Assembly (NCBI GenBank): GCA_903889445.1
Contig: CAISXF010000005.1
Coordinates: 151,030-215,029, forward strand
DNA: 64,000 nucleotides
Direction of reading: 5' to 3'
Origin: an uncultured Pseudomonadota bacterium
Lineage (GTDB): Bacteria; Pseudomonadota; Gammaproteobacteria; Methylococcales; Methylomonadaceae
In this document: one piece after another, positions 1 to 64,000 of the stretch
Numbering within the stretch: the first letter of the stretch is position 1
Layout of the letters: every line of letters begins with the position of its first letter
The notes under the pieces: model-generated
The model's input: the letters and a program-made list of their open reading frames with translations, nothing else
Told to the model about the DNA's origin: nothing
The model's database searches: none
Translations under genes and position numbers: made by a program

Positions 1-858
1 TGCGCCTGCATCGACATCAATCATAGCAGCGAAATAAATTGCCGCGACACCACGCATGACTTTAATCGACAAAGGCATTTCCGCCCACAAGGTCTGCAAC
101 GCGACACGATTTTTTTGTTCGGCAGCTTGTTTCAGCAAATTACTAAAAACTTCCGTTTCAACTAATTTCAATTCGGCTTCCATCAACACTTTGTGCGTGG
201 TGAGCGACGGAATTAGTGAACGTAGCGATTGCCAATCTTCGAGTTTTTGATAAGTTTGATGCAGCAAACGTAACACATTGGCTTGTTTGGGATTGATGGA
301 ATGCAAGCGCGTCAAGGTTTCGAGAGCTTGCTCATATTGCTGACCCGATAAATTCAATTCAGCTTGCGTCAAACCCACTGCAATTTCAGAATCGTCGCCA
401 TGTTCAGCGGCAAATTGTAAATACTCATCTCGTTTATCAAACGCGCCACGCGATTGTGCAGCGCGAGCGGCGGTTAAATAATGAATCAACGGCGCACCGC
501 TGTGTGAAGCGTGCTTAATTAAAATCGTTTCAGCCGCTTCCCAATTTCCTTCCGCAGAATCGACCAAGCCTTTGATTAAGGCTTTTTGTGATAACGCTAT
601 TTTGTTATTGGCAACACGCTTTTTGATTTTGGTTGGCAAGCGAACCGTCCAACCGAGCAGGCGAAAGCTAAAATATAATATGAAAAATACCGCAATCAAC
701 ACGCCCAAAAAGACAAATAACGATGTTTCCAACGACCATTGATCAATGCCGATTAACACATAACCCGCGCTGTTCAAATGTGTCAGAAACTGGCTACCGT
801 AAAAAGCCGCGGCGCCCAAACCACCTAAAATAATTAAAAGAAAAAGCATTTTTTTCAT
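1..858 (-). CDS. hemY: HemY (heme-biosynthesis-associated membrane/TPR protein), N-terminal 286 codons; 3' end lies beyond the left window edge
   Basis: Open minus-strand frame from ATG 858-856 to position 1, absent from the ORF track because it has no stop in the window. Translation MKKMLFLLIILGG..GYVLIGIDQWSLETS..AEGNWEAAE..HYLTAARAAQSRG resembles E. coli HemY. It sits after hemX as in hemCDXY. Confidence 0.85.
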   Translation of the reverse strand, partial: MKKMLFLLIILGGLGAAAFYGSQFLTHLNSAGYVLIGIDQWSLETSLFVFLGVLIAVFFILYFSFRLLGWTVRLPTKIKKRVANNKIALSQKALIKGLVDSAEGNWEAAETILIKHASHSGAPLIHYLTAARAAQSRGAFDKRDEYLQFAAEHGDDSEIAVGLTQAELNLSGQQYEQALETLTRLHSINPKQANVLRLLHQTYQKLEDWQSLRSLIPSLTTHKVLMEAELKLVETEVFSNLLKQAAEQKNRVALQTLWAEMPLSIKVMRGVAAIYFAAMIDVDAGA

Positions 859-870
859 GATGAATTTCTC

Positions 871-2022
871 TTATTGTTGCGCGGAAGGCGTGGTTTCAAC
901 TGCAACAGGCGCAGATTTCGCGGGACTTGAGAACGCTTTATCGGTTTCAATTCGCAATTTCGTAATGTCGCGCAACATTTTCAGCGACAAACTAATATCA
1001 GGGAATTGGCTACGAATCCGCACTTCAGCAATTTTATCCAGCGACGCGGCAAAGCGATCCGCTTCTTTTTCTTTAGCGAAATTTTGTAGTAACCATTTTT
1101 GCGCGTCACTTAAACTCGCTTGATAAAGTAAATCGTTTTGCTGAACGAGAGCGACGGTAATAATTTCTAATTTCACCCGCAATTGCTCACGAATAAATTG
1201 CGCTTGTTCGGGCGTTAAAATTTCGTTGACGTGTTGTTGAACGTGGCGAATCGTCACCATGGTTTCCAATTGCCCCATCAAATCTTTAGGTTCTTTTTTA
1301 ACGTCTGGCGCAACGGGTTTAATCGTTTCATCTTTACCCGCGTAAGGCAAAAGCAAAGTCAGCGAATCAATTTGCGTTTCCAACATTTGCAACGTCGAAT
1401 AAATACCGACAACATCTGCGGCATTGACGCGACTAATAGCGGCAATATCTTTCGCCAATTGTTCACGCACTTTATACGCTGCGGCATCACCACTTTCGCG
1501 CAAACGTTGATCGGCAGCTTCCAGAGCTTCTTTTGTGGTATTGACATCGCCCATCAAAAGTAAGCGTTGATTTGCCACACTCAACAAATACTCTGCGTCT
1601 GCTAATAACCAATCGCCGCGCGTTTTACCTAATTGGCGTTGTAATTTTTGAATTTCTTCGGATAATTCTTTGCGCGTTGTGTCTAATTTTTCGCCGTGTA
1701 ATTTTGAGAATTCAGTGACGCTATTCGTGAAATGTAATTCTTTATTACCCACTTCAGTTTGAACGGCGGCGAGCTGTGATTGAATTGCCGCAAGTTGCGA
1801 TTGATAATCGCTGATTTGTTGCGACACGGCACCTTTTACTTCGCCGCCCAAACCTTCTTGTTTGTCGCGCAATTGCGAAAGAAAATAATAGCCTGCGCCA
1901 GTAACGACAGCGATAACTAATAAAATGATTAAGCCAAACCAAAATCCGCTGCGAGAACGTCTGACCTCTGGCGGTGTATCTTTGACAGTTTGTTGTTCAA
2001 TCGCTTCAATCAATTCAGCCAC
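871..2022 (-). CDS. hemX: HemX (membrane protein often annotated uroporphyrinogen-III C-methyltransferase)
   Basis: 383-aa ORF with an N-terminal TM segment (FWFGLIILLVIAVVTGAGYYF) followed by coiled-coil repeats (QSQLAAIQSQLAAVQ). It lies between hemD and hemY and overlaps the hemD stop by 8 nt. Confidence 0.8.
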   Translation of the reverse strand: MAELIEAIEQQTVKDTPPEVRRSRSGFWFGLIILLVIAVVTGAGYYFLSQLRDKQEGLGGEVKGAVSQQISDYQSQLAAIQSQLAAVQTEVGNKELHFTNSVTEFSKLHGEKLDTTRKELSEEIQKLQRQLGKTRGDWLLADAEYLLSVANQRLLLMGDVNTTKEALEAADQRLRESGDAAAYKVREQLAKDIAAISRVNAADVVGIYSTLQMLETQIDSLTLLLPYAGKDETIKPVAPDVKKEPKDLMGQLETMVTIRHVQQHVNEILTPEQAQFIREQLRVKLEIITVALVQQNDLLYQASLSDAQKWLLQNFAKEKEADRFAASLDKIAEVRIRSQFPDISLSLKMLRDITKLRIETDKAFSSPAKSAPVAVETTPSAQQ

Positions 2023-2791
2023 TTTCTTCCCCGTTTATTATCGTCGTTATTGTATTAAGAATTGCGTCATCTGACGGTGTTTGCGCGAGTGCGATAGTTT
2101 CAAAACCGAGATTTTTTGCAATGGTTCGAATGCGCTCGCTGACTACTATTAAAGGTATTTTTTTTAACAAATCGTGTTGCGATTTTGGCAACATTTGCAC
2201 TAAATTTTGTATCGCTTCGCCGCTCGTTATCGTCATTAAATCTAAACGTTTTTCCGTGATTAACTGCGACACTTCGCGGCAATCGATTTGCGGAATTTCA
2301 CGCCGATAAACATTTTCATAATAAACATTTGCGCCACGGTTTTTCAATGTTTCTGCTAACATTTCACGTCCATTTTCACCCCGAATTATCACGATATTTT
2401 TCTGTGAAACATGCTGTAATTCGGATAAATCTAATAATGCCTCACTATTATAACCATGCTGAGGCATTAAATCGACGTTCAAACCGACAGTTTTTAAGGC
2501 TTGCGCGGTCGCTTGACCGATTGCCAAACACGATTTTGTTTTCAAGTCGCGCATTTTAGCATCATCCAACTGTGAACAATAACAACGCACCGCATTTGTG
2601 CTGGTAAAAATAACAAAAATTGCCGATGTTAAACGCTGCTCAATTTCGGCTTCGCTTAAAATTATCGGAATAATTTCGAGCGTTGGCAAACGAATCGGAA
2701 TGCCATTATGAGCGTGAATTAACGCGCACAAATTTTCGGCTTGATGTGCGGGGCGCGTGACTAAAATTCGCGCTTGTTTTAAATCAATCAT
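2015..2791 (-). CDS. hemD: Uroporphyrinogen-III synthase
   Basis: 258-aa ORF. The N-terminus ..ILVTRPAHQAENLCALI.. matches the HemD pattern (E. coli MSILVTRPSPAGEEL). Operon position is directly upstream of hemX. Confidence 0.85.
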   Translation of the reverse strand: MIDLKQARILVTRPAHQAENLCALIHAHNGIPIRLPTLEIIPIILSEAEIEQRLTSAIFVIFTSTNAVRCYCSQLDDAKMRDLKTKSCLAIGQATAQALKTVGLNVDLMPQHGYNSEALLDLSELQHVSQKNIVIIRGENGREMLAETLKNRGANVYYENVYRREIPQIDCREVSQLITEKRLDLMTITSGEAIQNLVQMLPKSQHDLLKKIPLIVVSERIRTIAKNLGFETIALAQTPSDDAILNTITTIINGEESG

Positions 2792-2794
2792 CGT

Positions 2795-5470
2795 TTAATC
2801 ACGCGATTGAAAATGTAAAAAATCAATCAAACGCATGGATTCGCTGACTTCGTTATGCGGTAATAACAGATATTTCCATGATTTTGTCGTCACTTTTTTA
2901 GCGTGAACAGATGCATTTTGACACCATGTTTTTGCGGCAATCGCTTTGGATTGTACTTCTTGCGTGTCAATGTCGTTTTGCGCTTTGGTTTCGACCATAA
3001 AAATACTGGTCTCCGTTTCAGCGATAAAATCAGGAATATATTCGGGCTGTTCTGTACCCGATTTATAGTAAATCTGGAATTGACCTTTAACTGGTTTGAA
3101 CCATTTCAACGCATCGCGTTCAAGAATAATAGCAAAACGTCGCTCTGTATCCGAATCAAATTTTTGTAGCGGGTATAAACATTTTTGAAAACCGCTAAAA
3201 ATCATTTTTTTGATGTTTGCTTTATCCACTAGGGTTTCACGAAAATAACGCGCTTTTTGTTCGGTTGCCGTGTAGTTGCACGGTTTTAATTCCGTAAAAC
3301 CGCGACTAATTTTAACTTCATAATCCGTCGCTTGTTCCCAAAAATGCGCCACCATTTGTGCGTGAATTTCTTTGGCAATTAAACGATTATCGTGGTGTAA
3401 AACATTTTTGGCATTGGCTTCAGATAAGTAACTTCGCAAATGTTCAACCATTTGACCAGTCAAATCATAAAGCAATTCGGATTGGGTGAAATAATCTATA
3501 TCTTCAAAATCAACCAACGCATGAATCAGATAATCTTCTAATCGTGCCTGTTTTAATCCTGTTTCAGCCGCCAGAGTAAATTGTTCATTGGTTCGCAAAT
3601 TCTGTCCCACAATTTCATGTTCGCGTGCTTGCAAATGCAATTTGCTAATGTCGAGTTTAAAAGGATGAAAACCTGTTGTGATTTCACCTGTTGGCACAAC
3701 AGTGATTCGAGGAATATCGATAGTTTGTTGTACAACTAACTCCGTTGTTTTGCTTACTACTTGAGATAAATCAATTTTTTCTTCCGTGAAAATGCTTGCT
3801 TGATTTGGTCTTAAACGTTCTGTGACTTCCGCGAGAATTTCTTTTTGTACCTGTGCATTGAGCAACGCGCCACTGGTTGGCACAAAATCACATTGTGTTT
3901 CAAATGAACGAATAACATCTAAGGTTGTTTTTGCCGCCAACAATTCCGATTCAGAAACAAATAACGGGGGCTTTTCTGTTGTTGATTCGGAATTTTTTAC
4001 GATGCCAAGTTTCGTATAAAGGTTTGATTCGACGTAAACACTGATTTTTTGTTCTTGTTCATTCGGTTTTTCTAAAATCACTTGTTTCAATCGAATAGGA
4101 GAATCACCTCGATTGGCTGCGTCGATGATTTCTTGAAATTTATCATGTGCCACAATGTTTAAACGGTCTACCGCATCAATGCCTGTGCGCTTTCCATAAG
4201 GCAAACGCAATCCCCGTCCAATCGATTGTTCGATCAAGGTTCGGGCATTCGCCGCACGCAACGGCACAATTGTATAAAGATTGGTCACGTCCCAACCTTC
4301 TTTAAGCATATTGACGTGAATCACAATCTCGGTTGGTTCATCGACACTTTCCACCGCCAATAATCGCGCAATCATGATTTCTTCTTCTGCGCCCGATTTG
4401 CTCGAATCAACTTGAATCACTTTGCCGCGATAACGTCCCTCATGAAATTGCTCAGATTCTATTAGCGTTAATAATTGCGCGGCGTGCGTGGTATCGCGTG
4501 CAATTACCAACATAAAAGGTTTCACTAATTTGACGTTGTTTTCACGCGAATACGTTAAAAGTTCGACTTTCGTGGTTTCGTGCAAACGCACGCCGTCTTC
4601 TAATTTTATTTTTTCAAGTTCTTCGGGCGAATAGGCTTTTACATCAAAACCACGTTGCGTCACAACAGCGGGTTCTTTGACAAAACCGTCTTCCATTGCA
4701 CGCGCTAACGGATAATCAACAACCACATTTTTAAACGGTATCGGAGCGCGTGAAGTTTCAACAAAAGGTGTGGCAGTGAGTTCTAAACCTAACAAGGGTT
4801 TAAGTTCGTTAATGGCACGCATTCCCGCTTGAGCGCGATAACGGTGCGATTCGTCCATCAGCAAAACTAAATCAGGCAATTCCGCCAAATAATTAAAATA
4901 GCTGTCGCCCAGATATTCGGATAAACGTTTTATTTTGGGTGATTTTCCACCGCGAACTTCAGACGTGATTTTGGCAATGTTGAAAATGTTAATTGAAATC
5001 GCGCCAAAAATATCCAGCGCACGACCTTTGGTCTCGTAGTCATCGCCAGTAATGACTTTCGGCGGATTGATGGCAAATTCTGAAATGCCTTTGAACACAT
5101 ATTTCGGCGTGTTGGGCGTGAAATCTGCGATGAGTTTGTTATAAATCGTTAAGTTTGGCGCGAGGACAAAAAAATGATTGATGCCGTGTGCAAGATGTAA
5201 ATAGGAAATAAATGCGCCCATCAAGCGCGTTTTGCCCACGCCCGTCGCTAATGCAAAACACAACGATGGAAAATCACGCTCAAAATCTTCAAGCGTCGAA
5301 AACTCCATTTTTAACGTTTCTAAAATCGCCGTTAAATCACGCTCTTGTTTTAAAACATCGGGCGATAAATCGATGGTTTTTGCAAGACTGGTTAGCGATT
5401 CGGCTTGTGGCGCACGCAACGATAATCGTCCGATAAGATTGTGAAGTATTTTTGATTTCATGTTTTCCAT
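2795..5470 (-). CDS. res: Type III restriction enzyme Res subunit (SF2 helicase plus C-terminal PD-ExK nuclease)
   Basis: 891-aa ORF with Walker A ALATGVGKT, DExH box LLMDESHRYRA and a helicase C region ..IGRGLRLPYG... A C-terminal nuclease-like motif YIPDF..x13..MVETK is present. It lies downstream of a mod gene on the same strand. Confidence 0.85.
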   Translation of the reverse strand: MENMKSKILHNLIGRLSLRAPQAESLTSLAKTIDLSPDVLKQERDLTAILETLKMEFSTLEDFERDFPSLCFALATGVGKTRLMGAFISYLHLAHGINHFFVLAPNLTIYNKLIADFTPNTPKYVFKGISEFAINPPKVITGDDYETKGRALDIFGAISINIFNIAKITSEVRGGKSPKIKRLSEYLGDSYFNYLAELPDLVLLMDESHRYRAQAGMRAINELKPLLGLELTATPFVETSRAPIPFKNVVVDYPLARAMEDGFVKEPAVVTQRGFDVKAYSPEELEKIKLEDGVRLHETTKVELLTYSRENNVKLVKPFMLVIARDTTHAAQLLTLIESEQFHEGRYRGKVIQVDSSKSGAEEEIMIARLLAVESVDEPTEIVIHVNMLKEGWDVTNLYTIVPLRAANARTLIEQSIGRGLRLPYGKRTGIDAVDRLNIVAHDKFQEIIDAANRGDSPIRLKQVILEKPNEQEQKISVYVESNLYTKLGIVKNSESTTEKPPLFVSESELLAAKTTLDVIRSFETQCDFVPTSGALLNAQVQKEILAEVTERLRPNQASIFTEEKIDLSQVVSKTTELVVQQTIDIPRITVVPTGEITTGFHPFKLDISKLHLQAREHEIVGQNLRTNEQFTLAAETGLKQARLEDYLIHALVDFEDIDYFTQSELLYDLTGQMVEHLRSYLSEANAKNVLHHDNRLIAKEIHAQMVAHFWEQATDYEVKISRGFTELKPCNYTATEQKARYFRETLVDKANIKKMIFSGFQKCLYPLQKFDSDTERRFAIILERDALKWFKPVKGQFQIYYKSGTEQPEYIPDFIAETETSIFMVETKAQNDIDTQEVQSKAIAAKTWCQNASVHAKKVTTKSWKYLLLPHNEVSESMRLIDFLHFQSRD

Positions 5471-5483
5471 TTGTGTGTCGATA

Positions 5484-5544
5484 TGCGGCTAAAGCCGCAC
5501 CTATATTTGTGTTTGTGATTATCGTAGGTGCGGCTTTAGCCGCA
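5484..5544. repeat. REP doublet (REPIN), head-to-head, 19-nt spacer
   Basis: 5484-5504 tgcggctaaagccgcacctat is the inverted partner of 5524-5544 GTAGGTGCGGCTTTAGCCGCA. Each unit is itself a hairpin (tgcggc/gccgca). The left unit has a degenerate head (ATAG instead of GTAG). Confidence 0.9.
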
Positions 5545-5550
5545 TTGTAT

Positions 5551-6006
5551 TTATAACCATATCGCGTCCCAATGCGAATAATCGCCGATGTTTTTTACCA
5601 AGTTGGCGCGCAGTGGATTTGCCACAATATATCGGGCAATCGATTGAACATCTTCCTCTTCGCGCAACGCATGGTCATAAAAATTCCTTTGCCATAACGT
5701 TCCATTTTGTCCTAAATAACCATTGATTTCACGCGCCGAACGACCTTTAAAAACACCAACTATTTCAGATAAAGATTTTGTTGTTTCTCCTAACTGAAAT
5801 AACCAATGCACATGGTCTGGCATAACAACCCACGCCATCGAATAAACAATTTTTTGTTCGTGCAATAATTTCATATTTTGAACCACTAAACGAGCGCACT
5901 TGAAATTCTCAAAATAACGCGCCTTTCGATTTGCAAGCACCGTTGTTACAAAATATGCACGTCCATTTTCACTAAATCGTCCTTTGCGTAAATCATCATA
6001 AGCCAT
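5551..6006 (-). mobile_element. rayT: REP-associated tyrosine transposase (RAYT, IS200/IS605-like HUH Y1 transposase), 151 aa
   Basis: From ATG 6006: MAYDDLRKGRFSENGRAYFVTTV... It carries the HUH motif VVMPDHVHWLFQ and the catalytic Tyr region ARYIVANPLRANLV. REP doublets flank it on both sides. The 186-aa ORF in the track is an upstream read-through across the REP doublet. Confidence 0.85.
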
Positions 6007-6027
6007 TGTTAAAATTCCTAATTTAAA

Positions 6028-6085
6028 TGCGGCTAAAGCCGCACCTACAGTTTTTAATAATTTTGTAGGTGCGGCTTTAGCCGCA
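6028..6085. repeat. REP doublet (REPIN), head-to-head, 16-nt spacer
   Basis: 6028-6048 tgcggctaaagccgcacctac and 6065-6085 GTAGGTGCGGCTTTAGCCGCA are perfect 21-nt inverted copies. They lie in the 97-nt gap between the mod stop (6104) and the RAYT start (6006). Confidence 0.92.
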
Positions 6086-6103
6086 TTGTAATCACATAAC
6101 TCA

Positions 6104-7825
6104 TCAATCAAACAAATCCATCGTACCGTTATCTTTGCGTTTTACCGATTCAAACGATTTCAAATCCGACGGTTGCGCCATCGGTAAATTCGCCACATTC
6201 AAACTGTAATCATCATGTCCCCATTCACAACGCGCCAAAATCATTTTGGGGATTTTTTTAAGCGTTAAATTCGCCCAACGTTCCACCGCCTCCGTACCAC
6301 TCACACCATGAAACGCACTGCAACAAATCAACAAACTTTGCGTGCCGACTTCTTCCGAAAGCATCTGCAATTGTTGCGCGGAAAGATTTTGCGTCGTGAC
6401 GTAAATAAAATCATTTTCGGACGAATAACCGTGTTTCCACCACTGCGTTTCAGAGGGCGCGTAAGTGAAACCTTCTAATTTCGCTAACGCTTCGGCTAAC
6501 ATCGCAGGATTATATTCAGGATTGATAATTTCCATGCCCCAACGGTCTTTAATAATCAAAGTCGGCGCGAGTTTGTAATAACGAAAACCACCGCCACCTT
6601 TCCAATTCACCGTTTTAGAAATCCCGCCTTGGTCTTCGCCATCAATCACTTTTTGCAAACGCGGCATAATATGCGTGTGGCAATGTTCACCGAGTTCAAT
6701 CATTATCCAACGTCGTCCCATTTTTTGAGCCACTGCACCTGTTGTGCCTGAACCTGCAAAGGAATCTAAAACAAGGTCGTTTGGATTTGTGGCAATTTCG
6801 AGAACACGTTTAATTAAACGTTCTGGTTTTGGAGTTGCAAATAGTTCAGAGGTTGTCACGTCTGGAAATAGTTTTTTTAGTTCATATTTGGCTTGTCTAT
6901 TATGTCCAGTTGCATCTAAATCATCCCATATTGTTGAAGGGGATAATCCACCTTGGTCTGCCAAATATGTTTTTTTAATTACACGAGTTCCATCTTTTGA
7001 AAAAACGAGTTCTTTACGGTCAATCATTTCTTGTACCCGTGATTCACTCCAACGCCAACCATTTTTAGGCGGTTCAATTTCTACACCCGTAGGACTAAAT
7101 ATAGTAAATCGCAAATTTGGTCTTGGATTTGGTGATGATAAATTTCCTGAAAACCAGTCGCCTCTTGGGTCATTATCTGGATTTGAATAATGGGCATTAG
7201 AGTCATCGGTTCGAGCTAAAGGAATACTTCGCCAACCTGTGTTTTTTGAATAAACCAATATCTGGTTGTGGTCTAAAGAAAATTGTTTTGCGTCATTATT
7301 TGATGAATCTGCTGATCGCCAAGCTATTGAAGCTACAAAACATGAACGTCCAAACAATTCATCACACAACACTTTCAAATAATGCGCTTCGTTGTCATCA
7401 ATCGTAATCCACAATGAACCGTCATCAGCAAGCAAAGAACGGATAATTTCTAAGCGGTCACGCATCAAACCGAGCCAAATCGAATGTTCTAAACCGTCAT
7501 CGTAATGTTGGAATGCGCTGCCTGTGTTGTAAGGCGGGTCGATAAAAACGCATTTAATTTTGCCTGTAAATTCTTGTTCTAAGGCTTTGAGTGCAAGCAA
7601 GTTGTCACCGAAAATCAAACGGTTGTCAAAAATATCTTGTGTAGGTGCGGCTTCAGCCGCATTGTTCGACGACGTACCATTTGTTGCGGCTGAAGCCGCA
7701 CCTACAAATGGGAATCGTCTAAATTTTGCATGGTAGGATTTTTCTTTGTCTTCAAGCAGAATGCGTGGCTCTAAACGTGGGCGTTTTTCTTTGCCAATCC
7801 ATGTTAGTTCTAGTTTTTGTTTCAT
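6104..7825 (-). CDS. mod: Type III-like DNA methyltransferase Mod (beta-class N6-adenine/N4-cytosine MTase)
   Basis: 573-aa ORF. Motif IV FIDPPYNTG comes before motif I DSFAGSGTTG, which is the beta permutation. The N-terminus KLELTWIGKEKRPRLEPRILLED is typical of Mod-type methylases. It is upstream of and co-oriented with res. Confidence 0.85.
   Translation of the reverse strand: MKQKLELTWIGKEKRPRLEPRILLEDKEKSYHAKFRRFPFVGAASAATNGTSSNNAAEAAPTQDIFDNRLIFGDNLLALKALEQEFTGKIKCVFIDPPYNTGSAFQHYDDGLEHSIWLGLMRDRLEIIRSLLADDGSLWITIDDNEAHYLKVLCDELFGRSCFVASIAWRSADSSNNDAKQFSLDHNQILVYSKNTGWRSIPLARTDDSNAHYSNPDNDPRGDWFSGNLSSPNPRPNLRFTIFSPTGVEIEPPKNGWRWSESRVQEMIDRKELVFSKDGTRVIKKTYLADQGGLSPSTIWDDLDATGHNRQAKYELKKLFPDVTTSELFATPKPERLIKRVLEIATNPNDLVLDSFAGSGTTGAVAQKMGRRWIMIELGEHCHTHIMPRLQKVIDGEDQGGISKTVNWKGGGGFRYYKLAPTLIIKDRWGMEIINPEYNPAMLAEALAKLEGFTYAPSETQWWKHGYSSENDFIYVTTQNLSAQQLQMLSEEVGTQSLLICCSAFHGVSGTEAVERWANLTLKKIPKMILARCEWGHDDYSLNVANLPMAQPSDLKSFESVKRKDNGTMDLFD
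7641..7705. repeat. REP doublet (REPIN variant, tail-to-tail, 23-nt spacer) embedded in the mod coding sequence
   Basis: 7641-7661 GTAGGTGCGGCTTCAGCCGCA and 7685-7705 tgcggctgaagccgcacctac. This is the same 21-mer as the RAYT-flanking REPs except the loop is TTCA rather than TTTA in both arms. It is translated in-frame as ..FVGAASAATNGTSSNNAAEAAPT.. of Mod. Confidence 0.9.
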
Positions 7826-7878
7826 CGTGTTTAAAGTTTCCTAAAAGGTAGCGAGCGACAATCTAAGCTCTTCAAATT

Positions 7879-8442
7879 TCATTGCAACACCCATTCAATT
7901 TTAAAAAGTGTTCGTTCGTGTATTTTCTGCTCTAACTGCTTTTCAAGCTCTTCAATCAAGTCATTACGTTCAGCTTCAATTTTATCCTGATTAACAAACA
8001 ACTCACGCCGTAATTTACTGCGCTTGGTTTCAAGTTCACGTTGCTGTTTTTGCCAATGCAATTTTTCTTCAAGTGTTGGCGAACCCGAAGCCGTGCGGCG
8101 AACTTCTTTAATTTCACGGTCGATTTCTTTAATTTCCTGTTCTAAACCGTGTTTCAAATCATCCGCCCACGCATCGAGCTTTTCAACTTCTAAGTCAAAA
8201 TAACCTAAATTACGTTGATTGATGTCACGCAAAAGCATAGATTTTCGCGTTTCAATATCGTTTAACAACGGCGTATCTTTTAATTCAAAATCTGTCGCAG
8301 GTAAAACGTGTGCGGGAATACGCAATAATTTTTCAGGGTCATATTCTTCCAAAACACTGCCATCGAACTGACAAGCTGAAACAATTAAATGTTCTTCGAC
8401 GTTTCCGAAACATTCACAACAAACAAGCTCACACTCAACCAA
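7879..8442 (-). CDS. C-terminal part of the SNF2-family protein (coiled-coil tail), separated from the body by a frameshift
   Basis: 187-aa frame opening at a TTG directly after an in-frame TAA. It overlaps the end of the 8385-10775 frame by 58 nt. The sequence is highly charged with heptad-like repeats: EIKEIDREIKEVRR..KRSKLRRELFVNQDKIEAERNDLIEELEKQLEQK. No independent ATG or SD was seen. Confidence 0.6.
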   Translation of the reverse strand: MVECELVCCECFGNVEEHLIVSACQFDGSVLEEYDPEKLLRIPAHVLPATDFELKDTPLLNDIETRKSMLLRDINQRNLGYFDLEVEKLDAWADDLKHGLEQEIKEIDREIKEVRRTASGSPTLEEKLHWQKQQRELETKRSKLRRELFVNQDKIEAERNDLIEELEKQLEQKIHERTLFKIEWVLQ

Positions 8443-10775
8443 CCCGATTTACCACGATGATTATTTTTAAGCGTGCTGATTTGATTGCCATAACCATCAT
8501 AATCGAAAACCAAACGCGCCACGGGAAGCGTGCGACTTTTAGCTTGTTGCAAAAGCCATTCAGCCAACGGGTGTCCCAAACGATACAAATGCGCTTCACC
8601 TGTACGACGTGGCAATTCATAACGTCCAAGTGCAATGTCTTTTAAATGGATATTCGGCAATTGTTCAAGCACAAAACCACGCCCATCAAATTCTGCACAA
8701 TCGTGTAATTCTGACCGTGTTAAATCCATTAACATTTTTTCAAAACGATTCCGCACCGAATAACTATCTTCGGCGCAAATTCGTAATTTCTCTTGAACTT
8801 GTTCATCAAAATGATCGAGTAAAATTTGGCGCGTTTTGACCATCGCATCGTTAATTTCACCTGATAACTCACGTTGCAATTGTTCAAAACTATTTTTGAT
8901 TTCGTTTACATCGCGGCAATTTTGATAAATATCCGCAATGCGCTGCTCAAAATCAATGCCTGAACCAATTGCGCCTAAGACTTCATCACTCGCCCCAAAA
9001 ACACCTTCAAACAATTGAAATTTTTGCGCTAAAAGCTCATAAACTCGCGCATCGGCTTCATTGCTACGGTCTACAAAATTCACGACGACCACATCAAATT
9101 TTTGTCCGTAACGATGGCAACGACCAATGCGCTGTTCAATACGTTGTGGATTCCAAGGCAAATCGTAATTGATAACGAGCGAACAAAATTGAAGGTTAAT
9201 GCCTTCTGCACCTGCTTCGGTTGCAATCATGACGGTGCCGCGTTCTTTGAATTCTTCAACAAGTGCGGCGCGGATGTCCGCTGTTTTAGAACCTGTAATA
9301 AAATCAGTGCCTGCGTGACGTTTTAACCATTGTCTGTAAATTTTCTGCGCCCGAGCATCGCTATTGGTGCCATTAAACAAAACAATGCTTTCACCATAAT
9401 GCGTTTCCGCCAGCAATGACAAAAGATAATCTTGCGTTCGCCTAGATTCAGTAAAAATAATGGCTTTTTTGGGTGCGCCTAAACGTTCTAATTCGACAAA
9501 TGCACGTTCTAACGCGGTCAAAAGTGCTGTTCCTTTTGCATTTTCACGAATGTTCGTCGCTAAGTTTTTAAAATGCCGCAGCTCTTTAATTTCTTGTGCA
9601 ATCGCAATTTTTTCTTCTGTATTCAACAAAATTTCATCATCGATTTCACTGCCCCATTCATCACTAATTTCATCCAGCGATTCAAAATCATTGTCCAATT
9701 CATCAGAAAGATGAGGCACATCTGTCATTTCATTTAACAGATTTTGCAAACGATTCGCCATTGTTTCCAATGCACCTGCAATGGCGTGTGTGGAAGAAGC
9801 GAGTAATTTCCAAAGCACCAATGAAATCAGTTGTCGTTGACCTTGTGGAAGAGCTTTAAGTTGTGGGCGACGCAAATAATCCGCGACAAGATGGGTTAAT
9901 TCTTTTTCTTCAATCGAAGGTGTAAATTCTTGAACGATTGCTCTGCGTGCCGTGTAAGAAACATAAGGCTGAACGTGATAACGCAATGTGCGTTTACAAA
10001 TAGGCGCAAGTCTGTTTTTCAACTGTTGAAACGCCACGCTTTTCCCTGAACTTGAAAATTGCGCCCGAAAACTGTCTAAATCACCAAAAATACGGTCATC
10101 AATAATACTGACCAAACCATATAATTCCAGCAATGAATTTTGCAGCGGCGTTGCCGTGAGCAATACTTTCAAATGAACTTTTTCTAAGGCATCTTTGATT
10201 GTTCGCGCAATGACGTTGCTGGGTTTATACACGTTACGCAATCGATGTGCTTCATCATCAAGGACAACCAAATGCCAATCAACGGCTTTGATTTTGTCGG
10301 CTTTCGTTTTCGCGAACTGATACGAACATAAAACAATTTCGTCCGATGTCGAAAATGGATTTGAATTCTGTTTTTTGGCGATGAGGTTATAGTTTTTCGT
10401 TTCAAGAATGAGACTTTTCAAACCGAATTTGTCTTGTAATTCTTGATACCACTGTTTGCGTAAATTAGCGGGAACAATAATTAAAATGCGTCGCCGCCGT
10501 TCTGCCCAATGTTGAGAAATGACAAGCCCAGCTTCAATCGTTTTTCCAAGTCCCACTTCGTCCGCGAGAATAACGCCTTTCGAGAGTGGATTTTTACAAG
10601 CAAACAAAGCTGCATCAACTTGATGAGGATTTAAATCAATTTGTGCATCCACTAAAGTCGAAGCAAACGATTCCATTGACTCACTCGACGAACGACGAGT
10701 GAGTAACCATGCGTAGAATTGGTTTTGATAGGGTGTCAGCAAATCATTTTTCACACTGCTTTTTAACTCAGCCAT
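8385..10775 (-). CDS. SNF2/RAD54-family (SF2) ATPase, N-terminal 796 codons; probably one roughly 960-aa gene with 7879-8442
   Basis: Motif [11 protein letters not shown], motif [14 protein letters not shown], and helicase-C motifs ..[12 protein letters not shown].. and [21 protein letters not shown] 10775 overlaps the hemC stop (the ORF-track start 10778 is a TTG one codon upstream). Confidence 0.85.
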
Positions 10776-11697
10776 CAATCAATGCTTTCAAAATTTCAGC
10801 CGCGCCTTGCTTGAGTAATTCATCGGCAATACTTTCGCCAATTTCAATCGCATTTTCAGCGTGACCACGTTGTTCAGCGCGATAAATAACGCTGCCGTCA
10901 GGATTTCCGACTAAACCACGCATGAAAATTTCGCCGTCGTTCAATTCAGCAAAACCTGCAATCGGAACTTGGCAACCGCCATTTAATCTGGCATTCATGG
11001 CGCGTTCAGCGATAACACAAATTGCAGTCATTTCATCGTGCAACGCTTTTAACATTTCGTTAATTTCAACATCATCAACGCGGCATTCAATGCCAATTGC
11101 ACCTTGTCCGCACGCAGGCAAACTGGTTTCAATTGGCAAACGTTGGCTAATTCTATCCGCCATGCCTAACCGTTTCAAACCAGCGGAAGCCAAAATAATT
11201 GCGTCATATTCGCCCGCGTCGAGTTTTGCTAATCGAGTATTCACATTGCCGCGCAACGATAAAATTTCAGCCTTCGGAAAATGCGCTTTGATTTGACATT
11301 GACGGCGTAAACTCGACGTGCCGATTCGAGCATTTTCGGGCAATTCGTTGAGATTTTGATACTGATTCGACACAAACGCATCGGTCGGATCTTCGCGTTC
11401 CAAAATCGCGGCGAGGTGCAAACCTTCGGGGAAATCAATCGGCACGTCTTTCATGGAATGCACCGCAATATCGGCATTCCCTTCGAGCATTCCTTGTTCG
11501 AGTTCTTTTACAAACAAACCTTTTCCGCCAATTTTGGCAAGTGGCGCGTCGAGAATTTTATCGCCGCGCGTCACCATTTTAACGAGTTCGGTTTGAATAT
11601 GAGGAAACGCTTTCTGTAAAAGCGCGGCGACGTGTTCGGCTTGCCAAAGAGCTAACGGACTTTGACGGGTGGCAATTCGGATAATTTTAATAGTCAC
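10768..11697 (-). CDS. hemC: Porphobilinogen deaminase (hydroxymethylbilane synthase)
   Basis: 309-aa ORF with N-terminus [18 protein letters not shown] and the ..[21 protein letters not shown].. signature of HemC. Confidence 0.95.
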
Positions 11698-11726
11698 TTG
11701 GAATTAAACAGTTAGAGTTAAAAGTG

Positions 11727-11761
11727 GTAGGTCGAATTCATTTTAGTGAAATTCGACCTAC
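11727..11761 (-). terminator. Stem-loop after valS (12-bp perfect stem), likely intrinsic terminator; REP-like GTAG heads
   Basis: gtaggtcgaatt (11727-11738) pairs with aattcgacctac (11750-11761) around an 11-nt loop. On the minus strand it begins 6 nt after the valS stop and is followed by CACTTTTAAC. Confidence 0.6.
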
Positions 11762-11767
11762 TCGAAA

Positions 11768-14566
11768 TTACAACGCGCTAATTTTAACGTGTTGAGTTTG
11801 TAAATTGCCCAAAGTCGATTGCAATTCAGCTAAACGTGAACGTTCTTTTTCAAGGACGGCGGCAGGTGCTTTTTCAACAAACGACGGATTGCTTAATTTC
11901 ACGTCGATGCGTTCCAATTCGGTTTGAAGTTTCAAAATTTCTTTATCCAAACGCGCCAATTCGGCGGTTTTATCAATCAAACCCGCAATCGGAATCAAAA
12001 TCTGCATTTCACCGACAATCGCAATCGCGGATTCTGGAGCAATTTCATCCGCATTCAACCACGTCATCGTTTCCAAACGCGCCAATCGGTTCAAATAAAC
12101 ACGATTCGTTTCTAAACGTTCCGCATCTTGCGGCGAACCATTTTGCAATAAAACGGGTAACGGTTTGCTCGGCGCAATGTTCATTTCACCGCGAATTCGA
12201 CGCACGCCCAAAATCACCGCCATCAACCAATCGGTATTTTGAACGGCATCATTATCAATCTTCGATTCGTCCGAAATCGGATACGGTTGCAACATAATCG
12301 TGTCGCCTTCGATGCCAGCAAGTGGCGCGACACGTTGCCAAATTTCTTCGGTAATAAACGGAATAATCGGATGCGCCAAACGTAAAATTGTTTCTAAAAC
12401 GTGCAACAAGGTTTTGCGCGTGCCACGTTGCAACGCTTCGTTATCCGATTGCAATGCGACTTTGGTCAATTCCAAATACCAATCGCAGTATTCATTCCAA
12501 GTAAAATCGTAAATTGCTTGCGCCGCTAAATCGAAACGGTAGTTCTCAATCGCGTGGCTGGTGGTTGAAATGACTTGATTCAAACGCGCCACAATCCAAC
12601 GATCAACGTGTGAAAATTCACATTCGCCCGTGATGCCACAATCGTGTTCTTCGGTATTCATTAAAACGTAACGCGCGGCATTCCAAAGTTTGTTGCAGAA
12701 ATTGCGATAACCTTCCGTGCGAGCCATATCAAAACGAATATCACGCCCCGTCGAAGCCAATGACGCAAACGTAAAACGTAACGCATCCGTGCCGTAAGAT
12801 TGAATCCCGTCAGGGAATTGTTTGCGTGTAGCTTGTTCAATTTTTTTCGCAAACTGCGGTTGCATCATGCCCGCCGTGCGTTTCGCAACGAGCGTTTCTA
12901 AATCAATGCCGTCAATAATGTCAATCGGATCTAACACGTTTCCTTTTGATTTCGACATTTTTTGCCCTTCGGCATCACGCACTAAACCATGAATGTAGAC
13001 TTCTTTGAACGGCACTTCGCCCCGAAATTTCAAACCCATCATAATCATCCGCGCCACCCAGAAGAAAATGATGTCAAAACCTGTCACCAAAACGCTCGTT
13101 GGATAGAAGGTTTTCAAGGATTCGGGTTCATTTTTGCCATCCCAACCTAATGTTGAAAATGGCCACAGTGCTGACGAAAACCAAGTATCTAAAACGTCTT
13201 CGTCTTGTTTCAAAAAGTAATCAGTGGGCAAATGATGTTTTTCACGAATTGCCGCTTCGGATTCGCCAACGTAGATATTGCCTTTGTCGTCATACCACGC
13301 AGGAATGCGATGTCCCCACCAAATTTGGCGCGAAATACACCAATCGTTAATGTTTCGCATCCAATCAAAATAAGTGTTTTTCCAATTATCTGGCACAAAT
13401 TTAATATCGCCATTTTCAACAGCGGCAATCGCAGGCGCGGCAAGTGGCGCGACTTTCACATACCATTGGTCAGTCAAAAATGGCTCGATGACACTTTGGC
13501 TACGGTCGCCGCGTGGCACCATCAATTTATGATCAACGATTTTTTCGAGCAAACCTGCCGCTTCAAAATCCGCCACGATTTGTTTTCGTGCTTCAAAACG
13601 GTCTAGCCCACGGTATTTTTCAGGAATCAGCGCGTCATCATCGATACTCGCATTGGCGGTCAAAATGTTAATCAAACCGCCACGCGGCAAATCTTGAATC
13701 GCCGATGTGTCGCGGTGTCGCATCCAAACTTCGTAATCGTTGAAATCGTGCGCGGGCGTGATTTTGACGCAACCCGTTCCGAATTCGGGGTCAACATAAT
13801 CGTCGGCAATAATCGGAATTCGACGACCCGTCAAAGGCAATTCGACAAACTCACCCAACAAATGTTGATAACGTTCATCTTTCGGATTGATAGCCACCGC
13901 AGCATCACCGAGCATCGTTTCAGGGCGCGTCGTGGCGACGATTAAATGACCTTGACTGTTCGACAACGGATAACGCAAATGCCACATAAAACCGTTTTCT
14001 TCTTCAGATAAAACTTCTAAATCCGAAACCGCCGTGTGCAAAACTGGATCCCAATTTACCAATCGTTTGCCGCGATAAATTAAGCCTTCTTCGTGCAATT
14101 TAATGAACACTTCTTGCACCGCACCCGACATTCCGTCATCCATCGTGAAACGTTCGCGCGACCAATCCAATGAGGAACCCATCCGACGCAATTGGCGCGT
14201 AATCGTGCCGCCCGATTCTTCTTTCCATTCCCAAATCTTTTCGATGAATTTTTCGCGTCCATAATCGTGGCGCGTTTTACCTTCGGCGTTGCACAAACGC
14301 TCGACCACCATTTGTGTTGCAATCCCCGCGTGGTCAGTTCCCGCTTGCCACAACGTGTTGCAACCTTTCATCCGATGATAGCGCGTCAACGCATCCATAA
14401 TTGTGTCTTGAAAAGCGTGTCCCATGTGCAAACTGCCCGTCACATTCGGCGGCGGAATCATGATGCAATACGGTTTGCCTTCGCCGCTCGGCTCGAAATA
14501 CTGATTGGTTTCCCAATTTTCATACCAACGTTGTTCAATATCGTGTGGCGCGTACGTTTTTTCCAT
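11768..14566 (-). CDS. valS: Valyl-tRNA synthetase
   Basis: 932-aa ORF with HIGH-type motif [21 protein letters not shown], and a C-terminal coiled coil. Confidence 0.97.
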
Positions 14567-14600
14567 GAGCTTTTCCTGATGAGTTTTTAAAATTAGAAAT

Positions 14601-15227
14601 TTATTTTTTTAAACGGATTGCAATTATCGCAGACAAAATCAGCACCACGACTGAAAAAATTAACAAAATTGTCATTGGCACACCGATATTTTGATTTTTA
14701 GCTGGAACAACGTCAGGCAACGCTTCGAGCTGATGCGCCACCGGTAGATCTAACATTACGTCTTTTGTCATCGGTGGATAACACACACCGCGTTCCGCAC
14801 ACCCTTGAAAATACGCGCGTAATTTAACGGTTTGTGCGCCGTGATCTTCGCGCCACAATGGCACATTAAAATTCAAATCTTCGGATAAAATTTCAACATT
14901 CCCAAAGGCTTCGTCATGTTTTGGCTCACCATTTGGAATCGTGTAATCGCCGAGTTTTACGCCCTCACTGTTGACTAATTCGAGTTTGATTTTTTCGCGA
15001 TACAAATAATAATTCGGCGCAATTTCCCAACTCACATAAATCGTATTGCTATTTTTAACGTTAGCCGAAAATTCAAAGGCTTGCTCAGGTTGCAATAATT
15101 GATCTCCAAATAAATTTAATTTCAACGCAGACGCATTTTTAACTAATTGCTCAAGCGAATCTGCTGCAAATATTGGCGAATTGAATAAAGCGAAAACGAT
15201 TACAAAAATTAAGCGATAACGTGACAT
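14601..15227 (-). CDS. Standalone DsbD-alpha (N-terminal domain)-like periplasmic thiol-disulfide protein with a C-terminal TM anchor
   Basis: From ATG 15227: signal peptide [21 protein letters not shown], then ..[31 protein letters not shown].. (nDsbD active-site CxxxxxC context). It ends in the TM segment [20 protein letters not shown]. The longer ORF-track start (15329) adds a non-signal leader. Confidence 0.65.
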
Positions 15228-15344
15228 GAGCGTATCCAAATAAATAATCAGGCGTGGTTTAGCAACATTATCGTAGAAAATAAGCAAGTTTGCCTTTATA
15301 TTGTCGGCAATTGACCTTTTACATTTCACCTTGAAGCTAATTTT

Positions 15345-15764
15345 ATGAACATTTTTCGTCTATTTTTTATTGCGATTGTCGTTATTTCGTTTGCTGAACT
15401 TTATGTTTTGATTGCCGTTGGTAGCGTTTTGGGCGCATTGCCAACCATTTTTTTGATTCTGGCGAGTGCGGCGTTGGGGTCGTTTTTACTGAAACAACAA
15501 GGGCTGGCGACGTGGCAACGTTTTCAAACTTCGATAGCGCGACAAGAAATGCCCGCTTATGAATTAGCAGAAGGTTTTTTAATTTTGCTCGGCGGCGCAT
15601 TATTATTAACACCAGGTTTTATAACGGATGCCGTGGGGTTGATTTGTTTATTGCCTTCGTTACGCGGCAAAATTATCGCTTATGCGATGAAATGCTATTC
15701 TTTTGTGCCACAAAATAAAAATGACAATGTGCTGGAAGGCGAATTTCGTAAAGATGTTGAATAA
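15345..15764 (+). CDS. fxsA: FxsA family inner-membrane protein
   Basis: 139 aa with 3-4 TM segments and the FxsA signature LLLTPGFITDAVGLICLLP. Confidence 0.8.
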   Translation: MNIFRLFFIAIVVISFAELYVLIAVGSVLGALPTIFLILASAALGSFLLKQQGLATWQRFQTSIARQEMPAYELAEGFLILLGGALLLTPGFITDAVGLICLLPSLRGKIIAYAMKCYSFVPQNKNDNVLEGEFRKDVE

Positions 15765-16508
15765 ATGACCCTTTTACGCGCTTTTTTCTGCCAAATTTTC
15801 GGGCTTTTGCTAACGTTCGGTTTGGCTTATTGGTTGCCAATTTTTCATCATCCGATTGTGTTTTTAGTTACGCAAAGTGGCTTGGCGGTTGGCAGTGCAT
15901 TTTTACTGCGTCAACCGTCGTGGTGGATTCCGATACATTTATTATTTTTACCCAGCATATTTATTTTTTTTACACTGGCGTTGCCGTCGTGGTTTTATTT
16001 GATAGCTGTGGTGATATTGACGCTTATTTTTTGGGGAACTATTCGCGGTGATGTGCCGCTTTTTTTATCGTCAACGGAAGTCACCGAAGCGGTTACAGTG
16101 TTGTTGAAAAAAGAAAATGTTCAAGCGTTTGTTGATTTGGGTGCGGGTGTCGGTTCAGTCGCAATTCCCATTGCAAAAAAAATTCCAACTATAAGCGTCG
16201 AAGCGTGGGAACATGCGCCATTACCGTGGTTAATCAGTGTGTTTCGCGGACGACGTTTGTTAAACTTTACCGCTTCACGCCGCAATTTTTTCACTGCCGA
16301 TTTTTCAAAATACGACGTAATTTTTGCCTTTTTATCGCCGAGAGTTATGCCCGAAATCAGCGAAAAATTGAAAGGCGAAATGCGAGCGGGAACGTTGTTT
16401 ATTTCGTCGTCGTTCCCCGCGCCAAACTGGCAACCCGAAAGCATTCTCCATATTAACGACCGCCTCAAAACCGTGTTGTTTTGCTATCGTATTGTTAGCA
16501 AGATTTGA
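15765..16508 (+). CDS. Membrane-anchored class I SAM-dependent methyltransferase-like protein
   Basis: 247 aa. The N-terminal half is hydrophobic (about 3 TM segments). The C-terminal half carries SAM motif I FVDLGAGVGSVAI. Its ATG directly abuts the fxsA TAA. Confidence 0.55.
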   Translation: MTLLRAFFCQIFGLLLTFGLAYWLPIFHHPIVFLVTQSGLAVGSAFLLRQPSWWIPIHLLFLPSIFIFFTLALPSWFYLIAVVILTLIFWGTIRGDVPLFLSSTEVTEAVTVLLKKENVQAFVDLGAGVGSVAIPIAKKIPTISVEAWEHAPLPWLISVFRGRRLLNFTASRRNFFTADFSKYDVIFAFLSPRVMPEISEKLKGEMRAGTLFISSSFPAPNWQPESILHINDRLKTVLFCYRIVSKI

Positions 16509-16530
16509 CGCATCAAATACACGCGGTAAA

Positions 16531-18705
16531 CTATATCTGCCGCGTTTTAAAATACGCCATTTCACTCGCTAGATTCCGAGTTTGTTGACTCAATAATTCA
16601 GCAGCGGCAGCGGCTTCTTCAACGAGTGCCGCGTTTTGTTGCGTAACACTATCCATTTCTGTAATCGCTGTATGAACTTGATCAATCTCCGCCATTTGTT
16701 GCGTTGATGCCGACGAAATTTCAGACATAATCCCCGTTACACTTTGAATCGCGCTCACAATATCTTCCATTGTTTTACCGGCTTGTTCGACTTGTTTGCT
16801 ACCGTCTGAAATCGCATCAACTGAATCGCTGATTAAACGTTTAATTTCACCAGCGGCACTCGCGGCACGTTGCGCTAAATTTCGAACTTCTACGGCAACA
16901 ACGGCAAAACCTTTGCCTTGCTCCCCCGCTCTCGCCGCTTCAACCGCCGCGTTCAATGCGAGAATGTTAGTTTGAAACGCAATATCATCAATCACAGTAA
17001 TAATATCGACGATTTTGTGTGAAGATTCGTTAATGTTTGCCATTGTTGTAACAACATTATTAACAGCCTCAACCCCTTTTTTCGCAGTGATTGCAGCTCC
17101 CAATGCCAATTTATTTGCATTGTTTGCGTTACTGGTATTTTGTTGAACTGTGGTTATTAGCTCTTCCATGCTTGCAGCCGTTTGTTGCAAACTGGAGGCT
17201 TGTACTTCAGTTCGATGCGATAAATCATTATTGCCTGCTGCGATTTCTTTCGCTGTATTATTGATTACATCAGCTGCGCCATGTACTTCGCCAATCAAAC
17301 TTTGTAAATGTTCCACTGTTGTATTGATACCGACTTTCACTTTGCCAAAAACACCGATGTAATCGGTTTGTATGCTTTGCGTTAAATCACCATCAGACAA
17401 CGCCTCCGTGACACGCAAAACATCGTGTAAACTTTTTTCAGTGGTTTCTAAACTTTGATTTATATTATTTTTTAATTCGAATAAACCGCCACGTCCTTCT
17501 GCACGAACTCGTTTTGTTAAATCGCCGTCTTTAACATCACGCATTACTTGAGTAATGTCGCCCAACATGATTTGCATTGTTTGCATTGTTTGTGTCGCTT
17601 CATCGATAGCTATTTTAAATTCGCCTTTTACATTGGAATCTACTGCATCCACTTGTTGACTGAAATCGCCTTGATTCAAGGCGTGCATGACATTGGCTAA
17701 GGCTTTCATCGTTTTTTGCAATTTATCGATGCTGCCGTTGACGTTTTGTTTTAATTTATCCAAATCATTTGCTGCTTGAACATCAACATGTTTGCTAAAA
17801 TCCCCCGCCGCTACGCTATTCATAACGGAATTGATATTCGACAACACTGCATTGAGTTTGTTTTTCATATCCGAAATTAACGCAATAATGCTATCTTTTT
17901 GGCTATTATCCGTATTGATTTGAATAGCAAAATTACCTTCAGCCAGCGCGTTAATATGTTTGCGAACATCTTCGATTGAACCACCGATAATGTCATGCAA
18001 TGCCATGAAAGTACCGCGTAACATGAATAACGTAGTCGCTAAAGTCAGGATAAAAATGCCAGTTGCAATCCGTGATAACAGGTTAAAAAAATCAACAGCT
18101 TTAGTTGTGCGCGTTTCAAACAAAACATAAAATCCATCAATCGGTTTCATGATTTTGGCTTTATCGGCATGATATTTTTTGTTGTGCATCATTTCACGCG
18201 CTTTTGCGTAGCCTACTTCAGCGGTTTCACCTGTTAATTTAACCAAACCCATCGCTTCAACTTCGGTATTGACCAACCCATCAGAATTATTTTTAGCTTC
18301 ATTTAATTTGCCGAATTCTTCATTCGTAAAACCAATATCTTTCATCAAGTCGAGTAACGGACGTGTCACCGTGGAATCGGGACGTGGTGGATTGCCGGTA
18401 ACGGCGAAAAAATCCCAATAAATACGATGATAACTTTCTGGACGCGCTTTTTTACCATTACGAATATCAAGAATATCCATATATTGCTTTTCGTATGAAG
18501 AGTCACGCGAAACAACGTAAGTTCGCGCCAATCGTGTTAAATCGTCAGACGATTGGCGTAATTCATCCGCCAATAAATAGGATTGATAACGTTGCGTGCA
18601 AGCATCACTTAATTTGCTTTGTGTCCACGCATAAAATAAAAACGAAAATGTTAAGGCAACTAATCCCGCTACCGAATACATCAAATTTTTTTGAAATGAA
18701 GACAT
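16531..18705 (-). CDS. Methyl-accepting chemotaxis protein with a periplasmic sensor domain and a poly-HAMP array
   Basis: Highly conserved MCP signalling hairpin [39 protein letters not shown]. Five HAMP-like units lie upstream. ATG 18705 is preceded by AGGGA; the ORF-track start 18729 is a GTG 8 codons upstream. Confidence 0.9.
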
Positions 18706-18716
18706 CTTGTTTTTCC

Positions 18717-19243
18717 CTAAATTCGCCACTGAAAATTCACGTTCAGTGCATTGACTTTATCGCCACTCGCGGTCGATTTGTAATCCGTGCCTTTGGTCAG
18801 TAAATCGCCATATTGATAACTCAACGACACTTTTGCATTGTGTCCATCAATCACATAATTCATACCCGCTTCGTACACGTTACGCCCTGTGCTGGCAGTG
18901 GGAGCAACATCCACATAACGCACCAACGGTTGAACTTGACCGATTAACACTTTTTAACACTTTTTGCGGAAATAAATACATTCCACTGACATTCATTAAC
19001 GGCATTACCTTCAAATATTGAAAATCCGTCACCTGCAAGGCGTGAAGCCATGCTGTAACCATTCGTAATATCGTAATTTTTGCATTCGCCATTGAATGTC
19101 ACGACACCTCGAAAAATAAGTAAATTAAAAATAATTGTTGTTTTTAAACCTACTCGTGTATCGGCAATGCAACAGTGTTCTATAAAAATTCTTTGTACAA
19201 ATGGACTTGTGCAGCGGCTTCCCTGCTGACAATTGAACAGCAT
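18717..19243 (-). pseudogene. 5'-truncated, frameshifted remnant of an outer-membrane porin-like gene
   Basis: Three overlapping short frames cover the region (18944-19243, 18880-19092, 18717-18950). The last reads ..[42 protein letters not shown], which looks like beta-barrel C-terminal strands. A 10-bp tandem duplication at 18946-18965 accounts for one frame break. There is no room for an N-terminus before the uvrD stop. Confidence 0.35.
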
Positions 19244-19256
19244 TAGCCACTGAAAT

Positions 19257-21437
19257 TTACAACACAGTTAATTCGGTAAATGCCGTCATCAACCAGCGTG
19301 AATCCGTGCGAAATTTAATCAATACCCGTTCTTTACTGCCATCCCCCTCGATGCTCTCAATTACTCCACCTCCAAAAGTTTGGTGATGCACGCGCTGATT
19401 TTTGTGATAATTGCTGTCAGTTTTAATTTCTGGCGGCAATGTTGTCGTAGAAAAAATGGGCGTTTTCGCCGTAACGGGTCGTGAAACCTCACTTTTTGGA
19501 CGCACCTCATCAAGAAAATCAACGGGAAGCTCTCTTAAAAACCGTGATTTGCTCGGAGAAGTTTCACGCCCATACAACCGCCGACTTTCAGCGTGCGTGA
19601 TATGTAATTTTTTCATGGCTCGCGTAATGCCAACGTAACACAATCGCCGCTCTTCTTCTAAACGCCCGACATCGTAAATCGATTGTTGCGACGGAAATAA
19701 ACCCTCTTCCACACCGACTAAAAAAACCAACGGAAATTCCAAGCCTTTCGCCGTGTGAAGCGTCATTAACTGCACGCAATCTTCAAATTCGTCCGCTTGA
19801 GGTTCGCTGGATTCTAAAACCGCATAACTTAAAAATGCCGCTAATTCGGACAAATTTTCTTCTTCATCGGGTTTATATTTAAACGCAGCAGCAGCATTCA
19901 CTAACTCTTTCAAGTTTTCGACTTTTTCCGCACTTTTTTCGACTTTGTCTTGGGAATAAAACGCCATCAAACCACTTTGCTCAATTACAAATTGAACCTT
20001 TTCACCCAGCGATAATCCCATAGTTCGATTTTCAAATTGCATAATTAAATCTAAAAAATTAGACAAAGCCGTTGCGGCGCGTGCGCTTAATTGCTGATTA
20101 CCAGACAATGAAATGGCCGCCATCCAAAGTGAAAACTGTTGTTCATTTGCCAATTGGCGGAGCGTATCAATCGTTTTTGAACCCATGCCGCGCGTCGGCG
20201 TATTCACAATGCGATCAAACGCCGCGTCGTCATCCGGATTCGCTAATAATCGTAAATAAGCGAGCGCATTTTTAATTTCAGCACGATCAAAAAAGCGTAA
20301 ACCACCGTAAACACGATACGGCGTTTTTGTTAACATCAATTGCTCTTCAAACTGCCGCGATTGCGCGTTGGAACGGTATAAAATGGCAATATCGGTGCGT
20401 TTGTTGCCCGCTGCAACCCAATGGCGAATTCGTTCCACCACATATTTTGCCTCGTCAAATTCGTTGTATGCTGCATAAACCGCAATTTTTTCGCCATCGG
20501 TCGTATCCGTCCACAAATTTTTGCCCATCCGTCCTTTGTTATTGGCGATAATGGCGTTCGCGGTTTTAAGAATCGCTCCCGTTGAACGATAATTTTGTTC
20601 TAATTTCACGATTTGATGCTGCGGATATTCACGTTGAAATTTATAAATGTTTTCGATTTTCGCGCCACGCCAACCGTAAATCGCTTGATCGTCGTCACCT
20701 ACTACAAACATGTTGTCCCTAGCGGGACTTAACAGCGTGAGCCACTGATATTGAATGTGATTCGTGTCCTGAAATTCATCGACGTGAATTTGACTGAAAC
20801 GATTTTGATATTGAGTCCGTAACGACTCATCGTCACGCAATAATTCATAAACACGCAGCAATAATTCTGAAAAATCGACCACGCCAGAACGTTCGCACAA
20901 CATTTCATATTCACGATAAATTCGCAAAAAACGAATGGCATTTTTGTCCTCGCTGCTGACTAAATCTTTACTTCGCAAACCTTCGTCTTTTTGAGCATTG
21001 ATAAACCATTGAATTTCTTTGGCGGGTAACTCTTTTGGGTCAACTTTCAAATCCTCCAACAACCGTTTAATTAAACGTTGCTGGTCATTCGAATCGAGAA
21101 CTTGAAAATCCTTCGGCAAACGCGCTTGTTCTGCGTGACGACGCAAAAGACGATGTGCGATGCCGTGAAACGTACCAATCCACATATTGGGCGCATTATT
21201 TTCTAACAAGTTTTCAATACGCCCGCGCATTTCGTTGGCGGCTTTATTGGTAAACGTGACGGCAAGAATGCTTTGCGGCGACACCGCATTGACTTGAATT
21301 TGCCACACAATACGGTGTACTAAAACGCGCGTTTTACCGCTTCCTGCACCCGCTAAAACTAGCATGGCTTGCGAGGGAGCGGTAACGGCGGCGCGTTGTG
21401 CGTCATTCAATGGCGCGATAATTGAAGTTATATCCAT
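19257..21437 (-). CDS. uvrD: DNA helicase II (UvrD)
   Basis: MDITSIIAPLNDAQRAAV.. matches the E. coli UvrD start. Motifs present: Walker A AGAGSGKTRVL, motif II HVDEFQDTN, and ..TLHTAKGLEFP... The ORF-track start 21479 adds 14 non-homologous codons. Confidence 0.92.
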   Translation of the reverse strand: MDITSIIAPLNDAQRAAVTAPSQAMLVLAGAGSGKTRVLVHRIVWQIQVNAVSPQSILAVTFTNKAANEMRGRIENLLENNAPNMWIGTFHGIAHRLLRRHAEQARLPKDFQVLDSNDQQRLIKRLLEDLKVDPKELPAKEIQWFINAQKDEGLRSKDLVSSEDKNAIRFLRIYREYEMLCERSGVVDFSELLLRVYELLRDDESLRTQYQNRFSQIHVDEFQDTNHIQYQWLTLLSPARDNMFVVGDDDQAIYGWRGAKIENIYKFQREYPQHQIVKLEQNYRSTGAILKTANAIIANNKGRMGKNLWTDTTDGEKIAVYAAYNEFDEAKYVVERIRHWVAAGNKRTDIAILYRSNAQSRQFEEQLMLTKTPYRVYGGLRFFDRAEIKNALAYLRLLANPDDDAAFDRIVNTPTRGMGSKTIDTLRQLANEQQFSLWMAAISLSGNQQLSARAATALSNFLDLIMQFENRTMGLSLGEKVQFVIEQSGLMAFYSQDKVEKSAEKVENLKELVNAAAAFKYKPDEEENLSELAAFLSYAVLESSEPQADEFEDCVQLMTLHTAKGLEFPLVFLVGVEEGLFPSQQSIYDVGRLEEERRLCYVGITRAMKKLHITHAESRRLYGRETSPSKSRFLRELPVDFLDEVRPKSEVSRPVTAKTPIFSTTTLPPEIKTDSNYHKNQRVHHQTFGGGVIESIEGDGSKERVLIKFRTDSRWLMTAFTELTVL

Positions 21438-21541
21438 AATTTTTGATTGCAGATTTTGAACAGCTGTGTATAGTTTCAAGGTAGATAAAGCCGATTATTC
21501 GGCTTATTTTTCGACAATAATTATACAGAGAAGGTTTTAAA

Positions 21542-21742
21542 ATGAGTTTTGATTATAAACGTTTGTTTAAATTTGAATTGAACTTAGACGATAAACAGAA
21601 AAAATATCGTTTATATGGTGGAGTGGTTGCGTTATTAGTTTCTGTCTTTACTGCTAGTATTCCACTGCTATTAGTGGGTTTGGCGATGACAGCGATGGGC
21701 TATTCTGGATGGTGTCCACTTTGTTCGGCGATTCAAAAATAA
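21542..21742 (+). CDS. Small two-TM protein, DUF2892 (YgaP C-terminal-like) family
   Basis: 66 aa with two hydrophobic helices and the terminal GWCPLCSAI motif (the G-x-CP-x-Y/C pattern recalled for DUF2892). Confidence 0.5.
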   Translation: MSFDYKRLFKFELNLDDKQKKYRLYGGVVALLVSVFTASIPLLLVGLAMTAMGYSGWCPLCSAIQK

Positions 21743-21790
21743 TCGCATATTTCGCGAAACCGCCACGCATTATTACAGGGATGTGATAAT

Positions 21791-23125
21791 GTGGTCTTAC
21801 CCGACTTTCACTTACCTGCACTTCTTTCTGTGACCACTATTTATCCCATTCCTGAAAATCACGCACAACGTTTTGTGTTACACAATGAAGTTCATGCGCG
21901 TTCTTCGATAATCCGAGGTTTGCCTGGTCGTGCTAGTCATTTAGCATTATCACGTTCTAATGAAGAAAAAATCCAAGAGCGTCAGCATTTGAACCAACTT
22001 TGTGAACGTTTTGGCGTAGCGGCACCCGCAGCAGATGCCGATCATTTCAGTGCAACATTTGATTCCTTTCAAATTCGTTGGGAACAACACGGGGAATTCA
22101 GCACTTACACTTTTTATGTGCAGGGCGCAGAAGAAAAACCATTTGCCGCCCCTGCGTTGAAAAAAGTGCCGGTTGACTGGCTTTCAACAATGACAGGTAA
22201 AATTTTGGTGGCATCACATGCGACGATTTTACCCGAAAGTGAAAATCCTGATTTAGCTGAAATTGCCCCCTATTTTGCCAATAATCCATTGGTTGGTTCA
22301 ACCGTAACAGGTAGTGCCGCTTGTGTATTTACAGATTTTCGCATTCATGTTGATGGTTTTAGCCGTTTTTTGATAGTGAATCAAAACTTGCGGGTTGAGC
22401 AAGGTGCGCGATTGTTACATCGGTTATTTGAAATTGAAGTTTATCGTGTTCTTGCTTTACTCGCGTTTCCTATCGCTCGCAAACTGTATCCAGAACTCAA
22501 AAAAGCCGATCAACAACTTTACACCATCACAAACGCGATGACCCAATCTGCAGGGAATGATGCTCAATTGCTCGACGAGTTGACCGTACTTGCCGCTACA
22601 ATTGAAAATCACGTTTCGAGTAATCATCTGCGTTTTGCAGCGGCGAGCGCGTATTACAATTTGGTGGAACAGCGGCTGATTGATTTGCGCGAAGTGCGAA
22701 TTCAAGGCATTCAAACTATCGGTGAATTTATTAAACGTCGACTGGAACCGGCAATAAATACTTGCCGCTCAACAGCAAATCGATTTACATCGCTTTCAGA
22801 GCGCGTTGGCAACACGAGCCAATTATTACGAACTCGGGTGGATATTATTATAGAACGACAAAATCAAGCCTTACTCACGTCGATGGATTTACGTGCAAAA
22901 ATGCAATTGCGAATGCAGCAAATGGTCGAGGGGATTTCCATTGTTGCCATTACTTATTATGCAGCAAGTTTAATTCGCGCCATGACCGAAACCTTACACG
23001 CTTTCGGTTTTTCCGTTAATCCCGATATTATCGAAGGTGCAGCCGTGCCGTTTATTTTGATAGGTATCGGTTTGGGATTTAAACGCATTCACCACATTAT
23101 TAAAAATACGACGGAAGTTTCATAA
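21791..23125 (+). CDS. DUF3422-like membrane-anchored protein of unknown function
   Basis: 444 aa with a GTG start. The N-terminus ..[17 protein letters not shown].. matches the recalled H-P-L-R..ELHARP pattern of DUF3422. Two C-terminal TM helices are present ([28 protein letters not shown]). Confidence 0.5.
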
Positions 23126-23202
23126 CGCGTTTTTTTCTGACATATTGCCCTTATAATACGGGTTCAATCTTTCTAATCCTTTCACTTTTTCATATTCAAG
23201 CA

Positions 23203-24333
23203 ATGGCAACTAAAGAAGATTTTTATAAAATACTCAACGTCGATCGCAATGCAAGCGATGCCGAAATTAAAAAAAGTTATCGCAGTTTGGCGATGAAACA
23301 TCATCCCGATCGTAATGCTGATAATCCCGCAGCAGCAGAAGAGAAATTTAAGCAAATTAAAGAAGCGTACGAAATCTTATCGGATTCAAAAAAACGCGCG
23401 GCTTACGATCAATTTGGTCATGCAGGCGTGGATCCCTCTATGGGCGGTGGGCGCGGCGCAGGGGCTAGTGATTTTGGTGATGCGTTCAGTGATATTTTTG
23501 GCGATATGTTTGGCAAACGTGGTGGGGGCGGACAACAAGGCGGTGGACAACGTGGCTCGGATTTACGTTACAACCTTGAAATTAGTTTAGAAGAAGCAGT
23601 TGCCGGCACAGAACAAAAAATTCGGATTCCAGTTTTGGTCACTTGCGGTGATTGCTTAGGCTCTGGTGCCAAAAAAGGCTCCGCCCCAGTCATCTGCTCG
23701 ATGTGTCACGGACACGGACAAGTTCGGATGCAACAAGGATTTTTCACCGTACAACAAACTTGCCCAACATGTCGAGGCACAGGAAAACAAATTAAAGATC
23801 CATGCGGCAAATGCCACGGTCAAGGGCGGGTCAAAGACGAAAAAACGCTGTCGGCAAAAATACCAGCGGGTGTGGATACCGGCGATAGAATTCGTTTATC
23901 CGGCGAAGGCGAAGCGGGACAATTAGGCGCACCGTCTGGTGATTTGTATATTGAAATTCAGGTTAATCGCCATTCAATATTCATTCGAGACGGTGCAAAT
24001 TTATCGTGTGAAATGCCCATTAGTTTCGTCACAGCGTGTTTAGGCGGCGAAATTGAAGTTCCAACTTTAGGAGGCAAAGCCTTATTAAAAATTCCTGCCG
24101 AAACACAAAGTGGACAATCATTTCGTCTTCGTGGCAAAGGTGTAAAACAGGTGCGCGGTGGCGCGGTCGGCGATTTACTTTGCAAAGTACAAATCGAAAC
24201 GCCGGTTAATTTAACACCCGAACAAAAATCATTGGTAGAAAAATTAGGCGAATCACTGTCAAGCAGCGGCAAACACCACAGCCCACAAGAATCCTCGTGG
24301 CTCGATGGTCTGAAAAACTTTTTTACAAACTAA
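23203..24333 (+). CDS. dnaJ: Chaperone DnaJ (Hsp40)
   Basis: 376 aa with a J domain carrying HHPDRN, a Gly/Phe-rich linker, four CxxCxGxG zinc-finger repeats ([32 protein letters not shown]), and a C-terminal substrate-binding domain. Confidence 0.96.
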
Positions 24334-24345
24334 AACGAGTAATTT

Positions 24346-25149
24346 ATGATACGAATTGCAGTGGTAGGAGCAACGGGGAGAATGGGGTTGTGTTTAATGA
24401 AAGTCGCATTTTTGCATGATAAAACCCAGTTGACCGTCGCGATTGCACGGGCAGGTAACGATGCCATAGGCAAAAATGCCGGAATGTTGGCAGGCATCGA
24501 CACAATAGACGTAAATGTGGGCGATGATTTAAGTGACAAAATTAACGATTTTGATGTGTTGATTGACTTCACTCGCCCCGAAATTTCAATGGAATACATT
24601 GAAATTTGCCGTCAAGCGGGTAAAAAAATTGTGATTGGTACAACTGGATATTCCGAAATTCAAAAAGCGGAAATTACATGTGCTGCAAAGGATGTTCCGA
24701 TTGTGCTTGCACCAAATATGAGTGTGGGTGTGAATCTATCGCTTAAATTATTGGAAATGACAGCGAAAGTAATGGGTGATTATACGGATATTGAAATTAT
24801 TGAAGTGCATCATCGCCACAAAGTGGATGCACCATCTGGCACAGCATTACGCATGGGTGAAGTGATTGCGAAAACACTGGGGCGTGATTTGGAAACTTGT
24901 GCTATTTACGGGCGAGAAGGATATACCGGTGAACGCAATCAAAGAACTATTGGTTTTTCCACTATTCGTGCAGGTGATATTGTTGGTGAACACACAGTAA
25001 TGTTTGCAGATGATGGTGAGCGTCTGGAAATTACGCACAAAGCCACAAGCCGCATGACTTTTGCGAACGGTGCAATTAGAGCTGCAATTTGGTTAAATAC
25101 GAAAGATTTAGGTTTGTTTAATATGCAAAATGTGCTGGAACTAGCGTAA
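24346..25149 (+). CDS. dapB: 4-hydroxy-tetrahydrodipicolinate reductase
   Basis: 267 aa with N-terminal Rossmann motif [13 protein letters not shown] and ..[19 protein letters not shown].. (DapB signature). Confidence 0.93.
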
Positions 25150-25160
25150 AAAGTAGGCAA

Positions 25161-25189
25161 AAAAAACGCCTGTTAAACAGGCGTTTTTA
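25161..25189. terminator. Bidirectional intrinsic terminator between convergent dapB and rplQ
   Basis: Perfect palindrome aaaaaacgcctgtt-a-aacaggcgttttt centred on 25175. The GC stem cgcctg/caggcg is flanked by an A-run and a T-run. Confidence 0.8.
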
Positions 25190-25209
25190 AAACTGCATTA
25201 TTGACGGAC

Positions 25210-25572
25210 TTATGCTTCTCTGTCTACAAGCTCAACATACGCCATGGGTGCGTTGTCACCTGATCTAAAGCCGCATTTTATAATTCGCAAGTAACCACCA
25301 GCTCTGTTTTTGTAACGAGGACCTAATTCATTGAATAACTTGGTCACCATATCACGGTCACGCAAGCGAGCGAATGCTAAACGTCTTTTAGCGACACTGT
25401 CTTCTTTTGATAAGGTAATTAATGGTTCAGCGAAACCTCTAAGTTCTTTTGCCTTAGGCAATGTAGTTTTAATCAACTCATGGTTGAATAACGAGTTTGC
25501 CATATTACTGAACATAGCCTTGCGATGGCTGCTGTTCATGTTGAGCTGTCTACCAGATTTACGATGTCTCAT
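25210..25572 (-). CDS. rplQ: 50S ribosomal protein L17
   Basis: 120 aa, [20 protein letters not shown]..; last gene of the alpha operon. Confidence 0.97.
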
Positions 25573-25590
25573 GTTTGAGTAACCTAAAAT

Positions 25591-26613
25591 TTAATGTGAT
25601 GTGGATTGGTTATGTTCAGCGAGACTGTCGGGCGGCCAATTTTCTAGGCGCATTCCCAAAGACAACCCTTTTAATGCCAGAATGTCTTTAATTTCAGTTA
25701 ACGACTTTCTGCCAAGATTGGGTGTTTTCAATAATTCAACTTCAGTGCGTTGAATTAAATCGCCTATATAAAAAATATTTTCAGCCTTTAAGCAGTTTGC
25801 TGAACGCACCGTCAACTCTAAGTCATCCACAGGACGTAAAAGCACTGGATCTATAGATTCATCTGGTGATGAATACTCCACTCTCGGTTGCTCGCTTACT
25901 TTTTCAAAATCTACGAACACAGATAGCTGATCGTGAATAATAGTTGCTGCGAGTTTAATAGTACGCTCTGGATCAACAGTACCGTTTGTCTCTAAATCAA
26001 TAATCAACTTATCTAAGTTGGTGCGTTGTTCAACCCGTGTACTCTCTACTTGGTAGGACACACGCATCACAGGGCTGAATGAAGCGTCTAAATGTAGAGT
26101 ACCTATTGGATAGTTTGTATCTACATTCGACTTACGAACACTTGCAGGTTCATAGCCCCGACCACGACTAACTTTAATTTTCATGCTCAAATTGCCAGTT
26201 TGCGTCAAATTCGCAATAATCAAACCTGGATTTAAAATTTTTACATAATCAGGCAAAGAAATGTCGCCAGCCGTAACTATTGTAGGCTGTCCCACACCTT
26301 TTTTAGAAAGGATTAATTCTGCACTATCCTTGCCTTCAACAGAGATTGCTAACTTTTTCAAATTTAGCAAAATATCGATTACATCTTCATGTACACCCTC
26401 TATAGTGGTGTACTCGTGTAAAACACCGTCAATTTCAACTGAAGTAACTGCACAACCCGGAATAGTCGATAAAAGAACACGTCTCAACGCATTCCCTAAC
26501 GAGTGTCCGAATCCACGCTCTAAAGGCTCTATAATGATTCTTGAGTGATTTGGCGAGTCGCTTACAACCTCAACTAACTTAGGTTTAAGCAAATTAGGGA
26601 TAGAACTAAGCAT
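25591..26613 (-). CDS. rpoA: DNA-directed RNA polymerase alpha subunit
   Basis: 340 aa with ..[22 protein letters not shown].. and the CTD motif [16 protein letters not shown]. Confidence 0.97.
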
Positions 26614-26634
26614 TTGTATTCCTCAGAACTCTAA

Positions 26635-27255
26635 TTATTTAGAGTAAAGTTCCACAACAAGTTGTTCATTAATATCACTACCTAAATCAATTCTGTCGGG
26701 AAGGCTAGTAAACGTCCCCGTCATCTCTTTAGATGAAACATTAACCCAAGACGGAAAACCATACTGCTCCATAGTTACTAGAGCTTCGATAATACGTTGC
26801 TGTTTTTTAGCCTTTTCCCTGATTGATAGCACATCACCAGGTGAAACTTGGTATGAAGGTACATTAATCAAAGAGCCATTTACTTGAATAGACTTGTGCG
26901 AAACAAGCTGACGAGCTTCAGCGCGTGTACTGGAGAAACCCATTCTGTAAACCACGTTATCTAGCCTTGACTCCAAAAGATTTAACAAGTTTTCACCAGT
27001 TGCACCTTTTTTCATATCTGCTGATTTGTAGTAGTTTCTAAATTGTTTTTCTAGTACACCATAGATTCGGCGTAAGCGTTGCTTAGCGCGTAACTGCGTT
27101 GCGTAATCTGAGTTTCTAGCCCGTTTTGTACCGTGCTGACCAGGTTTCTGGTCTAGTTTACATTTGTTTTCCAGAGATTTCCCTCTGCTTTTCAAAAATA
27201 AATCAGTGCCTTCTCTACGGCTTAATTTACAAGTTGGCCCTAGGTATCTTGCCAT
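26635..27255 (-). CDS. rpsD: 30S ribosomal protein S4
   Basis: 206 aa, [23 protein letters not shown]. Confidence 0.97.
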
Positions 27256-27273
27256 GTTATTACTCCAATTTCT

Positions 27274-27660
27274 CTACACGCGGCGCTTTTTAGGAGGGCG
27301 ACAACCATTATGTGGAATGGGAGTCACATCAGTAATATTATTAATCTTAAAACCTAGGTTATTCAGAGAACGCACTGCGGACTCTCGACCTGGACCTGGA
27401 CCTTTAATTAATACATCAAGGTTTTTCATACCGTATTCCTGAGCAACCGCTCCCGCTTTTTCAGCTGCGACCTGAGCAGCGAACGGGGTGCTTTTCCGTG
27501 AACCTCTGAATCCCGACCCACCCGATGTAGCCCAAGAAAGTGCATTGCCTTTTCTGTCGGTAATTGTAATTATTGTATTGTTAAAAGATGCGTGAACGTG
27601 TGCTATGCCATCGGCAACTTCTTTTTTAATACGTTTTCTCGAACGATTTTGACTAGCCAT
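27274..27660 (-). CDS. rpsK: 30S ribosomal protein S11
   Basis: 128 aa, ..[18 protein letters not shown].. Confidence 0.97.
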
Positions 27661-27683
27661 TAGCTGATACTCTTAAATTGTGC

Positions 27684-28040
27684 TTATTTTTTAATTGGTT
27701 TACGAGGTCCTTTACGAGTGCGTGCGTTCGTTCTAGTACGCTGCCCCCTTAATGGCAACCCTCTACGATGTCTTATTCCGCGATAACAACCTAAATCCAT
27801 TAGGCGTTTGATATTCATAGACACCTCACGACGAAGATCGCCTTCGACGGTCATCTTTGCTACAGCACCACGAATAGCTTCTATCTTATCCTCAGTTAAA
27901 TCTTTTATTTTTACCGAAGGTAACACACCTACCTCACTACAAATTTCATTTGCAGTTTGACGACCTATGCCATAAATTGCGGTTAACGCGATAACCGCGT
28001 GTTTGTGGTCTGGTACATTTATGCCAGCAATACGTGCCAT
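27684..28040 (-). CDS. rpsM: 30S ribosomal protein S13
   Basis: 118 aa, [26 protein letters not shown]. Confidence 0.97.
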
Positions 28041-28090
28041 TTAATACTCCCCCTGAGTACATATTCTAATTTCTAAGATTGACGTCGATA

Positions 28091-28118
28091 ATTATAACAT
28101 ATTGTAATAATTGGGCAA
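28091..28118 (-). promoter_or_regulatory. Candidate sigma70 promoter for the alpha operon (rpsM-rpsK-rpsD-rpoA-rplQ)
   Basis: Minus strand reads TTGCCC (28118-28113), a 16-nt spacer, then TATAAT (28096-28091), about 50 nt upstream of the rpsM ATG in the 86-nt rpmJ-rpsM gap. This is a pattern match only. Confidence 0.35.
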
Positions 28119-28126
28119 TGATAAAC

Positions 28127-28240
28127 TTAACCCTGACGCTGTTTGTGTCTACCGTCTTCACAAATAACCCTTACAACGCCATTTCTTTTTACAATTTTGC
28201 ATTTTCTGCAAATTGTTTTCACAGAAGCGCGAACTTTCAT
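28127..28240 (-). CDS. rpmJ: 50S ribosomal protein L36
   Basis: Below the ORF-track size cutoff. ATG 28240 to TAA 28127 gives [37 protein letters not shown] (37 aa). It lies between secY and rpsM. Confidence 0.95.
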
Positions 28241-28280
28241 AGAATCTCCAATACTTTTAATGTAAGAAACGTGCTAACCA

Positions 28281-29603
28281 TTATTTTTTAAGGTTAGCTT
28301 TTTTCATTAAACCTTCATACTGTTGTGACATAACATGCGTTTGCATCTGGGAAATAAAGTCCATTACGACAACAACAATAATTAACAACGAAGTTCCACC
28401 AAAATAAAATGGAACATTCCAATAAACAATTAAGAACTCGGGCAACAAGCAGACTAACGTAATGTAAAATGCACCAATGAGCGTCAGTCTCGTCATTACT
28501 TTGTCTATATAAGCACTAGTTTGTACCCCTGGTCGAATTCCCGGTAAAAAAGCCCCTGATTTTTTCAAATTATCGGCGGTTTCCTTAGAATTAAATACCA
28601 AAGCGGTATAAAAAAAACAAAAGAAAATAATCGCTAATGCATAAAAAATAACGTATACGGGTTGCCCAGGTGAAAGTAATGTTGCAACATCTTGCAACCA
28701 TCCAAACCCTTCGCTCTTGCCAAACCACCCTGCAATCGTTGCGGGGAAAAGAATGATACTAGACGCGAAAATAGGCGGAATAACGCCTGCCATATTTAAT
28801 TTCAATGGTAAAAAGCTACTTTGACCAGCGTATGATTTATGCCCCTGCTGCCTTTTAGGATAGTTAATCACAATACGTCGCTGACCCCGCTCTACAAAAA
28901 CAACTAGCATTGTTACAGAAATCGAAATCAAAAAAAGCAGAACAATAAACGCACTACTCATCTCACCGGTTCGAACAAGCTCAAAAGTACTACCGATTGC
29001 CTTAGGTAAACCCGACACAATCCCTGCAAAAATAATCATGGATATACCATTGCCAATGCCGCGCTCAGTCACTTGCTCACCCAGCCACATTAGGAATATA
29101 GTACCTGTCACTAACGTTATTGTTGTAACTATAATAAAATTATAACCTGGGCTAAGTACAACAGACAACCCACCTGCTGTTTGATTTTGTAACGCTAAGG
29201 AAATGCCAATTGCCTGGAAAGTAGCTAAAACAACGGTTCCATAACGAGTAAACTGGGCAATTTTACGTCTTCCCAGCTCACCATCCTTTTTCATTTGTTC
29301 CATTGATGGCACAACAACCGTCATGAGTTGCATTATTATAGAGGCGGAGATATAGGGCATAATCCCTAACGCAAACAGGCTCAACCGCATTAACGCACCA
29401 CCTGAAAACATGTTAAACATATCCAGAATGGAACCACCTTGTTGTTGAAACATTGTCGCCAGTGCCTTAGGATCGATTCCTGGAACAGGAATGTGCGCCC
29501 CAACACGATAAACAACGAAAGCACCCAAAACAAAAAGTAGACGTGCTTTTAATTCTGAGAAATCACCGGTTTTATTTGCCATTTGCGCTCTTGATACACT
29601 CAC
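28281..29603 (-). CDS. secY: Preprotein translocase subunit SecY
   Basis: 440-aa polytopic ORF with ..[18 protein letters not shown]..; positioned between rplO and rpmJ. Confidence 0.97.
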
Positions 29604-30038
29604 TTACGCCTCTACTTTTCCACCAGCTGCTTCAATAGATTCTTTTGCACCTGCTGTTACTTTTACACCTTTGACAATCACCGACCTGGTCAGCTCGCCT
29701 GATTTAATAATACGAGCAACTTTTGTAAAAATTGGTACAACATTGGCGTCAATCAAAACTTTTAGGTCTATTACATCGCCTGTCAAATAATTCAGTTCGC
29801 TAAGTCGCACCTCAGAAGAAAACCGCGCTTTATGAGAAGTAAACCCAATTTTCGGCAAGCGCCGCTGCAACGGCATCTGACCGCCTTCAAAGCCCACCTT
29901 GTGGAATCCGCCACTGCGAGCTTTTTGACCTTTATGACCACGACCACACGTCTTTCCCATAGTACAGCCTATACCGCGACCTACACGCCTAGACTTTTTA
30001 CGCGCACCATGTACAGCTTTAATTGTATTTAAAAACAT
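29604..30038 (-). CDS. rplO: 50S ribosomal protein L15
   Basis: 144 aa, [24 protein letters not shown]. Confidence 0.97.
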
Positions 30039-30220
30039 TAAACCTCCTCAACTTTAAGCATATAAGCCACTTTGTTGATCATCCCTCTGTTTTCTGGAGA
30101 ATTCACTATTTCAACCGTCTGGTTAATTTTACGTAAACCCAAGCCTCTTAAACAAGCTCGATGATTAGGTAATCTTCCAAACCGACTTTTTGTCATTGTG
30201 ACACTTAACATATTGCTCAT
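30038..30220 (-). CDS. rpmD: 50S ribosomal protein L30
   Basis: ATG 30220, 4 nt after the rpsE stop, gives 60 aa [31 protein letters not shown]... The 76-aa ORF-track version overlaps rpsE. Confidence 0.92.
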
Positions 30221-30224
30221 ATCA

Positions 30225-30731
30225 TTAACCACTGATTTTATCAACAGATAAACCACGTTTTGCGGCAATTTGGTGAGCGTTATGCATTCCAGTTAGACCG
30301 TTAATCGTAGCACGAACCACGTTGATTGGATTATTCGTTCCGATACATTTCGCCAAAACATTATGCACACCAACAACTTCAAAAACCGCACGCATGACAC
30401 CACCTGCGATAATACCAGTACCTTCTGAAGCTGGCTGCATATAAATTTTTGCTGCGCCCGTCGTATTCGTAATAGCGTATTGAAGGGTATCGCCTTTTAA
30501 TTCCACTTTACGCATATTTTTACGCGCTTGCTCTAACGATTTTTGAATAGCGATTGGTACTTCACGAGCTTTACTAACACCGTAACCAACACGCCCTTCA
30601 CCATCACCGACAACAGTCAGAGCCGTAAAACCGAAAACACGACCGCCTTTTACTACTTTTGCGACCCGTCTAACGTTAACCAATTTTTCTTGTAAGCCGT
30701 CAGTCGAACCTTGAGTAGGTGCTGTAGCCAT
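30225..30731 (-). CDS. rpsE: 30S ribosomal protein S5
   Basis: 168 aa, ..[27 protein letters not shown].. Confidence 0.97.
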
Positions 30732-30740
30732 TGTATTCTC

Positions 30741-31094
30741 CTAAAATTTCAAGCCCGCTTCACGAGCGGCATCTGCTAATGCTTTAACGCGACCGTGATA
30801 TTTAAATCCCGAACGATCGAACGCAACTTCAGTAACACCTGCTGCAATAGCTTTCTCTGCTATACGTTTACCTACAGCAATCGCAGCTGCGATGTTGCTC
30901 GTCCCCCTCAAATCGGCTTTTACCTCACACTGATTAGTAGAAACACTTGCAAGAGTTACAGTGCCATCACCGCTAATAATTTGCGCGTAAATGTGCTGCG
31001 ATGTCTTGTGAACTGATAACCGCGTGGCATTTAACTTTTTAATTTGACTACGCAGTTTTAACGCGCGTTTCATACGAGTTTGTTTCTTATCCAT
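30741..31094 (-). CDS. rplR: 50S ribosomal protein L18
   Basis: ATG 31094 gives 117 aa [18 protein letters not shown]... The 209-aa ORF-track version runs upstream across rplF. Confidence 0.93.
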
Positions 31095-31104
31095 AACGCT
31101 ACCC

Positions 31105-31638
31105 TTATTTCTTCTTGGCTTCTTTTCTAGCGACATGCTCGTCTGAATAACGCACGCCTTTACCTTTATAAGGTTCAGGTGGTCGATAAGCGCGAATTTT
31201 TGCTGCAACCTGTCCAACAAGTTGCTTATCACTACCTTTAAGGACAATCTCGGTTTGAGTCGGTGTTTCCACGGAAACCCCTGCTGGGACTTCAAATTCA
31301 ACAGGGTGCGAAAAACCAAGCGACAAACTGAGAATACGCTCTTTCGCTTGCGCTCTATAGCCAACACCAACCAGAGTCAATTTTTTCTCAAAACCGACAG
31401 ATACACCGATTACCATGTTATTTACAATCGCCCTAGCCGTACCAGCTTGAGCAGTCGCATTTTTATCGTCTTTATTCCACCGCATAGAAATCAGGTTATC
31501 CGCAATCTCTACACTGACTAATGAATTAAAATCAAACGATTGTAAACCTTTACTACCTTTTACGGTTAGATTGTTGCCTTTAATTTCAACATCTACACCA
31601 CTTGGAATAGTAACGGGAGCTTTAGCAATTCTTGACAT
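31105..31638 (-). CDS. rplF: 50S ribosomal protein L6
   Basis: ATG 31638 gives 177 aa [22 protein letters not shown]... The ORF-track start 31689 overlaps rpsH. Confidence 0.93.
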
Positions 31639-31651
31639 AACTACGCCTCTG

Positions 31652-32047
31652 TTAACAAACGGTGCAAATAACTTCGCCGCCATGTCCAATCGCGCGAGCG
31701 GCTCTATCGGTCATTACCCCATTTGAGGTTGATACGATAGCCACACCCAAACCGCCGAGAACTTTAGGCAACTCATCTTTTGATTTATAAATCCGTAAAC
31801 CTGGTCTACTGATTCGTTTAATGTTTTCGATAACCGGTGTACCTTTATAATACTTCAACTCAACAGTCATTTCTGTGTGACTGCCGTTGGTTTCGGTACC
31901 AAAATCCGTAATGTAACCTTCTTCTTTAAGTACTTTTGCAATAGATACTTTAAGTTTAGACGAAGGTTGTTTTATAAATTTTTTACCGGCAGATTGACCG
32001 TTTCTAATGCGTGTCAGCATATCCGCTACTGGATCTGTCATACTCAT
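31652..32047 (-). CDS. rpsH: 30S ribosomal protein S8
   Basis: 131 aa, [18 protein letters not shown]. Confidence 0.97.
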
Positions 32048-32079
32048 CGCTTAATTCTCCAAAATTGATCCAACAGAAG

Positions 32080-32385
32080 TTACCAGCTCGCCTTAACAAC
32101 ACCTGGTACATCACCACGCATTGTAGCTTCACGTAATTTATTACGACTCAAGCCGAACTTGCGGTAGTAACCGTGTGGGCGACCAGTTAAATTACAACGG
32201 TTACGCACCCTTGATGCACTGGAATCTCTTGGTAATTTTTGAAGCTGCAAATGCGCAGATTCTTTATCTTCAAAAGTGGCGTTAGGGTCTCTAATAATTT
32301 CTTTTAAAGATTTACGTTTAACATCGTACTTTTTAACTAACTGTTTACGCTTTTCTTCACGTGCAATCATTGATTTTTTTGCCAT
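32080..32385 (-). CDS. rpsN: 30S ribosomal protein S14
   Basis: 101 aa, [17 protein letters not shown].. ending ..PGVVKASW. Confidence 0.97.
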
Positions 32386-32400
32386 AATCTATCACCCTTC

Positions 32401-32940
32401 TTACTGTTTAAATGGGAAATTAAACAACTTCAACAACGCTAAGCCTTCTTCGTTAGTTTGGGCAGTTGTCGTGATAGTGATGTCCATACCGCGCAACATG
32501 TCGATTTTGTCGTAATCAATTTCAGGAAAAATAATTTGTTCTTTCACCCCCATCGAATAATTACCGCGACCGTCGAAACTTTTTGGATTTAATCCTCTAA
32601 AGTCACGAACTCGTGGAATGGAGACGCTAATCAAGCGATCCAAAAATTCGTACATTTTGTCACTACGCAGCGTAACCTTACACCCAATAGGCATATCGTC
32701 ACGAATTTTAAATCCTGCAATAGACTTCCGTGCCAGCGTAATCACAGGTTTTTGACCTGCAATTTTTTCCATGTCACTGACCGCAAACTGCAATACCTTT
32801 TTGTCTGCTACTGCTCCACTCACACCCATGTTAAGAGTGATTTTAGTAATCCGTGGTGCCTGCATTACAGATTTATAACCAAACTGCTCAACAAGAGCAG
32901 GACGAACAGATTCTTTGTATACCGATTCTAATCTAGCCAT
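32401..32940 (-). CDS. rplE: 50S ribosomal protein L5
   Basis: 179 aa, [31 protein letters not shown]. Confidence 0.97.
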
Positions 32941-32948
32941 GATTCACC

Positions 32949-33266
32949 TTAAGAGTCTACAACTTCATTAGTTGATTTGAAGTATCTGACTTTTTTTCCA
33001 TCTTCTAAGAATCTAAAGCCTACCCGATCTGCCTTTTTTGTTACAGGATTGTACAAACCCACGTTGGAGATTTCAATCGGCATATCTTTCACTACAAAGC
33101 CGCCCTGAACCCCTGCATTCGGATTAGGTTTTTGGCTTTTTCTGACCTGATTAATACCCTCAACAAGGATTTTATTATTTTTTAAGATTTGCGTAACAAG
33201 ACCGCTTTTACCTCGATCCTTGCCTATGCGAATGATAACTTCATCGCCTTTTTTAATTTTTTGCAT
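32949..33266 (-). CDS. rplX: 50S ribosomal protein L24
   Basis: 105 aa, [20 protein letters not shown]. Confidence 0.97.
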
Positions 33267-33282
33267 AATTCCTGCCTCGACC

Positions 33283-33651
33283 TTATAACACTTCAGGTGC
33301 TAATGAAATAATCTTCATAAACTTATCACCTCTAAGTTCACGCGTCACAGGACCAAAAATTCGTGTTCCCAATGGTTGCAGATTGTTATTTAAAATAACT
33401 GCTGCATTACCATCGAAACGAATAACAGAGCCATCAGGGCGACGCACACCTTTACGGGTACGAACTACTAAAGCGTTATAGACCTCGCCTTTCTTTACCC
33501 TACCACGGGGAATCGCATCTTTTATACTTATTTTGATGATATCACCAATACCTGCATAACGTCTGTGCGAACCACCGAGTACTTTGATACACATGACCTT
33601 TTTTGCACCACTATTATCGGCTACCTCAAGGTTAGTTTGCATCTGAATCAT
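33283..33651 (-). CDS. rplN: 50S ribosomal protein L14
   Basis: 122 aa, [27 protein letters not shown]. Confidence 0.97.
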
Positions 33652-33692
33652 GATTTATATTCCTAAATGTAAAATTTTAAGTGTAAGGTGAA

Positions 33693-33956
33693 CTATTTGT
33701 TAGTTCGCTCTAGCACTTCTACCAATTTAAACGTTTTGTGTTTTGACATTGGGCGACAAGATGTAATTGAGACAACATCGCCTTCCCGACAAGAATTTTC
33801 CTCATCGTGTGCCATCATCTTAGTCGAACGCTTAATATACTTCCCATAAACTGGGTGTTTTACTACGCGTTCAACTAGAACAGTAATGGTTTTGTCCATT
33901 TTGTTGCTAACAACACGTCCTGTAATAGTTCGTACTTTAGTCGAATTTTCACTCAT
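33693..33956 (-). CDS. rpsQ: 30S ribosomal protein S17
   Basis: 87 aa, ..[22 protein letters not shown].. Confidence 0.97.
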
Positions 33957-33957
33957 A

Positions 33958-34149
33958 CTACGCTCTCACCATCTGATTTAACACAGTTTGAACGCGAGCC
34001 ACGTCACGTCGTACCTTTTTTACCTGAGCTGTTTTAGACAGCTGACCAGTACCCTTTTGCATCTGTAGAGTAAAACGCTCACGTGCCAACTCTACTAAAA
34101 GAGTTGACAACTCATCCCGTGATTTTTGGCGTAATTCACTTGCTTTCAT
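33958..34149 (-). CDS. rpmC: 50S ribosomal protein L29
   Basis: 63 aa, [21 protein letters not shown]. Confidence 0.96.
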
Positions 34150-34562
34150 TACATTATTGTCCGTACAGTAAATAGTGTTTTCAGTGGCAACTTAGCTGAT
34201 GCTAATGTAAACGCTTCACGAGCTAACTCTTCAGAAACGCCTTGAATCTCATACAACATTGCACCTGGACGAATCTGAGCAACCCAATACTCTACGTTAC
34301 CTTTACCTTTACCCATACGAACTGCCAAAGGCTTTTCAGTGATTGGTTTATCGGGAAACACACGAATCCAAATCTTTCCACCACGCTTAACGTGTCTAGT
34401 AATAGTACGCCTTGCTGATTCAATTTGCCGAGCAGTTAATCTACCTCGACTAACTGCTTTGAGACCAAACTCACCAAAACTAACGGACGAACCACGAACA
34501 GCGATGCCGTTATTTTTTCCCTTGTGTTGCTTGCGAAACTTTGTTCTTTTAGGTTGAAGCAT
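34149..34562 (-). CDS. rplP: 50S ribosomal protein L16
   Basis: 137 aa, [17 protein letters not shown]. Confidence 0.97.
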
Positions 34563-34578
34563 CTTCTTGTTCCTTCAA

Positions 34579-35250
34579 CTATTTTTTAGATTCAGAATTA
34601 ATAGACGCTTTATGAGCATCTATATCAAACACTTCGCCTTTGAATATCCACACCTTAATGCCAATAATTCCATAAGTCGTATGTGCTTCGGCTGTTGCAT
34701 AGTCAATATCCGCACGTAAGGTATGCAGAGGAACTCGTCCTTCTCTATACCACTCACTACGCGCAATTTCTGCACCATTCAAACGACCACCCATGTTTAT
34801 CTTAATACCTTCAGCACCCAGACGCATAGTATTAGTTACAGCACGTTTCATTGCACGACGGTACATAATACGCTTTTCGAGCTGCTGAGCAACACCTTCC
34901 GCAACTAAATATGCATCTAATTCTGGTTTTCTGATTTCCTCAACATTGAGCTGCACCGGTACACCAATCATTTTTGCGATTTCTTGCTTTAAAACTTCGA
35001 TGTCTTCGCCTTTTTTGCCAATCACAATACCAGGACGCGCTGTGAAAATCGTAATTTGCGCATTATTTGCTAGTCGATTGATTTGAATACGACTTACAGA
35101 AGCATGTGCTAATTTTTTTCTTAAAAACTCTCTAATTTTTAAGTCTTGGTATAAGAAAGTGGAATAATCCTTGCTGCTTGCGTACCAACGCGAATTCCAA
35201 TCTTTAACAATACCTAGTCGGATGCCTGTTGGATGTACTTTTTGTCCCAT
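34579..35250 (-). CDS. rpsC: 30S ribosomal protein S3
   Basis: 223 aa, [24 protein letters not shown]. Confidence 0.97.
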
Positions 35251-35259
35251 GTCAACTCC

Positions 35260-35595
35260 CTATTCGCTCTCTGCGACTTTAATGGTAATATGGCAGGTTC
35301 TTTTAAGGATATGGTTCGCACGACCTTTAGCTCTTGCCTTAAATCTTTTTAGTGTTGCCGCCTCATTAACGAAGACAGTAGACACTTTCAGCTCATCAAT
35401 ATCAGCACTTTCATTGTGCTCCGCATTGGCAACTGCTGATTCTAAAACTTTTTTTACAATAAATGCAGCTTTTTTTGGACTGAATTTCAAAATATTCAGT
35501 GCTTTTTCAACTGGGAGACCACGAATTTGATCGCAGACCAACCGAGCTTTCTGAGCAGATAAGGGTGCATTACTTAACTTTGCTGAAACTTCCAT
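35260..35595 (-). CDS. rplV: 50S ribosomal protein L22
   Basis: 111 aa, ..[32 protein letters not shown].. Confidence 0.97.
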
Positions 35596-35603
35596 CGTTC
35601 ATC

Positions 35604-35876
35604 CTACTTAGATTTCTTGTCAGCCACATGACCTTTATAGGTTCGGGTGGGTGCAAATTCGCCTAATTTATGACCCACCATGTTCTCAGTAACGAGAACG
35701 GGGATGTGTAACTTTCCATTATGTACTGCAATGGTCAAGCCTAACATATCAGGAATAATCATTGATCGTCTAGACCAGGTTTTAATCGGTTTCCTACTAC
35801 TGTTTTTTACAGCATCCTCAATTTTTTTAAAGAGATGATGATCAATAAAAGGACCTTTTTTAATTGAACGCGGCAC
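35604..35876 (-). CDS. rpsS: 30S ribosomal protein S19
   Basis: 90 aa, [20 protein letters not shown]. Confidence 0.97.
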
Positions 35877-35894
35877 GTTAATTCCTTCTCTATT

Positions 35895-36716
35895 TTACTT
35901 ACGACGTCTGATAATCATACTATCAGTACGTTTGTTCTTTCTTGTTTTGTAGCCTTTAGTTGGCACCCCCCAAGGTGAAACAGGATGTCTACCACCTGAA
36001 GTTCGACCTTCGCCACCGCCATGCGGGTGATCCACTGGGTTCATAACAACACCACGAACGGTTGGTCTAATTCCGCGCCACCGTGACGCTCCTGCTTTAC
36101 CTAAAGAGGCTAAACTATGTTCAGAATTAGACACCTCACCGATAACAGCACGGCAATCTGCCAAAACTTTACGCATTTCGCCAGATCGCATTCTAATGGT
36201 TGCATGAACACTATCACGTGCAACCAATTGTACCGATGTTCCTGCACTTCTCGCAATCTGTGCACCCTTGCCAGATTTCAGCTCTACACAATGAACAGTA
36301 GCACCAACAGGGATATTACGCAATGGCATACAATTTCCGACCTTTACTGGCACAAATTCGGACGATATTACTTCTTGTCCAACTTCAAGTCCTTTAGGCG
36401 CGATAATATACCTACGCTCGCCATCGCGGAACAATATTAAAGCAATGTTCGCAGTTCTGTTAGGATCGTATTCAAATCGTTCCACAACAGCCGGGATGTC
36501 CAACTTGTTCCTTTTGAAATCGATAATACGATAATGCTGCTTGTGACCCCCACCGACGTGGCGTGTAGTAATTCGCCCGTTATTGTTACGACCACCTGTC
36601 TTACTTTTTTTCTGTAACAATGCAGCGAAAGGCTTGCCCTTGTGCAGCGCATCATTTTTAACCCGTACTACAAACCGTGATCCAGGTGAGGTCGGTTTTG
36701 ACTTTATAATCGCCAT
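35895..36716 (-). CDS. rplB: 50S ribosomal protein L2
   Basis: 273 aa, [17 protein letters not shown].. and ..[13 protein letters not shown].. Confidence 0.97.
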
Positions 36717-36745
36717 ATGGTTTACCGCTTCCTTTTCTATCTGAA

Positions 36746-37045
36746 TTAAGCCGTTGCGAATTCAATATCGTAACCGACCTTTAGCTTAACATAAGCTTTT
36801 TTCCAATCAGAACGCTTGCCTAAAGACTGTCCGAATCGCTTTTGTTTGCCTTTAACGTTTAACACACGCACGGCATCAACTTCTACATTAAACATCGCTT
36901 CGACTGCATTTTTAACTTGTTTTTTACTTGCATTACGCAGCACTCTAAAAACGATTTGCTTATCTTTTTCAGCTACAATTGTGCTTTTTTCAGAGATAAC
37001 AGGCACCTCTAAAATACGCGTTAGCTGGTATAAATTTGAACTCAT
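36746..37045 (-). CDS. rplW: 50S ribosomal protein L23
   Basis: ATG 37045 overlaps the rplD TGA (ATGA). 99 aa with ..[21 protein letters not shown]... The ORF-track start 37054 is a GTG three codons upstream. Confidence 0.9.
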
Positions 37046-37653
37046 GCCAAACACTCCTCTAACTGCTCTAGTGCACTTGGTGTCACAATTATTTTGTCTG
37101 CTGCTACCAGGAGTACTGGACTCAAATTAGCTGCTTCAACGATTTGGACATAAGGAATATTTCTCGAGGCCAATGCCAAATTTTTGTCAACATTCCTAAC
37201 TACAATCAAAGTGCGCTTAGAGTCGAGTGCATTCAACTTTACGCTTAATTCTTTCGTTTTGGGTGTAGTCACCAAAACTTCGCTAGTAATAATCAAACGA
37301 TTTTGACGTAACAGTTCTGACAAAATTGAACGAATACCCACACGAAACATTTTTTTGTTCAATTTTTGATCATGGTTACATGGTCTAGCTGCGAAAGTTA
37401 CACCACCAGTCCGCCATAATGGGCTTCGTGTTGTACCAGATCTAGCACGACCTGTTCCTTTTTGGCGCCAAGGCTTAGCTCCGCCACCACTAACATCTGA
37501 ACGAGTTTTTTGTGCCTTAGTACCAGCACGCGCTCCCGCTAAATGACGAGTTACTAGCTGATGAACGAGAGTCTCGTTAAACGCTTGACCAAATACAGCT
37601 TCACTAACCTGCACTACATTGTTTTCGTTTAAAATTGGTATTTGTAATGCCAT
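37042..37653 (-). CDS. rplD: 50S ribosomal protein L4
   Basis: 203 aa with ..[19 protein letters not shown].. Confidence 0.97.
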
Positions 37654-37656
37654 AAC

Positions 37657-38307
37657 TTAACCTATACGCTTCATTTTAGTGGCTGAGGTAATGACAACAC
37701 TTCCACCCTTAGCTCCAGGCACAGCACCCTTAACTAAAATTAGGTTTCGGGCTGCATCTATAGTATGAATAGTAAGATTTTGGATGGTCGTTTTACTAGC
37801 ACCTAAGTGACCTGCCATTTTTTTACCCTTAAAAACGCGCCCAGGAGTTTGACACATACCGATAGAACCAAGTACACGGTGCGATAACGAGTTACCATGG
37901 GTAGCATCTTGCATACTGAAATGGTGTCTTTTTACACCACCTGCAAAACCTTTACCTATGCTTGTTCCCTGTACGTCAATAACTTGACCTTCTGTGAAAA
38001 TACTTAGCGGCAATTCCGAACCCAATGTAAGCTCGGAGTGCTGCCCTTCTTCAATTCGAAATTCCCAAAGACCACGACCTGCCGTTACAGAAGCACATGC
38101 GTAATGTCCAGCCATTGCTTTATTTACTTTAGATGATTTTTTATCACCTGCTGCAACTTGAATTGCACAATAGCCATCTCTTTCAATATTTTTAATCTGT
38201 GTTACCCTGTTCGAGTCTATTTGCAATACAGTCACCGGAATTGATGATCCGTCATCACAAAAAACTCTGGTCATGCCACATTTACGACCAATAAGACCTA
38301 TTGACAT
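37657..38307 (-). CDS. rplC: 50S ribosomal protein L3
   Basis: 216 aa, [16 protein letters not shown]. Confidence 0.97.
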
Positions 38308-38325
38308 TTGCCAATTCCTTTATTC

Positions 38326-38637
38326 TTAATTCAACTTGATTTGAACATCTACACCAGCTGCGAGATCCAATTTCATCAACGCATCTACAGTTTTTTCAGT
38401 AGGCTCAACAATATCTAACAGTCTTTTGTATGTTCTTAATTCATACTGATCACGAGCATCCTTATCTACATGCGGCGAAACGAGTATGGTAAAGCGTTCT
38501 TTTTTAGTAGGCAACGGAATAGGACCCTTAATTTGGGCACCTGTTCTTCTTGCTGTTTCTACTATCTCACTAGCCGATTGGTCAATCAATTTGTGATCAA
38601 ATGATTTTAAACGGATTCTGATAGTTTGATTAGACAT
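38326..38637 (-). CDS. rpsJ: 30S ribosomal protein S10
   Basis: 103 aa, [21 protein letters not shown]. Confidence 0.97.
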
Positions 38638-38643
38638 AATTTT

Positions 38644-39834
38644 TTACTCAATAATCGATGCAACAACGCCTGCACCTACTGTACGACCACCTTCACGGAT
38701 TGCAAAACGCAAACCATCTTCCATCGCGATAGGTGAAATCAATCTGACCTTCACCGAAATATTATCGCCTGGCATTACCATCTCAACGCCATCTGGCAAC
38801 TCTACCGCACCTGTTACGTCAGTTGTTCTAAAGTAAAACTGTGGACGATAACCGTTGAAGAATGGTGTATGACGCCCACCCTCATCTTTAGACAAAATAT
38901 AGATTTCAGAGTTGAAGTAAGCGTGTGGCTTAATCGTTCCCTTGTGTGCCAAGACTTGCCCGCGTTCCACGTCATCGCGTTTTGTACCACGTAGTAACAG
39001 ACCAACGTTATCACCTGCTTCGCCTTGATCCAGTAATTTACGGAACATTTCAACGCCTGTACAAGTCGTTACAACAGTCGGCCGAATACCAACAATTTCA
39101 ACTTCTTGACCAACCTTAACTATACCACGCTCAATACGACCTGTAACAACGGTACCACGACCTGAAATCGAAAATACATCTTCGATTGGCATTAAGAATG
39201 CCCCATCGATAGCACGTTCCGGCAATGGAATATAAGTATCTAATGCTTCAACGAGCTTAATAACTGAAGGCATACCGATTGGACTTTCATCACCTTGTAG
39301 TGCTAACAAAGCTGATCCACGAATAATAGGTGTATCGTCGCCAGGAAACTCATACATATCGAGCAGCTCTCTGATTTCCATTTCGACCAACTCAATCAAC
39401 TCTTCATCGTCAACCATATCAGCTTTGTTTAAGAAAACGACAACGTATGGAACACCAACTTGGCGTGACAACAAAATATGTTCACGTGTTTGAGGCATTG
39501 GACCATCGGCCGCTGAACAAACCAGAATTGCACCGTCCATTTGAGCAGCACCAGTAATCATGTTTTTTACATAATCGGCGTGACCTGGACAATCAACATG
39601 TGCGTAGTGACGAGCTGTTGACTCATATTCAACATGTGAAGTAGCGATGGTAATACCACGAGCTCTTTCTTCTGGTGCGTTATCAATTTGATCAAACGCT
39701 TTCACTGCACCACCGTGCAATTTAGCCATGACACTAGTTAATGCTGCTGTTAAAGTAGTTTTGCCGTGATCGACGTGACCAATAGTGCCAACGTTGACAT
39801 GTGGTTTACTACGCGAAAATTTTTCTTTAGCCAT
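38644..39834 (-). CDS. tuf: Elongation factor Tu
   Basis: 396 aa, [31 protein letters not shown]. Confidence 0.98.
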
Positions 39835-39862
39835 GAGTTACACCTTAAAATAATTCAAATTG

Positions 39863-41959
39863 TTACGAAAATTTCTTAATGATTGCTTCGGTTATATGCG
39901 CAGGCACTTCACCGTATTTTCCAAACTGCATACTGTATGTTGCTCGACCTTGAGTAGCTGAACGCAAATCTGTGGCATAACCAAAAATTTCCGATAACGG
40001 TACTTCGCAGTCAATTATTTTTGCTGACGCAGTGCCCTTCATTGCGTGAATTACGCCCCGTCGTTTACTAATATCACCGACAACATGCCCTATATATTCC
40101 TCTGGCGTTGTTATTTCAACACGCATTACCGGCTCTAACAAAATGGGATTCGCATTTTTAGCTGCCTCTCTAAAACACATGGCACCAGCAGTGCGAAAAG
40201 CAGAGTCACTCGAATCAATATCATGATAGGAGCCATCTAACAGTGTCACTTTTACATCTAAAATAGGATAACCCGCGATGATGCCACTTTTTAATTGATC
40301 CTGAATCCCTTTATCAATAGCTGGAATATATTGAGCTGGAACGCCCCCCACCGAAATAGCATTAACAAATTGATAACCGACACTACGTTCTTGGGGCTCT
40401 AGGCGCAAAAAAACGTGAGCATACTGCCCCTTTACTCCCATTTGACGAATAAATTTAGTCTCGTGTTCAACGACTCGTCGAATAGTTTCTCTATAAGCAA
40501 CATGCGGTGAACCAATATTTGCATCAACATTAAACTCCCTTTTCAAGCGATCAATGATAATGTCTAAATGCAATTCTCCCATTCCAGAAATAACTGTTTG
40601 CCCAGAATCAAAATCAATATTTGTTTTAAATGAAGGGTCTTCTTGTGCCAAGCATCTTAAGGCAGTAACCATCTTATCTTCATCACCCTTAGTCTTTGGC
40701 TCAATTGCAATTGAAATAACAGGCTCTGGGAAAACTATTTTCTCTAATATAATAGGCTCTTTATAATCACAAATCGTATCACCAGTAGTCACATCTTTGA
40801 GACCGATAATCGCAGCAATATCACCGGCAAAAACCTCTCTAACCTCTTCTCTACTATTAGAGTGCATTTGAAAAATTCGTCCAATTCGTTCACGCTTCAT
40901 TTTTGTAGAATTGTAGATAGTATCGCCAACGGCTAATACACCAGAATAAACCCTAAAGAAAGTCAACAATCCAACAAAAGGATCAGTAGAAATTTTAAAA
41001 GCCAAGGCTGAAAACGGCGTATCATCCTTCGCTAATCGCATTACCTTTACACTACTACTTTCTAATACACCCTCAATAGGTTTAACATCGACTGGTGATG
41101 GCAAATAATCCACGACTGCATCCAGCAGCGATTGAATACCTTTATTCTTAAAGGCAGACCCACAAAAAACTGGCACAATACGACCAGAAATTGTTAAAGT
41201 ACGAATACCACTTTTGATTTCATTATTTGTCAAAGCACCTGTTTCCAGATACTTATTCATTAGAAAGTCATTGGCATCAGCTGCCACTTCTGTCAGTTTC
41301 TCATGCCATTTCAAAGCCTCAACTGCTAGTTCAGAAGGTATATCTAAATCGTCAAAGGTCATTCCCATATCGGTATCGTGCCAACGAATAGCTCGCATAC
41401 TCAACAAATCAATAACCCCATCAAAAGAGTCCTCACGTCCTATTGGCATTTGCAATAGGATGGGGGATGTCGCTAAACGACTTTTAATTTGATTAACTGT
41501 ACCTAAAAAATCAGCACCCAACCGATCCATCTTGTTAATAAAAATTAGTCTCGGCACTTTATATTTGTCGGCTTGCCGCCAGACTGCTTCAGATTGTGGC
41601 TCGACCCCCCCAACCGCGCAAAAAATAGCACAAGCTCCATCCAAAATCCGCAGCGACCGCTCAACTTCGATTGTAAAGTCAATATGTCCAGGAGTATCAA
41701 TTATATTGATATGGTGTCGCTCATACTGACCATACATCCCACTCCAGAAACATGTTATAGCTGCCGCAGTAATTGTAATGCCTCGCTCTTTCTCTTGCAC
41801 CATCCAGTCCATGACTGCTGAGCCATCATGAACCTCCCCCATTTTATGAGAAGTTCCTGTGTAATACAAAATACGCTCAGTTGTTGTAGTTTTCCCTGCA
41901 TCAATATGAGCCATAATACCTATATTTCGGTAAAGCTCCATCAGCGTTTTACGAGCCAC
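39863..41959 (-). CDS. fusA: Elongation factor G
   Basis: 698 aa, ..[22 protein letters not shown].. Confidence 0.98.
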
Positions 41960-41973
41960 AGCGAACGACCAGC

Positions 41974-42444
41974 CTACCAGCGATAGTGTGAAAAAGCTTT
42001 GTTAGCATCAGCCATTCGATGAGTATCTTCACGCTTTTTAACTGCGGAACCACGACTTTCAAAAGCGTCCATCAACTCGCCTGCTAATTTTGCTGCCATA
42101 GTACGCTCGTTCCTTTTCCGTGCCGCATCAATCAACCAACGCATAGACAATGCCAAACGACGAGTCGGGCGTACCTCAACAGGTACTTGATAAGTCGCAC
42201 CTCCGACACGTCGGGACTTAACTTCAACACGAGGCTGAACGTTCTCTAACGCTTTAGAAAGAATATCTAGTGGTGATTCATGCCCCCTGCGTTCGATTAC
42301 TTCTAACGCACCATAAATAATACTTTCGGCAACTGATTTTTTGCCGCTTTCCATAATCATATTCATAAACTTGGTCAGCATAACACTCCCAAACCTTGAA
42401 TCAGGAATAATTTCTCTTTTTGTAGCTATTCTTCTTCTAGACAT
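41974..42444 (-). CDS. rpsG: 30S ribosomal protein S7
   Basis: 156 aa, [19 protein letters not shown]. Confidence 0.97.
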
Positions 42445-42461
42445 TTATTTACCAAGTAAAA

Positions 42462-42836
42462 TTAGCTTTTAGGACGCTTTGTTCCATACTTAGAACGCCC
42501 ACACTTTCTATTATTTACACCAGAGGCATCTAAACTCCCGCGCACCACATGATACCTTACACCTGGCAAATCTTTAACCCGCCCACCGCGTATTAAAACA
42601 ACAGAATGCTCCTGAAGGTTATGTCCTTCACCACCTATGTAACTACTCACTTCAGAGCCATTAGTCAGCCGAACGCGTGCAACCTTCCTAAGAGCCGAAT
42701 TTGGCTTTTTGGGCGTGGTGGTATAAACACGAGTACATACGCCACGACGCTGAGGACAAGCTTCCAAAGCCGGAACATTACTTTTTTCTATTTTTTTAGC
42801 CCTAGGCTTGCGAACCAACTGATTAATTGTCGCCAT
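42462..42836 (-). CDS. rpsL: 30S ribosomal protein S12
   Basis: 124 aa, [25 protein letters not shown].. Confidence 0.97.
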
Positions 42837-42989
42837 ATTTCCACTCCAAAATAACTTTATATTTCCCGTCTTCTCTGCGAGAGAAGTTGCTTGATAGTGC
42901 GTTACTTCAATCGCGCGAGTAAACTTACCGGGCAGCCATAGCTAACTGTAGGTTGATATGATACTACACTATTTAATACTAGGTCAAGT

Positions 42990-45900
42990 TTAAATATTTA
43001 AAGCTTGTTTTAAAGCTTCTTCGACATAGTCAACATCAATAACTACAGAAGAGTCATCCCCGCTAATCACCTCAGAAAACGCTGCATGTTGCCTCCGATT
43101 CTCATGATAAGCCAACCCAGTACCTGCAGGAATCAGTCTCCCGACGATAACATTTTCCTTTAAACCCTGTAAACTATCACTTAATCCACGAACTGCAGCA
43201 TCAGTTAAAACACGAGTAGTTTCTTGGAAGGAAGCGGCTGAAATGAAGGATTCTGTCGCTAATGAGGCTTTTGTTATACCTAACAAGATTGAATCGTAAC
43301 TTGCTGGAATTTTCCCGGACAGTTCAGCACGATCATTTTCTTCACGCATCGCTGCACGCTCTATCTGCTCGCCTTTTAAGAAAATTGTGTCGCCTGATGC
43401 AGTTATTTCCACTTTGCGTAACATTTGGCGAATAATTGCTTCGATGTGCTTATCGTTAATTTTTACGCCTTGCAAACGGTACACATCTTGAATTTCTTTA
43501 ACTAAATAATTTGCAAGCTCCTCAATACCACGCAACCGCAAAATATCATGTGGAGTCAATTCACCCTCAGCAATCGTTTCGCCTTTTTCTACTTGCTCCC
43601 CTTCAAACACCGTGATGTGTCGCCACTTGGGAATCAATGTCTCAAATTGCTCTCCACTCGCATCCGTAATGGAAACACGCTGCTTGCCTTTAGTTTCCTT
43701 ACCAAATGAAATGGTACCAGTTGCTTCAGCCAAAATCGCTGGATCTTTAGTTTTACGCGCTTCAAATAAATCTGCAACACGGGGCAAACCACCCGTAATG
43801 TCACGAGTTTTACTTGATTCTTGTGGAATACGCGCTAAAACATCACCGATTTTCACTTCACCACCATTTTTTATGGTGACAACCGCGCCTGCAGATAGAA
43901 AGTATTGGGCGGCGATATCGGTTCCTGGTAAATAAATCGTGCCACCGTTTGCGTCCAATAATTTAACCATTGGACGTAATTCTTTACCGGCACTGCCACG
44001 CTGCTTAGGATCAATAACAACCTCAGAACTTAATCCTGTAATTTCATCTGATTGCTTTAAAACCGTCACCCCCTCAACGAAATCTTTTAGCTCGATAAAT
44101 CCATCTACTTCCGTAATAACCGGTCGCGTAAATGGATCCCACGTTACGATAATTTCACCGGCATCAATGTGTTCGCCTTCTTTTTTGGATAACACCGAAC
44201 CGGAAGGAATTTTATAACGCTCACGTTCGCGATCATATTCATCCATCACAACGACTTCGCCAGACCGTGATACAGCAACTAGATTACCCTCACGATTAAC
44301 AACGCTTTTCAAGTTGTTTAGGCGAACAGTCCCACCCCATTTAACTTCAACTTTGCTAATAGCTACATCGCGAGATGCTGCGCCACCAATATGGAACGTT
44401 CTCATCGTCAGCTGCGTGCCTGGCTCACCAATTGATTGTGCTGCGATAACTCCGACAGCTTCACCAATATTAACTAAATGCCCACGACCTAAATCACGAC
44501 CATAACATGCTGCACAAACACCTTGGCGACTTTCGCAAGTAATAATAGACCTAACTAAAACGTGATCAATCTTGTTTAATTCAAGCTTTAAAACCCAATC
44601 TTCATCAAGGAACGTTCCGCGAGGTGCCACAATATGCTCACCTGATTTATCCATAACATCAATGGCAGCAACTCGGCCAAGTACGCGCTCTGACAATGAT
44701 TCCACCACGTTAACACCATCAATAATTGGTGTCATTAACAAACCGCTGGTGGTACCACAATCCTGTGAACTAATAATTAAATCTTGTGCAACATCAACTA
44801 ATCGACGAGTCAAATATCCTGAGTTTGCTGTTTTTAATGCGGTATCCGCTAACCCTTTTCGTGCGCCATGCGTTGAAATGAAGTATTGTAAAACATCTAA
44901 ACCTTCACGGAAATTTGCAGTAATCGGTGTTTCAATAATCGAGCCATCTGGTTTCGCCATCAAGCCGCGCATACCAGCTAATTGCCGAATCTGTGCCGCT
45001 GAACCCCGCGCTCCTGATTCTGCCATCATGAAAATCGAATTGAACGATTTTTGTTGCACATCTTCGTCTATAGAATCTTTTACCTCAGCTGGCAAAGTAC
45101 AATTTTGACGATGGGCGGCAATTTTAGTAATAGCTTCCTTGTAATCATTCCCTGTTATTTTGCCATCTAGTCGATTGACATCAAGTTCACGAAGCATTTT
45201 TTCAGCCCAAGTATTAACAAGACTTCTTGGGCTTAGTTTAACAATATCTGTACCTAAACCTTCCATCATTACTTTAGCAATTTGATCGTTCGCATGAGAC
45301 CAAATATCGACAACCTTGTTGTATCGTTCACCATCAGTGACTAAACCCGCAGCGTATTGACTTTGGATTTCATTCACTTCTGCATTAGAAGCCGCCAAAA
45401 TATCACTTTTTTTACCCGGAATCGCCATATCTTCGATACCGAATGAAATACCAGATCGAGTCGCGTATTTGAAACCCAAATACATCAACTGATCCGCTAA
45501 GATAACAGTGTCTTTATTGCCCATATAGCGATAACTGTGGTTAATCAAACGCGAGATATTCTTCTTTGTCATATCGCAATTGACTAAATTAAACGGCATT
45601 CCTTCAGGAATCATTTCCCAAATCAACGCCCGCCCAACAGTTGTTTCAACGCGCTGTGTTACTGGCTTTTCATTGGTATCTTCGGTGAGTTTACCCGTAA
45701 TTCTCAATTGGATTTTAGACTGTAATTCCACCGATTTTTCAAATAAGGCTTTATGTATTTCACCTACGCTAACAAAAATACTGCCATTACCAACAGCATT
45801 CATTTTTTCGCGGCTAATGTAATACAACCCCAAAACCATATCTTGTGAAGGATTGATTACTGGCTCACCGTTAGCGGGCGACAAAATGTTGTTGGTTGCC

Positions 45901-47354
45901 ATCATTAAAGTTCGAGCTTCTAATTGCGCTTCAATAGATAACGGAACATGTACTGCCATTTGATCACCGTCGAAATCCGCGTTAAATGCACTGCAAACGA
46001 GCGGATGTAATTGAATAGCTTTGCCTTCAATTAACGTTGGCTCAAAGGCTTGAATACCCAAACGATGCAATGTTGGCGCACGATTAAGTAAAATCGGATG
46101 TTCACGAATTACTTCTTCGAGAATATCCCAAACTTCAGATCCTTCACGCTCAACCATTTTCTTTGCGGCTTTAATCGTGGTCGCTAAACCACGAAATTGT
46201 AACTTGCTAAAAATGAAAGGTTTAAATAATTCCAAAGCCATTTTTTTCGGCAAACCACATTGATGTAAACGTAATGAGGGTCCAACAACAATAACCGAAC
46301 GACCTGAATAATCTACTCGTTTACCCAGCAAATTCTGACGGAAACGCCCTTGTTTACCTTTAATCATGTCTGCTAACGATTTTAACGGACGACGGTTTGT
46401 TCCCGTAATAGCTCGACCGCGACGACCGTTATCCAACAGCGCATCGACTGATTCTTGCAACATTCGTTTTTCATTGCGCACGATAATATCAGGCGCACTT
46501 AAATCTAACAATCTATTTAATCGATTGTTACGATTGATAACACGGCGATATAAATCATTTAAATCAGAAGTCGCAAAACGCCCACCATCAAGCGGGACCA
46601 AAGGACGCAATTCAGGTGGTAACACCGGTAAAACTTTCAAAATCATCCATTCAGGACGATTTTTTGAAGCTAACAACGCGCTCATTACCTTGAGACGTTT
46701 CGCGTACTTTTTAATTTTAGTTTCTGAACTGGTTGCGTTTATTTCTTGTTTTAAAATTTCAACTTGTGCTTTTAAATCAATAGATTTTAGCAATTCATAA
46801 ATAGCTTCTGCGCCCATTTTAGCAACAAAATCATCACCATATTTCTCTTGCGCGTCTTGATAATCATCATCACCTAGCAAATCACCTTTAGTCAAAGGCG
46901 TATCACCAGCATCTAAAATAACGAATGATTCAAAATACAACACGCGCTCAATTTCACGCAAAGTCATGTCGAGTAACAGTGCGATACGCGAAGGCAGCGA
47001 TTTTAAAAACCAAATGTGTGCCACAGGACTAGCTAAATCAATATGTCCCATGCGATCACGACGCACTTTAGACAACGTAACTTCGACACCGCATTTTTCA
47101 CAAATTACGCCGCGATGCTTTAATCGTTTATATTTGCCACACAAACATTCGTAATCACTGACAGGACCAAAAATTTTGGCACAAAACAAGCCATCACGCT
47201 CTGGTTTAAAAGTACGGTAGTTAATTGTTTCGGGTTTTTTTACTTCGCCATACGACCAAGAACGGATAACATCCGGTGAGGCGAGACCAATACGAATAGC
47301 GTCAAAATCTTCAGCACGATTTTGACGTTTTAAAAAATTCATTAAATCTTTCAA
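42990..47354 (-). CDS. rpoC: DNA-directed RNA polymerase beta-prime subunit
   Basis: 1454 aa with a TTG start preceded by [15 protein letters not shown].. aligns with the E. coli RpoC start. Contains the zinc-finger [20 protein letters not shown] and the catalytic NADFDGDQM. Confidence 0.98.
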
Positions 47355-47386
47355 GAGTTTGTCCTATTTAAAATAAGTTTAAAAGC

Positions 47387-47409
47387 ACAAGGCGCAACCC
47401 GCGCCTTGT
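47387..47409 (-). promoter_or_regulatory. 9-bp GC-rich stem-loop in the 74-nt rpoB-rpoC spacer
   Basis: acaaggcgc (47387-47395) pairs with gcgccttgt (47401-47409) around a 5-nt loop. On the minus strand it is followed by GCTTTTAAAC. Function (processing site or weak attenuator) is unknown. Confidence 0.3.
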
Positions 47410-47428
47410 TGACTAACTAGTGCCTGGA

Positions 47429-50400
47429 TTATTCTCGCTCTAACTCAATATTGACAGCTAATGAACGAATTTCTTTAATCAGTACATTGAATGATTCAGG
47501 CATTCCCGCTTCCATTTTGTGATCACCATCGACAATATTTTTATACATTCTCGTTCTGCCTGTTACGTCATCTGATTTAACAGTAAGCATTTCTTGTAAC
47601 GTATAGGCTGCGCCATAGGCTTGTAACGCCCAAACTTCCATTTCACCAAAACGTTGTCCACCAAATTGAGCCTTACCACCCAACGGCTGTTGAGTCACTA
47701 AACTGTAAGGTCCTGTCGAACGAGCGTGCATTTTGTCGTCAACCAAATGGTTCAATTTAAGCATGTACATATAGCCAACAGTAACTTTGCGCTCAAATGG
47801 TTCGCCGGTTAGACCATCATACAATATAGTTTGACCATCTTCGGGTAAATCAGCTAAACGAAGCATTGCTCGAATATCTTCCTCGTTCGCACCATCAAAA
47901 ACAGGTGTCGCCATCGGCACGCCAGACACTAGATTCGCTGCCATTTCCAAAATTTCAGAGTCGCTAAACGACTTCAAATCTTCTTTACGACCTTCATCTC
48001 TGCTGTTGTAGATTTTATCCAAATACTCGCGAATGGCTTTAACTTTACCTTTAGACTCTTCGTATCTTGCCTCAAGTATTTTGCCAATTTTAACGCCGAG
48101 ACCTTTCGCTGCCCAACCTAAATGAGTTTCTAATACCTGCCCGACGTTCATTCGTGAAGGTACACCTAAAGGATTAAGAACGATGTCAACAGGATTGCCA
48201 TCAGCAGTATACGGCATATCTTCAATTGGGCGAATCATTGAGATAACCCCTTTGTTACCGTGCCGTCCCGCCATTTTATCACCAGGTTGAATTCGACGTT
48301 TCACGGCTAAATACACCTTAACCATTTTCAATACACCTGGCGGCAAATCATCACCCATTGTGATTTTACGTTTTTTTACTTCAAATTTTTCATCGAAGTC
48401 TTTACGTTGCTGCTCGATTTGTTTTTGAGTTGCCTCAATCAAGACATTTAGTTCATCCTCTTTCATTTTGAGTTTAAACCAATCCGATGGCTTCAAACCA
48501 TTCAGATATTTTTGCTTGATTTCATCGCCAGCTGTCAAATCTTTGCCAACTTGTACAATCTTGCCAACTAACTCTTTGGTAACTCGCGCAAAAATATCAC
48601 CTTCCAAGATTTTAATTTGATCATCCAAATCTTTACGATAGCTTTTAATTTGATCTGCTTCAATATCCAAGGCACGCTTATCTTTTTTAACGCCATCGCG
48701 GGTGAAAACTTGTACATCAATGACCGTTCCTTCGATACTGCCTGGAACACGCAATGACGTATCTTTAACATCGGCGGCTTTTTCACCGAAAATAGCGCGT
48801 AACAATTTTTCTTCAGGGGTAAGTTGTGTCTCACCTTTTGGCGTAACTTTTCCCACCAAAATGTCACCACCTTTAACTTCTGCACCAACGTAAACTATGC
48901 CGGATTCATCCAATTTAGATAATGCTTCTTCGCTAACATTTGGAATGTCGGCTGTAATTTCTTCAGGACTATGCTTAGTATCACGCGCAACACATGTTTT
49001 TTCTTCAATGTGGATAGTCGTAAAACGATCTTCCTTAACAACACGTTCAGAAACTAAAATCGAATCTTCAAAGTTATAACCATTCCACGGCATAAATGCG
49101 ACCAACATATTTTGACCAAGTGCTAACTCGCCCATGTCTGTAGATGGTCCATCCGCCATAATGTCACCAGACTGCACAACATCACCGACCTTAACTAGCG
49201 GTTTTTGGTTGATGCAAGTATTTTGATTGGATCGAGTATATTTAATTAAGTTATAAATATCAACGCCTGACGACCCATTTTCAGTTTCGGTATCATTGAC
49301 TCGCACAACAATTCTGGCTGCATCAACAGATTCAATTTTTCCACCACGTGTCGCTACAACAGTCACACCAGAATCTTTCGCTACTGTACGTTCCATGCCA
49401 GTACCGACTAATGGTTTTTCAGCGCGTAATGTTGGCACTGCTTGACGTTGCATATTCGAACCCATTAATGCACGGTTCGCGTCATCGTGTTCCAAAAATG
49501 GAATAATTGAAGCAGCAACTGAAACGATTTGTTTCGATGAAACGTCCATGTACTGAACCGTGTCAGACATTGCCAACGTAAATTCATCTTTATGGCGGCA
49601 AGATACGAGACCGTCAATCAACTTTCCTTTCTCGTCTACCGGTACACTGGCTTGTGCGATAACAAATTCACCTTCTTCAATTGCGGATAAATAATCCACT
49701 TGATCCGTAACTTTACCATCCACTACTTTACGATAAGGTGTCTCTAAAAACCCATAATTATTGGTTCGTGCATAAACAGATAGTGAGTTAATTAGACCAA
49801 TATTGGGACCCTCAGGTGTTTCAATTGGACATACTCGACCATAATGCGTGGCGTGTACGTCTCGAACTTCAAAGCCCGCACGTTCACGAGCCAAACCACC
49901 AGGCCCAAGTGCAGAAACACGGCGTTTATGTGTAATTTGCGACAATGGATTATTCTGATCCATGAATTGCGATAATTGACTTGAACCAAAAAATTCTTTG
50001 ATTGCCGCTGAAACCGGTTTAGCGTTAACAATTTCCTGTGGCATTAAACCTTCTGAATCCGCTAACGTTAACCGCTCTTTAACAGTGCGTTCAACACGAA
50101 CTAAACCGACACGGAATTGGTTTTCGACCATTTCGCCTACAGAGCGCACTCGACGATTGCCTAAATGATCAATATCATCAACAACACCATTGCCGTTACG
50201 AATCGCAATCAACTCTTTTAAAACATCAATAATATCGTCTTTTGTTAATGTTCCGGATCCTACAATTTCTTCACGTCCCAAACGACGATTGAATTTCATG
50301 CGACCAACAGTCGACAAATCATAACGCTCGTCAGTAAAAAATAAATTTTGAAATAAATTTTCTGCTGATTCGCGTGTCGGCGGCTCGCCAGGACGCATCA

Positions 50401-51529
50401 TGCGATAAATCTCGACAAGTGCCTCTAAGTTATTAGTTGTCGTATCAGCACGCATCGCGTTAGAAATATACGCACCACAATCTAACTCATTGACATATAA
50501 CACATTGATTTCACTTACACCACATTCAATACAGCGATCGATGATAGAACTGGTCAGTTCATCGTTGACAAAGGCGATTAGCTCCCCCGTTTTTCTATCA
50601 ACTACATTGTGACCTAAAATTTTGCCAACTAGATATTCTCGTGGTACTTCAAATGAAGTCAACCCTGCTTTGTTAATTTCACGAATATGCTTTGCCGTGA
50701 TACGTCGCCCTTCTTCAACTAAAACTTGGTTCCCATCTTTGATGTCAAAAGCCGCAATTTCACCACGCAACCGTTCAGGTACGATGTGAAAAATATAAAT
50801 ATCTTGATTTATAACAAATTTATTAGTTTCAAAAAATATACTGATTATTTTTTCGTTATCATATTCTTTATCCAACGCACGTAACAAAATGGTCGCTGGA
50901 ATTTTTCGACGACGATCTATACGCACATAAACACAATCTTTATGATCAAACTCGAAATCTAACCATGAACCACGATAAGGGATTACACGAGCATTAAATA
51001 ACAACTTTCCTGATGAGTGTGTTTTACCCTTATCGTGATCAAAAAAAACTCCAGGGGAACGGTGCAATTGCGAAACAATAACACGCTCAGTACCATTGAT
51101 AACAAAAGTGCCATTTTCGGTCATTAAAGGTAATTCGCCCATGTAAACTTCTTGTTCGCGAATATCTTTCACCACTTTTGCTGTAGCTTGTGCATCTTTA
51201 TCGTAAATAACTAAGCGCACTAAAACACGCAATGATACCGCATATGTTGCACCACGTTGTTGACATTCTCGAACATCAAAAATGGGGTCGCCTAGGCGGT
51301 AGCGCACATATTCCAATACGGCGTACCCGTTATGACTTTCGATAGGAAAAACACTTGAAAATGCAGCATGCAAACCAACAGTTTCGCGTTTAGCTACATT
51401 CACGCCTGTCTGTAAGAAATGAGCGTAAGAGTCAATTTGCGTAGCAAGAAGATAGGGAACATCAAGCACTTCAGTACTTTTCCCAAAGTTATTTCGAATA
51501 CGCTTTTTTTCGGTAAAAGAGTAAGTCAT
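47429..51529 (-). CDS. rpoB: DNA-directed RNA polymerase beta subunit
   Basis: 1366 aa, [17 protein letters not shown].. with ..[10 protein letters not shown].. Confidence 0.98.
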
Positions 51530-51591
51530 ATCGCTTTAAAACCTTTTATGTCGTAGAACGCTTTACTGTGCAATCATTGCAAGCAACAAAA

Positions 51592-51616
51592 GGCCGGTGG
51601 CAAATTGCCACCAGCC
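51592..51616 (-). terminator. rplL-rpoB intergenic attenuator/partial terminator hairpin
   Basis: On the minus strand, GGCTGGTGGCA-AAT-TGCCACCGGCC forms an 11-bp stem with one G-U pair, followed by TTTTGTTGC. It occupies the same position as the known E. coli rplL-rpoB attenuator. Confidence 0.6.
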
Positions 51617-51658
51617 GTTCATAAATCGGGTGAAAAACCTGTGCAGCTTAATTAAAAT

Positions 51659-52024
51659 TTATTTAATTTCAACTGTTGCGCCTGCTTCTGATAATTCTTT
51701 TTTGAAATTTTCAGCATCAGCTTTAGAGACAGCTTCTTTCAAAACTGTTGGCACGCCTTCAACTGCATCTTTTGCTTCTTTTAAACCTAAGCCTGTCATG
51801 CTGCGTACAACTTTAATAACGGAGACTTTGTTTTCACCAAAGCCAGTCAAAATTACATCGAATTCTGTTTGCTCTTCAACGGCTGCTGCCGCTACAGGTG
51901 CTGCAGCAACTGCAACAGCAGCGGAAACGCCAAATTTTTCTTCCATCGCTGAAATTAAATCAACGATTTCCATGACAGTCATGTTTGCAACTGCGTCTAA
52001 AATATCCGCTTGTGAAATTGCCAT
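51659..52024 (-). CDS. rplL: 50S ribosomal protein L7/L12
   Basis: 121 aa with an Ala-rich hinge [17 protein letters not shown] and ..[13 protein letters not shown].. Confidence 0.97.
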
Positions 52025-52073
52025 TGTATGTTCCTTTTGTAAAGTAATTGGGTGTTAAACGAGTTAATAAAAA

Positions 52074-52571
52074 TTAGGCAGATTCTTGCTTCTGATCTCT
52101 GAGAGCAGCCAACGTACGAACAAACTTTTCGGTTGGTGCTTTCATCACAGACATTAACATAGCAATCCCTTGGTTGCGAGTTGGCAAATTTGCCAAGCGT
52201 GGCAACTCTGAACCGCCATAAGACTGACCACCGATAGCAACAATCTTAGTAATAAGTTTATCGTGTTTTTTTGCAAAATCACTGATTAAACGACCTGCGG
52301 AACCCGGATCATCCATTGAAAAAGCAATTAATAATGGACCTACTAAACCATCCTGCATACATTCAAATTCAGTTCCTGCCACAGCACGTTTTGCTAATGT
52401 GTTTTTCACAACTCGCAAATAAACGCCCGTTTCCCTAGCAGTTTTACGCAATTCAGTTAATTCGGTAACGGTCAATCCACGGTACTCTGCGGCAACCGCA
52501 GAATGCGCTTTCGCGGCAAACGCAGCCACTTCTTCTACGACAACTTTTTTGCTGTCTAAATTTAGAGCCAT
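52074..52571 (-). CDS. rplJ: 50S ribosomal protein L10
   Basis: 165 aa, MALNLDSKKVVVEEVAAFA. Confidence 0.97.
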   Translation of the reverse strand: MALNLDSKKVVVEEVAAFAAKAHSAVAAEYRGLTVTELTELRKTARETGVYLRVVKNTLAKRAVAGTEFECMQDGLVGPLLIAFSMDDPGSAGRLISDFAKKHDKLITKIVAIGGQSYGGSELPRLANLPTRNQGIAMLMSVMKAPTEKFVRTLAALRDQKQESA

Positions 52572-52745
52572 AACCTTACTCCGATATTTTTCAATTCAAA
52601 AATTCACACTACTTTATGTGTTTAAACTTACGGTACGAAACCTGTATTCGGTTTCGTTACGCCTGCGCAGGATTATTAAATGTCGCCATCCCTGCGGTCT
52701 TTGACGGTTACAGGGTTTTCACACCGTAACTCAAAGTTTGTTTGA
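52572..52745 (-). promoter_or_regulatory. rplJ 5' leader (probable L10-L12 autoregulatory leader)
   Basis: 174-nt untranslated gap between rplA and rplJ with several short inverted repeats (cgaaacc/ggtttcg, cctgcgcagg). The assignment rests on position and length only; the structure was not modelled. Confidence 0.35.
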
Positions 52746-53435
52746 TTACAAACCGCTCATATCCAACCACAGACCTGGACCCATAGTTGAAGACAGTGTT
52801 ACTTTTTTAACGTAAACACCTTTTGAAGTTGTTGGTTTTAATCGTTTTAAGTCTGCTATTAAGGCTTCTAAATTACCTTGAATCGCTGTAGCATCAAATG
52901 CTACCTTGCCTAAGGTACAGTGGATGATGCCTGATTTATCGGTTCTATACCGAACCTGTCCTGATTTTGCATTTTTAACGGCAGTCGCTACATCTGTAGT
53001 TACAGTACCGACTTTAGGGTTTGGCATTAAACCACGAGGGCCTAAAATCTGTCCCAACTGACCGACAACTCGCATTGCATCGGGTGAAGCAATAACGACA
53101 TCAAAATTCATTTCGCCTTTTTTAACTAAATCACCCAAATCATCCATACCTACAATATCTGCACCGGCTGCTCTAGCTGCATCAGCATTTGCACCTTGTG
53201 TAAATACTGCCACACGAACCGTTTTACCTGTTCCATTTGGTAATACTGTTGCACCCCGAACATTTTGATCAGATTTTCGCGGATCAACGCCTAAATTTAC
53301 ACTGACATCAATAGCTTCACTGAATTTTGTTGTGGCAAGTTCTTTTAATAAAGCTACTGCCTCAACTACAGAGTACTGCTTAGTTGCATCAATTTTTGCT
53401 TTAATTAGCTTTGCTTTTTTTGTTAACTTAGCCAT
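52746..53435 (-). CDS. rplA: 50S ribosomal protein L1
   Basis: 229 aa, [16 protein letters not shown].. Confidence 0.97.
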
Positions 53436-53436
53436 T

Positions 53437-53868
53437 TTACAAACCCTCTACGGTCAGACCCATGCTTTTCGCACTGCCTGCTATTGTTCTTACTGCAGCT
53501 TCTAACGTTGCTGCATTCAAGTCTTCCATTTTAACTCTAGCTATGTCTTCTAATTGTTGACGGGTGACGACACCAATTTTTTTAGTATTCGGATTACTAC
53601 TACCACTTTTCAAACCCAAAGCTTTTTTTAATAAAATAGACGCTGGTGGTGTTTTCGTAATGAATGTAAAGCTTCGATCACTGTAAACTGTGATAACAAC
53701 TGGTAAAGGTAAACCTTTTTCGATGTCTTGGGTTTTTGCATTAAACGCTTTGCAAAATTCCATTATGTTAACACCGCGCTGACCCAATGCAGGACCAACC
53801 GGTGGACTCGGATTTGCTTCACCCGCTTTGACTTGTAATTTGATATATGCGGTTATTTTTTTAGCCAT
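53437..53868 (-). CDS. rplK: 50S ribosomal protein L11
   Basis: 143 aa, ..[34 protein letters not shown].. Confidence 0.97.
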
Positions 53869-54028
53869 GATTTACTCCTAAAAGTGTACGGGTTAAACGC
53901 TTTTCAGCTACCCTTAAAACAAAAATTCCCAATTGTAAGAATTAGGAAAAATTCAAAATACTGTGTATTACTGGACTTTCTTCTTTGAAATTTTTATTTT
54001 TAAACTAAAAATAAAATAGGACTAGATT

Positions 54029-54562
54029 TTAAGTTTTCTCAACTTGATCAAAATTCAATTCGACCGAAGTTGACCTTCCAAAAATAAGCACTGCTATTCT
54101 CAACTTACTTTTTTCATAAATAACTTCCTCTACCTCACCATTAAAATCTTTAAATGGACCGTCTACGATTCTAATAATTTGACCTGCTTCAAACAGTACT
54201 TTAGGGCGTGGCTTATTTATTGCTGCTTCAACACGCTGCAAAATTACCGTTGCTTCTTTGTCGGATATTGGTGCAGGACGATCAGAAACTCCACCAATGA
54301 AGCCAAGCACTTTCGGAGTATTTTTAACTAAGTGCCATGTTTCGTTGGTTAATTGCATTTGTATTAAGACGTAACCAGGAAAAAACTTTCTCTCACTTTT
54401 TCGCTGCTGTCCCATCTTCATTTCTACAACTTCTTCTATTGGAATCAGTATTTCTCCGAAAAAACTATCTAAATTTTCACGCACTATACGTTCTAGAAGT
54501 AAAGATTTGACTTTATTTTCAAAGTTTGATTGAGTCTGAATAACGTACCATAGATGTGCCAT
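54029..54562 (-). CDS. nusG: Transcription termination/antitermination factor NusG
   Basis: 177 aa with an NGN domain (WYVIQTQSNFENKV) and a C-terminal KOW (GQIIRIVDGPFKDFNGEVEEV). It follows secE. Confidence 0.96.
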   Translation of the reverse strand: MAHLWYVIQTQSNFENKVKSLLLERIVRENLDSFFGEILIPIEEVVEMKMGQQRKSERKFFPGYVLIQMQLTNETWHLVKNTPKVLGFIGGVSDRPAPISDKEATVILQRVEAAINKPRPKVLFEAGQIIRIVDGPFKDFNGEVEEVIYEKSKLRIAVLIFGRSTSVELNFDQVEKT

Positions 54563-54566
54563 AGTA

Positions 54567-54944
54567 CTAAAGTCCTTGATCTGTCAGCAATTTAACACCC
54601 CAAAATAGAAAAGTATCTAGCAACCAAAGAACCAAACTCACTATTGACACCATTGCAAAAACTAACAGCGTTGTACGAGTAGTTTCCTCGCGAGTCGGCC
54701 AGACAATTTTACGTATCTCTACCTTTGAATCTAGAATAAAGATCCGTATTGAAATTCCCCACGCTGTAGTTGTTATTATCGATATTGCGACCAAAAAAGA
54801 TCCAAGCAAACCAAAAACACGATAAATCAACTGTACATTGAAAAAATAGTAAAATGCCGCAATTCCAAAAACAACAAAGAAAACGGAGAAAACTTGTTTG
54901 ACAACATCAAAAACCTTTAGTGATGTATCTGTTTGCGTATTCAT
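54567..54944 (-). CDS. secE: Preprotein translocase subunit SecE
   Basis: ATG 54944 gives 125 aa with three TM segments and the conserved ..VEIRKIVWPTREETTRTTLLV... The 149-aa ORF-track version extends into tRNA-Trp. Confidence 0.9.
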   Translation of the reverse strand: MNTQTDTSLKVFDVVKQVFSVFFVVFGIAAFYYFFNVQLIYRVFGLLGSFLVAISIITTTAWGISIRIFILDSKVEIRKIVWPTREETTRTTLLVFAMVSIVSLVLWLLDTFLFWGVKLLTDQGL

Positions 54945-54986
54945 AAGGTGGGCGGTTTGTGAAATGAATGAAATATACGATTTTTC

Positions 54987-55062
54987 TGGCAGGCCAGGAG
55001 GGGATCGAACCCCCAACCAACGGTTTTGGAGACCGCCATTCTACCAATTGAACTACTGACCT
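54987..55062 (-). tRNA. trpT: tRNA-Trp (CCA)
   Basis: Reverse complement AGGTCAGTAGTTCAATTGGTAGAATGGCGGTCTCCAAAACCGTTGGTTGGGGGTTCGATCCCCTCCTGGCCTGCCA. It has a 7-bp acceptor stem, anticodon loop CTCCAAA, a GTTCGATCC T-arm and an encoded CCA. Confidence 0.92.
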
Positions 55063-55212
55063 TTTAAATACAGAAAAATCCTCATAAAGAGCTGGCATCA
55101 CAAAAACACGAACTCTATCGTAATTAAAAATTGATGCATGCAACATGCTTTTACTATACCAAATATTCCACTAAACATCTTCATAGTAAAAATTAACGCT
55201 TCAGTCTATTTT

Positions 55213-55288
55213 TGGAGCTCATAACCGGATTTGAACCGGTGACCTCTTCCTTACCAAGGAAGTACTCTACCGACTGAGCTATATGAGC
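55213..55288 (-). tRNA. tRNA-Thr (GGT)
   Basis: Reverse complement GCTCATATAGCTCAGTCGGTAGAGTACTTCCTTGGTAAGGAAGAGGTCACCGGTTCAAATCCGGTTATGAGCTCCA. Acceptor GCTCATA/TATGAGC, anticodon loop TTGGTAA. Confidence 0.92.
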
Positions 55289-55294
55289 ACTTTT

Positions 55295-55368
55295 TGGAGC
55301 GGGTGATGGGAATCGAACCCACGCAATCAGCTTGGAAGGCTGGAGTTCTACCATTGAACTACACCCGC
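55295..55368 (-). tRNA. tRNA-Gly (TCC)
   Basis: Reverse complement GCGGGTGTAGTTCAATGGTAGAACTCCAGCCTTCCAAGCTGATTGCGTGGGTTCGATTCCCATCACCCGCTCCA. Anticodon loop CTTCCAA. Confidence 0.92.
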
Positions 55369-55377
55369 TGAATTATT

Positions 55378-64000: not shown

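Follow-up and report, generated by a model that had tools for sequence, protein, structure and literature searches.

The hemC and hemD genes of a methane-oxidising lake bacterium, a member of a freshwater Methylococcales lineage, are separated by 7,976 nt, and open reading frames and profile matches place both genes and everything between them on the minus strand of the window, by which we mean the whole stretch of 64,000 nt that was analysed. Comparison with related loci supports the view that this segment was inserted into a hemC/hemD pair whose genes ancestrally overlapped. The inserted DNA is probably a Type III-like restriction-modification (R-M) cassette with an SNF2 ATPase, which entered the hemC/hemD overlap without an integrase and duplicated its target, and which is old and eroding and may be transcribed by read-through. 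The initial annotation had described about 8 kb of cargo between hemC and hemD with all of its genes on the hem strand, and both descriptions were borne out: the insert contains an SNF2 ATPase gene, a Type III-like mod, a RAYT gene with REP doublets on either side and a Type III-like res (Table 1). The window is 99.95% identical, without gaps across 17.8 kb, to the independent assemblies L131 and L132, and an assembly or binning chimera was ruled out because the same structure is found in independent ENA, NCBI and Logan assemblies. No second copy of hemC or hemD was found within the 64-kb window.

Table 1. Features of the hemC-hemD region, listed in the direction of hem transcription (window coordinates)
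Feature	Position	Strand	Evidence or remark
valS	11768..14566	-	ORF list and profile matches
hemC (hydroxymethylbilane synthase), intact	10768..11697	-	TIGR00212 383 bits; PF01379 and PF03900
Left target copy ATGGCTGAGTTAAAA	10761..10775	-	Ancestral hemD ATG and codons 2-5, now SNF2 codons 1-5 (MAELK)
SNF2-family ATPase, first 796 codons (N-terminal part; DrmD/RapA-like motor), cut short by a premature TAA	8385..10775	-	PF00176, PF00271
1-nt deletion, SNF2 frameshift (GTTG-TGAATG vs GTCGTTGAATG in relatives)	8415..8417		Alignment
SNF2 C-terminal part, shifted frame	7879..8414	-	DrmD_b profile positions 751-857 of 868
Remnant of deleted Fic gene in the SNF2-mod slot	7826..7882	-	Retains 5' codons MKFEE... 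and 3' flank
REP doublet inside N-terminal part of mod, in frame (69 nt, 23 aa)	7640..7708		
Type III-like mod (N6-adenine methyltransferase)	6104..7825	-	PF01555; PADLOC MTase_III E 2e-214
REP doublet (inverted pair), upstream side of RAYT	6021..6092		
REP-associated tyrosine transposase (RAYT), between mod and res	5551..6005	-	PF01797; NF047646
REP doublet, downstream side of RAYT	5483..5553		
Type III-like res (SF2 helicase-type ATPase and C-terminal restriction-endonuclease region)	2795..5470	-	PF04851; PADLOC REase_III PDLC03648
Right target copy ATGATTGATTTAAAA	2777..2791	-	Working hemD start, 3 nt past res stop (TAA-ACG-ATG)
hemD (uroporphyrinogen-III synthase), intact	2015..2791	-	PF02602; 100% identical to L081 HemD
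hemX, continuation of the operon	871..2022	-	PF04375; hemY next in L131

Evidence for an insertion comes from the empty sites of relatives. The insertion site is an 8-nt stop/start overlap within the operon, and the ancestral start of hemD, ATGGCTGATTTAAAA, is present once each in the cargo-free L001, L093, L004, L002, L003, L005 and L095; both copies in the window align to this single sequence. Homology to L001 ends at 10761 on one side of the cargo and at 2792 on the other, with the two breakpoints overlapping by 16 nt in L001. Because both borders overlap on the sequence of the empty site, the repeat is established, and the statement in the initial annotation that there are no flanking direct repeats was wrong: an imperfect 15-nt duplication of the hemD start brackets the cargo at 10775-10761 and 2791-2777. 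The two window copies match at 11 of 15 positions, with 4 mismatches; in L081 the left copy is identical to ATGGCTGATTTAAAA and the right copy agrees at 13 of the 15, with 2 mismatches. Local alignment of the two junctions alone was not significant, and a decayed extension of the repeat by about 20 nt into the 3' end of hemC is possible, with marginal significance (p about 0.02-0.03).

The left copy retains the ATGGCTGA overlap with the hemC stop, so that the TGA of hemC (10770-10768) falls within the start region of SNF2. The old hemD ATG has been captured by SNF2, and hemD restarts 3 nt beyond the res stop (TAA at 2797-2795). With both repeat copies in place, both haem genes are therefore whole. 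The SNF2 N-terminus is a chimera in which codons 1-5 of hemD are followed by the sequence of the SNF2 family; N-termini in this family usually read M..QLLTPYQ, and starts of the MADLK, MAELK and MTDLE kind occur only in hem-located copies.

The ancestral arrangement was checked on related genomes. We retrieved 80 gammaproteobacterial loci with HemC, in 77 of which the sequence runs beyond hemC, and a HemD match lies about 0-330 nt past hemC in all 77, with SNF2, Mod and Res in none of them; the ancestral adjacency of hemC and hemD on which the initial annotation relied thus holds in every continuing locus. Among closer relatives, the same hemC-cargo-hemD arrangement is present in L131-L132 and another allele of it in L081-L085. 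The left junction of L088 is the same as that of the window, and the 3' end of hemC in L088 is closest (92%) to that of the cargo-free L004. The same junction thus occurs in two or more lineages, and another lineage retains a mod remnant, since L094 and L102 have a decayed piece of mod 43 nt upstream of hemD. No cargo remnants were detectable upstream of hemD in L096, L097 and L134-L136. In the nearest sister lineages (L001/L093 for the window, L004 for L088) the junction is exactly the ancestral one, with neither cargo nor scar.

Profile searches found no integrase or transposase in the cargo other than the nested RAYT, and there is no tRNA in 1-20000, which agrees with what the initial annotation had said of integrases and tRNA targets. 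The hallmarks of an integrase-mediated genomic island, namely, a border integrase or recombinase and a tRNA or tmRNA target, are absent from the insert. No Rfam family matched in the window, and neither terminal inverted repeats nor a transposon-like structure was found at the cargo, where the only such repeats are REP-derived. The RAYT gene itself was ruled out as the insertion agent because the borders have no REPs and the gene is nested between mod and res.

Related cassettes also occur next to lpd. In L086, lpd is followed by SNF2-AIPR-mod-TA-res and then by a 112-nt duplicate of the lpd 3' end (92.9% identical), and in L102 two successive small cassettes follow lpd, each with a copy of about 40 nt of the lpd 3' end behind it. 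The repeats that bracket the hemC/hemD cargo, like the 112-nt repeat around the cassette of L086, could mean that a non-autonomous element was integrated by a site-specific recombinase acting in trans, the 15-mer being the attL/attR core; the attachment site of an integrase-bearing element would then contain TGATTTAAAA. An identical junction in two lineages would suit such site specificity, and the lpd cassettes of L102 with their short copies resemble tandem accretion at an attachment site. However, the hemC/hemD and lpd targets have no convincing common core and their repeats differ in length (15 vs 112 nt), the copies of the 15-mer differ at 2-4 positions, and no recombinase was found near the cargo in the 64-kb window or in the retrieved flanks. 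In addition, the cargo-side junction sequence common to L088 and the window points to one inherited event. Integration by a recombinase in trans is, on this evidence, highly unlikely.

The SNF2 gene spans 7879-10775 in two frames. What the initial annotation had taken for a separate coiled-coil tail ORF (7879-8442) proved to belong to SNF2: it is the C-terminal third of that protein, separated from the rest by a 1-nt deletion near 8416, and is colinear with the intact 963-aa protein P0001. A sequencing error was ruled out because the identical split into 796 and 187 aa is present in L131 and L132. The slot between SNF2 and mod is occupied in relatives by Fic, GmrSD, AIPR, KilA-N with DUF6119, or Abi. 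In the window it holds a remnant whose 5' end matches the start of the Fic gene of L088, in which the Fic domains were confirmed, and whose 3' 54 nt match the sequence after Fic in L088 at 53 of 54 positions. The mod gene has both a DPPY and an FAGSGTTG motif and matches EcoP15I Mod (1e-33) and PDB 6K0W (2e-45), and its central recognition region is unlike that of the L081 allele, the alignment giving a non-homologous stretch at 6841-7331. The res product matches PADLOC REase_III (E 2e-211) and, over its C-terminus, NF046055 (1.4e-30). By these profile and homology matches Mod, and Res with a helicase and a C-terminal endonuclease region, would both be classed as Type III components, and the reading frames of both genes are still open. 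The RAYT product scored 150 bits against NF047646 (cut-off 80) and is flanked by REP doublets on both sides, the features that define a RAYT/REP element; the six REP matches in the 64-kb window all lie within the cargo. The frameshift in SNF2, the deletion of Fic, the REP within mod and the RAYT between mod and res show that the cassette is eroding in this strain.

Type III R-M systems carry out ATP-dependent cleavage at two inversely oriented unmethylated sites, and their Mod hemimethylates. The cargo resembles such systems of the EcoP15I type in having mod before res on one strand, a Mod homologous to EcoP15I Mod and a Res with a ResIII helicase region and a C-terminal endonuclease region, but it differs from them in the conserved SNF2 ATPase gene at its head, in the variable slot between SNF2 and mod, and in a Res whose relationship to that of EcoP15I is only distant (E 1e-6). 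The first two genes of the cargo also resemble the start of class 1 DISARM (DrmD-DrmMI-DrmA-DrmB-DrmC), where an N6-adenine methyltransferase comes after an SNF2 DrmD-like helicase, and the best NCBIfam and PADLOC matches of SNF2 are DrmD models (PADLOC DrmD PDLC02619), its best PDB match being RapA. Unlike in DISARM, however, DrmA, DrmB (DUF1998) and DrmC (PLD) are absent from the cargo ORFs and a Type III Res is present instead. The DrmD equivalog score is not reached either, since against NF038318 the N-terminal part of SNF2 scored 663 bits and intact P0001, matching only profile positions 19-653 of 868, scored 670 bits, where the cut-off is 950; nothing matches the C-terminal third of the profile. 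MANTIS (Gao_RL), whose components are an AAA+ ATPase with MtsB, and BREX-related systems, whose component is PglZ, were ruled out as matches for the cargo.

Nobusato et al. (2000) reportedly described R-M gene complexes that had been inserted without mobility genes and with duplication of the target. R-M insertion in which the target is duplicated and no other mobile element takes part has been documented by Furuta, Abe and Kobayashi (2010, PMC2853133), who set the threshold for a long target duplication at >30 bp with an insert of <20 kb, and in whose cases the repeats often span start or stop sites, leaving the target gene intact, with gene fusion at the junction also reported. Insertion into an operon-like cluster is known from Sekizaki et al. 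(2001), as cited in PMC2853133. The present case is alike in that an integrase-free insert of 7,976 nt (<20 kb) holds R and M with the nested RAYT as its only mobility-type gene, the repeat lies over a stop/start, the target genes are intact, there is gene fusion at a junction, and an operon-like cluster is the site; the empty site aligns to one repeat copy in seven cargo-free loci. It is unlike these cases in that the clear duplication is 15 nt, under the 30-bp threshold (which the 112 nt of the sister cassette in L086 exceeds), in that the cargo is a three-component SNF2-Mod-Res set and not a plain R-M pair, and in that the first gene of the insert takes the start codon of the downstream gene. 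Defence hotspots between core genes without recognisable mobile elements have been reported as well (Hochhauser et al. 2023, PMC10121019; Johnson et al. 2023, PMC10250203). The hemC/hemD site shares with them a fixed chromosomal position, an occupancy that varies among close relatives and the lack of an identifiable means of mobilisation, but it is an 8-nt stop/start overlap and not an intergenic gap, and the neighbours are joined without spacers. The insertion mode matches one already described for R-M systems, and no new kind of system is revealed.

A foreign composition of the cargo was not found. Its GC content is 40.7% vs a window mean of 41.4% and it is no tetranucleotide outlier, the compositional outliers being hemC and valS. 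The dN/dS values are 0.08-0.17 for the cargo and 0.03-0.14 for the flanks, which indicates that the cargo is under purifying selection. Nucleotide identity is 84.8% between the SNF2 genes of the window and L088 and 86.1% between the hemC genes of the window and L004. The initial annotation had set the same cargo throughout a deep clade, with host-like composition, as the mark of an old, fixed arrangement; the shared junctions and the host-like GC and tetranucleotides agree with this and the fixation does not hold. Sequence comparisons thus indicate that the arrangement is old, being neither new nor confined to a single genome, and that it is polymorphic rather than fixed.

The window and L081 show a strongly mosaic identity, in which 100% tracts adjoin tracts of 77-95%, and one 100% tract runs from the 3' end of res through hemD (dS 0.012 there). 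Such mosaicism, the swapping between alleles of the gene in the slot and of the recognition region of mod, and the existence of cargo-free sister lineages could all be explained if the cassette had been formed once elsewhere and had come in recently, together with its hemC/hemD flanks, by homologous recombination, so that its presence here would be young even if the junction were old. We regard a recent arrival of this kind as possible, albeit unlikely, because divergence of the cargo between lineages is about that of the flanks, because the composition is host-like, and because no divergence bubble, as expected of co-imported flanks, was seen beside the junctions against L001/L093 (identity 93-95% at the borders and about 92-93% elsewhere). 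For the distribution of the old cassette among lineages, the sequences are compatible both with vertical descent and repeated scarless loss and with homologous recombination between lineages.

That the cargo lies in the transcription path of the hem genes, as the initial annotation had held, is supported by its strand and by the lack of a terminator excess: terminator-like sites number 26 vs 20.7 +/- 5.1 in shuffles, terminator and promoter counts being at chance level, and no convincing terminator was found at the borders, where it had seen no terminator-like hairpin. Since there is a stop/start overlap at hemC/SNF2 and a gap of only 3 nt at res/hemD, both junctions may be tight enough for translational coupling, and co-transcription of the cargo with the hem genes is plausible from this layout. 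An internal promoter may exist within res or elsewhere. Because the SNF2 frameshift leaves about 0.5 kb upstream of hemD untranslated without apparent harm, hemD does not seem to depend strictly on coupled read-through. The small HTH gene that lies upstream in plasmid-borne and Tn7-borne relatives, and ahead of SNF2 in L091 and in Salmonella plasmids, does not precede SNF2 here.

The initial annotation had further suggested that the essential operon anchors the defence module, since a deletion or a polar mutation would harm expression of hemDXY and the position would in this way stabilise the cargo. The tight junctions at both ends, the absence of a terminator excess and the maintenance of the arrangement across diverged lineages under purifying selection speak for anchoring. 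On the other side, scarless absence is common, sister lineages having the exact junction without cargo, and the direct repeats offer a built-in path to precise excision. The frameshift, the Fic deletion and the REP insertion have been tolerated. Moreover, hemD lies apart from hemC in L094/L102, L097, L134/L135 and L136, and hemC-hemD linkage is therefore not obligatory in the clade. Given the scarless absence, the decay of the cargo and the unlinked hemD of these relatives, the case for anchoring is weak and we consider it improbable.

Our preferred reading, an old integrase-free insertion, would proceed as follows. A cassette of Mod and Res, with an accessory SNF2 ATPase at its head and a slot for embedded defence genes, would have entered a freshwater Methylococcales chromosome without an integrase, exactly where the hemC stop overlaps the hemD start, and would have duplicated about 15 nt, possibly about 35 nt, of the target. 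The left copy would have given SNF2 the old hemD start codon and kept the overlap with the hemC stop, and the right copy would have rebuilt the hemD start 3 nt past the res stop. The cassette would since have diverged together with its host, persisting as a recombining presence/absence polymorphism and not as a fixed anchor. It presumably lacks a promoter region of its own in this genome, and transcription would therefore reach it by read-through from the promoter of hem (or valS), with translation coupled at both junctions and expression of hemDXY passing through the cassette.

A more far-reaching idea is that the SNF2-slot-Mod-Res family is self-mobilising, free of promoter and integrase, that it enters by target duplication at the ends or stop-start junctions of housekeeping genes, borrowing the transcription and coupling of the operon, and that it later seeds operon-breaking rearrangements. 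This idea, which we hold to be distinctly unlikely, draws on the 15-35 nt at hemC/hemD, the 112 nt at the lpd 3' end and the tandem cassettes of L102. L094/L102 contain an lpd...mod-remnant-hemD hybrid, which would be its example of a rearrangement.

The hemC/hemD locus is a natural example, resolved to the base pair, of a defence cassette entering an operon without breaking it. Through the target duplication the incoming gene acquired the old start codon and the displaced gene had one rebuilt. The material takes in empty sites along with two live alleles, another lineage that has the junction and a remnant in decay, so that one can trace in metagenomes how such an insertion is gained, swaps alleles, erodes and is lost or rearranged. 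A position wedged within an essential operon is no guarantee of permanence. As far as sequence comparison goes, the known behaviour of insertion with target duplication would thus extend to the widespread SNF2-Mod-Res architecture.

The arrangement of hemC and hemD in the window was compared with that in gammaproteobacterial loci retrieved with HemC; of 80 such loci, 77 run on beyond hemC. A HemD match lies about 0 to 330 nt after hemC in all 77 of these loci and the cargo lies in none of them, so the initial annotation was correct that two genes adjacent in relatives are split here. The window belongs to a freshwater member of the Methylococcales, and the closest genome locus to it is the cargo-free L001, with about 92% nucleotide identity. 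Homology to L001 ends at 10761 and starts again at 2792, and the two breakpoints overlap on L001 by 16 nt. No integrase, tRNA, terminal inverted repeat, or Rfam element was found for the cargo. The earlier interpretation is partly right, in that the cargo was truly inserted into the path of transcription and has no integrase.

The empty-site junction sequence of the cargo-free relatives is ATTGATGGCTGATTTAAAACAA. All of them read ...TTGATTG ATGGCTGATTTAAAA CAA... at the junction, and the ancestral overlap of the hemD ATG with the hemC TGA is ATGGCTGA. The left border in the window is ATGGCTGAGTTAAAA, followed directly by SNF2, and L081, which carries another allele of this arrangement, has the ancestral 15-mer unchanged at its left border. 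At the right border the TAA of res is followed by ACG and then by ATGATTGATTTAAAA CAAGCG..., which is the working hemD start; the copy of the target repeat at this res/hemD junction is ATGNNTGATTTAAAA. Since both borders carry a copy of the ancestral hemD start, the cargo lies between imperfect direct repeats of 15 nt that duplicate its target, and the claim that there were no flanking direct repeats was wrong. The duplication may reach, in decayed form, some 20 nt further into the 3' end of hemC, with marginal support (p about 0.02-0.03). The usual N-terminus of SNF2 homologues is M..QLLTPYQ, while MADLK, MAELK or MTDLE followed by ..VKN.LLTPYQ is found only in the hem-located copies. Because of this start, codons 1-5 of hemD and the overlap with the hemC stop now belong to SNF2.

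Genes of the hem locus and of the cargo, in window positions
Feature	Coordinates	Strand	Matches
valS	11768-14566	minus	
hemC	10768-11697	minus	
SNF2-family ATPase gene	10775-7879	minus	
methyltransferase gene (mod)	7825-6104	minus	Type III Mod profiles and EcoP15I Mod
RAYT	6005-5551	minus	
helicase-nuclease gene (res)	5470-2795	minus	ResIII domain, Type III REase profile, distantly EcoP15I Res
hemD	2791-2015	minus	
hemX	2022-871	minus	

The closest likeness of the SNF2 protein is to the DrmD and RapA motors. An intact SNF2 homologue scores 670 bits, below the DrmD equivalog cut-off of 950 bits, and DrmA, DrmB, and DrmC are not present among the cargo; DISARM was ruled out on these two grounds. 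Because of the Mod, Res, and SNF2 matches and the lack of DrmA, DrmB, and DrmC, the cargo is a Type III-like restriction-modification (R-M) pair with an accessory SNF2 ATPase at its head.

The SNF2 gene is split by a 1-nt deletion near 8416, and the 57-nt spacer between SNF2 and mod (7826-7882) is what is left of a Fic gene, its 5' and 3' ends fused; L088, a locus of a more distant lineage, still has this gene intact (2987-4217). The SNF2-Mod-Res architecture is widespread, and the position between SNF2 and mod in it looks like a conserved slot into which defence genes are embedded. Genes seen there are GmrSD (L081), AIPR (L086), and KilA-N with DUF6119 (L089), and a Salmonella IncFIB plasmid (L133) has IS256 with Abi. 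A REP doublet at 7640-7708 lies in frame within mod, where it lengthens the protein by 23 residues (…FVGAASAATNGTSSNNAAEAAPTQ…) after the N-terminal ELTWIGKE motif and before the methyltransferase core, and the mod allele with this doublet is found again in independent assemblies. The mod-res spacer holds the RAYT with REP doublets on either side. The REP core TGCGGCTWWAGCCGCA has six matches across the 64 kb, all of them within the cargo (5483-7708), against 0.05 expected by chance, and therefore the RAYT/REP system looks, within this window, cargo-associated rather than genome-dispersed.

The window's exact allele, including the SNF2 frameshift, is present in independent assemblies at 99.95% identity, gap-free over 17.8 kb. 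The same population, which recombines, also holds a second allele (L081-L085), in which SNF2 is intact (963 aa), GmrSD is encoded between SNF2 and mod, and the recognition region of Mod is a different one. Identity between the window and L081 is a mosaic of 100% tracts beside tracts of 77-95%; it is 100% over 1890-3390, which covers the res 3' end, hemD (dS 0.012), and the start of hemX, and close to 100% at 14.5-17.5 kb (14555-17554). This mosaic indicates that homologous recombination across the hem locus is frequent within the population. The stretch at 16494-19284, with a gene for a 732-aa methyl-accepting chemotaxis protein and a 99-aa ORF, is missing from L001 and L093, the closest relatives without the cargo, whereas L081 and L131 have at least part of it. 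The hemC/SNF2 junction of L088 is that of the window, and its hemC 3' end is closest to the cargo-free L004 (92%) and only 78.6% identical to the window. Since the window shares 84.8% nucleotide identity with L088 in SNF2 and 86.1% with L004 in hemC, the cargo and the host have diverged about equally. In a third lineage (L094/L102) a broken mod fragment, residues 404-439 with stops, lies 43 nt upstream of hemD. The GC content of the cargo is 40.7% against a window mean of 41.4%, its tetranucleotide usage is not unusual, and no divergence bubble was seen at its borders against L001 or L093. The dN/dS between alleles is 0.08-0.17 in the cargo and 0.03-0.14 in the flanks. Judged from these comparisons, the junction is old and the cargo was functional over most of that time. 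Because sister lineages retain the intact ancestral junction, the cargo is a polymorphism and not a fixed feature.

The simplest model for expression would be that transcripts started at the promoter of hem or valS read through the cargo, because sites resembling promoters or terminators are no more frequent than chance predicts, both cargo borders are compatible with translational coupling, and hemC takes the place of the small HTH gene that lies directly upstream of SNF2 in plasmid-borne and Tn7-borne relatives. Two observations speak against a strict dependence of hemD on such read-through: with the SNF2 frameshift, about 0.5 kb ahead of hemD goes untranslated in a strain that persists across samples, and hemD is apart from hemC in several relatives (L096, L097, L094/L102, L134/L135, and L136). 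The proposed anchoring of the cargo in the operon was overstated, since sister lineages lack the cargo and hemD is unlinked from hemC in several relatives. Among these related Methylococcales, L096 has a gene for a secreted protein of 110 aa, which carries a terminator of its own (9457-9990), between hemC and hemD, and in L097 (1-925), L134/L135, and L136 hemDXY adjoins unrelated genes. No cargo remnants were detectable in L096, L097, L134/L135, or L136, where the link is broken otherwise.

A homologous SNF2-AIPR-mod-toxin/antitoxin-res cassette is found in L086 after the pyruvate dehydrogenase lpd gene, flanked by a direct duplicate of the lpd 3' end (112 nt, 92.9% identical, at 9821-9932 and 19397-19508) into which the res C-terminus extends. 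Two small cassettes also follow lpd in L102 (2000-4060) and in L094, one an ORF of 238 aa and the other a BrnT/BrnA-like pair, and after each comes a copy of about 40 nt of the lpd 3' end; downstream are a decayed mod fragment and then hemD. This looks like tandem accretion with a rearrangement by which an lpd site became linked to the cargo's hemD side. Furuta, Abe and Kobayashi (2010, PMC2853133) have described R-M systems of Types I-IV whose insertion duplicated the target and involved no other mobile element; the repeats often cover start or stop sites, because of which the target gene is left intact, and a system inserted into an operon-like structure and genes fused at the junction were also reported (PMC2853133). 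Defence hotspots between core genes without recognisable mobile elements have been documented as well (PMC10121019). The L086 cassette fits the definition of Furuta et al. fully, whereas the hem insertion differs from their R-M insertions (PMC2853133) only by its short clear repeat. The insertion at the hem locus is thus a well-resolved further case of an already described type of R-M insertion.

What the first reader, a model, noticed from the sequence alone, without database searches (positions are those of the whole stretch)
7641..7705. REP doublet embedded in-frame inside the mod coding sequence
A third REP pair lies within mod and is read through as ..FRRFPFVGAASAATNGTSSNNAAEAAPTQDIF... 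It sits between the conserved Mod N-terminus (LELTWIGK..PRLEPRILLED) and the conserved DNRLIFGDNLLALKAL block that precedes DPPY. REPINs are normally extragenic. This one preserves the reading frame while adding a 65-nt near-perfect hairpin (21-bp arms) to the mRNA about 120 nt from the start codon. Its arms are tail-to-tail, unlike the two head-to-head doublets, and both arms carry the same loop variant (TTCA rather than TTTA), as expected if a doublet replicates as one unit. Possible consequences are translational throttling of the methylase, a RAYT-cleavable site inside a gene, or a tolerated linker insertion.
Basis: seen in the sequence. Interest (0 to 1): 0.66.

Follow-up and report, generated by a model that had tools for sequence, protein, structure and literature searches.

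The report
In-frame REP doublet inside mod gene

Summary
Bases 7640-7706 form a perfect inverted repeat with 22-nt arms and a 23-nt spacer. It lies in codons 40-62 of a 573-aa type III mod gene (6104-7825, minus strand).

Each arm is a GTAG-type REP. It differs at one loop base from the four REPs that flank a REP-associated tyrosine transposase (RAYT, 5551-6006) between mod and res.

Three near-identical orthologous loci lack the segment. Two of them already carry the RAYT cassette, so the copy in mod came later. About 185 of 194 related Mod clusters also lack any insert there.

The event is not a clean insertion: 87 nt replace 18 nt, a net gain of 69 nt (23 aa). Only one reading frame per orientation is free of stop codons.

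The insert falls in a predicted disordered linker (pLDDT below 50). The filled gene is intact in four assemblies with three different target-recognition domains, and pN/pS is 0.06-0.17. The best reading is a tolerated passenger insertion.

In-frame GTAG-REP dimers encoding 20-30 aa were catalogued in 2013, including one in a DNA methylase, so this is a new member of a known kind.

One addition: the same linker carries six different inserts across the family.

The parts
7640..7706 (-). REP doublet (REPIN-like). The arms are 7685-7706 (GTAG...GCA as read on the mod strand) and 7640-7661, with the spacer at 7662-7684. It encodes V41-T62 of Mod.
7628..7727 (-). About 100-nt patch (codons 33-66) that differs from the three empty-site alleles. 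87 nt (TTTAGACGATTCCCATT + doublet + CAA) replace 18 nt (CATCGTGTCACGGATAAC). Substitutions also cluster in the flanking codons.
6104..7825 (-). Type III mod gene, 573 aa. It has an N6_N4_Mtase domain and the DPPY motif. The target-recognition domain lies at about 6835-7400.
6021..6092 (.). Head-to-head REP doublet upstream of the RAYT gene, 19 nt after the mod stop codon. Both loops are TTTA.
5551..6006 (-). RAYT gene, 151 aa. It has the HUH motif PDHVHW and the Tyr motif ARYIVANP. The listed 186-aa ORF 5551..6111 is this gene extended upstream by read-through of the REP doublet.
5483..5545 (.). Head-to-head REP doublet downstream of the RAYT gene, 13 nt before the res start codon.
2795..5470 (-). 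Type III res gene, 891 aa.
7879..10778 (-). DrmD-like SNF2 helicase gene upstream of mod. In this window a frameshift near 8415-8445 splits it into pieces of 797 and 187 aa.

Best explanation
A GTAG-type REP doublet belonging to the REP family of the RAYT cassette (REPtron) in the mod-res spacer became part of the 5' region of the type III mod gene.

It survived for three reasons. First, the final arrangement keeps the reading frame, with a net gain of 69 nt. Second, it uses the only stop-free frame of the palindrome, which encodes small residues (VGAASAATNGTSSNNAAEAAPT). Third, it lies in a disordered, naturally length-variable linker. That linker joins the conserved N-terminal arm (residues 1-37) to the first strand of the methyltransferase core (residue 68 onward).

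The methylase remains functional, and the element is a passenger. Its perfect 22-bp hairpin in the mRNA is a by-product. It may lower expression somewhat, but it is not a conserved requirement of the family.

Shown: identity with the local REPs, absence from orthologues, the order of events, frame and stop-codon arithmetic, purifying selection, and the predicted loop location.

Inferred: that RAYT or a local copying process moved the doublet; that the odd junctions reflect either a recombination patch from another mod allele or frame-restoring remodelling; and that the protein is active.
For: Identity with the local REPs. The arms are 95-96% complementary to the RAYT-flanking REPs, and there are no other copies in the 64-kb window. 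The RAYT is confirmed by PF01797 and by NF047646 at 151 bits.

Order of events. L001 has neither cassette nor insert. L129 and L130 have the cassette but an empty mod site. The window, L002, L004 and L005 have both. No locus has the insert without the cassette.

Absence from orthologues. The segment is missing from about 185 of 194 orthologue clusters.

Reading frames. One of three frames is stop-free in each orientation.

Structure. In the AlphaFold2 model residues 39-63 have pLDDT below 50 and no secondary structure, while the flanking core is confident. The fold matches type III Mod structures 4zcf, 6k0w and 7dsu.

Linker variability. The distance from the LEPR motif to the GDN motif varies from 25 to 39 residues across the wider family.

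Selection. Filled alleles are intact in four independent assemblies. They combine the same 5' module with three different target-recognition domains (about 50% nt identity there, 92-100% elsewhere). pN/pS among filled alleles outside that domain is 0.06-0.17.

No conserved structure. The other insert types at the same site have weak hairpins or none (z from -1 to -1.8), so no RNA structure is conserved at this position.

Precedent. Intragenic in-frame GTAG-REP dimers encoding 20-30 aa are documented, including one in an N-6 DNA methylase (PMC3733652).
Against: The event is not a simple insertion into the known empty sequence. 18 nt are replaced and neighbouring codons differ, so the mechanism is not resolved.

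No second copy of this exact doublet was found, so mobility of this unit is not demonstrated.

The doublet is invariant in all four filled loci. This could reflect constraint, but 60-70 nt on each side are invariant too.

Mod activity and the effect of the hairpin on expression were not measured. The disordered-loop placement rests on a predicted model.
Confidence: 0.8

Rival explanations
1. The hairpin has been co-opted as a regulator. The perfect 22-bp stem in the mod mRNA slows ribosomes or is cut by a double-strand-specific RNase, and this tunes Mod relative to Res.
For: The hairpin is very stable: -46 kcal/mol, z = -8.9. Both arms and the spacer are identical in four loci whose flanking gene parts differ by 3-8%.
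Against: The 60-70 nt on each side are equally invariant. Other inserts at the same site do not form comparable hairpins. The closest orthologues work without it, since their genes are intact. No terminator-like site is present and no Rfam family matches.
Confidence: 0.1
2. RAYT-dependent switch. The neighbouring RAYT excises or re-inserts the doublet and so turns mod on or off, as a recombinational analogue of phase-variable type III mod genes.
For: An intact RAYT with HUH and Tyr motifs lies 1.6 kb downstream in the same gene cluster. The palindrome is 67 nt, so its removal alone would shift the frame. There is no simple-sequence repeat that could give classical phase variation.
Against: No excised or frameshifted variant was seen among the homologues retrieved. 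The empty alleles differ in the junction sequence, so they are not excision products. The RAYT in L004 and L005 carries HVD instead of HVH, yet the doublet is unchanged.
Confidence: 0.03
3. The filled mod gene is a decaying pseudogene, or the insert is an assembly artefact.
For: The upstream SNF2 gene in this window is frameshifted, so parts of the island may be decaying.
Against: The same insert occurs in independent assemblies from ENA, NCBI and JGI. The ORF is full length in all of them, and pN/pS is 0.06-0.17.
Confidence: 0.03
4. The segment is a native variable linker that resembles a REP by chance.
For: Linker length varies across the family.
Against: There are 21-24-nt matches at 95-96% to the REPs beside the RAYT, against 0.03 chance matches expected. 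The segment is absent from near-identical alleles.
Confidence: 0.01

Closest known systems
Intragenic GTAG/CGTC REPs (Di Nocera, De Gregorio and Rocco 2013, BMC Genomics 14:522; PMC3733652)
   Same: A GTAG-tagged REP dimer is read through in frame inside a gene for a known protein and encodes about 22 aa. The paper reports that more than 50% of intragenic inserts are dimers or groups encoding 20-30 aa. The reading frame relative to GTAG is the same (VGPALAAG there, VGAASAA here). The paper's list includes an N-6 DNA methylase and many DNA-metabolism genes.
   Different: The host gene here is a type III mod. The responsible REPtron sits in the same operon, 1.6 kb away. Empty, cassette-only and filled alleles are all available, which gives the order of events. 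The same loop carries unrelated inserts in other lineages.
Rickettsia palindromic elements (RPE). Ogata et al. 2000 and Claverie and Ogata 2003 are cited from my own knowledge; RPEs are summarised in PMC3733652.
   Same: Palindromic repeats are inserted in frame in functional protein genes, and they are tolerated.
   Different: Most RPEs are longer and are not known to be RAYT-associated GTAG REPs. They are genome-wide and high in copy number. Here only three doublets occur in 64 kb.
REPIN/RAYT systems (Bertels and Rainey 2011, PMC3116915)
   Same: Two inverted REPs form one long hairpin, and a single RAYT gene is flanked by REPs.
   Different: REPINs are described as extragenic and abundant. 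This copy is intragenic. Abundance of the family could not be shown in the 64-kb window, where only three doublets occur. Replication of this doublet as a unit is not shown.
Phase-variable type III mod genes (phasevarions; from my own knowledge)
   Same: A repeat lies inside the 5' part of a type III mod gene, and mod alleles differ by shuffling of the target-recognition domain.
   Different: There is no simple-sequence tract and no evidence of switching.

Membership tests
GTAG-type REP / REPIN (RAYT-associated) | A short GC-rich imperfect palindrome with a GTAG tetranucleotide at one end | tested here: met
   The unit is GTAGGTGCGGCTT[C/T]AGCCGCA, with a GCGGC/GCCGC stem and a 4-nt loop.
GTAG-type REP / REPIN (RAYT-associated) | Two REPs in inverted orientation that can fold into one long hairpin | tested here: met
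   The arms are 22 nt and 100% complementary, and the fold energy is -46.3 kcal/mol.
GTAG-type REP / REPIN (RAYT-associated) | A cognate RAYT gene flanked by the same REPs (REPtron) | tested here: met
   The RAYT at 5551-6006 matches NF047646 at 151 bits. REP doublets lie on both sides of it.
GTAG-type REP / REPIN (RAYT-associated) | A multi-copy family dispersed in the genome | tested here: inconclusive
   Only six REPs occur in 64 kb, all within 2.2 kb. The rest of the genome is not available. The core occurs in at least 119 stretches of other genomes from many phyla.
GTAG-type REP / REPIN (RAYT-associated) | Extragenic location | tested here: not met
   The doublet lies inside the mod ORF. 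Documented exceptions exist (PMC3733652).
GTAG-type REP / REPIN (RAYT-associated) | Mobilised or cleaved by the RAYT | not testable with these tools
   This needs biochemistry or population sequencing. No second copy of this doublet was found.
In-frame palindromic insertions in protein genes (intragenic REP / RPE class) | The segment is absent from close orthologues | tested here: met
   L001, L129 and L130 are empty, and about 185 of 194 clusters have the short linker.
In-frame palindromic insertions in protein genes (intragenic REP / RPE class) | The reading frame is kept with no stop codon, and the host ORF is full length | tested here: met
   The net gain is 69 nt and the ORF is 573 aa.
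In-frame palindromic insertions in protein genes (intragenic REP / RPE class) | The host gene remains under purifying selection | tested here: met
   pN/pS is 0.06-0.17 among filled alleles outside the target-recognition domain.
In-frame palindromic insertions in protein genes (intragenic REP / RPE class) | The insert lies in a surface or disordered region | tested here: met
   In the AlphaFold2 model residues 39-63 have pLDDT below 50 and no secondary structure. This is a prediction only.
Type III R-M Mod subunit | A beta-class N6-adenine methyltransferase domain with DPPY, a type III Mod fold, and an adjacent Res gene | tested here: met
   The protein matches PF01555 and PADLOC MTase_III at 711 bits. 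Foldseek matches 4zcf and 6k0w at E = 1e-28. The res gene lies at 2795-5470.
Phase-variable mod (phasevarion) | A simple-sequence repeat tract in the ORF or promoter | tested here: not met
   Tandem Repeats Finder finds nothing in 5300-8000.
Intrinsic terminator / attenuator | A GC-rich hairpin immediately followed by a U-tract on the transcribed strand | tested here: not met
   No terminator-like site is called at 7640-7706 on the minus strand. The U run starts 8 nt after the stem.

The most novel reading that the evidence does not exclude
The N-terminal linker of this Mod family may be a recurrent landing pad where host-specific palindromic repeats are captured and turned over. Six unrelated inserts occupy the same position, and four of the six share an upstream His-to-Phe/Tyr change. 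In this locus the perfect hairpin might then be used to tune or switch methylase expression within the R-M operon. That could happen through cleavage or excision by the co-resident RAYT, or through processing by a double-strand RNase.
Probability: 0.07. Interest if true: 0.7.

Novelty: new member of a known kind. Interest (0 to 1): 0.35.

Why it matters
This locus is a clean natural series. Alleles are available with no cassette, with the cassette only, and with the cassette plus an intragenic copy. Together they show how a REP/RAYT element that has settled inside a restriction-modification operon can seed a copy into a neighbouring coding sequence, and which filters let that copy persist: the frame, the single stop-free reading, and a disordered linker.

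Practically, the result warns annotators in two ways. REP-encoded Ala/Ser-rich segments inside defence genes can be real coding sequence. Conversely, RAYT ORFs are often called too long because the REP doublet upstream of them is open.

The recurrent use of one Mod linker by unrelated repeats marks that loop as a permissive site, which could be exploited for tagging type III Mod proteins. The finding does not change what is known about REPs.

Tried and rejected
(1) I looked for a second copy of the same doublet with the same spacer in JGI metagenome contigs. Only the mod locus already known (L005, fetched again as L127) was found, so replication as a unit cannot be supported.

(2) I tested whether the doublet is more conserved than its flanks. 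It is invariant, but so are 60-70 nt on each side, so there is no element-specific signal.

(3) I tried to derive the junction sequence from the empty allele by simple indels or frameshift. No convincing alignment resulted. The patch looks replaced rather than interrupted.

(4) I tested whether the other inserts at the site are strong hairpins or multi-copy repeats. Fold z-scores are weak. The P0306 insert has a 14-nt palindrome but no other copy within 21 kb. DNA for P0272 was not retrievable.

(5) The Rfam scan gave only sub-threshold matches to generic eukaryotic miRNA hairpins.

(6) The terminator scan found nothing at the site.

(7) The representative-library search showed that linker length varies, but found no further REP-like inserts. 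This is expected, because rare alleles are hidden inside 50% clusters.

(8) L101 was dropped as an intragenic candidate, because the REP lies near the N-terminus and probably upstream of the true start.

Full report
OBSERVATION

The region 7640-7706 is a perfect inverted repeat. The arms are TGTAGGTGCGGCTTCAGCCGCA and TGCGGCTGAAGCCGCACCTACA, each 22 nt, separated by a 23-nt spacer. As RNA it folds into a single hairpin. The 87-nt segment has an energy of -46.3 kcal/mol, z = -8.9, and 0 of 200 shuffles fold as well.

An 18-nt core of the arm matches 7 times in the 64-kb window against 0.03 expected. All matches fall in three doublets, at 5484-5544, 6028-6085 and 7644-7702. A repeat search over the whole window finds no other member of the family and no other REP-like family.

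The doublet lies inside one uninterrupted minus-strand ORF, 6104..7825 (573 aa). It begins 119 nt after the start codon and is translated as V41-T62, VGAASAATNGTSSNNAAEAAPT.

The orientation and loop statements also hold. In mod the GTAG ends face outward and both loops are TTCA. In the other two doublets the GTAG ends face inward and all four loops are TTTA.

GENE CONTEXT

All genes below are on the minus strand. The order is hemC, a DrmD-like SNF2 helicase (7879-10778), mod (6104-7825), REP doublet, a 151-aa gene (5551-6006), REP doublet, res (2795-5470), hemD and hemX.

- Mod has the N6_N4_Mtase domain. It scores 711 bits on a PADLOC type III methyltransferase model. Its predicted fold matches EcoP15I Mod (4zcf) and 6k0w at E about 1e-28.
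- Res matches the type III restriction enzyme model at 702 bits.
- The 151-aa protein is a REP-associated tyrosine transposase. It matches NCBIfam NF047646 at 151 bits (cut-off 80) and Pfam Y1_Tnp. It has HUH (PDHVHW) and Tyr (ARYIVANP) motifs.

The three doublets are thus a classical REPtron (REPs, RAYT, REPs) in the mod-res spacer, plus one extra doublet 1.6 kb upstream inside mod. Each REP starts with GTAG, the hallmark of RAYT-associated REPs (PMC3733652).

IS IT AN INSERTION?

Yes. In an alignment of the 120 closest Mod clusters, nearly all read ...SYHAKHRV-[S/T][E/D]xD-IFDNRLIFGDN. The window, P0001, P0002 and P0004 carry 23 extra residues at that point.

I fetched the DNA of several syntenic loci.

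- L001 (an 84-kb contig; hemC, SNF2, GmrSD, mod, a 62-aa ORF, res, hemD, hemX, hemY) has neither the RAYT cassette nor the insert.
- L129 and L130 have the RAYT cassette, but mod is empty at the site.
- L002 (Methylococcaceae MAG GCA_037140875.1), L004 (ENA) and L005 (JGI) have both the cassette and the insert, like the window.

No locus has the insert without the cassette. The cassette therefore arrived first and the mod copy is the later event.

TTCA-loop REPs occur among the RAYT-flanking REPs of L129 and L130. A local source for the loop variant therefore existed. The shared TTCA of the two mod arms does not by itself show that the doublet replicated as a unit.

A scan of JGI metagenome contigs for the doublet with its spacer returned only the L005 contig.

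JUNCTIONS

The three empty alleles are identical at the target: AAA CAT CGT GTC ACG GAT AAC GAC. The filled alleles read AAA TTT AGA CGA TTC CCA TT, then the 67-nt doublet, then CAA GAT.

So 87 nt replace 18 nt, a net gain of 69 nt or 23 codons. Several substitutions also cluster in the adjacent codons (GCC to GCA; GAC AGC TTC to GAT ATT TTT). Meanwhile 50 nt further out on each side are identical.

A 67-nt palindrome alone would shift the frame. There are two possible explanations. The doublet may have entered together with about 20 nt of foreign flank, for example as a recombination patch from another mod allele; the patch restores the family-typical DIFDN. Alternatively, the junctions may have been remodelled to restore the frame. 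I could not decide between these.

Only one of the three frames is free of stop codons in each orientation. That frame encodes small residues. Selection among rare events is therefore enough to explain an in-frame survivor.

IS THE GENE STILL IN USE?

The filled mod is a full-length ORF in four independent assemblies.

The alleles are mosaics. The 5' part and the 3' half are 92-100% identical in DNA. The central target-recognition region (about 7400-6835) is only about 50% identical among the window, L001, L002 and L004. The REP-bearing 5' module is thus combined with at least three specificities.

Outside that region, pN/pS among filled alleles is 0.06-0.17, with pS of 0.1-0.2. This indicates purifying selection after the insertion.

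The doublet itself is invariant in the four loci. However, 60-70 nt on each side are invariant too, so I draw no conclusion about selection on the hairpin.

WHERE IN THE PROTEIN?

An AlphaFold2 model built on a 78-sequence alignment has mean pLDDT 81 and pTM 0.79. Residues 39-63 have pLDDT below 50 and no secondary structure. They lie between a short conserved N-terminal arm and the first strand of the methyltransferase core at 68-72.

Among representatives of the wider family, the distance between the LEPR and GDN motifs ranges from 25 to 39 residues. The segment is a naturally variable linker.

A RECURRENT SITE

In the 120-sequence alignment, this linker holds all four rare internal insert types of 6 or more residues. 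The only other rare insertions lie at or near the protein ends: start-extension artefacts at the N-terminus and short inserts near the C-terminus.

Adding a second homologue search gives 194 clusters with both anchor motifs. Of these, 9 clusters carry six different inserts at the same position:

- the window type;
- P0003, LPRPLGEGLGERE;
- P0023, PSPPAPHPIGGGEQGVG;
- P0119 and P0289, KPQIDADLRRLDGADAAASASVG;
- P0272, a 50-aa insert with an internal repeat;
- P0306, KPDARPGEPGFP, which contains a 14-nt palindrome.

Their hairpin potential is weak, with z from -1 to -1.8. I could not show that they are multi-copy elements.

Four of the six insert types have Phe (or Tyr in one member) instead of the usual His two residues upstream. 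They also share a K-F-[RK]-x-x-P boundary. None of 168 short-linker clusters has Phe there. This could mean one old long-loop lineage with turnover of its content, or a compensatory change. It remains unexplained.

OTHER INTRAGENIC COPIES OF THIS REP CORE

The 21-nt core occurs in at least 119 stretches of reference genomes from many phyla. In a six-frame screen of 166 REP sites, most are intergenic or at gene ends. Three lie deep inside genes with domain support.

- L063 is a Thiocystis MAG. A doublet read as VGAASAAQTPLDDGHDAAKAAPT lies inside a type IIG restriction-methyltransferase gene. It is 2.8 kb from a RAYT that is 54% identical to the one here.
- L124 has a copy inside a UvrD-family helicase domain, which is split into two matched stretches.
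- L121 has a copy near the C-terminus of a DUF255 thioredoxin-domain protein.

COMPARISON WITH WHAT IS KNOWN

Di Nocera et al. 2013 (PMC3733652) sorted REPs into GTAG and CGTC superfamilies. They reported REPs located inside genes in several species. More than half of those inserts are dimers or groups encoding 20-30 residues, and many lie in DNA-metabolism genes. Their supplementary table lists, among others, an N-6 DNA methylase of Opitutus terrae and dimers read in the same frame (VGPALAAG...).

In-frame Rickettsia palindromic elements are an older precedent, cited in the same paper. The present case meets the features of that class (see the membership table) and is a new member of it.

It does not meet the criteria for three other categories. 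It is not a simple-sequence phase-variable mod. It is not an intrinsic terminator. It matches no Rfam family.

VERDICT

The most likely meaning is a tolerated passenger in a permissive linker (confidence about 0.8). A regulatory role for the hairpin is a minor rival (about 0.1). A RAYT-driven switch is a remote but interesting possibility (about 0.03).

Novelty is modest. What is new is the well-resolved order of events, the REPtron living inside an R-M operon, and the repeated use of one Mod linker by unrelated inserts.

Noticed in passing
window 8385-8445 (gene 7879-10778, minus strand): The DrmD-like SNF2 helicase upstream of mod is split by a frameshift into pieces of 797 and 187 aa. The L001 orthologue is one 963-aa protein, and tblastn switches from frame -3 to -2 near 8415-8445. 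This could be a real pseudogene or a sequencing error.
   Followed up: partly
window 7826-7878, compared with L001 4261-5994, L004 246-1979 and L129 3292-5025: Sister loci carry a 577-aa GmrSD (DUF262/DUF1524) gene between the SNF2 helicase and mod. It is absent from the window, where only 53 nt separate the two genes.
   Followed up: partly
window 5483-6092, compared with L001 7657-7893: The REPtron occupies the mod-res spacer. In L001 the same spacer holds a 62-aa ORF and has no REPs, so the cassette replaced or displaced that ORF.
   Followed up: partly
window 5551-6111; also the genes called in L004 3697-4275 and L129 6640-7218: The RAYT ORF is artificially extended upstream because the head-to-head REP doublet is open in one frame (AAKAAPTKLLKTVGAALAA). 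Gene callers report 186-192 aa, overlapping the mod stop codon. The true start is most likely the ATG at 6006 (151 aa).
   Followed up: yes
L004 and L005, RAYT gene (aligned to window about 5805): In these two loci the second His of the HUH motif is Asp (PDHVDW rather than PDHVHW). This RAYT may be inactive, yet the doublet in mod is unchanged.
   Followed up: no
window about 6835-7400: The central target-recognition region of mod is only about 50% identical in DNA among the window, L001, L002 and L004, while both flanks are 92-100% identical. This is the classic pattern of specificity-domain shuffling among type III mod alleles.
   Followed up: partly
Mod residues 35-63; proteins P0003, P0023, P0119, P0289, P0272, P0306: Six unrelated inserts of 10 to 50 aa occupy the same linker position in 9 of 194 homologue clusters. 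Four of the six types have Phe or Tyr in place of His two residues upstream and share a K-F-[RK]-x-x-P boundary. No short-linker cluster has Phe there.
   Followed up: partly
L063 2-1939, with the REP doublet at 1328-1395 and the RAYT at 4199-4735: A Thiocystis MAG has the same REP core as an in-frame doublet inside a type IIG restriction-methyltransferase gene, 2.8 kb from a RAYT 54% identical to the one here. The same ORF also contains a second palindromic-looking segment (SHAPAWEQATTLQRHE...GIPTRSVGTR).
   Followed up: partly
L124 7232-7252; L121 1106-1126: Single copies of the same REP core are read through inside a UvrD-family helicase domain and near the C-terminus of a DUF255 thioredoxin-domain protein.
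   Followed up: partly
Genome-contig loci L008-L126: The exact 21-nt REP core GTAGGTGCGGCTTNAGCCGCA occurs in very distant taxa: Pelotomaculum, Chromatiales, Desulfobacterota, Nitrospinota, Uliginosibacterium, and even MAGs labelled Saccharibacteria and Nitrososphaerota. This breadth is unusual for one REP sequence.
   Followed up: no
window 55293-55403 and 57708-57735: Three similar 28-nt segments end in GGATTCGAACC, which looks like the 3' ends of tRNA genes. I did not examine them.
   Followed up: no

Follow-up and report, generated by a model that had tools for sequence, protein, structure and literature searches.

Related defence systems

Type III restriction-modification (R-M) has been regarded for about 50 years as a two-protein machine, and neither an SNF2 protein nor any other third protein is required by classical Type III enzymes such as EcoP15I. 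In the EcoP15I and EcoP1I systems (Mod2Res1), a beta-class Mod methyltransferase of family PF01555 with a central target-recognition domain is encoded ahead of Res, an SF2 ATPase with a C-terminal PD-(D/E)xK nuclease, on one strand, and specificity is exchangeable through the target-recognition domain. The locus described here shares all of these features and differs in having a conserved SNF2 protein of about 960 amino acids and two slots that usually contain other defence genes. Embedded defence genes are known from other R-M operons: at the prr locus, the hsd operon of the Type Ic system EcoprrI contains the PrrC anticodon nuclease, and defence genes are likewise embedded in BREX or Type I loci. 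The present locus resembles these in that genes for defence or abortive infection lie among those of the R-M system itself as layered immunity, but it differs from them in R-M type, in having slots bordered by SNF2 and mod, and in the much greater variety of its cargo.

The class 1 DISARM operon (DrmD, DrmMI, DrmA, DrmB, DrmC) is another methylation-based defence operon headed by an N6-adenine methylase and an SNF2 protein, the latter of the family nearest to the one described here; however, its methylase DrmMI belongs to PF13659 rather than PF01555, and the effector here is the Res helicase-nuclease. RapA, BrxHII (type 3 BREX) and ArmA (ARMADA) share a RapA-like overall fold with the SNF2 protein beyond the ATPase core, whereas the latter has no N-terminal Tudor domain and an added long coiled-coil hairpin, and the partners of BrxHII and ArmA are PglX/PglZ or YprA instead of Mod and Res. 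MANTIS (Gao_RL) is similar in being methylation-based, in its Type III-like site logic and in requiring an extra ATPase, but that ATPase is the AAA+ protein MtsA, accompanied by the co-regulator MtsB, and its methylase and effector are unrelated to those described here (bioRxiv 10.64898/2026.09.23.753747). The sole member of the SNF2 family with experimental data is ietH, an orthologue of the SNF2 gene described here: in the "ietHAS" system of Escherichia coli (Liu-DS4), described as the three-gene system SNF2-IetA-IetS and studied as SNF2 with this cargo only, the SNF2 substitutions K65A and D165A abolish defence against T7 and cause toxicity (PMC13069673). The present locus differs from ietHAS in having neither IetA nor IetS, and its first slot is empty.

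The island between hemC and hemD

The window, the whole stretch of 64,000 nucleotides that was analysed, contains an 8-kb island of four genes on the minus strand, in the order SNF2, mod, REP-associated tyrosine transposase (RAYT) and res, tightly bounded by hemC and hemD (Table 1). [quoted passage not shown] The initial annotation had placed an SNF2 ATPase of about 960 residues ahead of mod on the same strand with a gap of 53 nt; the gap (7826-7878) was confirmed, and the SNF2 protein has 965 residues once its reading frame is repaired. DrmA, DrmB and DrmC are absent from the island, which encodes SNF2, Mod, RAYT and Res only. A scan for promoters and terminators across the island gave counts at chance level.

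Table 1. Features of the SNF2-mod-res island and its boundaries (positions in the window)
Feature	Position	Strand	Remark
hemC, upstream boundary	10768..11697	minus	stop codon overlaps SNF2 start (ATGGCTGA)
SNF2 gene	10775-7879	minus	start is ATG at 10775
SNF2, part upstream of frameshift (DrmD-like, RapA-like), 796 aa	8385..10775	minus	HMM matches
GAT-GAT triplet duplication in SNF2 motif II	10254..10259	minus	LDDEAH instead of LDEAH
Site of 1-nt deletion in SNF2	8411..8426	minus	window reads TTGTTTGTTGT-GAATG; comparison with relatives
SNF2, C-terminal part in -1 frame (ORF 7879-8442, 187 aa)	7879..8415	minus	weak match to DrmD C-terminus
Cargo slot 1 (SNF2 to mod), empty, 53 nt	7826..7878	minus	L083 carries GmrSD there
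mod, beta-class N6-adenine methyltransferase, 573 aa	6104..7825	minus	DPPY before FxGxG
REPIN (inverted REP pair), in frame in 5' part of mod	7631..7723	minus	adds about 23 aa
mod target-recognition domain	6794..7330	minus	swapped relative to sister haplotype L083
Cargo slot 2 (mod to res)	5484..6085	minus	holds RAYT
RAYT, REP-associated tyrosine transposase, in slot 2	5551-6006	minus	
REPINs on both sides of RAYT	5484-5544 and 6028-6085		
res, SF2 ATPase (ResIII) with C-terminal PD-(D/E)xK nuclease	2795..5470	minus	frame intact
hemD, downstream boundary	2015..2791	minus	begins 3 nt past res stop codon

Profile searches matched all three proteins to the families that had been proposed for them: SNF2 to SNF2-rel_dom (4e-33) and Helicase_C (2e-22), Mod to N6_N4_Mtase (PF01555, 3e-46) and Res to ResIII (3e-21). 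The Type III identity of the mod-res pair was upheld by the PADLOC models MTase_III (711 bits) and REase_III (702 bits), and Res of the type found in the window matches EcoP15I-type models only weakly. The sequence of Mod presents motif IV (FIDPPYNTG) before motif I (DSFAGSGTTG), with the target-recognition domain between them; this domain has low protein identity to that of the sister haplotype L083 (alignment judged by eye), while the flanks have about 96% DNA identity. Res has the motifs GVGKT, DESH and IPDF...VETK (PD...ExK).

Lesions of the SNF2 gene

The motifs that the initial annotation ascribed to the SNF2 protein are present, and the Walker A lysine K78 lies at 10544-10542, though motif II is aberrant (DDEAHRLRN), with one extra aspartate in the DEAH box. 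All of 81 diverse homologues have D-E-A-H at this position, with D172, E173 and H175 invariant. A second lesion, the deletion of one nucleotide at approximately 8415/8416, splits the gene: the window reads GTTGTGAATG, compared with GTCGTTGAATG in the intact homologue P0001 of L083, which is 97% identical to the window protein. The part beyond the deletion accounts for the last portion of the alpha/beta domain, along with the coiled-coil hairpin and the terminal strand. The identical 796-residue product is encoded on at least seven contigs from independent assemblies, and because the same allele recurs in this way, sequencing error was rejected as an explanation for the frameshift; the broken allele is genuine. 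Programmed frameshifting was also ruled out, there being no slippery heptamer and all relatives having a single frame. The SNF2 copy in the window is therefore a pseudogene with two lesions. The system as a whole is decaying, as seen from these lesions, the empty slot 1, the REPIN inside mod and the RAYT between mod and res, although the frames of mod and res are intact. With the local SNF2 gene dead and mod and res seemingly intact, SNF2 is dispensable for host viability.

Family and predicted structure of the SNF2 protein

The best family match of the SNF2 protein is DrmD (PADLOC, 650 bits; NCBIfam DrmD_b, 663-670 bits). For the intact homologue P0001, the DrmD_b score (NF038318) of 670 bits is below the curated cut-off of 950, and the match covers positions 19-653 of the 868 in the profile, i.e. 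the helicase core only; the C-terminal tail matches the PADLOC and NCBIfam DrmD models weakly. An AlphaFold2 model built from the diverse 81-sequence alignment has a mean pLDDT of 87.9 (a model built with 45 close homologues, pLDDT 57.5, was kept out of the fold search). Past the helicase core, residues 621-687 of the model form a helical hairpin and residues 692-824 an alpha/beta domain, followed by an antiparallel coiled-coil hairpin (835-896 and 900-945) and a terminal strand, which bears out the initial description of a non-helicase region of roughly 200 residues and a heptad tail. The top Foldseek matches of the model are RapA, over about 1050 columns, and RapA is the best solved-structure match by sequence and fold alike. 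The SNF2 protein is RapA-like and a sister of DISARM DrmD_b. MANTIS/Gao_RL, Hma, BREX BrxHII, Dpd DpdE and Zorya ZorD were rejected as its home family on account of far lower scores or absent partner genes.

Each of these two relationships invites an explanation of its own. The match to RapA could mean that the protein is a housekeeping factor for RNA-polymerase recycling, located by chance in the hem operon, but this is very improbable: with the NCBIfam RapA model (NF003426) it scores 177-184 bits where the cut-off is 576, it aligns from RapA residue 131 onwards and lacks the N-terminal Tudor domains, through which RapA binds RNA polymerase, and the gene is patchily distributed, horizontally mobile, found with Mod and Res, and a pseudogene in the window. 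Given that DrmD models are the best HMM matches, the locus might instead be a degenerate class 1 DISARM system that has lost drmABC. This too is hardly credible, considering that even the intact protein falls short of the DrmD_b cut-off and matches in the helicase core only, that the methylase is of PF01555 rather than PF13659, that the island is tightly bounded by hemC and hemD, and that neither among the related loci read nor among the cargo proteins identified there was any DrmA, DrmB or DrmC found. The analogy with DISARM drawn in the initial annotation is apt as a resemblance, DrmD being the nearest family while DrmA, DrmB and DrmC are absent.

Linkage of SNF2 to mod and res in other genomes

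The SNF2 family comprises at least 150 clusters at 50% identity, most of which match the query end to end, with members in E. coli O104:H4, in integrative and conjugative elements (ICEs) of Pseudomonas aeruginosa and on conjugative plasmids of Salmonella and Klebsiella. Linkage was evaluated in both directions, with 53 SNF2-seeded genome loci having at least 8 kb of downstream sequence and 31 Res-seeded metagenome loci having 7 kb or more ahead of mod. Of the SNF2-seeded loci, which represent more than 10 phyla, 52/53 encode a Type III Mod and Res in the same operon (50/53 downstream and on the strand of SNF2, two more directly upstream), and SNF2 is present at 28 of the 31 Res-seeded loci; within the DNA fetched, the partner was missing from three Res-seeded loci and one SNF2-seeded locus. 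Loci were found in Proteobacteria, Bacteroidota, Verrucomicrobiota, Acidobacteriota, Planctomycetota, CPR, Firmicutes and Deinococcota. The conserved linkage that had been suggested as a check on the association therefore exists, it is near-obligate in both directions, and it is not a chance neighbourhood. By definition, Type III R-M consists of Mod and Res only and cuts at unmethylated sites in inverse orientation; with SNF2 conserved to this extent, the loci do not fit the two-component part of that definition.

SNF2, mod and res are always co-directional and often tightly spaced (3-66 nt) where cargo is absent. The distances between SNF2 proteins and between Res proteins co-vary (Mantel r = 0.80) with no discordant pairs. 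Three different lineages of Mod/Res are all paired with the SNF2 family; in the SNF2 tree, Mod/Res type A has a clade purity of 0.92 whereas types B and C are not monophyletic, and from this partial congruence it follows that partner switching has occurred. Two long fusion proteins (P0149 and P0159) were ruled out as Mod::SNF2 or Res::SNF2 fusions, which would have pointed to direct interaction; at the N terminus they carry a UvrD-like helicase instead of Mod or Res.

One explanation would make the locus a plain two-gene Type III system accompanied by an SNF2 defence gene independent of it, both ends serving as bookends of a mobile defence-island scaffold with no functional cooperation. The region between the genes does act as a hotspot for unrelated cargo (69 clusters), the systems are carried by ICEs, conjugative plasmids and tRNA islands, and, as mentioned above, two proteins suffice for classical Type III enzymes. 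This explanation is nevertheless unlikely in view of the co-occurrence of 98% in the forward direction and 90% in reverse across phyla and three Mod/Res lineages, the constant orientation and often tight spacing of the genes, the matched divergence of SNF2 and Res, and the preservation of the trio even where the order is Mod-Res-SNF2 (L061 and L077). Alongside Mod and Res, the SNF2 protein is probably a third conserved part of a Type III-like operon that is widespread and consists of a DrmD-like SNF2, a slot, Mod, a slot and Res. The earlier proposal of a distinct three-part defence architecture, as opposed to a plain Type III system beside an unrelated neighbour, is supported by this linkage and by the lack of any name for the trio in PADLOC, NCBIfam and the searchable literature, where it might have been found as an already named subtype. 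The PADLOC models label its parts separately (DrmD, MTase_III, REase_III), and PGAP names the homologues only "SNF2-related protein".

Cargo slots and the ietHAS system

The gaps from SNF2 to mod and from mod to res are cargo slots, a feature of the operon that is new here, with defence genes in 74 of the 85 loci of the window type. The cargo amounts to 192 open reading frames in 69 clusters, among them AIPR/AbiU-like, Lamassu-like (LmuB-like), HEC-01, IetAS, AbiD, AbiE, Dsr2, GmrSD, YhcG and RhuM families; profile scans covered representatives of the largest clusters. Most of the cargo families (AbiD, AbiE, Dsr2, GmrSD, Lamassu) are reported to provide defence by themselves in other settings. 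Slot 1 of the sister haplotype L083 contains a 577-residue GmrSD gene and that of the window is empty; these are two haplotypes of one population, with GmrSD present in one and absent from the other.

The relationship of ietHAS to these operons was established through the numbering of residues K65 and D165 and the genomic context in E. coli O104:H4, where Mod and Res follow SNF2-IetA-IetS in the same operon, at 2097667-2108430 of NZ_CP027394. The ietH SNF2 protein is 44% identical to P0001 end to end. In this context, ietHAS makes up the first three genes of a five-gene operon.

Since the ietHAS work concerned SNF2 with cargo only, it may be the cargo, and not restriction, that SNF2 assists. 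The protein could functionally be part of the slot cargo, as a regulator, antitoxin or chaperone of abortive-infection effectors, with Mod-Res as a separate neighbour. The ATPase mutants of the E. coli orthologue, which lose IetAS-based defence and are toxic, would fit such a role (PMC13069673), and in the window haplotype the loss of SNF2 function coincides with an empty slot. Yet about a quarter of loci retain SNF2 without slot-1 cargo (25/113 overall, 16/23 in type B, which includes the cargo-free trio L168 on an IncF plasmid), cargo this diverse cannot represent one specific partner, and many of its families work alone elsewhere, all of which makes this explanation rather improbable.

Proposed function of the operon

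Genomics and one indirect experiment (on ietH) suggest that SNF2, Mod and Res cooperate. By analogy with EcoP15I, Mod would hemimethylate a short asymmetric site and specify the target, which the swapped target-recognition domain fits, and Res would be an ATP-switched nuclease. SNF2 is presumably not necessary for methylation; it may be an ATP-driven remodeller that licenses restriction on unmodified DNA and might, again on unmodified DNA, also license whichever effector occupies the slot. Because most of the cargo families reportedly defend alone elsewhere, such a general licensing role would be unnecessary for them. The 3' end of SNF2 and the 5' end of mod, both conserved, may also act as anchors for recombination that brings in autonomous defence genes or removes them.

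A more elaborate alternative, tentative at best, is that SNF2 is the hub of a modular two-layer immune operon, in which the RapA-like remodeller, by docking through its coiled coil, would couple Type III R-M to the interchangeable abortive-infection effector in the slot. SNF2 might then license or restrain the effector according to what it meets on DNA, with R-M as the first line of defence and the effector as the second. If so, "three-gene" systems such as ietHAS would be fragments of a larger machine.

Implications for Type III restriction-modification

Annotation tools break this system into unrelated pieces, and at least one published system, ietHAS, seems to have been characterised in isolation from the Mod and Res encoded downstream of it. 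The two slots constitute a defined and predictable hotspot that can be mined for new defence genes. The existence of a Type III clade, spread over many phyla, with a near-obligate SNF2 partner raises the question of what a motor of the chromatin-remodeller type would add to restriction.

Anatomy of the island

The hemCDXY operon, in which hemC-hemD is essential, is interrupted seamlessly by an 8 kb defence island consisting of a gene for a SNF2 ATPase resembling DrmD, a Type III methyltransferase gene (mod) and its helicase-nuclease partner (res). The SNF2 start overlaps the hemC stop codon by 8 nt (ATGGCTGA), a 3-nt spacer separates the res stop from the hemD start, and read-through across the island is presumably needed for hemD expression. 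Elsewhere in the window lie a ribosome-binding-site leader of the alpha operon and five clustered tRNA genes (Trp, Thr, Gly, Tyr, Gln), as in any ordinary core chromosome. The same system is placed elsewhere in Methylomonas (locus L174) and P. aeruginosa (locus L176).

Features of the island and its surroundings (window coordinates)
Feature	Position	Strand	Remark
valS	14566-11768	minus	
hemC	11697-10768	minus	
hemC-SNF2 overlap	10768-10775		8 nt
SNF2 gene	10775-7879	minus	split over two frames; Pfam, PADLOC
SNF2-to-mod gap			53 nt
mod	7825-6104	minus	Pfam N6_N4_Mtase
REPIN within mod	7631-7723		in frame
Exchanged target-recognition domain of mod	6794-7330		
Slot 2, RAYT between REPINs	5484-6085		
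RAYT	6006-5551	minus	
res	5470-2795	minus	Pfam ResIII
res stop to hemD start	2789-2797		
hemD, then hemX	hemD 2791-2015	minus	
Alpha-operon leader and tRNA genes	28008-28100, 54987-57784		

The initial annotation had proposed the SNF2 protein as a third component upstream of a Type III mod-res pair. By Pfam, a 796-aa reading frame carries SNF2-rel_dom and Helicase_C, Mod matches N6_N4_Mtase and Res matches ResIII. The three proteins match the PADLOC profiles DrmD at 650 bits, MTase_III at 711 bits and REase_III at 702 bits. All of the motifs that had been cited are present in the sequence, but one of them, LDDEAH, is a lesion that had been taken for a motif: it results from a GAT duplication within the DEAH box, of which D, E and H are invariant in 81 diverse homologues. 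The gene is also broken by a 1-nt deletion at approximately 8415/8416, a site over which P0001, the intact homologue of a sister haplotype (97% identical), is continuous. The frameshift allele is real, because an identical truncated product occurs on at least seven contigs from independent assemblies of a Methylococcaceae population. The copy in the window is a decaying example of the system.

The SNF2 protein and its family

The nearest family is DrmD_b of DISARM, but the intact protein scores 670 bits against a curated cut-off of 950 and aligns only through its ATPase core (positions 19-653 of the 868 in the profile). In PGAP, the NCBI annotation pipeline, homologues are labelled only "SNF2-related protein". 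An AlphaFold2 model built from a diverse alignment is confident (pLDDT 87.9, pTM 0.85). In it the ATPase core is followed by a hairpin of helices (621-687), an alpha/beta domain (692-824), the coiled-coil tail noted in the initial annotation, which folds as an antiparallel hairpin (835-896 and 900-945), and a last strand running back to the beta domain. Its top match among solved structures is E. coli RapA (approximately 1050 alignment columns, query TM-scores 0.44-0.55). The sequence alignment begins at RapA residue 131, so the protein lacks the Tudor domains of RapA. On the basis of the DrmD_b and RapA matches, it is a RapA-like SNF2 motor; BREX type 3, ARMADA and DISARM likewise use such motors, but this protein falls into a separate clade.

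The family comprises at least 150 clusters at 50% identity, most of which align with the query end to end, and is found on conjugative plasmids of Salmonella and Klebsiella/E. coli, on a Deinococcus plasmid, in a tRNA-Phe island of E. coli and in an ICE of P. aeruginosa. Two members of about 1990 aa (P0149, P0159) have a UvrD-like SF1 helicase fused to the N-terminus of a full-length SNF2 protein. A small HTH gene is often found upstream, and on plasmids and ICEs it overlaps or just precedes the SNF2 start (L081 6232-6432, L168 9763-10008, L176 9742-9942); it may be a C-protein-like operon controller. Its position in the window is taken by hemC.

Linkage of SNF2 to Mod and Res

When one genome per species was scanned, 80 loci with SNF2 homologues of 42-74% identity were obtained. 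Of these, 53 extend 8 kb or more downstream: Mod and Res follow on the same strand in 50 and lie directly upstream in two, and only one has neither. Conversely, 80 metagenome loci were seeded with the Res of the window; 31 of them extend 7 kb or more upstream of mod, and 28 of these contain SNF2. In the other three, the DNA is occupied by co-directional genes as far as the locus edge, beyond which SNF2 may sit. The partners belong to three distinct Type III lineages: type A, that of the window (Mod ~570 aa, Res ~890 aa), type B (Mod ~1030 aa, Res ~1100 aa) and the EcoP15I-like type C with a RE_endonuc domain. Pairwise SNF2 and Res distances are correlated across 64 type A loci (Mantel r = 0.80, reached in 0 of 999 permutations), with no discordant pair among them. 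Congruence of a rough neighbour-joining SNF2 tree with Mod/Res type is only partial. The main rival explanation, that independent genes simply travel together, is disfavoured by linkage that is near-obligate in both directions and across Mod/Res lineages.

A type B trio free of cargo is found on the IncF conjugative plasmid pEC316_2 of E. coli (L168 9763-19515: HTH, SNF2, 1046-aa methyltransferase, 1120-aa helicase). With ssb, psiB and psiA a few kilobases upstream and two IS transposase genes between, it is probably located in the plasmid leading region, an unusual site for a restriction system.

Cargo slots and haplotypes

The gaps between SNF2 and mod (slot 1) and between mod and res (slot 2) accommodate other genes. 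Of 85 type A loci, 74 have a slot 1 longer than 1 kb and only seven have one of 250 nt or less, the rare empty class to which the window belongs; slot 2 is longer than 1 kb in 24 of 81. Together the slots contain 192 co-directional reading frames in 69 clusters, the largest being AIPR/AbiU-like proteins (36 members). Other cargo includes YhcG/DUF1016 nucleases and RhuM (chiefly slot 2), LmuB-like SMC ATPases, Ppl-like ABC ATPases, HEC-01 (AAA_21 and DUF4276), IetA with IetS, AbiD, AbiEii, Dsr2 and a PLD nuclease. A 666-aa slot-1 protein adjoining AIPR (L005 10705-12705) has a weak HATPase_c (GHKL) match and recalls the MORC-type ATPases known from R-M operons (PMC2292703). That SNF2 serves the cargo only is disfavoured, as about a quarter of loci have SNF2 without slot-1 cargo.

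In the sister haplotype from the same population as the window (locus L083), SNF2 is intact and slot 1 holds GmrSD, a DUF262/DUF1524 Type IV restriction system (9846-11579), whose presence in one haplotype and absence from the other indicates slot turnover inside one species. GmrSD also occupies slot 1 of a chromosomal copy in E. coli STEC309 (match H26), independently of L083. The target-recognition domain of mod (L083 12014-12529) has been exchanged between the haplotypes within flanks that are ~96% identical in DNA, indicating a recent specificity switch by recombination. Slot 2 of the window holds a REP-associated tyrosine transposase (RAYT) between inverted pairs of REP sequences (REPINs). 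A third REPIN, in frame within mod, has one compensated mismatch per arm, and the 20-mer REP sequence is found nowhere in the 64 kb window beyond these six arms.

Relationship to ietHAS and a proposed mechanism

The nearest concepts to the trio are class 1 DISARM, ietHAS, MANTIS and R-M operons that embed abortive-infection genes. The full-text literature searched holds no description of SNF2-Mod-Res, and neither the PADLOC profiles nor NCBIfam name it; informal prior recognition is possible. ietHAS, validated by Liu et al., is described there as IetAS combined with a DrmD-like SNF2 helicase, of which the K65A and D165A mutations abolished T7 protection and caused toxicity (PMC13069673); that paper does not refer to a methyltransferase or to Type III. 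In E. coli O104:H4 (L170 8756-19519, NZ_CP027394), the same IetA belongs to a five-gene operon in a tRNA-Phe island: SNF2 (949 aa), IetA, IetS, methyltransferase and DEAD/DEAH helicase. This SNF2 is 44% identical to P0001 end to end with K65 and D165 at the published positions, and its Res is 46% identical to that of the window. IetA of this type is present in 74 of 5426 complete E. coli genomes. The three genes published as ietHAS appear to form the front part of a five-gene SNF2-IetA-IetS-Mod-Res operon.

Mod would provide specificity, which fits the observed exchange of its target-recognition domain, together with self-marking, and Res would carry out restriction. Most likely, the SNF2 motor would remodel or translocate on DNA and thereby license restriction and the embedded effectors. 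A role of SNF2 solely in methylation is weakly disfavoured, because the haplotype with a dead SNF2 and intact mod and res is viable, when loss of methylation with an active Res should kill. The ietHAS mutants, the sole experimental handle on this SNF2 family, show a role of its ATPase in defence and a genetic interaction with slot cargo; although the copy in the window is decaying, the architecture of the trio is of real interest.
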